Below the pieces are notes generated by a model, which saw only the letters and a program-made list of their open reading frames with translations, made no database searches and was not told the origin of the DNA. DNA of 64,000 nt from Rhynchobatus australiae (lineage: Eukaryota), in the NCBI GenBank assembly GCA_034780895.1, contig JAUZTB010000118.1:54926034-54990033 (forward strand). The letters are read 5' to 3'. How positions within the stretch are numbered: position 1 is the first letter of the stretch; the number at the start of each line of letters is the position of its first letter. A program made the position numbers and the translations under genes. Below, one piece after another: positions 1-64,000 of this stretch.

Positions 1-3000
1 GAAAGGATAATCAACATCTGCCACTGTGCTAATTGATTTCTGTGGGAAAACTCAAGATATGGGTTCAGTGAGCTTTCTTCATCACTGGATTTTCAGCAAT
101 GGAATAGGATAACACATCATAACCCAAAGAGTCCACAGAAAACACCTTTCTTTAAATACACTTTTTCTGCATCCTTTTAACTGTATACTCAAACCTGAAG
201 GATTAATGATTAACTTGCATTTGCTGAAGAGCTGATGGCATCATGCATCAATTAAACACAACTCTTTGGTTACCAGCCACCCAGTCAAAAGGGAGAGAGT
301 GTAAAGTGTCTCTATATGGGCATCCAGTGATTGATATGCTAATATAGTTTCAACATTGCAATCACATCTGTTAACAATGAAAAATGGTAAGCATTTTATG
401 TTGCTATCTGAAATGAATGATTTACAGGAGTGATTAGGCAACTTCTATTAAAACCTTGAATACCCCATGATCAAGAGTTTAAAAATCTATTAAATTTCAC
501 TACTAACCAAATCTATTTCAACCTTCTGTTCTAAAGATTTATCAAGTACAGAAATTGAGCATTACCCCAAGCACTTTCAGTTATAACACTCTGACTTAAA
601 ACCACCAAGTCATATTGCCATACAACATTCAAGACAAAACCAAGTGTTTTGAACAGGAAAGCCGTGAGCCTCAAGAGTGAAAATGTCCAGAAATACACTT
701 ATAAGTTCACCTTTTTATGTAGAAATTTTCTCGTTAATTTTAATGAAGTGTTAGCAATAACACAACTCTTGGTAAACTATGGTAATGCCACTAGTTGCCA
801 TTACTCTATACATAAGGCGTCAATAATGGGCAAAGGTTTCTATGCTTTTCTGAGCAGCTCCATCAGTGCCAATGCATCTAACAAAACCAATAATCACATA
901 ACACAAGTGCATTGCAATTTCCAAAACAGTATACATACACAAAACATTCTACTGAATTGTAGTTTCACCATTTGAAAGTGCAGAATTTGTTACCTCTATG
1001 TAACTGTGGCACAAATATAGGATTTTGACCAAGTTTCCTCATGGATCATCCATCTGTAACATAGTGGAAAGATCAATGCAAGATTGTTGAAACAACAACA
1101 ACAAAGCCTACTTTGAATCCCACTGATCCAAGAAAATCCCGTAGCAAGCGCGAAATAGATTTTCAAGCCAGTTGCTTGGTTACCAGGGATTCTACACAAG
1201 GGTCTTGAGCTCAAATTCTAGGCTGATACTGGATTACATGACCGAGGTTTACATGCTCTGGTTTAGAATTTAAACAAAAGGCCCCGTCTTCCCCCTTGCA
1301 TAAGTATAAAACAAATCTCAATACACTACCTTAAAAGGGTGTAGAGAAGTTGATAATATATTTATCCCTCAAGAAACAGATCAAATGACTCACAAGTCAT
1401 TTGCACATTCCCATTGTGTGGAACTTTTCTCTGCATTAACCTGGCTGCCATATTTTCTGCATAACAACAATGGTACTTCAAGGTGGTTCATTGATAAGGA
1501 CATTGGGGACATTCCAAGGTTGTGAAAGGTTATGTCAGAGAAGCCTGGCCTCCTTTGAGGATTTTGATGCATCAATTTACTTGAGTTTCCATATAAAACA
1601 TTGGATTTTTCTATATGGAATGGAGAGGATTTTGAAAAATAATTACATCTTTCAAACTGTTAAAGAGAATTTCTTTTCCTCCAACTACACCAGAGATGAG
1701 AGCTTTTACAAACTGAGGTACTGAAAATCAAGTGAAAGTCAATGGGATTAAAATGTAGTCTACAATTTTCTCAGGCTNNNNNNNNNNNNNNNNNNNNNNN
1801 NNNNNNNNNNNNNNNNNNNNNNNNNNNNNNNNNNNNNNNNNNNNNNNNNNNNNNNNNNNNNNNNNNNNNNNNNNNNNNNNNNNNNNNNNNNNNNNNNNNN
1901 NNNNNNNNNNNNNNNNNNNNNNNNNNNNNNNNNNNNNNNNNNNNNNNNNNNNNNNNNNNNNNNNNNNNNNNNNNNNNNNNNNNNNNNNGGAGAGCAGTAG
2001 CCAATCTGTGGATAGACAGTCCGAACGTCTGACCATCTTCTATTAGGTAGGTACTCAATTTTTCTTGGTGTCTCACAAATCCCTCCCCAATATTGCTCAA
2101 GCTCCCTGATGCATCCCACCTCATCAAGCTCCCCAAAGACCCCAATGCTGTCAAGACCAACTTCACTTCTTTCCTCCAACCTTTGAGTATTTGATGCAGA
2201 TATTGGGTGCTTAGAATAGGGAGATTCTATTACCTACACATCCTGCCTCATCAATGGGTGTACACTGAATTTTTTCCCAACTTTGGTGTGGGAATGCCAA
2301 ATTAACCATTTGTCCCAGGTGAGACAGTGGGCTTTAACAACATTCAGAACCTAGGTTCATATCTCAGCTGCTGAGATGGAACAAGAATCATCTCCTTTAG
2401 CTGCAAAGATCAGTGAAACTGACTAGATTTTTCACAACTAGTTCCATTTGAGCACTGGTCATCAGCAACAAACTGATACTAAAAGAAAGGAAGAACTGGC
2501 AATCCAAACACACAATGTAGGGTGCGGAAAATTGCCAGTTTGGTCTAACAGGGCAACTCTTGAGCTTGGGTGCATTTGTGATATACTGCTGTGGACAGGG
2601 AGTTTGAGTACTGATGCTGACAATGGGTGCTTAGAATAGGAAGACTCCACTCCCTATGAATTAAGCTTCATTGACCAGGTTCAGAACAAGATGTACATTT
2701 CATAAATCTCTAATCACACAGTATTTGGTCACATTTCATCTTACCTCCCAAACCAAAAACTTCTCCATTTCCACACAATAAAACTTCAACTTCCCTGGTG
2801 CACCATCTCTTTAATTTTAGAATCCAAGCAAGCTCATATTCTGCACAATGTACCGAATCATGTCCATTTTCACTTCCCATTCTAACCTCAGATATTTTGT
2901 CAGCTGTCTTGATAAGAGAATTAGAAAACATCAGAATAGTAAACCCTTGAGGAACTCCAATTTACAGGATGCTAAACAAAACATTTCACCAAAAAGGTAA

Positions 3001-6000
3001 CCATGTAGGTTGTAATGAAGAGTGACTCACAAGCTTTCCAGCAGCCACTGGAAGAGTGTCCAGTACTTGTTCCCTTCACACCTGCAGTACTCATAATATT
3101 TTACATGAACTATGTAAACTAGAATACAATTTCCAGAAATATTGGGTACTGGTTTCTTTCACCTGAAGAATGGGGAGGGGTGGGAAAAGGAAGAACTGTG
3201 GCTCCAAAGGACATTGGTATCAAGGGTTTGCACATCACCCAGCAGTTTTCAGACCTGTAGAAGACAGACCAATTAGTGCAAAGTAGGACTTACATTTCTT
3301 CCAGGAAAGAGAGGCCAATGTTCCCTTTGATCACTCACACAGTTATAAAAAGGAAAGAATCAGATTCAAAGTAGACACATAATTTTAAGAGCTAGCAGAT
3401 AAAAAAAAACTATACAGTGCATTGCTAATACTCAATATTACTGCTAGAAGATCCATCAGGGACATGTCCAAGATGCTCCTAGTTTTATTAAAGTTACTTT
3501 TAAAAAACAAAGTTTTACAAGTACCTATCTGGCATTGAGAGCCATTTGTTTATCTTAATTCCAATAAAACGTGCAAACCACAATATATTTCAGTCACACA
3601 TTGTTAACTCAAAATCTAGTGCCCGTCTGGTAGCCAGATGTGGTAATCTTTTTGAATGCAAATCACTGAAAAAAGCATAACCATTCTAGGACATGGCAAA
3701 AGAAAACCAGGGCATTCCTAAAGTATAATTTATAAGTAATCATACAAATCCAAGCCAAAGGAGACATTTTAAATTGAAAAATACCTGCATGTGTGGCATC
3801 ATATTCACCACAGCTACTTTGCAAAAGACAGCAGTGCTCCCCCAACTTGAAAGCACAAAGTCAGGTAGAAATATGACATGTACATTTGAATGAGTCTCAG
3901 TGCAGTGCCTACACTGCAGCAGATAGGGATTAGCCAGAGAGCAAGCACTGCAGTAAGCATGATGTAATAAAATATCCAACCTCCTCTGTTGGCTGCAAAC
4001 ATTTGGTGCAATTCAAGGCAGCCTTTAGTGACTTAAACTGCAAGTTCACATTGAACATAAAAATCTCATTGAAATTAAATAGAGCAGAACTTGCAGTAAG
4101 CACACTACAGACAAGTGAAAGAAATTCATTTTGCCTGCCAGCAACAGCAGATTAATTCAGTAGAAACTACTAATCAATGATTTGTGAACATAACTGGCAG
4201 TTGTGAAATTATACAGAAGTCTTTTGCAGGCAACTGGGATGGTATCTCCCTTTATGTTAAAAGGATGATCATCTAAAACAAGTCACTTTGAAAATGAAGT
4301 ATATGGTACGTTCACCTAAAANNNNNNNNNNNNNNNNTATCAGAAACATTTAAGATTCCATTCAAACCCATTCACATAGCACTGGGTAGCCCAACAAGCT
4401 AAAATTATGTTGACAAAATGCTGCATCTTGGAGATATCAAAAACAAATTCAGAAGCCTTAAGCTGAAGAGTTGTCAATGCAATGGAAGCTTACCATTACT
4501 TTGTGCTCATAGGGTATGTTTAACAACTTCACTCATCTTCCTCTACCTTCCAAATCACTTGAGTTTTAATTCTTAAACTAATGTTAATCATTGTCTGCAT
4601 CTGCTCAGTGCCAAACTAATAAAACCCCCAGATATTTGTAAAATAGCTGATCACCATAAACCAAGCAATCTTTAAAAGTGTAAATAGCCATGTGAATTGC
4701 TGCTCCTTTGTAAAGAAATTCAGTGAATAAAGCAACTTCCCCATACTTTACAACATTTTTGCATTTATTGCATATTCAAGAACACACACATGGATCTTTT
4801 GGAAAAGAATCAGTACTGTCACCTCTGGGTTTGCTGTTGGGAACCATCACAAGTTCTTTCATACCACAGTTCAGAACAGCCCACCTTATTTTGCAAGGCA
4901 GCCTGGAAGTAACCTCACACAGTGAAAGGAAACCAGATTACCACCTCAATGTTGGCAGACAGACAATCTGGCCTACACCAGGACGTGTTGAGTTCCAACT
5001 TCCTGCAAAAGTGATCAGAAAACCATTGTTACCTTCAGCTTACCAGCTCAAATGGAGGTCATCCAGATCCTGATGCACGCCATGCATGGGAGGCTGCAAA
5101 TAAATTCTAAATGGAGCCAAATTATGCAGAATCCTCAAATACTTCTACTGACCAGACTTCAGGGGCAAGATCAGTGAAGTAGCAGCTGAATGATAAACTA
5201 AGCCAAAAGTTAATCCTGCTGTGTTTATGGACTCTGACAAATGCCCCCTAACAGTCAAAGCAATTTCCCCTTAGCCAAGGATGAGTCCAGCCATTGGGTT
5301 TTCTTCCAGACCTACCAACAGAGCTTCATAGGTTCCTGAACTAAACTATAAAGAAATTGAATTACTGAGTTCCAAAACAAAACCTATCAAAATGTGGAAC
5401 AGCATCAGCAAAGGCAAAACAGAAAAAATATTCAGGTCTGATGAAGGGTCATTGACCTTTTTTCATTAACTGTTTCCTACCCATTGATGCTGCCTTACCT
5501 GATGAGTTAGTTTTTAAAACTTGGTTTTTATTTGCACTTGCAGTTTTGTTCATTTTTGATTCATGAAATGGCAGCTGTTCTGTGGAATGATTTTTGTTGT
5601 AATGGAAATAGGAGAGATAACTTGTAGGATTGTTAACATTTTCCCATCGAAATTTATATATTTGCATGGAATTGAAAAAGTGGCTCAGTCATTTTTACAA
5701 TGCTAAATTACATAAAAATCCTCTAACCCTTCAAACAACAGAACATCTAATCTCTTACAAAAATCAATCCTTTAATTATTTAAAATTAATTTAAAAATCT
5801 TAAATTGGAATGGGATCAGGCCTAAGAAATACATTCCATTTAAAAGGTATTCCAATTTCATTATTGCAAGTACAGAAAACTGAATCATTTTATTTAAATA
5901 ATTTGGAATTCAAAAAATGAAAATTATGGTTGCTGCTGCTGCCTGGTTTGTATTTAAGAAATAATGATACCAAACTGTGAATATCACATACAATTAAGTA

Positions 6001-7399
6001 GTATTTGCCAATGATAAAAATCAAAACTGCAGATAAAACAAATTATAGATTGTCCTATACAGATATCAATGCATTTTAAAAAATTTTACTTTTGGCTTAG
6101 ATGAAGTGAATCGTTACGGTAAATTAGAGACAATTATTGTACTAATGCTCATTTAAAACAAAAATATGGTCTGAAGTTACACAATCCGGTTTCCAAACCA
6201 TCCACTGAGGACAGAGGAACTGAATAGAAGCTACAACAGACAAGAGACACTTAAATTGGGAAACATGAAGTGTGCTGGTTGCTTACAGGATGCAGACTGC
6301 TGGATTAAAATTCAAGGACAAAAACAATCCAAAAAAGTAAACCAAAATTATCTGAAAAGGGAAAAAACAGGTTGATTTAGCAAACCAATAGAAGTTGTTA
6401 AATATCATCCCTGCGAAAAACTATTTTTTCCCCTCCACAAGGGTTCAATCATACAAAGATTTGAAATAAATACCCTTCTCCCACCTGCACACCATCCCAC
6501 TCATGTAAAAAGGTCCACAAGACCAAGAATTTTGACTTTTGCAGAAAAAGCATCATCCTAGTTAGATTTATAGAAAAGATTAAACTTTGCATTTCATCTG
6601 TTCCAAGGAGGGGCTGATAAATATTATATTCTTGTATGAAGATCTGTTCAAACAAATCAAGGATGAAAAGCAAACCCCATGAACAATATGTAGAAAACTG
6701 GAGTGGCTTCCAAATAAGAGCTGCTTCCCAAATAGCAATGTGATTTTCACCCATCAATAAAAGTGAATGGACATGATCTTCACCTTGTATCAATGCCAAG
6801 AAAAAAAATGCAGCAAATAGCTCAACCATCATACAGAGCCTTTGATTGTTAATTGAGCTGAAGTGGAGAATCCTTGTCAAATTTGGTCGCCCTGAGAAAT
6901 TAGTCTTGATTCAACACCTGCTACATGAATTCAATCATTTACTTCAATTTTTCTTGCATCTCACGAATTAATAAGTAGCCTGCTGGTGAAACTAATCATT
7001 AGGATGTATAAGAAACTGTTTAACCTACATCTCTTTTGCTCCAGAACCTCAAAAAAATCAAGCTGCAATACACAGTCAACACTAGTGTTGGAGTGTATCC
7101 AGAGCAGAGCTCCGAGTCATCATTAATTTATTCACTAAAACATTTAAGATAATGGGCCTTACACCTACCATATGCAAGAAAACAAAGGTTCTCCATCAAC
7201 CTGCCCTTCTGTACACCACCCACTAACAACAAGGCCCACAACAAGACCCTGGAAAACATACCACAGAAGCCACCTCTCAGTCAAGGCAGTGATCCACAAT
7301 GACATTCCCCATCACTGGTGAAGGCTACCCAAAAGAAAAGTGTGTTCAAAGATCAAGACCTCAAACCTGATGCAAAGTTCAAGGTAATCATGGATTTTT

Positions 7400-8775
7400 G
7401 CATCTTAGTCAGTCACGGATGAGGTATCAGAAGACAGCTAATGTTGTCCCCTTTTTCCAAAAAGGGTAGTAGGGATAAGACTGGAAACTACACAGTGAGC
7501 CTTCCATCAATGGAATGGTAGTTATTGAAGATTATAAAAGGGATAATATTTATGCTCACTTGGAAAAGGCAAGGACTGATTAGGAGGAATAAGAATGGTT
7601 TTGTGCAGGGGAGATCACGTCTCACAAATCTGATTGTGTTTTTGGTTGGCAGCAAAAGAGGTGGATGAAGGGCGGGCAATAGATATTGTCTATATGGAAT
7701 TTAGGCTTCGGACAAGGTCCTGCATTGGAGGCTGGTCCAGAAGGTTAAAGGCACAAATCACCCAAGACATAAGTGAACTGAATCCAAAATTTGACTGGGT
7801 GATAGGAGGCAGAAATTTGTGGTGAATTGGTGTTTTTACTGACTGGAGATCTGTAACAAATGGTATACTACAGGGATTGGTGCTGGGACCTTTAAGTTTA
7901 CAGACAACACAAAAATTGGAGTAGAAGATTGTTTCAAGATACAGTGGGACATAGATCAACTAGAAAGTTGGGCAGAGCAGTGGCACATGGAATTTAACCC
8001 AGACAAGTGCAAGGTCGTACATTTTGGGAGGAAATATTTTACAGAATAAATGACAGGGAACTCAGGAGCACTGATAGAGAGAGACCTTGGGATGCAAATC
8101 CATTGCTCCCCAAAAGGAGTCACACACGGATAAAGGGAGTTAAAAAGGCATTTAATATGCTTCCCTTCTTAGGCTGACGCACTGAGTATAATAGTTGGGA
8201 CATTATGTTGCAGTTATACAAAACACTGATGAGATAGCACTCAAGTATTATATATAGTTCTGGTCACCACACCACCGGAAGGATGTGGTAGCAATACAGA
8301 GTGTGCAGAAGAAATTCACCAGGATATTACCTGGAATGGAGGACTGTAGTTACAAGGAGGCATTGAATAAGCTGGGCTTATTCTCACTGGAATGTAGGAA
8401 GGTGAGGGTGACTTTATAGAGCTTTACAAAATTATGAGAGGCATAAACAGGACTGAGAGAATCTTATTCCCAGGGCAGGGGAGCTTAGAACAAGAGGGCA
8501 CAGGTTTAAAGTGAAAGGGGAGAAATTTTAGGGATATCCAAGGGGGTAAATTTTCCCCCAGAGCATTCAGAAATTCTGAATATTTAGAATGAACTGCCAA
8601 GGAGGTAGTGGAGACACCTCCTTGCTACTAATATAACATTAAAAGGCATTTGGACAGGTACTTGGATAAGAAAGGAGTACTGAGATATGGGCCTAAAATA
8701 GGCAAATAGGATCAGTGTAGACAGGCATCATGGTTGGCACAGACAAGGTGGGCAGTATATTTTTATGATTCTGTT
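7400..8775 (+). mobile_element. Degenerate CR1/HER1-type LINE, RT region to 3' end
   Basis: Remnant motifs: ANVVPxFxKG (gctaatgttgtccccttttt), GRSRLTNL, QGLVLGP, WAEQWHMEFNPDKCKVVHFG, RTRGHRFKVKG; CR1 3' UTR; many stops and frameshifts. Confidence 0.9.
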
Positions 8776-10499
8776 TCTAATGGTCCAAAGGGCAACATTA
8801 ATCCTATATACTTCAGAGACATAGACTGCCTCTGCCAGCTCAACAACATCATCCTAATCAATTGGCAAGTTAAGCAAACCAAGGTCAGTCTTGTCTCCCA
8901 GGGCAACATCCCAACATAGAGCCTCAAATTGTACACTGCTGGCTGCAATGGGCAAGCCACACCTTTGTATGGCCAACATCAGACTCCCAAAACAGACAAT
9001 AGTTCCCTCACAGCAAGAAAATGAGGAAAAGGCATATGCTCTCAAATCTTCCTCGAAATAAAAATGACACCTCCATTAATTAGTATGGGTTCTTGGCGAT
9101 TGACAACTCAAGATAGAGAAGGAGAACATAGGACAACGTGGAGAACAATGTCTCTTTGGTCGAGAACTTTCAGGCACCTAGTGAAAGGAAGTGTTCCACC
9201 TCCCATGCTACCTACTGCATCAAGTGCCCCCTCGCCCACCTGTGGCAGAGCTTGTGGATTCCACAATGATCACATCAGCCACTTCAGTACGCAGAGGCAG
9301 TGATGGTGAGGAGCAAGAAAAGGATTGCTTTCAACACCCACCTTCACACTATACTACCCCTCCTCCATTTTGAGCAGTTGTAAGCCCTGAGGCACATCAC
9401 TGCATTTACTTGATTACTGTGGATCCTCCCTACACATGACCAGTGGCCATCTCCTCCTACTGATCAACTGGTACTTCCTACCAGCATCATCCAAGGCACA
9501 CTTGGCAATGAGAAACCAAGGACTAGGAGTTAAAACATCGTCAAATGTTTATCTGAATCTTTGTAAACCCTTTTATGGGCACCCAAATCATGAGAACAAA
9601 TGTGTTTACATTCATCACCACCACCACTATGTGAAAACAAGGAAGTACTCATAAAAACCAGTATAATGGATGTCTAGCAATCAACTCTCAACATAAAATA
9701 TCAATTGTTTACATTAGTTATATTTTCCAAAGCTTTTAACCACTTACTTCATTTCAATTTTTCCAAGGCAAATTTCCTTCATGACTTTGGTTCAGTCTAA
9801 ATGTACTTTTANNNNNNNNNNNNNNNNNNNNNNNNNNNNNNNNNNNNNNNNNNNNNNNNNNNNNNNNNNNNNNNNNNNNNNNNNATTTCTTATCCTCTTA
9901 AAAACTAAAGGTCCAGCCAACTTTACATACTTCTCTCACCAACATAGTATCTTTCATATTTCTGAACATAATCCAAGGAAAAGCTCACAGCCTAATGGAT
10001 AATTTCCCCCTTGTACAAGGAAATGTTATTTTATAGTTTGGAAAAAATTAATAGATTCCTATAACGATACAAGTCAGACTACCGTCTTAGAATATCACCT
10101 GAAAGCAAGTCAGACCCCAAAGAAGGTACCAATATGATCCAGCTCTATTTTACCAATACCCTTCCTCCCTTAAGCTGGTTGGGCAATCGTCACAGTTTAT
10201 GGACAAATTCAGAGATGAGCAGAAATTTTCTCTAAACAAATACAAGGTCTGATGCCATTGTCCTTGGGCCCAGCCATAAACTGCATTTTCCCTGCCTTCA
10301 ATTCCAACTTTACCTGGGTAACAGAGAGTGGAATAAACAAGTGACAATATCATATTAACCACCCGTTTCATCATCAAAAGTGCTTTTGTCTCCATACCCC
10401 AAAGCATGGGCTACTGATTACCTGTAGACTTGATTATTCAAAAGTAACGAATTCATTGGAAACATTACTGTCCACAACTTAACACACCAAAACCTATTC

Positions 10500-10830
10500 A
10501 CCACTTGCCTTGGGCTCACTGGCCTACAGAGACTACTGGTTATACAATGACACCAATCATAAAATTCTTGCTTTCAAATCCCTTGGGTCTTGCCCAGTCA
10601 CCTCCAGGCTTAGAACCTTGTATCTCACTACTCCAATGCACTCCCAAATTAACTCACTTCACCAGCTCATTCATTCAATCACCAAGACCACAAACTCTAC
10701 AATTCTTTTCTTAAACTTCTCCACCTCCATGACACTCCTTAAAATTTAGCTTTGTCCAAGCCATTGGTCACCTGCCCAACCATTTTCATTGGTGGCTTGG
10801 TGTCTTAGCTTGTATTTTCTATGTGAAAGC
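10500..10830 (+). mobile_element. Degenerate L2-type LINE 3' end
   Basis: 'taaaattcttgctttcaaatccc...gacactccttaaaatttagctttgtccaagccattggtcacctgccc' resembles chondrichthyan L2 3' ends. Confidence 0.6.
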
Positions 10831-10957
10831 TGACAAATTCAACATGTTATCAGAACTGATGATTTAAGAAACATGGATCACTCTGGCTGGCTCTTATTGC
10901 TTTTGAGGATTTCTAACACTATCAACTCAAGCTGTCCAAAGGGTTTTAAAAAACATG

Positions 10958-11250
10958 AATTAAGATATCTTTATTAGTCACATGTACATCGAAACACAGT
11001 GAAACGCACCTTGTGTAGAGTGTTTGGGGGCAACCCACAAGTGTTGCCACGCTTCTGGCACCAACATTGCATGCCCACAACTTCCTAACCTGTATGTCTT
11101 TTTTGAATGTGGGAGGAAACTGGAGCACCCAGAGGAAACCCACACAGACACAGGGAGAATGTACAAACTCCTTAGAGACATCAGCTGGAATTGGACCTGG
11201 GTCGCTGGCGCTGTAATAGCATTACGCTAACCACTACACTACTGTGCATG
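10958..11250 (-). mobile_element. tRNA-derived SINE (HE1/V-SINE-like), near full length
   Basis: V-domain 'tgtgggaggaaactggagcacccagaggaaacccacacagacacagggagaatgtacaaactcc'; tRNA-like head with A/B-box remnants at 11185-11248. Confidence 0.88.
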
Positions 11251-14200
11251 GCAATGATTAAGAACAAAAGAACACTCACCCAAAACAGCAAATAAGTGAC
11301 ATTTTCCAGGGTCTCTATAGTAGTAGTGGTTATGGAGACAGAAATTGAGTAGTACATAAGAACTCTCTAACATCAAGAAGGTACTGTCACATCAGTCTGA
11401 CAAAGCTCATTAGGGCCTTTTTATAGGCATTTCATTGGTAAAATACAACAATGCAGTCACATTTATCCAAATAGGGATCAAATGTTCAAATCAAAACCAA
11501 AGTTTGAACTCCCAACACAACATTTTTGTATTTCCAGTGTCATTTATGCTATTCAATAAGAATTTGTAACATCTTAGCCCACAATTCCAAATTGTGAGCA
11601 CACTGCAGCAAGTCTTGTTTACGCTTATACTTCACTTCCTTTGTAATGAGATCAACAGCTGCTTTCCCCAATTCATGTTAATTTTGAGATGTGTCCAAAG
11701 ACTGCCAGCTTCCTCTGAATGCCATAATTTCCAAACATTTTTCCAAAAAGTGTCCACTTTTCCATTGATGCTTAAATTACACATTTCTCCACACATTTCA
11801 ACTGTCACTTTCAAATGCACTTTTTCTTAAAAATCTGTCCAAATTCTGACACAACCTCCCTTTGCCCATTTCATAGTCTAGTTTTCAACTTAGGCTTGGT
11901 AAATTTGAATATATTTTATGTGGGCACCCTCAACTAACTCATTGCTACAAACTGAAACAGCACTTATCCTTGTAGTGACACAAGAGACTGCAGATACCAG
12001 AAATCTGAAGAAACACAAAGAACAATCCTTGTGGTGGTACTCTAGTTTCAGCCTGCCATTCCAAAAGGTGGTGTACTTTTTCTACACTGTTTTCATTCCA
12101 ATGATCAATCCTTATTCTGTAACAAAGTGGGATAATCATTTGACAATATTCAGTTTTGATACAACCTTTTCTGATATTTTTAAAATCTCATCTGCCACAC
12201 AAGTTGCATTAAACAGTTCTTGAGTTAGCATTTGACACATTGAGGTTTTATCTTGCTTGAGTAAATCAAGTTTTTACTTGATCCAATTCAGATTTCCTTG
12301 CTCTTTAACCATGATTTAGGCATCTTCTCTATTCACTTCAGGCTTGCTTGCTATTTTCTCTCACCCTTCTATCCAAAATTGAGCAAGTACATTTGTTACC
12401 TTCCAGCAAAGGCCACAAAACAGGACAAACAAAAACCTTTCCTTTGAGTTAAGGGGGAAAATTCTGCTGCGTTGCAGCTACGATGTTGGGTAATACAATT
12501 TTTAGTGGACAAGTCTTGCTTAACTTAAACTCGAAATTCTTCTGGAAACAACCAAAATTGAAATCAAGAGAATCTTAATTTCTGACAATTTTTGTGACCA
12601 AATACAGTTCTAACAGCATTCTATGAAGGTGTGTGAAAAACAAAAGTAAAAATTCAGCAGCCAATCTGCACGGTACATGGTCTCAAAAAGCCAATGAATA
12701 CATAACTAATCTGTTTTGCCAATGTTCACCGAGGGAGGAATGCTTGGTATGAAACCAGAACAACAGAGTTCTCCTTCTAATAATGCCACAGGACTTCTTG
12801 CTTTGGAGCAGACAGGCCAGTCCTCTGTTCAACAATTTCAAAAAGAGACCATACCGACAAGTTTTCAAGAACTGCACAGAAATGGGTTAGATACACAAGT
12901 CTGCAGCGGGACAGGTCCCTCACTTCTTTGTTCAGTTAGTCGATCTTTCTCCACCTCTAATTCCTCTCTTAAAAGTTCTTTTGTCACCTGAACTATAGCT
13001 CTTATTTCAGNNNNNNNNNNNNNNNNNNNNNNNNNNNNNNNNNNNNNNNCAGAACATACTGCTAAAAAATAAAAGGCACTATGAAAGTTAGTGTGATATT
13101 TCAAGCATAAATGTAGTTTAAGTTGGTATGTTTAAAATCTGCATTTAGATTTAAAATCCAGAAAAAAAAATAATAAAATGTTCTACAGCTTTCCCAGATA
13201 ATTTTAGGTGGAAAAGTGCAAGAAAATGCAGGCAAGCTTGGAGCAAGTATGCTGAATGGTGTAATACTTAGATTTTCAAACTGGAGATCATACAGGAGAG
13301 AGAAAAGACAGGCAAGTCTTCTTGTATATAAAACTAGAGATGGAAGACATTATACATATCATTCTTATTCATTGTCCATACCTACAGTGGAAGAACAATT
13401 TCTCTCGAAGAAGTGAAATGCACTATAAATTTGGGTACTGATATTTGGTTTCGTCCCATTTGCATTCCCAAAGATTTGGGAGTGTGGCTTGGACAAAAAA
13501 ATCAAACCCGAATTACTCTGGTATACACAATCTAATCAAAGCAAAAGCTTTCCATTTTATCTCCAAAAGAGATGGAGGATTGGATTTTTTCTTTTCAGAG
13601 CGAACATCTGCAATTAAATTGTTGCTGAAAGTGCCATCCTTCACATGATACTTTTTGTCAGNNNNNNNNNNNNNNNNNNNNNNNNNNNNNNNNNNNNNNN
13701 NNNNNNNNNNNNNNNNNNNNNNNNNNNNNNNNNNNNNNNNNNNNNNNNNNNNNNNNNNNNNNNNNNNNNNNNNNNNNNNNNNNNNNNNNNNNNNNNNNNN
13801 NNNNNNNNNNNNNNNNNNNNNNNNNNNNNNNNNNNNNNNNNNNNNNNNNNNNNNNNNNNNNNNNNNNNNNNNNNNNNNNNNNCCATAAACAATGAGGCCT
13901 CTAGCATCTGCTCATCCAACACCGTGCCCCCACCCCCCAAGCTGGTTCAATACTTCTGCACTGCAATATGTAGAATGAGATAAGGTTGACCTCGGAATAG
14001 CAGCTAGTTTGTGATTCTCGACAGGATGACTGGAAAAAGCCATGTTTCAGGCCTTTGAAAATCTTAGAGATTTTAAACTGGGGAGGTATTTCAAAGGAAA
14101 ACCATGTAAAAACTGGGCAAGCCTCATTTTTAAGCAGCATCACACCAAGAATCATATCAAGGCCCAAGAAAATGTGAAGAAACATACTAGAATATTACTG

Positions 14201-15874
14201 CAATTAAAGACGAGTTAATCAGAGAGATGTGCAACTGAGGTTATTGCCCTTGCAGCCAAAAAGGAACAGAGAAATTGTGATAGAAGTGATCAAAATTATG
14301 ATTTTAAAACAAAACAAGGAATAGTTTTCTGTGAGAAGTAGGTGTAACCAGCATATGTACAGATTTAAGGGAATTAACCAAGGAAGGAAGTAGGCAATGT
14401 CAATAGGTTTTTTGTGTTTTTGTTACTCTAGTTACTAATATCTGGAAAACACTACCAGATCAGATTCAATAATTATTTTCAAAATACAGTCTGAAAAATA
14501 CTTGAAGGTATCAAGTGGGATAGTTCTTTCAAAAAGATACAAGAGGCCGAATAATCGCCTCCTGTGCTATATACAAAGAGTATTTGGCAATTTCACATGA
14601 CTGTTTGCACAAGTTTGCTATTCAGCAAACCTTCCCCATTATCTACAAGTGTGACCACATTGGCAGAGAATTTACTTGATTGGGAAGTACTCTGAGGGTT
14701 GCAAAAGAAACAAGGAAACAAGTATCTTTATTCTTCTGCCTCTTCAGTCACCATGTTGAAGCCCCCCAGAGTAGTATCCCTTGTACTTTCTGCCTTTGCT
14801 GATGGAGATAACCATTAGAGTTGGCCCTGAACATTGAGTGAAGTCCAAGAAATAAAAAAAGTGTAGAAATTCTATTCCACACAACCACAGAAGTATCTAT
14901 TTCCTTGAGACAAATTTAGCACTAATTTTACAAAACTTTTTTTGATAAATGATCACATTTATCTGAACTGAGAGTAATTTTGATACCACTGACAGAACAT
15001 GACCACTTTGCTCATCATGCATTGCAAATTTTCTATCCATTTAAAATACAAATGGCCAATTATATATGCAAGCACAGTGCACTCCAGACACTAACCAGTT
15101 TAAATAACTGGTGTTCAAAAAATCTGTTACCCAGATGGCCTTGACCATCTGCTTATCAATGCACAACTGGGATGTTTTTCCAAGTGCCCCTTCTGTATAT
15201 ACAAGCATCTCTGCTCCCCCACAACAGATGTGGGGGAAGAAAAACACTTAGTAATTAGAATAGTCTTGCATCTGATCTATGAGCATACCGTTACACTTTA
15301 ATTGCCATGGTATGGTTCAGAAGTGTCTTGAGAATACGGATAACTAATTGAATAGATGTAGAGCAAAATACATAGCAAAAAAAAATAGATGTAGAGTAAT
15401 CAAACCAGTGGAAAACAAAATACCTACTCCATCCCATCTGTGCAAGCTTCAAGATTTGGCCACATTGAAACATCAAGTTAGCTTTTCTTCAAAAGAACTA
15501 CTATTTTTGCTGGAACAGCTCTGCACAATAGGAACACCAAAGATCATGGTGTTCACAATGTCAGAAGGATGTAAATCAAGTTACATCATTCTATTCCCAT
15601 CATTCATACAGCCCCATAGTATGGTACAGCATCTACCAAATAAAAATTGCTCCTATTGGAGGAGGACCTGGAAACTTGCATTTGTCCATAATGTAGTTCC
15701 TCCCCAAGATTCATGTGAGTGTTAGATTCCACCTCAAAATTCAGATTACAGCAGAATTTACATCAAGATAACCAAGATGAAGAGAAATGGAGTATTGAAA
15801 CATCCAGTGACAAATCATGTGCAGCCAAGAAAGGGAGAAGCCCTTCCCTTCCTCCCAGCACACAGAAATCAATT

Positions 15875-16035
15875 AACATAAAAGAGGTCATTCAGCCCAG
15901 ACCACTACTGCTGACTTGAAAGAGCTTGCAAAATAACTTCACTTCAGCAATTCTGCACCAAAGGTCTGTATTCCTTTCACGTTCAGTATTTTTGCCAAGA
16001 ACTTCCTAGCAGTGCCAGGCCTTCCACGTTCACCA
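15875..16035 (-). mobile_element. Old CR1-type 3' end
   Basis: 'gaggtcattcagccc...ttgaaagagct...' aligns by eye to the reverse complement of elasmobranch CR1 3' UTRs. Confidence 0.55.
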
Positions 16036-16352
16036 TTCACCTACTGACCACCCGCACTTGCCTGACGATGATCCTCAAGTGAGGGAGGCTGACTCCAATT
16101 TCATTGGCAAGGTCCGGCAGTAAGATTTTCCAGATACCAGTTCCATACATGTACCAAGGCCAGAATAAGCTCAACCCACTGAAACACTAGAAGAAAAAAA
16201 GCTGTCCACCAGGTAAGCTACAGCTGTCAAAAACATTCAAAATCAGATCCTACCTAGATCGCTCTCTTGAACAATGTATTAATACACTTTCCCCAAGACC
16301 ATCATCACATCTCAAGCCAAAGTAACCTTGAGGGTTCTTTGTTGAACTTTAC

Positions 16353-16585
16353 CTTGTCCTCTTGTTCATCTCAGCTCTGGACAGAGCTTGAAAGACGGAG
16401 TCGTAAATGCGATGCTTGAACCACAGCTCATGCGCCACCTTCCCATAGATGCAGGCCAGTGTCACGAGTGGGACAAGGAACACTAGCAGCAGAATGACGG
16501 TGGTGTAGGCTTTCCTCTGCTGGGGCTGGTGCCAGACCTCCTGGCAGCAGATGTAGTGCACTTCGAAGAGGAAATCGTGCTGGAC
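16353..16585 (-). CDS. Isolated exon of a QRFP-receptor (GPR103/QRFPR)-like rhodopsin-family GPCR: ECL2-TM5-ICL3; function or pseudogene status unknown
   Basis: 233-bp open exon, acceptor gttgagcag|GTC, donor ACAAG|gtaaag. Peptide VQHDFLFEVHYICCQEVWHQPQQRKAYTTVILLLVFLVPLVTLACIYGKVAHELWFKHRIYDSVFQALSRAEMNKRTR aligns with recalled human QRFPR IKYDFLYEKEHICCLEEWTSPVHQKIYTTFILVILFLLPLMVMLILYSKIGYELWIKKRVGDGSVLRTIHGKEMSKIAR. No other QRFPR exon found. Confidence 0.85.
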
Positions 16586-16704
16586 CTGCTCAACAATCAC
16601 ACAGCAACGTAACACAGCCGCTGAGGAAATCACTGATCCCTTTCGCAGACAGGTAGCAGACCGAACTGTGGAAGGGGTGAATGTGGGGCAGGCAGTGTGG
16701 AAGG

Positions 16705-17095
16705 TGAACAAAGAGTAGGCCACTTGGCCCCTCAAGCCTCTCCCACCATTCGATAGGTCCATGGCTGATCTGCCCCAGGCCTCATCTCCTATTCTCTGCC
16801 ACTTCCCCATTAAACCCTCAAATCACTGATCATTCCAAACCATATTGACTTCTTCAAATACTCTCAATCATCCAGCCTCCACAAACATCTGGGGCCGAGA
16901 ATTCCAGAGATTCACCACCCTCTGTCAGAAGAAATTCCAAGGATCTTTTACGTTTCAGTAAGGTCACCACTTCTTCTCCTGAACTCCAAAGAATATTGGT
17001 CTAATTTCTTAAGCCATTGAGGATAGGACAGCCCTCTCATGCCAGTTATTAGCCTTGTTCATCTGTTCTGGACTGGTCCCAATGCCAGTATTTCC
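16705..17095 (-). mobile_element. CR1-type LINE 3' fragment
   Basis: 'gagtaggccacttggcccctcaagcct...catggctgatctg...gagaattccagagattcaccaccctctgtcagaagaaattcc' is a typical reverse CR1 3' end. Confidence 0.85.
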
Positions 17096-17097
17096 CT

Positions 17098-17450
17098 TTG
17101 AACATAGAACAGTACAGCACAGGAACAGGCCCTTCGGCCCACAATGTCTGTGCTGGCCATGATGCCAAATTAAACTAAGTCTATCTGCCTGCAAATGATC
17201 CATATCCCTCCATTCCCTGCCTGTCTAAATGCTTCTTAAACACCACTATCTTATCTGCTTCCACCACCACCCCAGGCAGCGTGTTCCAGGCATCTAACAC
17301 TCTGTGTAAAAGAACTTGCCCGCACATCTCCTTTAAACTTTCCCCCTCACACCTTAAAGTTATGCCTTCTGGTAATTGACATTTCTGCCCTGGGAAATAC
17401 ACTCTGACCATCCACCCTATCTATGCCTCTCATAATTTTATAAGCTTCTT
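17098..17450 (-). mobile_element. Younger HER1/CR1 3' fragment
   Basis: Tail 'gaacatagaacagtacagcacaggaacaggcccttcggcccac'; ORF 17181..17411 gives RVLDAWNTLPGVVVEADKIVVFKKHLDR (CR1 ORF2 C-terminus). Confidence 0.92.
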
Positions 17451-18039
17451 AACTAAGGGAAACAAAACTGTGTCCAGTAAAATTGTGAGGAGACAATTGG
17501 GTGGGAGAAGCAGGGGNNNNNNNNNNNNNNNNNNNNNNNNNNNNNNNNNNNNNNNNNNNNNNNNNNNNNNNNNNNNNNNNNNNNNNNNNNNNNNNNNNNN
17601 NNNNNNNNNNNNNNNNGCATGCATTTGCAAAATTATTTCATTTATTTTGATTTGAGAGGAAAGGAGACATCTTGGTTATTGGGATTTGTCAGTATTGCTG
17701 GCTTCCCACGAGTTTCAGCAATACTCCAGTGCAAGGGATTTCTTGCTGCTGGTGAGACCACCATAGTTATTACTGGCAGGATCTCCCGTGCCCTACTCCT
17801 CCCATTACACAGGACCTTCCTCCTCAGGACCTTTGGGATATTTTGTTTCACAGGAAGATCCAACTGGGAGTGCTACTCACAATCCTTTCACAGCCCACCA
17901 TAAACGGATGCATCATTACCTAGGTGACTATGCATACGATAGGCGATCAAATATTTGAAGTGAAATGTGGGACAAAATACTGACAAACCTTTTTGTGTTT
18001 TAACCAACTTTTGTAAAATTCTAAGTACAATCAATCTGA

Positions 18040-18580
18040 CACACAAAATTGGGTTCAATTTTGGTCATTTCTTCATAGGAAGGATGTGGAAGCTTTGGAG
18101 AGGGTGCAGAGGTGGTTTACCAAGATGCTGCCTGGTTTGGAGAATGTGCTATGAGGAGAGGTTTAATAAGACGAGGCTGTTTTCTCTAGAATGGTGGAGG
18201 CAGAGAGGAAATTTGATAGTTTAGAAAACGTGAGGAATGGATAGACAGCCAGTATCGTTTTCCCCCAGATTGAAATGTCTAATACCAGAGGGCATGTATT
18301 CAAGGTGAGAGGGGGAAATACAAAGGAGATGTGAGATACAAAGTTTTTTTTAAAACAACAAAGTGGGGGGGGGCTGGAATGCACTGCTGGGGTGGTGATA
18401 GAGGCAGATAACATAGGAGTGTTTAAGAGACTCTTAGATAGGGACATGAATGTGCAGAGAAAGGAGGGATATTGTCAATGTGAGGGGAAGAGGGATTAGA
18501 TTAGTTAGGATCCATTGGTTTAATTAGTTCAACACAACAACGTGGGTCAAAGGGCCTATTCTGTGCTGTACTGTTCTAAA
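18040..18580 (+). mobile_element. HER1/CR1 3' fragment
   Basis: RKDVEALERVQRWFTKMLPG-like remnant; tail 'gggtcaaagggcctattctgtgctgtactgttcta'. Confidence 0.9.
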
Positions 18581-19224
18581 CCAAATACCATGCATCATTT
18601 AAGTACATCTATTACTGTAGATTGAACATGTAGGCATTTCTGAGATCACAGCTGATATTATGTATTCAGGTAGCATCACATCAGAACCCTTACTGATTAA
18701 CACAACACCTTGTTAGTGTGAAACATTTTAAAAAGGTGTCAATTATTTTTGAGTAGTGCAGCAATAATCTTGGTCAGAAGCTTCCCAGAAAATATAGTAT
18801 TTTTTTGTTGCCAGAGTCGATTATTGGCCACAAAACAGCAAGGGACACCATTCAGCAGTCTAGGTGCACCAAATCTTAGTGAAGCTGGGTTGTTGACTGA
18901 TTGCAGCTATAGACTGAGGCAAAGGCCATGAGATTTTAGGTCCCAGCAACACAAGGGATCAGCAAATTTCCACCCGAGTGATAATCCGGGAGAATTTAGC
19001 AACACCTTACCTGAAGAACATGGCCCAATCTTTAATGGATATACTCAAAAGCAAANNNNNNNNNNNNNNNNNNNNNNNNNNNNNNNNNNNNNNNNNNNNN
19101 NNNNNNNNNNNNNNNNNNNNNNNNNNNNNNNNNNNNNNNNNNNNNNNNNNNNNNNAATCTTTAATGGATATACTCAAAAGCAAACTTGAATTTATTAATC
19201 ACCATTCACATCTTTATCAGATTC

Positions 19225-19470
19225 TTCCACTTTGCAGCAAATGATAGTACTTTGAAACTTGGTCACTGCTGTAATGTCAGAAATGTGTGCAGCCAGCTCA
19301 ATGTGACAACAACCGTAGTAGGGCCACGGGATAATTATACAGGACACAAGGATAATTCCACTACTTCAGGGCTATCGCTTAATGACTTATCCCAAACTCA
19401 ACAACATTGCACACAAGTGCCAACTGCCGATGTAGCAGCAGAACCTACAACCTAACTCAAGAGACAAGAG
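19225..19470 (-). mobile_element. Ancient Deu-domain SINE remnant (SacSINE1/AmnSINE1-like)
   Basis: 'gcagcaaatgatagtactttgaaacttggtcactgctgtaatgtcagaaatgtgtgcagcca' resembles the reverse 3' tail of Deu-SINEs. Confidence 0.55.
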
Positions 19471-20589
19471 TCCTACAAATGAGTCATGTCTGTCGCTATG
19501 CAAATAGGATATTTAATGAAATCATTTGTCTTGTTATTCATTAATGATTATTATTTGCCGAGTTTCATAATAACAAAACTAATTTTTTTTTTAAAAAGCC
19601 GTATTCTTCAAAAAAGCCCAAAAGGGATATGTTCAAATTTAATGGTTGTGCAGAGTCAATAAATTAAATTGAAATGTTGATTGGTACCAAGATAGAGGTT
19701 GTGTCAATGCAAGTGCAAATGACTACACTATAGCTAGTGTTAATTCAGTTTTTGACTGAAAAGCACTTTGAATGCTCCAAGCATTCTGACAGATGCAAAA
19801 AGTATGAAAGATACCCCCCCCCCCACCAAAGAAATTTGTTGATATTTTTAAGAAACTGAATACTAAGCAAATATGAAAGCTTTAAGTGTTCATGGAAAAT
19901 AAGAAAGAATGCTTTTTTGGTGGAGGAAGGAAGCAGGAGGGATGCAGAAGCAAGTAGTATGCAAAGAGCATTAGGAAGAATCTTACATAGGGTTGCAGGA
20001 AGATCCCCTGACAAAGATACACTGGAGCATAAATATAATGGGCAGCAAATTAGTCAACTGTATTTAATAATCAGCAAAATATTGATTTTATAACATCAAC
20101 ATTTTGAAAAATCACACCACCATTTGAAACATATCATTTACATCACAAAACAGAGTTAAATATGCTATTATTAATAATCCCTTGCCTGCACACTGCATTG
20201 AAAACATCAGTTAGGCCAGCTGGAATTAGATGGGCCAGAAAGCAAGTTCTCTATGCATAATAAGATCATTCTTCAGCTCCATGATGTAGTTGGCCATTGA
20301 ACAGATTGTCTACGCCACTAATTCATAAATCACCAGATGGATTGCTCAGAACAANNNNNNNNNNNNNNNNNNNNNNNNNNNNNNNNNNNNNNNNNNNNNN
20401 NNNNNNNNNNNNNNNNNNNNNNNNNNNNNNNNNNNNNNNNNNNNNNNNNNNNNNNNNNNNNNNNNNNNNNNNNNNNNNNNNNNNNNNNNNNNNNNNNNNN
20501 NNNNNNNNNNNNNNNNNNNNNNNNNNNNNNNNNNNNNNNNNNNNNNNNNNNNNNNNNNNNNNNNNNNNNNTTACAGATAATTCCTATAT

Positions 20590-20870
20590 TGAGTTAGGGT
20601 CATAAAGCATGGAAACAGGCCCTTCGGCCCATCATGCTGACTGTGTGGCCTAGCAAGCTAGTCCCATCTGCCTGTATTTGGCCAATAGCCCTCTAAACCT
20701 CTCCCATCCATGTACTTATCTAGATGGTTTTTAAAATGTTGCGCGTGCACCCACCTCAACCACTATTTCTGGCAGCTCATTCCAAATGCACAACATTCTT
20801 TGCAATGAAGAAGCTACGCCTGATGTCCCTTTTAAATCTCTTGCTTCTGATCTTAAACCTATGCCCTCTT
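20590..20870 (-). mobile_element. HER1/CR1 3' end (sister of 24215-24590)
   Basis: 'gcatggaaacaggcccttcggccc...agcaagctagtcccatctgcctgtatttggcc' shared almost verbatim with 24230-24490. Confidence 0.88.
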
Positions 20871-21184
20871 GCAGACCTACACCACACATATGCACAAGAG
20901 AAAAAAAATAAAACTGTTCACATTACATGCAAAATTAAAATGCAACAATTCAGATTTTAGAAAAAATTGAAAACTATGAATATTTAACCACAAGTTTCAA
21001 GATGCAAACTATAATCATGTAATTTAAAAACCAATGCATTTAATACCTCAGGTCATTTTCTAGAGCAAATCCACACCATCTATGTACCAGAAAATGCCTT
21101 TACATTCAAGTCACCCTGTTAAAAATCAAGACTTGTCCAGGTAATGCTCTACTTCTGCACTTGCTCTTCATCTTACTCAGAGTA

Positions 21185-21686
21185 AGAATAAGATTCCCCT
21201 CGTCCTCACCATCTTCCACTTTCAGCCAACCCATCTGTATTTTCCACCATCCTCAAATGCAATAGCACCACAACCAGATACAAGTACGGGTGCCCTCTCA
21301 GGATTCTGAAGGGTTAGTTCCTTCCAGGACTCCCCAGTTTACTGCATCTCTACCAGCTCTCTAGTCTCACCATATCTTCCAATGCAACTGCAGAAAATGC
21401 TACCCATTGTTTTCCTTTTCCATCATCCCAAGACCCAAGCACTACTCCAGATGAAGCAAAAATACACTTGCACTTAATTCCTCTTACTGCTTTCTCTGCT
21501 CATGTGCTCTACTCTACACTGGAGGAACCAATTATCACTTTACAGAACACCTCCTTTCAGTCTGCAAGAGTGACCTAGGGTGACCAATTGCTCATTATTC
21601 TCCAACCAATTCCCATTCTATTTACCTTTAGTCTCTTACACTTGCAAAAAAAAAAATGCAAGCCCAACCCAGGCTAAACAGTATTT
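21185..21686 (+). mobile_element. Degenerate Penelope-like element fragment
   Basis: 'aagattcccctcgtcctcacc...ccagatgaagcaaaaatacacttgcac...ctctactctacactggaggaaccaa...tttacagaacacctcc' resembles the GIY-YIG region (LYIGET...RFAEHL). Confidence 0.6.
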
Positions 21687-22608
21687 CATCCTCGACTTCC
21701 TCACTGGGAGCCAACAGTCAGTGCTGATTGTCAATAACAGCTTCTCCTCACTGACAATCAACACAGGCACACCAAGGATGTGTGCTTAGCCCACTGCTCT
21801 ACTCTCATAACTGTGGGGCTAGGCACAGCTCAAACACCATCCATAAATTCGCCCATGACTTCATTGCTGTCGGCAGAATCTCAGATGCAACAAGGAGGCG
21901 TACAGGAATGAGTATTTCAGTTGGTTGAGTGGTGTTGCAACAATGTCAGCACGACCAAGGAATTGATTGTGGACTTCAGGAAGGGGAAGTCTGGAGAACA
22001 CACGCCAGTCTTCATTAAGGAGTCAGCCGTGGAAAAGGGTGAGAAGCTTCAAGTTCCTGGGCGTCAACATCTCAGAGGATCTACCTTGGGCCCAACACAT
22101 TAATGCAATCATGAGGAAGGCAGGCCAGCAGCTCTACTTTGTTAGGATTTTGAAGAGATTTGGTATGTCAAAGATTTGCAAATTTCTACAGATGTACGGT
22201 GGAGAACATTCTGACTGGTTGCATCACCGCCTGATGTGGAATCTCCAATGCACAGCATTGAAAGAGCATGCAGAGGGTTGTAGACTCAGTCAGCTCCATC
22301 ACAGGCACAACCCTCCCCGCCACAGGATACCTTCAAGAGGCAGTGTCTCAAGACAGCAACATCCATCATTAAGGACCCTTACCATCCACATTACTACCAT
22401 CAGGAAGGAGCCGGAAGACTCATTCAACATTTCAGGAACACTTTCTTCCCTTCCACCATCAGATTTCTGAACAGTCCATGAACACTACCTTGTTATTCCT
22501 CTCTTACACTATTTTTTTATTTTTGTAATAGTAATTTATGTCTTGCACTGTACTGCTGCCACTAAACAACAAATTTCACAGCATACATCAAATGATAATA
22601 AACCTGAT
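21687..22608 (+). mobile_element. Rex1/Babar-clade LINE, 5'-truncated and degenerate
   Basis: ILDFLT, LTINTGTPxGCVLSPLLY, HKFAxD, TKELIVDFRK, VRSFKFLGVNISEDLPW motifs; 3' tail 'aacaacaaatttcaca...gataataaacctgatt'. Confidence 0.88.
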
Positions 22609-24214
22609 TAATCTCCCAGTGTATTATAACCTTCAGAATTCATTAAACTCAATAATTTGTATATTTCAGAACTGGTCAGGTCCTGAACCTATNNNNNNNN
22701 NNTCCAAAAAGATGCTACCCAGCATTCTCTTTCACTTCAGACTTTCAGCAGCAGCCGTGTTCCATCATTGGACTTTTCCCACCTCCTACCCCTCTCCAAT
22801 CTTCATTAATCTTCTATTTACAGTGAAACTCCAATAATCTGGTGCCATCATGACTCTGGTAATGCTGCATCAGCAGATTTTTCAGACTACTGAATGGCAT
22901 TCCTATTCATACCCAAAGCATTTCTATTTTACTATTTTTAATATTATGCAGCTAGGTAATAAGTTTTCCAGGGAATCCAGCATGTTTAAAGGGAGCAGGA
23001 AATATACAAGTACTCCAGACCCAACTCCGGCCATAAATCTACCTGCATTCCTGACAGCTGGTGTCCCCAACCCTGCATATTCAGTTCATTCTCTGGGCCC
23101 TGACTGCACTCCCATCACCCAACTCTGGCCATAGAGCCTGCTCGAATTTGGACCCCCACCTGCAATCCAGACTAATGAGCAAGCCAGATGTTGAACCATC
23201 AAGATTTCCAAACAATCAGAAGCCAGATTATTGGAGATGTTCTGTCCATCTCCTCCAGGCAGATCAGCTGAAGGTGAGCAAACCTTCATCTACAGGTGCT
23301 GTCACCACCTCACAGTTCCCCCATCCACCCCATCACTTCCTTTGTTCCCTCCCTCCCCCTTTTCAGCATGTGATGTCTAACCTTTCCGAGTTCTGATGAA
23401 AGATTGATTTCAAACCCTTTGTTTCTTTCCCTACAGAAGCTGTTTGACCTGTTGTATTTCTAGCTTATTCAATTTTAAGTATTGAAATAAAGGTCTAACT
23501 TGTGTTAGCTTACTGACTTCATTATACTGTTACGTGATGGTGGGAGAGTGATATTGCATTTGATTATAATGAATGACTGATAACCAAATATATTGAACCA
23601 TAAAGTAAGAAATATTTCTCCTGCAATTCATCTTAAGTTTTTAAAAAGTATAACTATGCCAAGCACAAAATAATTTTTGACTTTCATGTCATTATACAGT
23701 CTCTCCCCCACCAGGCATCTGGGAAGTTGATTTTAACCCTTTATGTACCATTACTGAATTACAGAAACCAATAACATCTCAAGTGGAAATGTTTAATTTT
23801 TGTCATAATTTTGATCAGTGTTAACTGATCAAAGCAAGGCATATAATGCAAACTCTCTTGACAGTAGAGGAAACCATACACATACATGTCAGTGTGGGTT
23901 ATGATGGGAAANNNNNNNNNNNNNNNNNNNNNNNNNNNNNNNNNNNNNNNNNNNNNNNNNNNNNNNNNNNNNNNNNNNNNNNNNNNNNNNNNNNNNNNNN
24001 NNNNNNNNNNNNNNNNNNNNNNNNNNNNNNNNNNNNNNNNNNNNNNNNNNNNNNNNNNNNNNNNNNNNNNNNNNNNNNNNNNNNNNNNNNNNNNNNNNNN
24101 NNNNCTGGAAATGCCAATTTCTGATAGGTCATGGCTCAGAGTAGAATGCTCTTCACCAAACCCACTATTAAGAACATAGAACTATAGATTACGGATAATA
24201 ATTCACAGATTATA

Positions 24215-24590
24215 GAGTCAGAGTCATACAGCATGGAACCAGGCCCTTGGCCCATTGTGCTGACTGTGTTGCCCAGCAAGCTAGTCCCATCTGCCTGTAT
24301 TTGGCCCATAGCCCTCTACACCTCTCCCATCCATGTACTTATCTAGATGGCTTTTAAATCTTGCTAATGCACCTGCCTCAACCACTATTTCTGGCAGCTC
24401 ATTCCAAATACACACCACCCCTTGTATAAAGCAGCTACCCTAGATGTCCCTTTTAAATTTCTTGCCTCTCATCTTAAACCTATGCCCTCTTCTTTTTGAC
24501 TTTTTCCCCCAGGGAGGGGGTGCTACGTGCTTTCACCCTGTCTATGCCGCTCATGATCTTTTATACCTCCATCAGGTCAGCCCTCAATCT
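24215..24590 (-). mobile_element. HER1/CR1 3' end
   Basis: Tail 'agagtcagagtcatacagcatggaaccaggccc'; same subfamily as 20590-20870. Confidence 0.88.
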
Positions 24591-27500
24591 TCATTCCCCA
24601 CCTCCAGCTATATACATTTCAGGAGTGGTTGTTACTTGCTCACAGTATGCCCCCACTGTTTATTCTTGGCAGCTTAAAGCCTGGGCCCGTGTCTACTTGT
24701 GATTGCTCTAGTGGACACCAATCTGCTTGTTGGCAGTTCTTTCCTTCACTGTGCAAATTGGCCACCACTTAATCTTTTGGCCCCAGCCTCCAGCTGTTTT
24801 GAAACAGATCCTGCCTGCTTAAAGTAGGCATGTTATTTGTCCACATGCAAGACTGCTTGACCATTGCAGCAGGTAGCAGAAAGCATTGATGAGGCTGCTA
24901 CAGGACCTTTCCAACTTTTCAATTGGAAAGTGTGCATTTCTCAAGAAGTGGATGGAAGGTATTTGAAATTTGCTCCCTTGCCGTCAATGAAGTATAGGTA
25001 TACTTCATATAAAGGAGATGCCAGCAAAATTCTGCAAGTTCTAAAGGCTGGGCATTAAGGACATTTTAGTACAGTGTATCCTTATGGGTGGAGAGGGGTG
25101 TGTTATCATCATATTAAAAACTGGATTAGTAAATAGAGAACACATAACCCAAGAAACCANNNNNNNNNNNNNNNNNNNNNNAGGAATACATGTACTTAAC
25201 AAAAAAAGTGGCAAAGCAAAGATCAAATGTGTTACACATTCTTTTTCCAGGAAGAATCATGGATTAGAAACCAAGTGTCTAAAACAGATTCCTTCACCCA
25301 AAAGTTGGAGACACCATGCACAACACCATATCTCAAATGTTAAATCAAATTCTCTTTTAATGACAGTGAAAATGAAATAACCCCAAAATAATTTTCTGTT
25401 AAGTTATCAGCCATTACTAAATCAGTTAATTCTTTAAAAAACATTTTATTTTTGTAGATTTTTGACAATAGCTGGCATTACAGAGTTTTGTAAAATGAAA
25501 AAAGGTCAAGTTAATATATCTGGTGTAAGTTACTACAATTGATGCATTTCATAGAATTTAGCAATGAATGCTCAATACATTTGCTTGAAAAAGAAAGATA
25601 CCAATCCCAACATTGCTATTTACCTAGTATATTAAAATAATTCATTTGATGCATTATGTATTCAGATACCAATACTGCACATTACATTTTCAATCAGCAC
25701 GATTCATATTCTTCCCTTTCAAGTGCGTACAGGTGGCCAAATATGTTCCCTTCAATTAAAGTACCAGTGAAGGAAAGCTTTGTGGGCAACTTGAAAGAGA
25801 TCTACATGCACAAATCATTCAAAGCCCACAGGAAAATTTTAATCCTTTCATTCTAATTACACTAACCTTGCATTTGGCCATTAAAGAACTAAAATATTAA
25901 CACACCATCAATGGATAAAGGGGCAGCTCATGTTTAAGCAGCAATTTAAACCCATAAATGAATGGAATACTGAATAAAATTCTTCATAGCGTGGTGTTTG
26001 TCTCTTTTCTTCCCTTTGCTCTGCAATACCATATTTACACTGGAGGATGGAACACTCCCCAATTTCAGCACTCACATCAAATACACCACATTTGGTTGCA
26101 AATAAAGCACCCATTCCAGCTCAGATGCATGCTTTATTCCTCATTACAAGAGTAACTACCTCACAATTGTAACGTTTGCAAGTTCAGTACTTGCCAGCTT
26201 GGTAGTCAGATAATCAAGGCCAGTTTCAAATTCTGCAGTACACTCCAAGCAAATCCAAGAATTGTTTTTACTCCAAAATCCAAATCTGTAAATTTGAACA
26301 TCTGGTGGATTTTCAAGAGCAAAGGTAAAACTGGTGATTTAATTATGAACAATAGTTTGCTTTCCAGTAACCTGGATAGGTTCAAATTTGGATGAATTAC
26401 AAATTCTAGACCAACTAGTTCTCAAATGCAATTATGAACACCATCCAAAACAACAAACTACACCAAATAATATCTATGGAAGAATATATTCTGTGCATCA
26501 GTTTCATTGAAATTGCATCACAAGGGGCTCAATGAGTCAGTATCAATATATCAGTCCAAGTACTGTAGCTGCAGTTACCAAATCCAATCAAATTTCACTG
26601 CTCTTTCCACATTTGTTTTCATAGTTTTCCTCTTCCAGATCAGTTAAAAGGATGACTCTGCTTCAACTATTGACTATGCCAAAACATTATATATTTGGTT
26701 GGGGAAAATATAAAAACTTTTCCATTTTGCTCTTTGAGAATAACCCAAATTCACAAGATAACACCATGAAACAAAATGGAGTGAATTTGATACAATTTGA
26801 ACATAGACATCAAAAGAGACAGCTGGGCCTGGACCACCAAGCTGGTCCACAACATGCCATTCAGTGTTCCTGATATCCCAACTTTCCTTTTTGCAACATC
26901 ATGATCTTACAGTTTGATTCTACATCAATGAATACTTAACTCTGTGTCACTGCAATTCAATTAAGGCATCGGCCCTAACCCCTTCCATAATATTCAGAAA
27001 CTAAACTCTCAAGTTCGTGGCAAAGACCACAATCCACAGTTCAAAGGCATTTACAGTACAATTCAATTCTTATGTATTAACCATCCATCCTGAATTTTGA
27101 ATTAGTATAGACTGCAATATATTGTTCCTTAATTTCAATTCACCTTCATGATACAGAGTATCATCTCCATACCAGCACTTGCCTGCACAACACAACGAAT
27201 CTAATCACATATGCCTCCTTTAACCTTTAAGATTTACTTTCTGCAAAAATACTTGCAATGTATTATTATGCAAACTGCAGATTGCACAGCATTAGGGCTT
27301 TACTGCAATGGGCCAGAGGGTCTGAACTAGGCCTGAGTCTCCAGTCTTCAATTTGGCTACTCAAAGCATACACAAACATAAATTAGGAATTGGCCACTCA
27401 TTCCCTTTGGACAGCTCCACCAGTTAATAATTGATTATAACCTCAACTCTATTTACCTGCAAGAACTTTTGTTACATCATAGGTGGCCATGCCCCTATCG

Positions 27501-28629
27501 GGTTTGTGCTGGCTTGCAGCAGAGCAATCACATCATTCTTATTATTTCTCTACCACTGCCTTAAACACATTCAAAGTTTGTTTCTACCGCCCTTTCAAGA
27601 AGAGTTCCAAAGAACCAACACCCTTTGAGAAAAAAAATTACCTCATGTCTTAAATGGATTAAACAGTGACCAATTTGAGATTCTCCCAAAAACTTCCTCT
27701 CTGCATCCACACTGTCAGGACTCCTCAGGATCTGATGTTTCAATCAAATCCCCATTCTTAAATTCCAACAGGTACAAGCTCAGCTTGTCCAACCTTCTTC
27801 CAAAGACCAACCAGCCCATTCAAGATATTGGTCAAGTAAACTTTGAACTGTTTCCAATACATTAACATCTTTCCTTAAAATTAAAAAAGGCCAAAGCTGT
27901 ACACATTTTCCTGTGCTCAGCAATGATCCGCGCACCTGGAGAACATCATCCATTTTTCTGTTCTACTTACAATAAACAGTAATATTCCATTAGCTTTTCC
28001 AATTGCTTGTTTCTGAGCTGCATGTCAGTCACTCACAGGGCCTGCAGTTAGTCCACCCAATCCCTGCGCACTCTGCAATGGACCCTGCCAACCAAGCCAA
28101 TCACCTCCCTAGACTTGAGCAATGAACTGTGTTATACCAAGGCACGCGCATTCGAAAAAAAAATCAATTAAAGTAAAACACTCCACAGGCATGGATTTAA
28201 ATGTAGTTAATGTAATAGCCTCCCCACCCTCTGAAACAAATATGCCCAATGACTTCTGCAAGTTACTGCAATGAAAGTATTTTTTCTACAATTTGTCTTT
28301 GTCAGCAAATCAGACATTGTTTTGTTCATCCCATAATTTAGGTAGGGCTGTGCAACAGCAGAGGTAGAATAAAAGAAAAAAGATGTCTCTTGTTCAATAG
28401 AAATTATTTTTAGCTATTCTCAATTAACCTTGTTGCCAATGATCTCTCAGCTCAAGAGACTCAACCTCATTTCCCCTGCTACAGTGAGATATAATTAAAA
28501 TATCCTGGGTACTATGTACACCCACCTATCCTGATTGTCTGCTACAACTTTAACTGAGAATAGAACTGAAAAAAAAATCAGTTTTTGAAACTAGATAATG
28601 TTCCTTTAGAACTTTGCCCAGAATTGTCT

Positions 28630-28935
28630 TATGACACAGGAGGCCATTCAACTTATGGGGTTGATGCCAGCACTGAGCAAAGCAATCCCATTCCCCCCTT
28701 GGATTTTTCCCCGTAACCTCTCAACTCATTGTCTCGCACATGCCATTCACAGCCCACCACTTTAATACGTTTCCTACTTACCTACACCAAGGGTAATTTA
28801 CCATTGCCAATTAACCTACTCTCAAATCTTTGTGACATGGAAGGAAACCAGGGCACCCAGAGGAAACCCATTTGGTCACAGGGAGAACATGCAAACTCCA
28901 CTCAGAGTTCAGGATCAAGCTCAGGTCACTGGAAT
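28630..28935 (-). mobile_element. Degenerate HE1/V-type SINE with CR1-like tail
   Basis: 'ggaaggaaaccagggcacccagaggaaacccatttggtcacagggagaacatgcaaactcca' V-domain. Confidence 0.75.
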
Positions 28936-30789
28936 TGTTTTTCTATGTAAAAGTACCAATTTATTTTTCAAAATAGAACTTTTTATACCTGTACTTGATT
29001 CCTTAAAGATTCATTTCCATCCCCAAATGTTTTTCTCCATACAGTTAAAAGGTTTGTCCTAGGGTAGCCATTGCTTCCCTTACTATGTTTAATAGTTACC
29101 TTGCTACTTCCAGGCAGTAATATGCCATCCAAGATGGACTTTTGAGCACACAGCAATCAAATTGTTTTTTTCTAAAAAAGGAAATCACACTACCCAAGCA
29201 AATCATCCATACACAAAGTGCATGTGGAAGTACACAATTAAAATCTGGAAGTCTTTCTACAACATTTATAAAATCTCACGGGCATAAGGAAAAGAGAATT
29301 TTTGAGACATTTCTGCTTACTTTCCATTATAGAAGAACTTATTCTCCTTCCGTCTGATTTATTTTTGACCTTTTCAGAGATCAATGCTCACTGTTAAAGC
29401 ACNNNNNNNNNNNNNNNNNNNNNNNNNNNNNNNNNNNNNNNNNNNNNNNNNNNNNNNNNNNNNNNNNNNNNNNNNNNNNNNNNNNNNNNNNNNNNNNNNN
29501 NNCACTGTTAAAGCACACCACCACAGGTGCTGGGCACTTGCTGCCACAACAACCAATGCAATTGGCTATGCAAAAGCTTCTACACTAAAGCAAGAATAGA
29601 GTTTGATTCTGAGGAAGTATTACTGCACAGTATTGTCCTTTGTAAGCCTGCAAACCCAAGTATCCTAATAATTAACCAAAGATGCCATTAAAAAAGTCTT
29701 AAAGCCAGTCATTTGTGACTGTGATATTGCAGGAATTGTACGCTTTGCAGCAAGTAATTTATTCTTCTTTCAACATGCACATGAATATAAACTAAAACAA
29801 AACTAATAGAGTACAAATCACAAGTCCAACAGAAGGTAATATTTTAAAAACACAGGAAGTGGAAATTAACTACATCTAAAATTATTTCAACATATTACAC
29901 AATCTCATCTCTTTGACCCTGGGTAAATAACACCGCACAGATGCTCAGATATATATGTAATGCAGAGATTAAGGGACAAGAGTAGATAGTTAGCAACTGC
30001 AGAAACAAAACAGAATCCCTCACAGCCAATACAATGCATACAATTACTTCCCAATTTAAAAAGTTGAAATTTTTATTTAAAAAATCAGATTTTTGAATGA
30101 CCCATGAACACTACCTCATTTGTTTTGAACTATTTTGTAATTTATATTAACTTTTGTCTTTGCACTGTGCTGCTGCCACAAAACAACAAATTTCACATCA
30201 TCAGTCAGTGATAACAAACCAGATTCTGAAATAAATCTTTGTTGGTGTGCAAATGCTACATGTCCACATCTGGAAAGCAAGATCTTTAAAATAATCTGCC
30301 GTGGAATCTGTCCATTGGTTTAATTTATTCTGGATGTAACATTTTCAAGCTGTTGACCAATTTATCATGCTTACAGTGATTCTGTTGTCTCAGCTGCATA
30401 TAACTTGCAGATTCTAACAGTACTTATTGTAGAAAAATGAATTATTTATCATACCAGTTCTTGTGAACTGAAAAACACTGTGCCCCTGGTCATATTTGTT
30501 TTCCACAATTCATAAAACACGATATCTTAAAATAAACACTTAATTGACCAAAGCCTGTGAAGAAACTAGGCATACAACACACGAATAGCCTTACATATTG
30601 GTAGGGGTAGAACGTGTGGGAGTGTAACACATGGGAATCAACTGCATTTATGTGGTGAAATATCTATGCAGAAGATGATGATTGTAATAAAATCAAAATG
30701 CAACAAGCATGCCAAGGATTAGATGGATGCAGCTGTTCCCAAGTTGGGGTTTTATGGAGTTGGGGAGGGGCTGGTCAGGAAGACAACAA

Positions 30790-31600
30790 GGAAGGCCCAG
30801 GACAGCATGGTGGTACAGGTAGATTGGAAAATGGCAAATGCAGTGCACATATACAAAGACAAAGCAGATATGGAATTACCATTGTCATGGGCATTAGTTC
30901 ATTTTGCAGTAGAACACAATTGAAAACTTGATTACCTGCACAAAATTAATGAACAGCATAAGATTCACAAGGTGAATGTCTAGCCTGACCAGTTTCTTCT
31001 TCTCCTTCCAACTGAAGTGAAAGATGGACTACTGACAGCTCCTGATGTGCTGCATCCAGGCTTACACTTGACAAAGTTTCGCAGCAAAAAAAATTTAAGT
31101 TTAAAACTGTAGAGATTCAAGTGAAAACTGGATTAAGGGCAGGAAGTATTTGAGTAAAAGGTTGTGGGATTGAAGAACTTAATGGGAATGTTTTACTATT
31201 TTGGTTTACAATTTTACATAAAATTATTTGGATTCAGAAACTCTATGCAATATGGTTAAATTTACATACCAATCTAAAGAGGGCAAGGGAGCTCAGAAAT
31301 TACATCACAAATTGGACAAAAAGGTAAGAAACAAAGAAATGAATTCTAATGCAATATGAGTGGATACAAGCAGAGATGTGACGTGGCGTCATGCTTGGCA
31401 TTCGGAAGAAGAGATCCAAGGCACAAGTCAGAGAACACGGACTCAATTTCCTTACATTCTAGAATCTTGAATACGTGCTCAGCTCTGGTTACCGAGACAC
31501 AAAAGAATCATTCAAGCATTGGAAGGAGCAGATAGAAGTAGTCCAGGCGAACCTCCAGAATCAAAGGTCAGTGTTATGATAAATTTTCACATTACACCAA
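30790..31600 (+). mobile_element. Very old CR1 RT remnant
   Basis: VQVDWKMANAVHIYKDK resembles the CR1 VPEDWRxANVTPIFKKG motif; further decayed CR1-like blocks follow. Confidence 0.55.
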
Positions 31601-34600
31601 AACAGTGAATGGCATCCAGGAGCAATAATTAAAAGTGAAAAGTTGATAGCTGAAATGGAGAGGGGTTTCTCCTGAAGAGGAGCTGTGTCAAGCAGACCTT
31701 CACAACTGAGTTTAGGAATTCATGCAGAAATTACTGCTGCAAGGATAATCATGCAAGAAAATTTCTACAAATTATGAATTTCATCAGTTCTGCTGCCAAA
31801 TGTATTAAACAATCAAAATCCCAGGCAGTTTAACACTTTATGAACCTAAAAACCACATCATATTCACCAGCTTAACCGTCAATCATAAATAAGCAAAAGC
31901 TCTTTCAGGTTAGGTGAACTTATATAGTAACGAGAACAAAACAACTCAACTATTAAATAACATAGGGGTACAACGTTAACAGACATGGCTTGGGTTCAAA
32001 AAGACTGATTTAATTTATCCTTAAAATGAAAAAGACAATTCAATGTGTGATTTCCCTCACTGCCAGAGGGTTAATCTAGGGTCAGAACTTCAGAGCCAGC
32101 CAAACCACAGGAAAGGTGCTTGAAGAAGGGTACTCATGAAAGGGATAGATCTCCCCAGTGAGGTTGTGGATTGATGTGGAATTGAAATTTTCACATCAAG
32201 TTCAAAAGATGTGCTTGTAAGAGTATTAAGGATATGAAACAAAAGGTAGCCATTTGGAATTGCAGATCAGGCAAAAGGTTGTGACCAAACTCAAGAGTGA
32301 CCTCATCTTATACCTACAGGTCTATGGAATTAAACACAAGAACATAATTGGAAGCAGGAGTTTTGGCCATTTGGCCCTTTGAACCTGCCTCACTATTCCT
32401 CACAGTGATGCCTGATCACTATATTTGAGCACTAAGTCTATATCCCTCAATTTTCTTTGTACCCAGAAATCCATTCATCTCAGATTTTTAAAATGAATGC
32501 ACTGTGCCTCTGGGAAGAAAATTCCAAAAGGTAATATAATACAAGAATAACCAAAGCATACAATTTACAAGCAGCATCTTGCCACAAACTGGAAATAGAT
32601 AACAAATCTAATAAACATTAGACAGCAGTTTGTCAAATAGTAGCTTGTAAACTCCACCCCTTTAACTAAGTCTCTCTGACTATTTCCCTATATCTCAATG
32701 ACAGATTTTACTTGATAATGCTTCTGTGGGATATTTCACTCTGTCAAAACCACCATACAAATAGACATTGCTGGTAGGTGGAAACATTAGTATTTTAAAA
32801 TCATGCTGTGGACTCTGTTGAAACCATGCAAGTGACCAGAACAGATATACATGATATTTTACTCAAAAATACTACACTGATAACTTGATCATTTCAATAA
32901 TCCCCAAACCTTTGAGTCTGAGCCAGAAGTTGGAGATTAAAGCCACTGTCCAGAGAAAGCTTGTTGATATTAGTTCTAATTCTGTTGTGGAGCAACTTCT
33001 ATTACCTGCACTTAATAATCACCCAGTTAAAATTAGTCTTAGCTGGTAAACCCATATATAAAAGGCTGGTTTTCCTCCATTTACAAAACAGATTCCGTTA
33101 CAGCCAGTTAAGACTCAAACAGCCTTTCACAGCAAGATAACCAGAGCTCATACAATTTTATAACTCATTACCTTGTGACAACAAAGCTTGGAAGCACTGT
33201 TTACAAAATGAACAGCTAAGTAATAAAAGTATAATGTTGTTCTTGTCTTACCTATTGCAGAAATAAACATAACCAATGGATGTGGGTCACAAAGCAGCAA
33301 TCTATTCAAACAATGCAGACAATATCAGCTAAATCTCTGCCACTTAATTACATTTGCTTTTCCTACAAATTAAAACTTCTCAGCTCTTCAAGTCACCACA
33401 CAGTTATCCTTTTGCATATCTCAAATTACACAGTCGACACCAATTTATCCTTGGCAAAACTACTGCTCCTCAACTTGTATCTATCTTCCGCCCAAGAGGC
33501 CGACCTATACCATGCCAGGTCTTTCCCTTTCACTCTGCGGTTAGATGACTGGAATATCTGTACCGAACACCTGCAGAGAACACTGTAACAAAAAGCACAG
33601 CTGCAGAACCTGCAAGGCAACACCATAATTTAGTTAAAATGAAGGGGTATTCACCACCTCACCAGCAGAATTATTAATAAATGTTCAAAGGACAAATAAA
33701 ATTTACAGTATTATTAAACAGAAAAGCTCCCATTAACAAGAAAAAAAAACAGCTAGAAAGTAAGTACACCGAAACCATTTGTTTTTGACTAGAATTGACA
33801 CCGTCAATCAAGTCTTGCGACAAATGTTGCGTCAAATTGTTAGAAGACACCGGCATACACTGGACTTTTAAATAAATAAAAAGGAAGTCGAATCAAAGCA
33901 AAATCCCAAAGGCCGTGGTTTCCGTGAATATCTCCACAGATCTTTAAACAAAAAGAACCAGAAACAAATTGTTCTAAAAGTAAAATAAAAAGTTACTTGG
34001 ATATCTTTCCAAAGGCTTTCTTGTAGTTTTTGGTGGAATATGTTACAATTTTGCTTTTGAACAACATGTACATCACGAATAAGCACCACGATGGGAAACA
34101 GGAACACTTGGAAAATAAGACCTAACCTTGGGGAATTAACAAAGAAAACAGCAGTGCCCACGATTCTGGTCAAGGTAAACCCTGTCGCCTGCAACAGGAC
34201 TCTCTCAGCACGAGAGAAGGAAAACCTCCACTCAGGGTCACCACTCCTGCTCTGTGATTCGGACGTGTTACCATCCACATCAACTGGCTTCTCTNNNNNN
34301 NNNNNNNNNNNNNNNNNNNNNNNNNNNNNNNNNNNNNNNNNNNNNNNNNNNNNNNNNNNNNNNNNNNNNNNNNNNNNNNNNNNNNNNNNNNNNNNNNNNN
34401 NNNNNNNNTGGAAACATTAATGAATACCTCCGGGAAATCCAAATAAATAATATTTATATTTACAAAATTTTAGATTGTGGATCAACAAACGTTTACATTT
34501 AACAATTAGGAACAAGAACGTTAATTTGCTGGAAAGTGAACGCAAGTAAACAGGTACTACAAATATGTACAGTCCCATAACAAAAGTGCAAGTTATATTT

Positions 34601-34767
34601 ATTGGGCATTTACCCGGCTGTGTATATATAGCGATAGGAAGCTCCTTCACTCTCATTCTACAAACAAGCCTCCCTGCTCTCCAATGTAAGCCAGCAGGAA
34701 AGCAGCGAAGACCTACAACTTCCACCAAACTACAAGTTTCTCTCAAAACTCCTTGCAACTGACTGAC

Positions 34768-34960
34768 CTCGTTCACTGCACAACCGGGAGGGAAGCTAGT
34801 TCTGTCCGAAAGACCGGTAACTTTAACTTTCTTCCACCCACCTCCTTTTGTAACCGAACACACAGAGGAGACTGCCGTGTCGCTGCTTTGTACACACAGG
34901 ACATAGAACCGCACCGCGCATGAACACCAGTATATTGGGGAACTGTGGGAGATGTAGTGT
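34768..34960 (-). promoter_or_regulatory. Promoter and non-coding first exon, probably KANK1 (by synteny only)
   Basis: CpG-enriched, repeat-poor zone ~33450-35030. ACTACATCTCCCA (ZNF143/THAP11-type ACTAYRNNNCCCR motif) on the minus strand at 34946-34958; GCGCATG NRF1 half-site near 34917; strong donor GAG|gtcagt at 34768/34767. KANK1 follows DOCK8 on the same strand in vertebrates. Confidence 0.6.
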
Positions 34961-35074
34961 CACAGCACTGAGTCTCAATAATAAAACTACAAAGGCTTAA
35001 GGAACTTTGGACAGCTTAATCGCAGTCCATTTTTAACAGTGCAAAGGAGGTAAAGGAAAAAAATTACAGAAAAA

Positions 35075-35180
35075 AAAAGACTTGCACTTTTGTATAGAAG
35101 ATTTTATCTGCCAATGATATTTTACAGCCAATGCAGTGATTTTGAAGATTAGTCACTGATGTAATGTGAGAAATGCAGCA
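35075..35180 (-). mobile_element. Deu-SINE 3' tail (left half of a split element)
   Basis: 'aaagacttgcacttttgtatag...tttacagccaatgcagtgattttgaagattagtcactgatgtaatgtgagaaatgcagca' matches the reverse Deu-SINE tail. Confidence 0.7.
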
Positions 35181-35640
35181 AACGGGAAAGGATGCGAAAA
35201 AAAAGATTTATGAGGATGTTACGGGGATTGGAGGGCTTGAGTTGTAAGGAGAGGCTGGATAAGCTAGGACTTTTTCTCTGGGGCATAGGAGGCTGAGGGG
35301 TGACCTTTTAGAAGTTTATAAAATCATGAGGGACATAGATAAGGTGAATAGCTGTGGGAGTCCAAAGCTAGAAGGCATAGGTTTCAAGTGAGAGGGAAAA
35401 GATATAAAAGAGACCCGAGGGATAGCTTTTACACACAGAGGGTGGTGCAGAATGAGCTGCCAGGGAAAGTTATAGAGGCAAGTACAATTACGACACTTAA
35501 AAGATATTTGTACTGGTATATAGATAGGAAAGGTTTAGAGGGATTTGGGCCAAATGCAGGCAAATGGGACTAGCTCACTTAGGCAACTTGGTCAGCATGC
35601 ATGTTGGGCCGAAGGGCCTCCTTCTGTGCTGTATAGCTCT
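35181..35640 (+). mobile_element. HER1/CR1 3' fragment
   Basis: RLRGDLLEVYKIMRDIDKV and VQNELPGKVIEASTITTLKRYL remnants; tail 'gggccgaagggcctccttctgtgctgtatagctct'. Confidence 0.92.
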
Positions 35641-35733
35641 GACAAGCAGCTCCTCTGTGTGCTTTGTCAACATTCAAAGAACCGTCATGGCCACAAGCTG
35701 TTGCTGCTGGAAGAGGCTGTGCAAGAGTTCAAG
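35641..35733 (+). pseudogene. TRIM-family B-box-2 C-terminal fragment with native exon-end donor (DKQLLCVLCQHSKNRHGHKLLLLEEAVQEFK|gt)
   Basis: Matches the TRIM27/39/35-type pattern D-x3-C-x2-C-x5-H-x2-H-x4-EEAVxxFK at the end of the RING/B-box exon. The first His position is Arg (cgt). The 5' end is fused directly to a CR1 tail. Confidence 0.72.
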
Positions 35734-36092
35734 GTGAACAGACTGTGAAAGGTAAAACATGGAAACGGATCTGGGCTGGTTTCTCTGTTGGATTTAATCA
35801 TTTCTCAATAGAGCCGGAACTTCAAATAATGTGTTTGTGTTTCATGACTCAGTTCTTTATAACGTTGGTCAGGAAGCAGAAAGATAAAGGGAGATTTCCA
35901 TTTCAAACTGCCCTTTGAACACCCAATGAAATCTCCCGGACAGTTTACTATCAGATCAATACCGCTGGGTCCTCAATGGTGGGTGAGGGTCTGTGGGATG
36001 TGTTTACTTCACCTTGCGAAGTCTGGTTAATGCCCTGTCCAATTTTATTTATTTCAAAATATACTATATTCATAAAAAAATCTAAAATACAA

Positions 36093-36197
36093 AAGGAGGG
36101 CTATGTGGGAGGGAAGGGTTAGGTAGATCTTAGATAAAATATCGGCACAACATTGTGGGCTGAAGGGCCTGTACTGTGCTGTAATGTTCTATGTTCT
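36093..36197 (+). mobile_element. Short HER1/CR1 tail
   Basis: 'ggcacaacattgtgggctgaagggcctgtactgtgctgtaatgttctatgttct'. Confidence 0.85.
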
Positions 36198-36224
36198 CAA
36201 AGCTCTTTGGCTCTCTGATTCTAT

Positions 36225-36475
36225 ATTTGCATAAAACTAGCTCTCCCCAACGCCCAGATATCAATGAGTTCATGGCCACAAGGAAACTTCCTGCTCTGCT
36301 TCAAAATAGTGCTGCAAAATCTTCTACATTAACTTGAGAGAACATTAGGAACTTCAGTTTAAGTTCTCATCAAGAAGATAGCATGCCTAGCAGTGGAAGG
36401 TTGAGTAGTGCACTACAGCATAAGTTCACTATGTTGTGCTCTGATCTCCAATAGTGAGGCTTTAAGCCACAGTAA
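36225..36475 (-). mobile_element. Deu-SINE central domain and head (right half of the split element)
   Basis: 'aacttcctgctctgcttcaaaatagtgc...tcttctacattaacttgagag...cttcagtttaagttctcatcaagaagatagca' matches the reverse Deu domain. Confidence 0.68.
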
Positions 36476-39400
36476 AAGGTAGGTAAGTAGGTCCTGGGTG
36501 CATTGAGTAGAGATATGGATTTTGTTTACATTTTAAACTCTTTTGAATGTTTTGCATTACACCCATGATTTAATTGTGTTTAACAAACCCACAGAAGTTA
36601 TTTGTATCAAACACCATTGGTTGGAAACATTCACATTCAGAATGGTCTATTTTTTAATGTTACATTAAAAATGTAAGAAAATCTGAAAAAGAGGTTTNNN
36701 NNNNNNNNNNNNNNNNNNNNNNNNNNNNNNNNNNNNNNNNNNNNNNNNNNNNNNNNNNNNNNNNNNNNNNNNNNNNNNNNNNNNNNNNNNNNNNNNNNNN
36801 NNNNNNNNNNNNNNNNNNNNNNNNNNNNNNNNNNNNNNNNNNNNNNNNNNNNNNNNNNNNNNNNNNNNNNNNNNNNNNNNNNNNNNNNNNNNNNNNNNNN
36901 NNNNNNNNNNNNNNNNNNNNNNNNNNNNNNNNNNNNNNNNNNNNNNNNNNNNNNNNNNNNNNNNNNNNNNNNNNNNNNNNNNNNNNNNNNNNNNNNNNNN
37001 NNNNNNNNNNNNNNNNNNNNNNNNNNNNNNNNNNNNNNNNNNNNNNNNNNNNNNNNNNNNNNNNNNNNNNNNNNNNNNNNNNNNNNNNNNNNNNNNNNNN
37101 NNNNNNNNNNNNNNNNNNNNNNNNNNNNNNNNNNNNNNNNNNNNNNNNNNNNNNNNNNNNNNNNNNNNNNNNNNNNNNNNNNNNNNNNNNNNNNNNNNNN
37201 NNNNNNNNNNNNNNNNNNNNNNNNNNNNNNNNNNNNNNNNNNNNNNNNNNNNNNNNNNNNNNNNNNNNNNNNNNACAGTCAAAGCTCTGCCAAATAAATT
37301 ATGGCTCAATGTCTAATTCTGCACAATAGTTCTCAGTGATGACAGAGCACATTTTTTTGCTGTATCCAAGTTCTTCAAAAAATTTACTGTGTCTTGTGAT
37401 GAAAAGCAGCCTACCAGCTGCATTGAATTTACAGGGTGGATTCCTTAGTCAGCAAATTATCAGTGCATTGCTGTAATGATTATTGGTATAAATAGCACAT
37501 TCTAAAGCTACTAGAGAATTAGGAAAGACTGAGGGATCAATTACCTTACAGTTATCATTCAGAGACAGTTATAGAGAAAAGGCTTGCACATATCATACTG
37601 CATAATTGATTTAATGGTGCAATAGATTAATATGAAAGATATTTTCTTCTCTGCTGAGTAACTTGTAGAGAGGAATGTGATGAGACTCAACCATATTGGA
37701 GCTTTATAATCCTGTTTGTTTGGACCAACATGACTCAATTCTTAATGCCTATTGGAGCCATTGCAGAAATCCATCCAAAAAAAATTACACTAAACAATCT
37801 CTCAAAGGAAAAATCATAAAGGGATTGATTGGGAAAGATAGTTCTGGTGGATCTTTTCTGAAGAGTGCCACAAATATAGTTGGAACAAAATACTTGGGTG
37901 TGCAATGCATGACCCAGGCATACCAGTGCCAACACTTTGTGCTCTGAACACAACATTAGACCATTGCCAATGCTGGTAACAACAGAAGTATTCACAAATT
38001 ACAGAAAGCTTTCCTAGATATATGTTGAATCAAAGATGTCCTCAGGCTAATCTTATTATAACGGGGTAGATCATTCTGGACCCAGCTCATTGTTTGGTCT
38101 TTGCCCCCAGTTGCTACCCACCTGCACTAACTCTTTTCCAGATGTGGAGATCCATCAGCCCCCAGCTTCCCCACAGGCACAAAACTAGCATCCCACCAGC
38201 ATCCCTGGTCAAAGGTATTTGAACTGTCGGAGTAAAATAGATTTAAATAATTAAAACATAACAATATCTAAAATTAGAACATAATTTAAAACATTAAAAT
38301 TAAATGAAGTAAAATCACTTAATCATAATTTTTTAAAAAATCTTCATTTTGGGAAATCTGAGTATGACTGGCAAGACCAGCATTTATTGTCTGTGCAAAA
38401 TTTCCCTTGAGAATATGCTAGTGGCAACTGAATGGTCTGCTGGGCCATTTTAGAGGGCATTTAAGAGTCAACAACATGGGTACATTTAGACCAGGCTAGA
38501 AAAGGATTTCCTCCTCTGAATGAGATGAGTGAACTAAATACACTCGCCTTTTTCCACAAGTTTAGCAACACTTTTCAAATGGATGGACATTTCTGTTCGT
38601 AGGCCACTCTTTCCTGGCAAAAGGTTGCAGGAAGAGACATAGAGTAACATTTCAGGTCAAAGTATTCTGAAGGATTTTTCCTTCATGTGGTCTGACATGT
38701 TGAGTATTTCCAGCATTTGTGGTTTTAATTTAGATTCCCTCACTTGTCCCTATCTGGCCCGTAAAATATAATGGATCAACATGACAATTCAGACTGAGTG
38801 ATTTTTGAAAGATAGCTAGAACAATAGAGGAAGAATGGTTGTAAAGTCATTGTAATTGAAGGATCTTCCACAGTGATTCTCATAGCAAGTTAAGAGATAC
38901 TAGTCTAGGACTTATATGGCACAAAGAAACCTGCACTAAAATGGGCTAAAGTGACCACCATCAATTTCTTCTAAGTGCAGAAGAATTCCTTTTTAATGCA
39001 CACGATGTGCAAGAAATTGTGTACAAAAACAGTGCAATCTCCTACACTCATTACCTTGATACTTCGGGTATCACGTGAGAACTGCTAACTTATGCGTGCA
39101 ATAGTGTTCAATGGCTAGAGTTCTTAAAGCAGCAATTCTCAATGGAAACTACAGCTTTAAGTTGTCAATTGAAATCCAGATATTCAGGGAAGTGCCCACT
39201 GACATGTGATCAAACATTGTGGAGGTGGACACTCAGAGCAAGGATCAGACTGGTTAGACCCACTAACCTACCTTGTCGCAAAGCAAATCGAGGAAAATGC
39301 CAAGACACCTCATCTATCTGTGCATACGGTTGCTGCCTCTGACAGACTTCACTCAGTTCCTACTTGCCTGCACTTGCTTTTTCTAGGTATAGAGATTCAC

Positions 39401-40074
39401 CAGCTCCCAATTTCCCAACAGTCACCAAAGATTTATCCCACATGGTCGAGACTAACCCAGGTCAAAGGCTGTCATACTATTTTGAAATATCTGTTACAGA
39501 TTGGAGATCTGTAAATGTACAAATAGATTTAAAAACCCAGAACATAAAAATTACTTGAATTATTTGCTGGTGTTTTAATTAATATTAACTCAGTAAACTA
39601 AGTTATACAGGCTTCCTAAAAGTGGCTCAGGAAAGAATCTACTTCAACTCCTTTTGACTAAATTCATCTTGCTGTTATTGCCTACTTTGCTAGTGGAACT
39701 TTGTTAAATGTGTGTCGTATACCAGTTGGTGTCATTCTTGTATGGCAGGTGACACCTGCACGTAGGTGCATCACAGATGGAAGTGAGCAATTGATGTGAT
39801 GATATAACCATGATATTCTTGGAGCCAGGTGGAGAACAATTGGCAGTAATGTTTGGGGGGGGGGTGGGGGGAAGATAAAATGGAATTTGCCACAGGTGTT
39901 TTCTTCTGCCAGTCATTGCACTCTTATCCTCATCATGTAAATCACCCAGGTTACCTGTTTCTACAACATCGAAAGGTTATACATTTATATCTGATATATC
40001 TGAAGCACACTGCAATCTCTTGTTATTAAACATGATGCATACAAGAGGGATTTTATCGCATTGCCACTTACTAC

Positions 40075-40632
40075 TGTGACGGATCAGGTTGCTATTTGGT
40101 CAATGTCCCTTTAAGACATAATACAGTAGAGTAGTGGTGTGTGTGTGGTGTCATCATGACAATAAGATTACAATGTGCTGGCTGTTTTTTTGCTGCGTGA
40201 ATTGAAGTGAGTCGAGGAGAGAGAGACACTGACTGTTTCTGTAACAATGGATGAAGAACAATAGCTGTATCTATAACTACAATCCATGTATGGATTTTTG
40301 GAGCATACAAGTGGAGTCCACTTTGTCCTTAACCAGTCGTGGGAAACAGGTCGTTGTGTGGGAGGCCACATATCGAATGCCTTCGGGGTGGCAGGTACTT
40401 TGGAACAAAGTAAATGGAGATCATCAGTGATTGAGGTGTTGTATGGGTTCCATTGTGGACCAATTGGGTTTCATAATTTCTCTCTCCATTCTCTCAACAT
40501 CTTCTCTTCAGTCAACGGTCGTTTTGCAAAAGCCTTTGCTCATGCTTCATGACTTGCTGAACTGAACTTTGAGAACTATTCCTGGACTTGGAGTTTGGGA
40601 ATTTGCCACACACACACTTCAAGTTTAGTTTT
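40075..40632 (+). mobile_element. Probable LTR (solo or truncated), right end lost in N-gap
   Basis: Begins TGTGAC; 'tgtccctttaag' TATA-like stretch; CpG retention and composition distinct from the flanks; no ORF. Family not identified. Confidence 0.45.
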
Positions 40633-43600
40633 NNNNNNNNNNNNNNNNNNNNNNNNNNNNNNNNNNNNNNNNNNNNNNNNNNNNNNNNNNNNNNNNNNNN
40701 NNNNNNNNNNNNNNNNNNNNNNNNNNNNNNNNNNNNNNNNNNNNNNNNNNNNNNNNNNNNNNNNNNNNNNNNNNNNNNNNNNNNNNNNNNNNNNNNNNNN
40801 NNNNNNNNNNNNNNNNNNNNNNNNNNNNNNNNNNNNNNNNNNNNNNNNNNNNNNNNNNNNNNNNNNTCAGGATAAAAATCATAACAGTTAATATATATAA
40901 TCACAAGGAGTAAAAGAAAATTTACCTCCCACTCTCTGATTAAGTGAACATAATACAAAAGATTGAAAAGAGATTTAATTATATGAGAAAAGAACCCCCA
41001 CATAAAAAAAATGATAATAATAAACCAAAAAAACACCAAATATAAAACTGGACTGATAATTCTTCAATTAAAAAAAACATTATTATGTCGTCAACTCCGT
41101 TCCTCAGTATTCAAGGGTTATTGAGAGGGATCTGAGGGATTCTTTCATTGTGTTTCAAATAAGCAACAACAGTGTTTCACAGATCCTTGGCATCTGCAAG
41201 CGATTTAAAAAGCTGTTCTTGTGTAGGTAAATGTTATTCCCTGTTGATCAGAAGTGATGCATCTTCTAAAGCCAGCTGTTCCACACATTTCTGTGAGAGT
41301 ACCATGGTTACTGCCACAGATTGCTCCCACCTACTTCTGGTGATCATTCTGGCTGCTAAGCTCATCCTCATGTTGGTTATTGTGAGTTGATGACTCTCCT
41401 GGAACAATTAACATTTCAAAGTTTGAGGGGGATGTTAAAATGTTATTAACTACCTTCACTTGGAAACAGAAGCAATTCATAACTTGGGGTGAGAATGTGA
41501 ATTATAGTGGTTGTTGGCATTGGTAAACATTTTTATATGGATAGTTTAGACAAAGGCACACATTGAAAGTTTTTACTTGTATCAATGTTATTAAAAACAT
41601 CACAATAAGTTTTTATTTCACAACCTGGTACAGCAACTTGATGTGTTCAATATTTTTTTCACAAATACTACAGTCGTGTACACGTAACTATATAAAAATA
41701 TAAATGTTACAAAATTATATCTCTAAATTTCATGTTAAAGTATAGAAACCAAGTGAGCAGATTGAAACAAATTGATTGAATATTTCAGTTCTTGGCACAA
41801 TGGTTCCTATTTAATTGTTCAAATGTTTAAATGGTACATCAGAAAAATTACCTGCCACAAAGCTATCTCAGGTAGCAGTAATTAATGTAATGGATTGGAA
41901 TCCTTTCAGAAACGCAATATACACTTTATAGCTATGAGAAGACATAACACTCCGATGCAGTTTCATAAATTAAGGTTTGGGTGTATTGTAGGGAACAATG
42001 CTGCTCATGTTTTTATCAGGACTATTTTTACCATTGATTTAAAATTGCATTTATGTATTATTTTAATACCAAGCATTGTAAGCATTTATTTTATCAGATG
42101 AACTGTAGAAAATCATCATTTTTTGTTTTGCATTTCCCTGTATGGTCTTTAGTTTCTAACAATGTTGTAATCTCCCTTTTTCATGAAGGCATGGGCTTCC
42201 TGTTGAGATATCGTCTACTGTTCCAATTCCACACATTCTGAATGATCAGTATTCTTATGCAGACATTCAGTACTGAGTCCTGGCAGGTTATTTGAATGAC
42301 AGCAGAATAACAGTCGAAGTTGCCACTGTTTCAACCTTTCACAGCATACACCCCACTGACGTAAAAAGATCATTAATAAAAACTTGTGTATTTGCAGGGG
42401 GAAAAATGAAGTCTACTTTCTGATGTAAGTACATTTATCGTCAGAATCATCCCTCTTAGCTTCCATGGAGAATTTATTCTATGACATTTACAGATGTACA
42501 GATTTATCCATGNNNNNNNNNNNNNNNNNNNNNNNNNNNNAAGTGAAAAGAAGTAAGTAAAAAAAAGTTTGTTCTATCAGCATTTGGTTCTCCAGATGGA
42601 TTAGACAAAGATCAAAACAAAGACATGAATGGTACTTGCACAGCTTGAGTTTTGGATTTTTCTTTTCATGTGTTTAGTAGGTGAAAGGGTGGGTCTGTTT
42701 TTTGCTTTCACAGGGCTTCAGGCTTTACAGCTCAAAATAAACAACTTTTAATCCAATTTGCTCCTCTATACTAAAACAAAATATAACACATCCCAAGGTT
42801 CATAGTAGAAATATTCATAAAACAAAATGTAAATCTCTCAATTTTAACCTAAACCAAGCAATTCTGTTTGTTGTCTTAAAACAGCATGGTGATTTAGGTA
42901 AGTATTTTGCTTTTTTTTGATAGGCCTGTTCTACATTTTCAGATCCTTTATTTGGACACTACATTTGTTGTTTTCCACTGTTTAACATTTACTCACTGTA
43001 ACAGTCTTATATCAAGCAGCTTTGGTGTAGCTCCAAAATCATTACTCGATCGATCTGATATACAGCCACTATACGTTTTGAGCTTAGTAGCTTTCATCCA
43101 GCTGCAAGTATAAGAGTACCGTGCATAAAAGTGTCCCAAAGTACTCAAGCAATCACAACTGGTGGTGAAGTGAGAGTTCAGTTAATCACGTTTCACCCAC
43201 CATTGAATTCAATCCTATGTTGACTCAGTCATATGTTAGTTGGAGTTATCTACTGTTTGCCTAACTACGGTCTTTCAACCACATGGAGCCATAAACCCAC
43301 AGACTGATTCTCATTTGGCGAAAGAATTCCAGAGTCCCCTCTACAGCTGTGTATATCCATTCACATGACATGATTTCTGAGCTCCAAATCCAGATGGACT
43401 GTTGTACTCTTCCAGCACTGCAAGGCAGTTTAAATCTCTCTCTACATCCTCTGGCCTACAGTATATTTTGTGAAGCAGCCAATGCTGGAAATATACCAAT
43501 ATCTTAATTCCTTGACCACCCAGAAAACTATATGCAACTGGAATAAACTGAATCACATAACAACTTGGAATTACATCCCCCAGATCTCCTTTTACAGGTC

Positions 43601-43689
43601 TCTATCTTCACCATGACTGAATAATATGCATGCCTAGAGAAGAGCTGCTACAGACATACTTTTGGTTTGATTTAAAACTAACATTTTTT

Positions 43690-43980
43690 TCTCTCTCTCC
43701 TCCCCTCCCTCCATGGGGCACCTGCTTTTGACCCATCCCCTGCTGTTCTGCTCTCCCCTCCTCCCCTGAATCTGCCTATCACCACCTTGTGCCCACCACG
43801 CCTCCCCTCTTTTGTCCACCTATCACTGCTCTATTTCTCTCCCCTACATATTGGGATTCTCCTTTTCCTATCTTCAGTCCTGAAGAAGGATCCTGACCCA
43901 AAACATTGACCGTCTGTTTTTCTCCATGGGTGCTGCTTGGCCTGCTGAGTTCCTCCTGCATCTTGTTGTTTTTCACCTAG
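43690..43980 (+). mobile_element. Penelope-associated terminal repeat
   Basis: Pyrimidine-rich body ending 'cagtcctgaagaaggatcctgacccaaaacattgacc...gctgcttggcctgctgagttcctcctgcatc' (hammerhead-like CTGAnGA...AAAC core typical of Penelope pLTRs). Related shorter copies near 5440, 23390, 45640, 50700 and 62700. Confidence 0.75.
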
Positions 43981-44484
43981 CATTATTAGATGTCATTTTG
44001 ACTCCCTTGTGTGTGCAATAGCTGGAAGTCAGAAACCAAAACAGAGAATGGAGAAAAAGGACTGTAGTTCCTCAAAATCTATAAAGAGCAAAGAGATCAA
44101 CATTTGTCAATCATTGATGACCAGTAATACCTGAAATGTTAATCTATATTTTCTGAGCTTCCAGCAAGTTGTGTTTTAATTTCAGTTCCGCTGTGTTTTC
44201 TCAGCAGTGATTTGAATTGAGGTGGACATGTTCAACAGAATCAGCATTTGGTAGCATGCAATCTTTTATGACACTTTACGAATAAATGTTTGCCCACCTG
44301 GGTAAAATGTTGCCTACTGGTTTCAGCACAACAGTTACTTAGTCCTTTCCTCAGTTTAGCTGGGAGAGGGTGTTTGTCAAAAGAGAATTATTATTGTATA
44401 CTAACTTGTACAGAAGGTAAGGCTTGTCCAATTCTCTTTGAAGTATAACAGTTAGATTTTAGATATGGAGTACTTGGATATCAT

Positions 44485-44830
44485 GCATAAAATTGTGACA
44501 GGGTAGAAGTAAGATTGATGTTTCTCCTATCTGGGTGTTGGAACCAAGGGCTACAGTCTCAAAGTTATGGGTTGTCATTCAGGACAGAGACAGTAGAAGG
44601 AATTACTACACCTGGAGGGTGATGATCTTTGGAACTCTCTACCCATGGGGGCTGTGAAGGCCCAGTCACTGAATATATTCAAATCTGACAGATTTTTCAG
44701 TATTCAGGGCATAAATGGGTATAGGATTAGTGCAGGAATGTGGAGTTGAGGTAAAAGATCAACCATGATCTCATTGAATGGAAGAGCAGGCATGAGGCCC
44801 GTTCTGGCTTCCGCTTCTCACACTCTTATG
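44485..44830 (+). mobile_element. Old CR1 3' fragment
   Basis: 'gaaccaagggctacagtctcaaag...tggaactctctaccc...ccatgatctcattgaatggaagagcaggcatgagg'. Confidence 0.8.
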
Positions 44831-47115
44831 TTGAGTGGATCTCAGACTGGAACTGAATTGTTACATTGTANNNNNNNNNNNNNNNNNNNNNNNNNNNNNN
44901 NNNNNNNNNNNNNNNNNNNNNNNNNNNNNNNNNNNNNNNNNNNNNNNNNNNNNNNNNNNNNNNNNNNNNNATTGTACCTCTCGGGGTTAGAATCTTAATG
45001 CTCTGAATGCCAAGCTCCATCATGGATAGGAAGAAGACCCATCGATCATTCCTGGTGCTTGACTTGTTTGTATTTTTATGGTTCAGCATCAGGAGTTTTG
45101 GGTTATAGTCATTGTTCGCCAATTAAAAAAAAATTAGATAATTGCATCACCTTTTCTTTCCATTATAAATTGCAAATAAATTGGTAATGACTATAATAAG
45201 TTAGATTGTACTTCTTCAGCAGCTGTTTGTAAAATAACCGCCAGCTGTGGCCTTTCTGTGGATTGCCATATTCATAACTTATGCATCTACACACTGAAGC
45301 ATGGTAGTACTTGGGCACATTGGAGATCAGATGTTGGGGTTTCTGAGTTCTCAGTCCACCAATGTACCGACCACTGAGCCAGGGTGGTCCTGGATCATTC
45401 CTGAGGGGTCAGAAGCACTTAAAAAAAAAAGCACGGTTTCCCTCTAGTTCAGATATTATCGAATGAAAGTGTGTTGGCCATTTCAAAATTATGAAAACTG
45501 GAAAAAACTTCTTTTATTTGGTTAGCAATTTAGTCTCAATATTGCGTAAATTTAACTTTATCACTGGAAAATTGAAAGGGGAAGATCCATGTGTTTTTTC
45601 CATTGTACAGGTTAATGGAATATGGAAATCAAAAAATCCTGCAGATGCTGGAAATCAGAAAAAAAAACAGAAAATATTGGAAATCAGGCAGCATCTGAAA
45701 AGAGAATCAGTTAATGTTCTGGGTCTGGAACTCTTCATCAGAACTGGGAAAAAGAGAAAATGGTCACAAGTGGCCATTCAGCTTGGTACCATCGCATTAA
45801 GAGTGAATTAAACTGATGTCAGCAATAATATGAAAAGATGGGGAAAAAGACAGTGAAGCAGGTTGAGAACTAAATAGCTCCAGTTCTATCAGCTGTGGAT
45901 TTCTTTGATCCTAGAATGTAATGACCAAGTAATGCAATGATACATTTACATCAATATATCTGCATAGTTTTTTTTAGAAAAGCATTTTACTTTTACAAGG
46001 GGAATCTTATCTACACATACAATATACATCAATTGGAATCCCAATAAAAACAATGAAAGCATAATAGAAGAACATTTGAAACATTAGCATTAGGTGATGC
46101 CATCTTGGCAAGTACCTAGTTGCATGATTGGAATTTTCTGTACATTAGATACAGTAATATACAATCAATGAGGCATTAAGTCAGTCTGCCATGTTGCCTC
46201 CATTTTTAGTCAGAGTCCAGAGACATATTTTGAAATTTGGATGTACTTGATGGGAAAAAAAAATCAAAATTGCTTGCTTTTAGTCATCTCTGAGCAGACC
46301 AGCTTTTAGAGGGTGGTGGTGTTGTGCAAGTTATTTATGAGAACAGAGGAGCCATAATTTCTGAGATCGTAGGGAATGAGGATTGACTGTTTGGCAATAA
46401 ACGATTTGCTGGGATGTTTGAGATCAACATATATTTTATTGAAGGCTTATAGCAGTCCATGTAAAATTCTTCATTGATTGACACTTGATTTTCCCTCCTT
46501 GGACCATAGAACGTAATAAAGCTGGTTGCACAAATATTGAAATAGCATTGCAAACCAAAAAATGGAAGTTAATGCTATTCTGGAAGTACTGTGTCTCAAA
46601 TATACTTAATATGTAGATCCCATCAAGCAAATAGCTCAGCTTCAATTAGTTTAAAAATGGAGGTATACAAGTTGCAGAACACATTATTGACACCTGATGA
46701 CTAAAAGAATCTGACTAATTCAAAGCAGATGTTGCACATAAAACAGAATTACATCAATAGAAACAATCGCAATAAAGATTTATCTTGTTTAAAATGAAAT
46801 GACAATGAAATATAAATAAGCCATATACAGAACCAGCAGAGTGAATATGGAACATGAAACATTCGCTGCACATTAAGCTAGAGGATGCAACAGCAGCTTA
46901 TGTAAACATTGTGACACACATATAGTCATGAGTTGGGAAACAATTAAATGTCTGGATAATAAAACCATGTATGTATTATAATTGGGAAAAGGTGCAAATA
47001 AAAAGACTTCAGCACCATATTTGCAAGCTGGATGAACTAACAGCAGTTCAAGGCATCTGGCAGCTTCATCTTTCCATGGAATAAATGATATCAGTGTGAT
47101 CCATGAGTTATTTAC

Positions 47116-47135
47116 TTTATTAAAAGTGTTTTATT
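47116..47135 (-). terminator. Two AATAAA polyadenylation signals (proximal DOCK8 3' end candidate)
   Basis: Plus-strand tttatt at 47116-47121 and 47130-47135, about 125-140 nt past the stop codon. Confidence 0.5.
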
Positions 47136-47257
47136 CTTGAGGAAGAAGATAACTGATCGCAGTTTTCATATTTCTCATACAGTTGTCTTGATGGCTGTGC
47201 AGAGCTCAATGAGTTGCACTCAAAAACCAGATCCTGGGATCTCATTGACAGATTCCA

Positions 47258-47324
47258 TCAGCTGTTCTGTGAGTTTGATTGTGATGATTCATATCTCTTA
47301 AAACTTGATCTTTTAAAGGATTCC
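47258..47324 (-). CDS. DOCK8: DOCK8 terminal coding exon ((K)ESFKRSSFKRYESSQSNSQNS-stop)
   Basis: Acceptor tattgtaag|G completes the phase-2 codon. Peptide resembles the human C-terminus [20 protein letters not shown]. TGA at 47258-47260. Confidence 0.88.
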
Positions 47325-48099
47325 CTTACAATATAAAAATATAAGTTACCAATACTGATTGAAGAGAGCATCAAGATAAAATAGATTGTCACATCACATA
47401 TTCTTATGCTTGAAATAATGCTCATTAGTCATTCAAATGCTCATTAGTCGTTCCCTTTCCTATCTTGAATGCACTGGTTCAGCCGGATGTACATTTCTCA
47501 TGCAGGTTCCACTCTCTGGCACTTTACCCAAGTGACTATTTTTCACATTCAGCTCCAGACATAGGGTGTTGACAGGCTACTTCAGGGCAAAGACTTCCTG
47601 AGATTCACTACCCTCTGGGAGAAGAAAGTTCTATGCACCTCAGTTTTAAATACTATGTCCCCTTTTTTGTGAATCTCCCACTAGTGAAAACATCTCAATA
47701 TCCATTCTGTAAAGCCCCCTTGGGATCTTATATATTTGAAAAAGGTCTCCCCTCATGTTTTTAAACTCCAAGGAATAGACAAGGATTGTGCTGACTTCTC
47801 CCACTGCCTCTGTTGTTCATTGGTGAAAATGGCAGTGCCTTGAGCCCTGTTGAACATCATGCCGACATGTTCTTGAAACATTTATTGATAGAAATCAGGC
47901 TAATTCTGGAGATGTCCCAATGCTGGCTAGGGAACGGGAGGTTACCTAAACATTGAGGCTGATGTTGATTTGGACAACCAGCCTACAGCTCTTGTTGTCA
48001 GCATGGCTAAACAAAATGCTCTATCATGGCTAGCCCCTCACCTCCTTCATGTACCCAGAACTCCCCAATTGGGGACCAAATTAGCATTCCCTTGAACAA

Positions 48100-49165
48100 G
48101 TGTTGATTGATTAGAGAAAGACAGGATGGATTTATGAAAAGCAAATTGTGTCTAATTTGATTTTTTTTGGATTAAGTAACAGAACCAATGCTGGAAATCC
48201 GGTTGATGTCAATCTGTAGCAATATGCATAGAAAATTGACTAATTTTTAAGGTTGTTTTTGGACTGGAAAGTATACTGTGGAGATTCCCAGAGGTTGCTA
48301 CTAACAACACCTCTAAATATTTATTCATGCCCTGTACACCCAAGTCAGTATTTCTAACTTTGCAAATGATCCAAAGCCTGGAGGCAAATAGTACTAAACC
48401 TTAAGGAGGGACAGACATGTTGATCAACTGCGTAGACAGATGAAATTTAATGCTGAAAGTTATGAAATGTTACACTTTGTTAGGAAGAATGAGAAATGAT
48501 AATACAAACCAAAAGCCACAATTCTTTTAAAAAAAAAGGATAAAAGAGATCTGGATACATGTTCATCAAAAGTGGCAGGATAAGTTGAAGAAGTGATTGG
48601 AAAATCAATGGGACCATGGGTATAGATTACAAAAGCCAGGAAGTCATGATGAACTTTTATAAAACAATAGGTTAGCCATAAGCCATAATATTTCAAGTTC
48701 TGGCTGTCATATTTTTGGAAAGTTATCAGAGAGAATGCAGAAGAGATTTACCAAAATGATTCCAGGAATGAGGGACTTTGTAGATAAACTGGAGAAGCTG
48801 AGGTTAATCTCCATGGAACAGAGGGGTTTGTGAGAGGAGCTGATAAAGTTATTTAAAACCATAAAGTTCTAGAAACAGTAGATAGAAATGGTGAACAGGT
48901 CAAGAACTGGGGATTTTGAATGAAGGCGGTTGGCAAAAGAACCACAAGTTACAAGAAGAAAAAGATTTTTTACACGGTGTGTGGTTAGGATCTGGGGTGC
49001 TGGAGGCAGAAGTGGAGACAGATTCTATTCCAATGTTTCAAAGGCTGCTGTAAATTATCTGAAAGGAAAGAATGTGTAGGGCTATAGGGAGAGGACTTGC
49101 TTAATTGATCTCATATTCAGCTATACACTCACAACAGGCTGAATAGTTCCTTGAACACCATTATC
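48100..49165 (+). mobile_element. Degenerate CR1 RT-to-3' fragment in the last DOCK8 intron
   Basis: GFMKSKLC, FAND, MKFNAExxEMLHF and 'gagaatgcagaagagatttaccaaaatgattccaggaatgaggg' remnants. Confidence 0.82.
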
Positions 49166-50075
49166 ATTCTATTATTTGACAACTTGGTAAAAATTATGGG
49201 TGTTCTGGGGACTTTGGAACAAACTCCAGATTACTGCAGGACAAAAGGCCCATCCTCAGAGCCGCACCTGATGTCACACCCACACATGCACCCATTTGAA
49301 GTCTGCACCCCGACAGGACTCTGGATCAATTAGTTGTATGATTTCCCAATATGCCCCTTCAGCAGTTCTTGCACTTCTAGTGTTGGTACAATAAATCTGA
49401 TGTGCAGCAGGGTGGCAGGTCCCTCAGGCAAACCTGATCCAAGTACAGAAATAAAATTTGCAGTGCTTTCCCAGGAAATGGTGATTTTGGCTTTCTTACT
49501 GCAGCTTATATCACTTGTGTAATGCAAGTTACATGTCAGTATCTCATCTGCCTGTTTCAACAAGATTAATTAACCTACTGCATGCCCTGAACATGTTAAT
49601 GCTCTGAGCAAAATGCCTTCAAATTGTAGTTGTGTAATGAGCAAGCCCTGTACCATAATACTGGCTGCTGTCCCATAATTGCTTGGCATTACGAATGAAC
49701 TTCTAGGCTTACACTTCTTCCTTCTTTACCTTCTTCTCGGCTTGTCAGAATTATTATATCCACTGTAGCTTTGTAATAATTTTACCCAATTCTTCTGACT
49801 CTCTCATTGACAGAACGACTGTTTTTCACGCATTATAAAATGAGAGTAGGCTCATGGTAAATCCCAACAAATTTTGTGTTGGAAAAAGCAATCATTCTAA
49901 TCCTCACTAACAGATTTTGAAAGCAAAATACAGCAAATTCCAGAAACACCTAACAAGTTGCTCAGATTCTGAAAATTCTGTGCGTAATCCAAATTGTAAT
50001 TTAACGTTAACTTTCTTTTTTTAAATAAATTTCTCTCTTTTTGAAGCTAAGAAGGGTTACTGTTGTATTACTTAC

Positions 50076-50246
50076 TTGGTCTCCCGGTGAATTTTTATTA
50101 CTGGTTTGTACAGGTCTGGGATCTTTCTCCCTATCATTGGTCTCAGGTTCTCTTTTAATTTGTGGTAATTCTTTTTCAGTTCTTGTTGATATTCTTTTTG
50201 GTCAGAAGTGATCAGATGTTTATTCTTCTCTACGGCATCTCCACAG
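50076..50246 (-). CDS. DOCK8: DOCK8 penultimate coding exon (171 bp; [56 protein letters not shown])
   Basis: Acceptor cccttccag|C, donor AA|gtaagt; phase 2-2; matches DOCK8 [27 protein letters not shown]. Confidence 0.96.
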
Positions 50247-50829
50247 CTGGAAGGGAAAGACATTCAGTGAAAACCAATAAAGCATCCTAGGAGTAAGAAG
50301 GATTATTTAAATTACTTACAAAATCAGTCTGTTTAACATTTTTCAGATTTGATCTTTAATACACTGATATTGTATAATATCTCACTGTATGTAAGTAAAA
50401 TATTGTTTGGTAGGTATGCACTTTCTCTGTATTGCTCATGAAAAATTGGCTGATTGCTTTCTGCCTATTCCGTTCTATAATCGGACACAAGGTGGTGAAG
50501 ACTACCCCCTGCTGTGTCTTCACCTTTCCAACAACCTGCTACCTACCTACCTTCCTACAACTCACCGGTAGAATTAGCCCAAGTGAACGGGGACCACACT
50601 CGTTCATTATATTGACAAATTATCATCATTTGAAGTATTTATTAATTTGATTACAAAATTAACTGCTGAATACTTAAGCCACACACGAGATTGCAGAGTC
50701 TGGACTCTGGAGCCACAGACAAACTGTTGGAGGAACTCAGCAGGTCCAGCAGCGTCTTGTGGGGGATGGGGTAAGGAAATGGCAACATTTTGGGTTGAAA
50801 CCCTGCATCAGGACTGAGGAGGATGTCAG

Positions 50830-51005
50830 GAATTCACCCCGCCCCTTCCTTAGGTCAAAAACCAACTCTTTCATCTTACTGATGTTAAGGACTAGGTGGT
50901 TGTTCTGACACCGTGACACAAGGCTCGTGATCTCTTTCCTGTACTCCATCTCGTCATTGTTGTTGATCCGGCCTATAACAGTGGTGTCATTGGCGAACTT
51001 AAAGA
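50830..51005 (-). mobile_element. Rex1/Babar RT internal fragment
   Basis: ORF 50737..51087 contains IFKFANDTTVIGRINNNDEMEYRKEITSLVSRCQNNHLVLNISKMKELVFDLRK. Confidence 0.88.
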
Positions 51006-51408
51006 TTTTCCCCTTACCTCTTTTTCCTGAGTCCCTTACAAGGATATGGTTAGAAAGGCACCAGTTGTTTTTATGAACCTTATCCATTATTGGCAGACTA
51101 ACCCATCAATATATTCATCAAGTCTTCCAAGTTCATACTTCTTTCTGCCTGAGATGAGCATTTCTTGCAAGAATTACTTGACAGCAATACCGAATGGAGA
51201 TCCAATCTTCCCTCAGTCACTTGGGCTAATTGTTGTACTTCTATCATCACCCCATTTGAATTGAATGAACTTCAGATTATAATAGTGACTCCTTTCTCAC
51301 CTTCATTACTCAGTTTGTAGCAGAAATAATCTGTGGTGCTAGCAAAGGTTTGTCACATTCCATTTGCAGTTTCAACAAATAATTCATCTAGTGCATTATT
51401 TAACTCAC

Positions 51409-51515
51409 CGCATAATAAATTCTTTGAAGCATAACCTCAGTTTATTGTGATGTCGGAAGAGGTTTGAATTCTCTGGAATTTCAGCCAGAAACACTTGAGC
51501 TACTTCTAGTGGACC
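51409..51515 (-). CDS. DOCK8: DOCK8 coding exon (107 bp; [36 protein letters not shown])
   Basis: Translated by hand. Acceptor tttataaaag|GGT, donor CG|gtgagt; CFKEFIMR is the DOCK8 form (DOCK7 has CFKDFTKR). Confidence 0.96.
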
Positions 51516-52960
51516 CTTTTATAAACAAAATAAAATGAAGTGAGATACAACCATTGGGAAATAAGGCTGGTGCTTTGGTTTGTTTGTACCATAAACAATA
51601 TAAGTTAGGGAAACAAAATAGTAGTCAGAAACTGNNNNNNNNNNNNNNNNNNNNNNNNNNNNNNNNNNNNNNNNNNNNNNNNNNNNNNNNNNNNNNNNNN
51701 NNNNNNNNNNNNNNNNNNNNNNNNNNNNNNNNNNNNNNNNNNNNNNNNNNNNNNNNNNNNNNNNNNNNNNNNNNNNNNNNNNNNNNNNNNNNNNNNNNNN
51801 NNNNNNNNNNNNNNNNNNNNNNNNNNNNNNNNNNNNNNNNNNNNNNNNNNNNNNNNNNNNNNNNNNNNNNNNNNNNNNNNNNNNNNNNNNNNNNNNNNNN
51901 NNNNNNNNNNNNNNNNNNNNNNNNNNNNNNNNNNNNNNNNNNNNNNNNNNNNNNNNNNNNNNNNNNNNNNNNNNNNNNNNCAGAGATGCCTGTCCCAATG
52001 ATGTTCTGGAAAATCCAAACAGCTTCCATAAAGGGAGGCAGGAGCTCACAATGGCCCTAAGCAAAGTACTCCAAGATTGTTTATTTTTCTATTAGAGAAC
52101 CACAAAGGCAGTTAAATATTAATTAGTACCCTCTGTAATTGATGATGTTTCCTTCTACAGCATTGTTCAGTTCCAATATGGAAGCTATTATCAGCTGCAA
52201 CTTCCACAATGCAGGGAATTTTATTTGAAACTCATTGATTTCTGAAATTCACCCAAAGTCTGACCCGGTTACAAAGGAGTGGTCCAATGACTTTCCCCCT
52301 TCCTCCCCACCACCACAAAACAGGGCATTTGGAATTTTAGCTACAGAGTGGGATTCCAGTCTATTCAACTTCCAACAGTTGAATAGACTGTCTATTCTCT
52401 GTCCACCTATAGGCAATCTTCCTGCTTCTCCCACTCGAAGCCTTATAGCCTCACTGTTTACAGCCTTTTGTGGGGCTTAACCCAAAAGAAATAAAGCAAA
52501 GGCACACTGTTATCAATATTCATGCTCCAAACTAATCATAGAATAATTGCAAGTGTGCAAAATGCTAACTGAATTAATTCTTTGCAATATCATAGTAATG
52601 TTTATATCGAACATATTGTTAATTTGTTTCTAAAATGGTGTTATTAAGCTATCAACTATAAATTGATGGAGTGGTATTTAAATTAATTTTCACTCTGCTC
52701 TGAGCACTGTTCCTTTCAGCTCTCTTTGTTGGGTCCATCTTTAATGGAGTTTTCTTTTTTTGGTAAGTCCTTGACATTTTAGTTAGAAACACTGAAGAAT
52801 GGTTTCCATGCATTACACTGCAATCCAAAAGTGAACCTTTCATAAGGTGAATGCAGGAACAGCCACTATATCATCATAACTTTGGTATCTAAGTACAGAG
52901 GCACCCAGGCTAAAATATACATATTAACGGCAATATGACACAGAATTGTTGGTGCAGTAC

Positions 52961-53104
52961 CTGGTTTACGGTAGTTCCCACAGAACCCTGCAGTACCATC
53001 TGAAGCATCTTGGCATCCGGAGGCTCCTGGTGAGTTGCTATTGCCAATTCAAGAGTTTTCTTCTGCATGTCTTCAATAGCTACTTCAATGGGCGTCAGAA
53101 TAAA
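52961..53104 (-). CDS. DOCK8: DOCK8 coding exon (144 bp; [48 protein letters not shown]), includes the DHR-2 nucleotide-sensor Val
   Basis: Acceptor ttttgcag|TTT, donor CAG|gtactg; LQGSVxxxVNQGP catalytic motif intact. Confidence 0.97.
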
Positions 53105-54109
53105 CTGCAAAACAAAACAGCAAAATTACTCCTTTCCCACCTATTATCATTGAAGACAGATTTGAACTCTATTCTCACTAGAAATACATTTGTTTTGTAT
53201 TTATGACATTGGATGGCATCACATATCATCAATTAAAATCCTGAAGATACTGAAACTTGCTATTCATTGTTCCTGTTGTTTGTGCACCATGAAAAGCTTT
53301 CAGCTTTACCCAGTGAAACTATACCTGGTAATGTCACACCCCATCTTAATTGTAAAGCAGCCCTTGGGACCAAGTGTTCCAGGTTTTGTGCGCATTTCAA
53401 TAAGAGTCAAAATTCAGTGTATGACCCACAACTCCAAACTAAATGCACTAGGAAGAGGTATGACCTAATGGCCACCTGCATTAAAATAGAGATCGTAAAT
53501 TGGGAGCTGGGAAAGAGGAATTTGACAGAACAAATTGTAATTGAACTCTCTTCCACTTGTGAAATCTCCCTTGGCTGCTTATCAGGTTTTATCTTCTGCT
53601 TCTCCAGTGCAGTCATCCTTCCAGATTACAAACCTTGGACCACCAGCCATTTAAATTCAACCAGTTACAGTCAGTATTTGCATTTCAAGGGCAGTGGTTG
53701 CTACTCTGATTGCTGATTTTCCATCCATACCACAACATTTTCCAAATGACCATTGTGAAACCTAATTTGTATAACAGTCAAAAATATCACAATTAGCTTC
53801 TGTAAATGGAAGGAAAAACATTTCAGGTCAAAGATTTTAGCCTCAACCATCCTCCCGGGCTTATTTTTAATCTTTCATTTTTTCCCCTCTTTCACTAGAC
53901 TATGTCTGATGGGCAGCCTCATTAAATATATTTGTACTGCAACATGTTTTCATGTCCATACAATTTTGTGCAATATATATCATGAAGAACTGATATATGA
54001 ATCAGACAGATTGCTCAAGGATGGAGTAGTTGCTTACTTTCCAGTAACCATAACATTACACTCCAATGCATCTTTCAATTTGTTCTCACATCGATTAATT
54101 TTTTTTTAC

Positions 54110-54161
54110 CTCTTCTTTCTGAATGACATTAATTCTAGTTTTTACATAAGGGAATGCATGT
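54110..54161 (-). CDS. DOCK8: DOCK8 coding exon, only the 3' end visible (...HAFPYVKTRINVIQKEE); the remainder lies in N-gap 54162-54440
   Basis: Donor GAG|gtaaaa; peptide matches DOCK8 HAFPYIKTRISVIQKEE. The missing AYIQITFVEPYFD...TT portion would fit inside the 279-N gap. Confidence 0.92.
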
Positions 54162-54699
54162 NNNNNNNNNNNNNNNNNNNNNNNNNNNNNNNNNNNNNNN
54201 NNNNNNNNNNNNNNNNNNNNNNNNNNNNNNNNNNNNNNNNNNNNNNNNNNNNNNNNNNNNNNNNNNNNNNNNNNNNNNNNNNNNNNNNNNNNNNNNNNNN
54301 NNNNNNNNNNNNNNNNNNNNNNNNNNNNNNNNNNNNNNNNNNNNNNNNNNNNNNNNNNNNNNNNNNNNNNNNNNNNNNNNNNNNNNNNNNNNNNNNNNNN
54401 NNNNNNNNNNNNNNNNNNNNNNNNNNNNNNNNNNNNNNNNTCTCTCTCTCACTCACTCCACCTCCCCACCCTCCCCCTCTCTCTCCTTGCTGAAGTGTGA
54501 AAACCTGTGTCCAAAACAGCAGGATTGGGCATTGGATCCCAGGCAAGTGCCAAGAATGCTCCCAAACAAGAATGTCCCTATGGACACTACCCAAAACATT
54601 TTTACTCTGCTTTATATAAAAAATATAGTTTGCCCTTCAGAGACTATTTGTTAAAGTTCTGCTAAGTTGGTCTCTCACTTGCAAGATGTTATAATACTT

Positions 54700-55030
54700 T
54701 TTTCATTGGTCATTCATAGGAAGTGCTGGCTGGTCCATCCCTAATTGCCCCAAAACAATAGCTTGTTTGACCATCTTAGCGGGCAGTTCTGAGCCAATCA
54801 CATTGGTGGGTCCAGAGTCAATTATACAGCAGGCACAGTAGATATAGTGGCTTAGTGATCCAGATGGGTTTTATGTCCAATAGTTTCAAGGTTCCTATTG
54901 CTGATGTTACTGTTTTATTCCAAGTTTGTTTAATTCTTGAATTTGAATTCTCCAACTGCTCTTTTGGTCTCCAGATTATTAGTCCAGGCATCTAGATACC
55001 AGTCCAGAAATTTAACCACTATTCAATTAT
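54700..55030 (-). mobile_element. Degenerate elasmobranch SINE
   Basis: 'ccatccctaattgccc...gggcagttctgagccaatcacattgg...ttagtgatccagatgggtttt'; a related copy lies at ~38345-38545. Confidence 0.6.
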
Positions 55031-55179
55031 GCCTATTAATGCCGTGCCTATTAATGTTACTGTTATGCAGGATGCAACATTCAGAAAGGAATATAGGACA
55101 AAATGACTTTTTTGAAGATTTTAAAATAAAAATGCAAACATTCATGAGGAGTAGATCCTCACTGTAATTTTCAACTGAC

Positions 55180-55269
55180 CTTGTTAGGATCCAGCTTTGC
55201 CTTTTCCACAGGACTGGAGTCTTTAATTACTTCCACCTTACCTTCACCAAAACATTGGCCGTAAAATGC
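55180..55269 (-). CDS. DOCK8: DOCK8 coding exon (90 bp; [30 protein letters not shown])
   Basis: Translated by hand. Acceptor ccaaacag|GCA, donor AAG|gtcagt; matches AFYGQCFG...VEVIKDSTPVDKTKLDPNK. Confidence 0.95.
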
Positions 55270-56939
55270 CTGTTTGGAAAATAATATAGGATTCCTGGTT
55301 TCAAATGAGCTTGTGAAGCAGATAGACTTTTCAAAATGGACACAGTTTGGTTAGTTGCTAAGCAGATTTTAAAGGCTGATCAGATTTTTGAAGTATATTA
55401 AAACCTTTGGTTAAGATGCACTTCCATTGCTTTTCAGTATCATGTGCAGGGACTGCACTTTGGCTGGGAGACTTTGGGAAGTCAAGGCTGGAAAAATGTT
55501 GAAATGCAATTTTCCGAAAGAAATATAATGTGATAGAAAATATAACAGAGACAGGATAGCTCAAAATTATCTGCTTTTGTGTTTAACATTTTATGATTTT
55601 ACTTTTAAAACAGTCCAATGAAAATAGACAATGGCAATTGCAAAGGAAGAGAGAAGGCAGGACCAAACAGTTAGAACCCATGCATTAATGTCAATTCATG
55701 GTACCAAGAGGAACACTCCCTTGCAAAATATTACAAACCCATGCAGCATTGGCACACCCCAGAAAACAAAATCACCAAACTTACTCAGCTACCACAATTC
55801 TATCCTTTGTATCAGTGGATGGGGTAAACTTTGGAGAAGACTAGCACCTAGCTATCTCCCAGAAAAGGAAAAGAAAGAGGTCAGGGTGATATGACAGATT
55901 AATTTTTAAACAGACAATCCCAAATGTCCCTCAAAGGCAGATTCTCCTATGCTAAGAAACACTATTTCATTTCTCTAGAGTACAGCCACGGCAGGTGCAA
56001 ATGCATTAAAATACATACAGAAATGATTCCATGCATAATTTAAGCTGAAGAAGTGTGCAAGACATTCAATTTTTTAAGAAAAATTGTTTACAAAGGGATA
56101 AAAGAATGGGCAAAAGTTTGGCAGATGGAGTATAACGTAGGGATGTGTGAGATTATCCATTCTGGTACTAATATAGTTGGCACATAGGTAATTGCATCTC
56201 TATTGTAAAGGAGATTTGAGTACAACAGTAAGGAAATCTTGCTTTGACCATCAAGTCAACATCAAAAGAAAACTTTGAAAGTTGCACATGATTAAATTCT
56301 GACCTGACAAACCTGCCTGCATATGGGAAAAATAGTCTATATGGCAATATAAGGCATAAAAGGCTACAAGCTAAGTGCTGGTAAATGGGATTAGTAAAAT
56401 GGGTTCTTGATGATTGGCATGGACACAGTGGGCTGAAGGGCTTGTTTCTGTGCTGCATGACTTTTATTCCATGAACGTAGCCAAGCTGCTCCCGAGAGCA
56501 GGAGCTGGGAATCATGGGAAAATTAGCTAAGCTGACCTTGGACTAGTGTGGGATCCAAATTCGCAAAACTGGCTGGGCCCGGCATTCAATCTGAACTCAC
56601 AGGTTAATGATACCATGGCAAAAATAGGTTCTACCGACCACATACATGTCCATTGATAAGGGACTGAAGCCATTTGGTGTGCCTTGGAAGTACAAAGTGT
56701 CTGGGTAAAACGCACTTAAAGAGATATTGGTCAAAGTGCCTAGAAAATGTAGGAGCAACAAACCGTACGATATTGTTGTGAGCACATCTGTAGTAGTATA
56801 TGCACTTTTTGTCTTAGTAAAGGAGAGGNNNNNNNNNNNNNNNNNNNNNNNNNNNNNNNNNNNNNNNNNNNNNNNNNNNNNNNNNNNNNNNNNNNNNNNN
56901 NNNNNNNNNNNNNNNNNNNNNNNNNNNNGGTATACCTTC

Positions 56940-57418
56940 ACTGAAGATTATTTGGAGAAGGTTCATGAGCTTGATGGCTGGGAGGAAGGCACTGCTATAT
57001 GAGGAAAGGCTGAGGCTATTCTCATGGGAGTTGAGAAGAATGAGAGGTGATGTTAAAATGTACTAGATTCTGGTGGTGCTTGACAGGGTAGATGCTGGAC
57101 GGGGGGGGGGCAAAATCTAGAATTAGGAGGCATAATTTATATATCAAGGATTTGAGATGGATTTCAGGAGAAATTTCACTTCTCAAGGCTGTGATTCTTT
57201 GGAATTCTCTGTCCCAGAGAGATGTGGAAACCAAAACTTTAAATGCACACAAGGCTAAGACACACAGGTTTTTTGGATTATAGGTGAGTCAAATGTTATG
57301 ATGAATATACAGAATGGCGTTGAGGCCAAGATCAGGCCAAGGTGTTAATGAATGGCAGAGTAAGCTCAAAGGCCGTACGACCTACTCCTACTCCTGCTAC
57401 TGCTTCTCATGTTCTTAA
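56940..57418 (+). mobile_element. Old CR1 3' fragment
   Basis: 'gagaagaatgagaggtgat...ctttggaattctctgtcccagaga...gaatggcagagtaagctcaaaggccgtacgacctactcct'. Confidence 0.82.
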
Positions 57419-57419
57419 T

Positions 57420-57640
57420 ATCCAACAGACAGTAATAAAATTATGATCAGAAAACCTATTTTAAGATGAGGATAAACAAAAACCATGATACTGCAGAGGA
57501 AAACTCCCCTGTCCTTTCTTGAAACATGCTAAGAACCTCAATTCAATGCTTCACCTAAAAGACAGCACCTCTGATTGTGAAGCACTCCCTCGGCAATGTG
57601 CAGGAGTATCAGCTGTATCAATTTATGTGCTCACAGTTGC
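57420..57640 (-). mobile_element. Deu-SINE central domain remnant
   Basis: 'aactcccctgtcctttcttgaaa...cctaaaagacagcacctctgattgtgaagcactccctc...atgtgctca'. Confidence 0.68.
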
Positions 57641-57775
57641 AGTAATTGCTGGATTTTAGGTTACTAATGAAAACACCTCTGAGGTTTGTGGTGTTTTCCA
57701 GATGCCAATTTTAATGGCAGTTAAAACAGCTGACCAATGTCGGCACCTGAATAGATCAATGATAGATTTGTTTAC

Positions 57776-57910
57776 CTCCAGTCGATGAGAAATTTCTGGC
57801 AGCTTTGTGATGGCAGGTTCCTTGTAAATAAATTCCTGTTCATCCAAATCCCCAAACTTAGCTCCGTAAAATGCAACACGGAAATACGTACCAAACATTC
57901 GTTTAGAACC
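57776..57910 (-). CDS. DOCK8: DOCK8 coding exon (135 bp; [45 protein letters not shown])
   Basis: Acceptor cttacaag|GGT, donor GAG|gtaaac; near-identical to the DOCK8 DHR-2 lobe B sequence. Confidence 0.96.
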
Positions 57911-58423
57911 CTTGTAAGATAAAAACATGTTTAATGTAGATATCCACAAGTGAGCTGTTAAAACATTGCTGCACCAGGCATGAGAGGTTTAGTACAGGAA
58001 CCCTTTACAGTCCTATTTATAATGATGGGCATACTAACATAAGGCCACCTTGTAACATGATCGTTAATAGGAGTATTTTGATTATGCAATACATTAGAAA
58101 GTGTTGCCATGGTAAAAAAAAGAGAAAAGATTTGGATTAATCAAATTCATGAAAAGGACAAAGTGTTTATTCTTATGTATGGTGTTTGTGTAAAGGGGAT
58201 TTTGTGTTAGATGGAAGTACAATAATTAATTGACTGATTATTGCTAGAAATGTTATTTTGTGTGTGCATGCGCACATCCAAGAGAGGGACCTTGAGGAGC
58301 ATGTGCCGCTAACAACTCTGATTTTATATATGCAGTACTACTCTCTCTACTCATTGAATAGACAATATTGAAGTAAATGCTACAAATGTAGGAAATTATG
58401 TTGACAGCAGAATGATAACTTAC

Positions 58424-58555
58424 CTTTGTTGTAATGCTTTCAAATGCTTTTTTCAGCTTCTCATGTATATAAGCCAGTTTGTTCACATCTCTATGGGCTT
58501 CTTGGATTGGTATGACAACTTTGTAAACTTCGTTCACAGTTTCAAACATGTAAGC
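58424..58555 (-). CDS. DOCK8: DOCK8 coding exon (132 bp; [44 protein letters not shown])
   Basis: Acceptor ttcttcag|GCT, donor AAG|gtaagt; matches DOCK8 [18 protein letters not shown]. Confidence 0.95.
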
Positions 58556-59718
58556 CTGAAGAAAGCAAGATTATATTATCAAAATAGTGATGTAACATAA
58601 TAATTAATTGTTTTAATTAATTAATCCTTTATTATCAGATATTTCCTTCTTACATTTTGTAAATTATTAAAGTGTCTTAGTTCCATAGACCAATTATTCA
58701 TTTGGCCAAATTCCTTCCAAATTGCACCTTTCTTAAAGTTTTGTCTTCTGTGCAGGAACNNNNNNNNNNNNNNNNNNNNNNNNNNNNNNNNNNNNNNNNN
58801 NNNNNNNNNNNNNNNNNNNNNNNNNNNNNNNNNNNNNNNNNNNNNNNNNNNNNNNNNNNNNNNNNNNNNNNNNNNNNNNNNNNNNNNNNNNNNNNNNNNN
58901 NNNNNNNNNNNNNNNNNNNNNNNNNNNNNNNNNNNNNNNNNNNNNNNNNNNNNNNNNNNNNNNNNNNNNNNNNNNNNNNNNNNNNNNNNNNNNNNNNNNN
59001 NNNNNNNNNNNNNNNNNNNNNNNNNNNNNNNNNNNNNNNNNNNNNNNNNNNNNNNNNNNNNNNNNAGTCATTTGTTGCCCTCCAACTTCTGTTAAAACTT
59101 GCAGTGGGTTTGAGGTGAATTTGGGTTGGCATGAGAATTTAAAAATTTTAGCATCCAACCTGATCCAAACATATGTAGTCTTTGGACATTAAAATTCCCT
59201 ACTTTGTAGGACTTCACTGGACTAATCAATGTCCTTTTGAAAATAATCTCTTAATTTCCAACACAAAAGCACCAATTTTAAGTTACCGGTGGCCATATTG
59301 TTTGAAAACCTTGGCAAGATGAAGTTGAGGGTTTCTTTTGATTCATACATGGATTGTGGCATCATTTGCAAGATCACCATGTAATGCTCTTGCTGATTGT
59401 GAATGTGATGATGATCTGTATCCGTAAAGCACTATAGTGGAGAATCACAAGTACTTCCTTGTGGTAAAGACACATCTGAACAGTGGTGACAAGTAGGGAG
59501 TCCAGGATTTTCCCTGGGGATGAGGAGGTCTAATCTTTTCTGAGTGCAACCTGCTTAAGCCAAGGACAGAAGCTGCTGTGTGCCATTCCTTTAGGTCTCC
59601 TTATCACGTGCTGAGGTGGTATTGCTGACAGAGGTCACATTACCTGCCTAACTCATGCCACATGGTGAAGGAGAACCTGAAGAATAGAAAGGTAAGTAAA
59701 TGCCAGAAATACACCTAC

Positions 59719-59862
59719 TGTGTTGAAGAGTTCAGCAGCTTGTTCAAGTAAACCCACAAGACCATTTTCACTGAAGTATCTTCCACTGCAGATCCCATCC
59801 TCATTAGGGGACAAAATGTCATCAGAAACAGCAGATTCTTCTAGCACATTGGGTGATATATT
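59719..59862 (-). CDS. DOCK8: DOCK8 coding exon (144 bp; [48 protein letters not shown])
   Basis: Acceptor tttccag|AAT, donor ACA|gtaggt; preceded by a 97-bp intron; lies in ORF 59653..59973. Confidence 0.96.
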
Positions 59863-59959
59863 CTGGAAACCAGGACAGACAAATGAAATAAGTTTATCGA
59901 TGCTTATTATGCACAGTGATACCGAAGTGGCTAGAAGGATGTTAAGTGAACGTACATAC

Positions 59960-60152
59960 CTGAAAACTAACACAGCCTACTGGAAGGTACTTCTGATCCT
60001 CCAACATGCTGAGGTACTCTGCTACAAGTGCTGCCGCATGGACTAAGCACATGCCAGCCTCCGTGAAGCACTGGCGCTTTGTGTGCTTTTCAGCCATGTT
60101 TTGAAGCCAGGTCAGCCGTAGGTCGGGTGAAGTTTGATATCCCTTAGCTAGT
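59960..60152 (-). CDS. DOCK8: DOCK8 coding exon (193 bp; [64 protein letters not shown]), start of DHR-2
   Basis: Translated by hand (not in the ORF track). Acceptor tatttcag|A, donor CAG|gtatgt; classic DHR-2 [16 protein letters not shown] motif. Confidence 0.96.
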
Positions 60153-61542
60153 CTGAAATATTTTATAAAACAAGGGATGGACCAAAATTAAATAGTAATA
60201 TTAATATTAATATCTAATATTTGTTCTTCACTGACTGAACCAAGACTGGCAAACTTGCTCTTTTTGAGATATCGGACAGACAGTCTCAGAGAAATCTTCA
60301 ATATGCACTTTAAAGGGGAGTTGAGTGTATCGGTGAAATGGACCTCAATGATGATTTCATTAGGACTCACCAGCACCCACTCTCTAACCCATCTCTTGTC
60401 TTTTCAAATGTTGAGCATGCCTGATTTATTCCTTTACCGATAAGTCAATGATTTTCAGTCTAGGCTGGTTGGAATTTGTTAAGATTTAAATGTAATTATA
60501 AATAAAAACTTCCCTTTGGATGCCTTGTTAAATCAATCAGAAACCTTTTCTCATTATTTTTCATGGCATTTGGAAATCACCAGAAATCTGAAAGCTTATT
60601 TGGAGAAGCCCATTTAGTTCCTTCACTACTAAACAATTTTTCAACAGACAATGTTAATAGATGCCATGGTGGTTTATGGCTTTTCCAAGAATATTAACTT
60701 CAATTTTGTGATGAAAAGCACAGTGATGGTATTTGCCAATGACCTTGCAAAAACATTGCCCAGAAAGATCTCAGTAGTGTGAATTTTACCTTTCCTGTTT
60801 CGGTTGCTGTTAGGTGTCAGTTCAGTGGGATCTCCAGCATTCAAAAGCAATGATGTCATCAAGCAAGCTGAGCAGCCAATCACAGTAAAGAATTCTCACA
60901 GACTGCAGAGCGGGATGTTCATTGCTTCCAGTTGTAAATTCTGAACTGTAGAAGGCGATTTTGCAACCTTGAGCTAGTGCAGCTGGTGCAAGACTGGCTA
61001 AGAGCCTGACCAGCCGCAGTTTTCAGGGTCAACTCATTTGAATAGTTAACACAAACTCTCAGCACAGCTTTGGCCTTGTGCTAAAAGGTTAAAAAGCTGG
61101 AGGATAAGGAAAATCTGTCTATGCGCTCAAACATAATTGGCATTTACCTAATTTGTAGGCAAATGGTGGAGTCTGTTTAAATACTATTTTTGCCTTTATG
61201 ATAATAAAGAGGCAAGATCCTGTTCAATGACTGCTGGAGTGGATATAAGGAAAGCTAAGATGTGTGGTTGCTGCACCAACTTCCTTAGAGGACAGTGGTG
61301 CACCATGCCTGTCAGAAACAGTGGGCATGTTCAATTGTCTGTGCAAGAGCAAATACTCACAGGACAGACAGCACATTTCGGGAGAGAAACACAGTTCATN
61401 NNNNNNNNNNNNNNNNNNNNNNNNNNNNNNNNNNNNNNNNNNNNNNNNNNNNNNNNNNNNNNNNNNNNNNNNNNNNNNNNNNNNNNNNNNNNNNNNNNNN
61501 NNNNNNNNNNNNNNNNNNNNNNNNNNNNNNNNNNNNNNNNNG

Positions 61543-61761
<219 letters not shown>

Positions 61762-63622
61762 TCATCAACACAATATGACAATGTTTGCATGGTCTTTCCT
61801 AATTATATTCTGTAGATATAGAATATCATTTAAAAAAATTCTCTCACCAATTTTCTCCTTGCCTCTTTGCTACAGGCACGTCTTACCTCTGCTCACATAT
61901 TAACTTCTACACTGAGTGATAGCAAACTATATGAAACAGCAACTCAGTTCAGAGCTCAGCTGAAACCCATACCCATGCACAGCAATCCTGATGATCAAGA
62001 GTCCGAATCCTGACTGGTTTACCCTCTACCCTGGGACACTGATGTCAATCTTGGCTGTGAGCAATCAAACTGGGTCACCACTTGGTCCATATGATGCAGG
62101 CACATGCCAGATAAATTTAATGGATATTGATTTTATTTGAAATTATTGACTGCAAAGGCAGATCCAAGCCCCTGCCCTGCCACCAGTGAAACTAGGTTGG
62201 AGCTCTCAATGTACACTGTGGCACTGCAATAGTTTGATTACATTCATGCTGTGTTATTTAGCATAAATACAAAAGATTAGAAAATGTCTCAGTACACTTC
62301 TTGAATGTGCCTTGCAACCAGGAGAGCAACCCCTGTCAAAACCATAGGCTAGTGGGAACATGTGAATTCAGCTGGATGAGATGCCTGCAAGGCTTAAATA
62401 GCTGGAAAGTTCAGCAAACACAACAGTTGCTGGAGGATGGCTGAGATTTATCACCAGAAAGAGTGAAATGATGGTCCTGCGACCTGCTTTGTTAGAAGAC
62501 CAAATGCAACGTTANNNNNNNNNNNNNNNNNNNNNNNNNNNNNNNNNNNNNNNNNNNNNNNNNNNNNNNNNNNNNNNNNNNNNNNNNNNNNNNNNNNNNN
62601 NNNNNNNNNNNNNNNNNNNNNNNNNNNNNNNNNNNNNNNNNNNNNNNNNNNNNNNNNNNNNNNNNNNNNNNNNNNNNNNNNNNNNNNNNNNNNNNNNAGT
62701 TCCTCCAGCATCATAGTGTTTTTCATCTAGACTCCAGCATCTGCAGTCCTTTGTTTCTCAAACCTAACATACATTTGCTTCAACTTTGTTGGTCCGACCC
62801 TCCAATAGTGGACTCCATAAACTTGTATGGGTAGCTTGGTAAACTTGTATAAAGCTACTGTTTGTATTCTGGGCTAACATTGGTAAACTTTTACCCAGAT
62901 CTCATCCTTTCTTACATCCCTGGCCTCCTATGTGACTGGTAGAGGTTCCATGCCTTAGAACGCTCACAGCACATAATCTGGTATCAGAAGGGATCCAGAT
63001 TTGCAGCCTGAATATTACTTCCCTATTGATAATGGTGTACTGGATTCTTTGCATGATTCTATTGTTTTGCACTCGCCACTGTATTTATTGTTGTACTTAT
63101 TACTACCATCTATACTATTTACACTGTGAATTTCACGTGAGCAAGGAATTTCATTTCATCTTGGCATATATAATAATAAACTAATCTGAAATCTAAAAGA
63201 CTTATTTATAGATTAAATTTTCTTTATTTTGGGATGAGAAGGATGCTAAACCTGCCAGCTCTCGATCTGTGGGAACAGCACTGCTGGATGGAATTACAAA
63301 GAAAATTTGCTGGATTTGTTAAGACAAATAGAAACTTGCACATCAAGTATCAACAAACCTGCAAAGCTACTGAACTTGGTATAAAAATAGTTGAGAGAAT
63401 TCTTGGAGGTCATTTTACATACAAACAAGACTCCATCAAACCTTTGGATATATATCTCTGTATAGACAAGGGGTAACATTTATGAAGGTTATTGGTACTT
63501 GAAACCTGCTGGAGGCATGTGGAACTAAACAAAGTTACACACATTACAAAAATGTACAAAGTCTAATTATTTCAATATTTCAAGTTGGCACTCACTGTAT
63601 ACTTATTGCAAGGACACCCTAC

Positions 63623-63781
63623 CTGGAAAGGAAATATTGTTGGCTGCATTTCCTCATCTTCCTCTGCATAAGCCAAAACAGTTCGCAAAGATCGCCTCAA
63701 GTATTCTTCGTTAAAATCAGAGGATTTACCAACCAGAGACGCTAAAGACATGGTGACCTGCATTTTAACCCTGGCAAAATT
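63623..63781 (-). CDS. DOCK8: DOCK8 coding exon (159 bp; [53 protein letters not shown])
   Basis: Acceptor ttacag|AAT and donor CAG|gtaggg seen; peptide closely matches recalled human DOCK8 ([38 protein letters not shown]...). The gene continues beyond the right edge. Confidence 0.96.
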
Positions 63782-64000
63782 CTGTAAGCATAAAATACCA
63801 AGTTTGTGTATTAGCAACACTTCCACACACTCATTTTCAATTATTTTGGTAATAGACTGTGAAAATTACACTATGTACAAGTGATATAATTCAAGATTCC
63901 TAACAAATTATTATTATGTTTTGTGTATTGAGCTAGTAAGCTTTTGTATTTATTTTGACATTACAAGGAAACCATGCAATTGGATCAACTGATAAATTAG

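What the first reader, a model, noticed from the sequence alone, without database searches (positions are those of the whole stretch)
15875..36224. Two host-gene fragments share one architecture: CR1 3' end > gene fragment with splice site(s) > second co-oriented CR1 tail (possible CR1-mediated exon capture)
Seen, unit 1 (minus strand): CR1 3' end 17095-16705, ~120 bp of intron-like DNA, intact QRFPR-like exon 16585-16353, ~320 bp intron-like DNA, old CR1 tail 16035-15875. Seen, unit 2 (plus strand): CR1 3' end 35181-35640, TRIM B-box fragment 35641-35733 with donor and intron start, CR1 tail 36093-36197, then tail-like 'ctctctgattctat'. Both fragments are sense to the flanking LINEs, keep intronic flanks, and belong to neither DOCK8 nor KANK1. 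Established: 3' transduction is well documented for L1, whereas CR1-clade LINEs are thought to need their own 3' tail for priming. Inference: read-through from one CR1 to a downstream CR1 tail could mobilise the intervening genomic DNA, or ectopic recombination between CR1 copies could do the same. CR1 is so dense here that chance flanking is a real alternative.
Basis: partly seen in the sequence, partly recalled or inferred. Interest (0 to 1): 0.7.

Follow-up and report, generated by a model that had tools for sequence, protein, structure and literature searches.

The report
One misassembled exon, one CR1-carried fragment
One of the two gene scraps is an assembly error (a receptor exon missing from a gap in its own gene on another chromosome); the other is a likely dead piece of a TRIM gene lying inside an older jumping element's tail, likely copied there from unspliced RNA by a CR1 retrotransposon, which would mean such elements can move host exons.

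Summary
The shared architecture fails. Unit 1 is a misassembly: the exon is exon 4 of a QRFPR-like gene on contig C75, which has the other five exons and a 1396-N gap there; the window contig's end overlaps that gap's edge (41/43); read contigs of 4 of 4 runs leave the window at a shared 21-base word (16290-16310), and one relative's contig spans the site without the block. The TRIM exon end, intron and a second-family CR1 3' end (35641-36200) lie between two AGCTCT copies, and the first CR1's octamer tail resumes in register after them. Both junctions stand in read contigs of this species and a close relative. Best reading: CR1 reverse transcriptase primed at an intronic CR1 tail in TRIM pre-mRNA and copied upstream (5' transduction; about 0.5, plus 0.2 for a template switch). 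Weak points: no donor gene found, the empty site in an outgroup only suggested, and continuity through the first CR1 unproven. A single dead fragment.

The parts
16290..17516 (-). Misplaced block: belongs in the 1396-N gap of the QRFPR-like gene at G000:C75:3259521-3260916 (1184 of the 1396 bases, plus the 43-base overlap)
16290..16310 (.). 21-base word shared by the host locus and QRFPR-like intron 4: the false join
   Evidence: table 8: X1 contigs 15480-16310 (+48 other letters) and 16290-16788 (65 other letters before), both without differences; X2, X3, X6 break at the same place
16353..16585 (-). Exon 4 of 6 of a QRFPR-like receptor gene (residues 185-261), intact, only copy in the assembly
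16705..17095 (-). Old CR1-type 3' part, ordinary resident of QRFPR-like intron 3
   Evidence: profile hit 16914-16706, E 5e-33; linked to the exon by an X1 contig
17096..17441 (-). Second CR1-type 3' end (TTCTATG tail) in the same intron
17474..17516 (+). Contig end that overlaps the C75 contig start beside the gap, 41 of 43 bases; only other match in the genome
15875..16035 (-). Host-locus DNA; at most a faint CR1 remnant
34409..34452 (+). Stray assembly junk at the start of unit 2's contig (55 bases identical to C48, overlapping by 21 a 32-base match to C42)
   Evidence: X3 contig bridges 34294 to 34453
35181..35640 (+). CR1 no. 1 (octamer-tail family), 5'-truncated, at most 80% like its best other copies; the landing site. 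Stops short of its tail
   Evidence: its 5' end is tied to host DNA in X6 (34971-35209)
35635..35640 (+). Left copy of the 6-base direct repeat AGCTCT (likely target-site duplication)
   Evidence: sequence
35641..35733 (+). 3' end of exon 1 of a RING-B-box-coiled coil-PRY/SPRY TRIM gene (residues 92-122 of P0011), with GT donor; one B-box histidine of the relatives is replaced
35734..36090 (+). Start of TRIM intron 1, ending in a 45-base A-rich remnant of another repeat (36048-36092)
36091..36197 (+). CR1 no. 2: last ~105 bases of a different, abundant family (TTCTATG tail); CAAA on both sides (36090-36093, 36198-36201)
36201..36206 (+). Right copy of AGCTCT
   Evidence: sequence
36207..36224 (+). 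Rest of CR1 no. 1's octamer tail, in register after the right repeat

Best explanation
Unit 1 is an assembly chimera that puts exon 4 of a QRFPR-like gene on the wrong chromosome, while unit 2 is a 560-base piece (TRIM exon end, intron, CR1 3' end) lying between two AGCTCT copies inside an older CR1's tail, likely inserted by CR1 reverse transcriptase priming at an intronic CR1 tail in unspliced TRIM RNA. Unit 1, shown: two loci share one 21-base word and the contig crosses from one to the other; inferred: the two true continuations were short dead ends (48 and 65 letters in X1) that a short-word assembler clipped. Unit 2, shown: nested anatomy, both junctions in read contigs of two organisms, single copy, no other exon of that TRIM gene in the assembly. 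Inferred: a 105-base CR1 end sat in TRIM intron 1 in sense orientation; a CR1 protein bound it in trans, nicked the tail of CR1 no. 1 downstream of DOCK8, began copying 3 bases past the tail, ran 560 bases upstream and stopped inside exon 1; the donor gene was later lost or is unassembled. The piece has no start, acceptor or promoter that I could see and is likely dead. Odds: unit 1 artefact 0.97; unit 2 a real insertion 0.8; this exact route 0.5.
For: Unit 1: full-length ray protein finds exons 1, 5, 6 on C75 and residues 183-263 only in the window; exons 2 and 3 also on C75, 1396-N gap after exon 3; 41/43 end overlap, 2 matches genome-wide including itself; 4 of 4 runs break at 16290-16310 and X3's 2401-base contig goes from 16294 to 17617 with 125 letters between. 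Unit 2: 6 of 9 family copies align up to 35640 and all 6 go on with an ATGACTCT-like unit, which the window shows only after 36206; that stretch scores 18/22 against the octamer repeat, a level reached at 7 sites in 966,954 positions, the other 6 being tails on CR1 bodies, and at 0 of 1,956,108 Markov windows; of 31 listed copies matching CR1 no. 2, only one (itself an octamer-family element) is followed by such a tail; X1 and X3 contigs span CR1-to-TRIM (35605-36120, 35606-36120) and CR1 no. 2-to-right flank (36170-36697, 36172-36669); in the most distant run, X6, both ends run on unlike the window (34 letters left of 35641, 45 left of 36226); right flank GC 0.362 matches 27% of 448 C118 windows and 0 of 118 windows round C81 TRIM genes; CR1/L2 target-site duplications peak at 3-5 bases, range 1-8 for ZfL2-1 (PMC4245944).
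Against: No donor: best other matches in the assembly are 51% (exon 1 front, 147 of 147 candidates scored), 48-62% (middle exons, 74 of 74) and 59% (PRY/SPRY, 91 of 339 scored); X1, X2 and X3 each show one contig's depth over the intron, so a copy-and-paste needs a later loss of the source. No listed contig crosses 35210-35604 or 36121-36169 (table cut by the tool), and this very contig starts with chimeric junk. X6's alignment stops at 36226 and does not include the tail rest 36201-36225, which a simple empty site should share; its loose letters could not be read. The octamer template and both repeats were chosen after seeing the sequence; a 6-base repeat inside a repetitive tail is partly expected; the left CAAA overlaps the element's own A-run. 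Neither CR1 end folds better than shuffles (z -1.1 and 0.3). X1's contigs end where the window's contigs end, so it may be the assembly's own data and not independent.
Confidence: 0.5

Rival explanations
1. Unit 2 is a real CR1 insertion with a template switch: the enzyme copied 105 bases of CR1 no. 2 RNA, then jumped at an A-run to TRIM pre-mRNA. Same outcome, but the CR1 tail never sat in the donor intron.
For: AAAA at 36091-36094 can belong to either side; sense orientation and target-site repeat fit; template switching by CR1 enzyme is proposed for a bird SINE (PMC5729268); extra 5' sequence is common at ZfL2-2 ends (PMC4245944).
Against: CAAA on both sides of CR1 no. 2 reads like its own older target-site repeat carried along, and explains the 3 extra bases at the 3' end; the paper says most 5' extras come from the flanks.
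Confidence: 0.2
2. Unit 2 is also partly an artefact: a decayed TRIM pseudogene at its native place, hit by CR1s in exon 1 and intron 1, joined to the DOCK8 region through CR1 no. 1 by the assembler.
For: Single copy in 4 of 4 runs and no donor; CT|GAC at the left junction fits a normal CR1 3' end entering the exon; the assembly makes such joins (unit 1; 34409-34452); 17.5% N in 520,000 unselected bases.
Against: Needs a bodiless octamer tail by chance just after CR1 no. 2 (0 of 6 other such tails lack a body), a host-like GC in the right flank, and loss of every other exon as well.
Confidence: 0.15
3. Unit 2 is a DNA-templated patch: TRIM DNA copied into a break in CR1 no. 1's tail, with CR1 no. 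2 either copied along or inserted later.
For: Intron retained; short repeats can arise at staggered breaks.
Against: The piece ends within 3 bases of a CR1 tail and is sense to it; neither is expected from DNA repair.
Confidence: 0.12
4. One reading: read-through from an upstream CR1 to a downstream CR1 tail (or recombination between them) moved both fragments with both CR1s.
For: The order of parts is present in unit 2.
Against: Unit 1's junction does not exist in reads and its second tail is not detectable; in unit 2 the repeat excludes CR1 no. 1 from the moved piece and its 5' end is tied to host DNA in an organism that lacks the junctions.
Confidence: 0.03

Closest known systems
5' transduction by SVA elements (human)
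   Same: A host transcript that runs into an element is retrotransposed with upstream sequence; the source element's own target-site repeat can be carried along as an ultra-short 3' piece (PMC12593883, passages).
   Different: SVA uses L1 protein and a poly(A) tail; here the handle would be a 105-base CR1 3' end in an intron, with a 6-base repeat, and no source locus was found.
SINEs with CR1/L2-derived tails (HE1/HER1 in sharks and rays, eel UnaSINE, bird TguSINE1/PittSINE)
   Same: A LINE 3' tail of about 100 bases lets a foreign RNA use the LINE enzyme in trans (PMC3747384, PMC5729268, passages).
   Different: SINE heads are tRNA/5S-derived and amplify; this is one copy of protein-gene pre-mRNA.
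5' extra sequence and chimeric inserts of L2/CR1 LINEs (ZfL2)
   Same: Short target-site repeat, 5' truncation, foreign sequence at the 5' end (PMC4245944).
   Different: Those extras are described as several nucleotides, largely from the flanks; here 450 bases of a distant gene.
L1 3' transduction (exon shuffling)
   Same: Retrotransposon moves unspliced host sequence.
   Different: Host DNA lies downstream of the driver there; upstream here. The general description is recalled; only titles were seen in a reference list.
Chimeric contig from a short-word (de Bruijn) assembly
   Same: Unit 1: exact short word at the join, parent locus with a fitting gap, reads that go on differently.
   Different: Nothing; the assembler itself is unknown.

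Membership tests
Assembly chimera (unit 1) | Junction absent from reads, which continue differently on both sides | tested here: met
   4 of 4 runs
Assembly chimera (unit 1) | True home has a gap of fitting size and an overlapping contig end | tested here: met
   1396 N, 1184 filled, 41/43 overlap
Assembly chimera (unit 1) | Host site continuous without the block in a relative | tested here: met
   X3 contig 16294 to 17617
Retrotransposon 5' transduction (unit 2) | Host sequence upstream of and sense to the element's 3' end, insert ending at the tail | tested here: met
   3 bases past the tail
Retrotransposon 5' transduction (unit 2) | Short target-site duplication round the whole cassette | tested here: met
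   AGCTCT 35635-35640 and 36201-36206, target tail resumes in register; picked after the fact
Retrotransposon 5' transduction (unit 2) | Source locus holding the same flank and element | tested here: not met
   none in the assembly or in 3 close runs; so filed as 'works like', not as a proven member
Retrotransposon 5' transduction (unit 2) | Empty site in an outgroup | tested here: inconclusive
   X6 lacks both junctions but its loose letters were not shown
Retrotransposon 5' transduction (unit 2) | Single-molecule continuity with host DNA on both sides | not testable with these tools
   only short contigs; none listed across either CR1
L1-type 3' transduction / read-through from the upstream CR1 | Target-site repeat encloses the upstream element and the host piece together | tested here: not met
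   the repeat lies between CR1 no. 1 and the fragment
CR1-group LINE (both tails) | 3' microsatellite after a conserved end | tested here: met
CR1-group LINE (both tails) | 3' hairpin | tested here: inconclusive
   a stem forms but not beyond shuffles
CR1-group LINE (both tails) | APE endonuclease and RT placing it in the CR1 clade | tested here: inconclusive
   PF03372 at E 1.8e-4, below Pfam's cut-off, upstream of a family-2 tail across a 2291-N gap on C48; no RT tree; the ORF2-end motif in CR1 no. 1 is recognised from recall

The most novel reading that the evidence does not exclude
Short CR1 3' ends scattered through introns act as handles by which CR1 reverse transcriptase retrotransposes unspliced host RNA, so stringent LINEs do shuffle exons with their splice donors in sharks and rays; unit 2 is one such event, and many more lie hidden as nested CR1s.
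Probability: 0.3. Interest if true: 0.7.

Novelty: new variant of a known kind. Interest (0 to 1): 0.38.

Why it matters
CR1-group LINEs need their own 3' end to prime (PMC3747384, PMC8665684), which is taken to limit retrocopying of host genes. They make up 22-34% of shark and ray genomes (PMC13343379), and here about 2.2 CR1-type ends lie in every 10 kb. If an intronic tail is enough, these genomes have a route to move exon-plus-donor pieces, testable in long-read ray genomes by a simple signature (split element, short repeat, foreign piece ending in a sense CR1 tail) and in a cell retrotransposition assay. I found no report of this for CR1 in 7 full-text searches, which cover open-access papers only. 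The case itself is one dead 560-base piece. Unit 1 matters as a warning: this assembly moves exons between chromosomes through 21-base words, so orphan exons in it should be distrusted.

Tried and rejected
Donor search by DNA for both fragments: only the window itself. C48 and C42 as homes for unit 2's contig: matches lie inside contigs, no TRIM exon in 30 kb of C48; the 2291-N gap there is flanked by CR1 parts. Synteny test through ray DOCK8 records failed: the search is limited to 2000 residues and none of the 120 listed of 815 hits carried a ray name; the window gene is DOCK8-like (96% to Callorhinchus DOCK8), with coding exons down to about 50,000. KANK1's large exon was not found among ORFs of 150+ residues in 120 kb beyond the window start, so 'KANK1' is unverified. 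Pfam gave no family for the 31-residue TRIM piece and a sub-threshold 7tm_1 hit for the exon. No RNA holder listed. X1 depth on the TRIM piece (11.9) is above its neighbours (4.8-7.8) but contig depth is no copy number; not used. Bacterial promoter scan was irrelevant. Earlier findings: none returned. Suh 2015 (J Mol Evol) is not held; only its title was seen in reference lists. Only 4 of the 14 listed runs were laid. An earlier count said 7 of 9 copies continue with the tail; the correct count is 6 of 9 reaching the position, all 6 continuing.
Full report
Setting. The window is G000:C118:54926034-54990033 of a 2.23-Gb ray-like assembly. It holds 23 N gaps and contigs of 0.6-6.7 kb; 17.5% of 520,000 unselected bases are N. 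A DOCK8-like gene on the minus strand has coding exons down to about 50,000. Both units lie beyond its end. Each fragment has only one DNA copy in the assembly.

Unit 1 is a misassembly. The exon (77 residues) is 87-92% identical to ray QRFPR-like receptors (6 of 6 hits) and matches the human receptor. The full sawfish protein finds exons 1, 5 and 6 at C75:3245978-3272229 (88-96%) but residues 183-263 only in the window. Exons 2 and 3 are on C75 too, followed by a 1396-N gap. The last 43 bases of the window contig (17474-17516) match the first 43 bases of the C75 contig beside that gap, 41 of 43, same orientation; it is the only other match in the genome. Contigs of four public runs were laid on 13883-19055. 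In X1, without differences from the window, one contig covers 15480-16310 and goes on for 48 other letters; another covers 16290-16788 after 65 other letters. X2 leaves at 16310, X6 enters at 16290 after 470 other letters and runs on beyond 17516. X3 has one 2401-base contig that covers 14520-16294 and resumes at 17617 after 125 letters: the host site without the block. The two loci share the 21 bases 16290-16310; a given 21-mer has about 0.0008 chance partners in this genome, so such pairs are numerous genome-wide. The block 16290-17473 fills 1184 of the 1396 missing bases. The CR1s above the exon are ordinary intron residents; the 'old tail' below it is host DNA and barely scores as CR1. That clipped dead ends caused the join is inference.

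Unit 2, what is there. The 31 residues are the end of exon 1 of a RING-B-box-PRY/SPRY TRIM (73-84% to 5 of 5 ray proteins); relatives read N/H-H-R-G-H where the window reads N-R-H-G-H, so a likely zinc ligand is displaced. In the sawfish the orthologue is fused in one gene model with another TRIM and further domains on a 19.9-Mb record; that it belongs to a TRIM cluster like own C81 is inference. Laid contigs: X3 bridges 33800-34927, X1 covers 34459-35110 and X6 34971-35209, so host DNA runs into the 5' end of CR1 no. 1. X1 (no differences) and X3 span 35605-36120, from the CR1 end through the TRIM piece into CR1 no. 2, and both link CR1 no. 2's end to the right flank. So both junctions are real and older than the split from X3's organism (about 2.5% apart). 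In X6 (4-10% apart) the TRIM contig has 34 unlike letters left of 35641 and the right-flank contig 45 unlike letters left of 36226. No listed contig crosses the inside of either CR1; the tool showed 8 records per run. The first 44 bases of this window contig are junk from other loci.

CR1 no. 1's family ends ...CTGTATAGCTCT followed by ATGACTCT units (6 of 9 copies reach that point and all 6 go on so). The window copy stops at AGCTCT (35640). After CR1 no. 2 and three bases, AGCTCT recurs (36201-36206) and two degenerate octamer units follow in register. This stretch is a true octamer tail: 18/22 matches, reached at 7 of 966,954 positions, the 6 others all tails on CR1 bodies, and at none of 1,956,108 Markov windows (template chosen after the fact). 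CR1 no. 2's family does not carry that tail (31 listed copies, one exception that is of the other family; 881 X1 contigs go on with ATGTTCTA and then disagree). The right flank has host-like GC (the C81 comparison windows are centred on exons). So there are not two flanking CR1s but one CR1 split by a 560-base insert with a 6-base repeat. CR1 no. 2 has CAAA on both sides, perhaps its own earlier repeat, though the left copy overlaps its A-run.

Mechanism. CR1/L2 inserts have repeats of 3-5 bases at the peak, 1-8 for ZfL2-1 (PMC4245944; abstract, passages and section 10 read). These LINEs recognise their own 3' end and mobilise SINEs that share it (PMC3747384, PMC8665684, PMC5729268; passages). 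An insert that is sense to, and ends at, a CR1 tail, is cut short at its 5' end and has such a repeat is what priming at an intronic tail in pre-mRNA would leave; SVA 5' transductions, some carrying the source's own repeat, are the closest parallel (PMC12593883, passages). LTR-driven retrocopies (PMC5131818, passages) differ: no LTRs here. I put this route at 0.5, a template switch at 0.2, a native pseudogene plus a mis-join at 0.15, DNA repair at 0.12.

Against. The donor is missing: nothing above 62% for any other exon in the assembly and one contig's depth over the intron in X1, X2 and X3. X6's flank does not align over the tail rest, as a plain empty site would. Neither CR1 end folds beyond shuffles. 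The assembly is shown to make false joins. X1 may be the assembly's own reads.

Chance flanking. 110 CR1-type ends in 489,048 bases; 183 of 154,436 random exon-sized pieces are flanked as loosely as unit 1 was described, 9 of 154,221 as tightly as unit 2. Flanking alone is therefore weak evidence genome-wide; the split tail is what carries unit 2.

Verdict. Observation partly confirmed; interpretation partly supported for one unit by a different route. Seven open-access searches (listings seen) showed no CR1 transduction of an intron-bearing gene piece. New variant of a known kind, one dead copy, donor unproven: interest 0.38.

Noticed in passing
window 34946-34958 (minus): ACTACATCTCCCA, the only match in the window to a motif I recall as the ZNF143/THAP11 promoter element (0.04 expected), in a CpG-richer stretch 15 kb past DOCK8's last coding exons and 230 bases from CR1 no. 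1; possibly an upstream KANK1 or other promoter facing left.
   Followed up: partly
window 34409-34474; G000:C48:34129894-34129948; G000:C42:14424619-14424650: A chain of exact matches overlapping by 21 bases, a second sign of short-word false joins in this assembly.
   Followed up: yes
G000:C75:3262688-3262883: Exon 2 of the QRFPR-like gene is itself interrupted by a 10-N gap and foreign-looking letters; the gene will be mis-annotated as broken.
   Followed up: partly
G000:C77:6690350-6709707: A second QRFPR-like paralogue (38-48% identity).
   Followed up: no
G000:C30238:35-1012 and C53919:2-736: TRIM matches that run across several exon borders in one open frame: possible intronless TRIM retrogenes on small unplaced contigs.
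   Followed up: no
whole assembly: The TRIM gene that sawfish and stingrays hold (P0010-P0014) has no orthologous exon here except this fragment: gene loss or a dropped locus.
   Followed up: partly
window 36048-36092: A-rich 45-base piece with two 84% matches in fetched loci, likely the reversed end of a third repeat family.
   Followed up: partly
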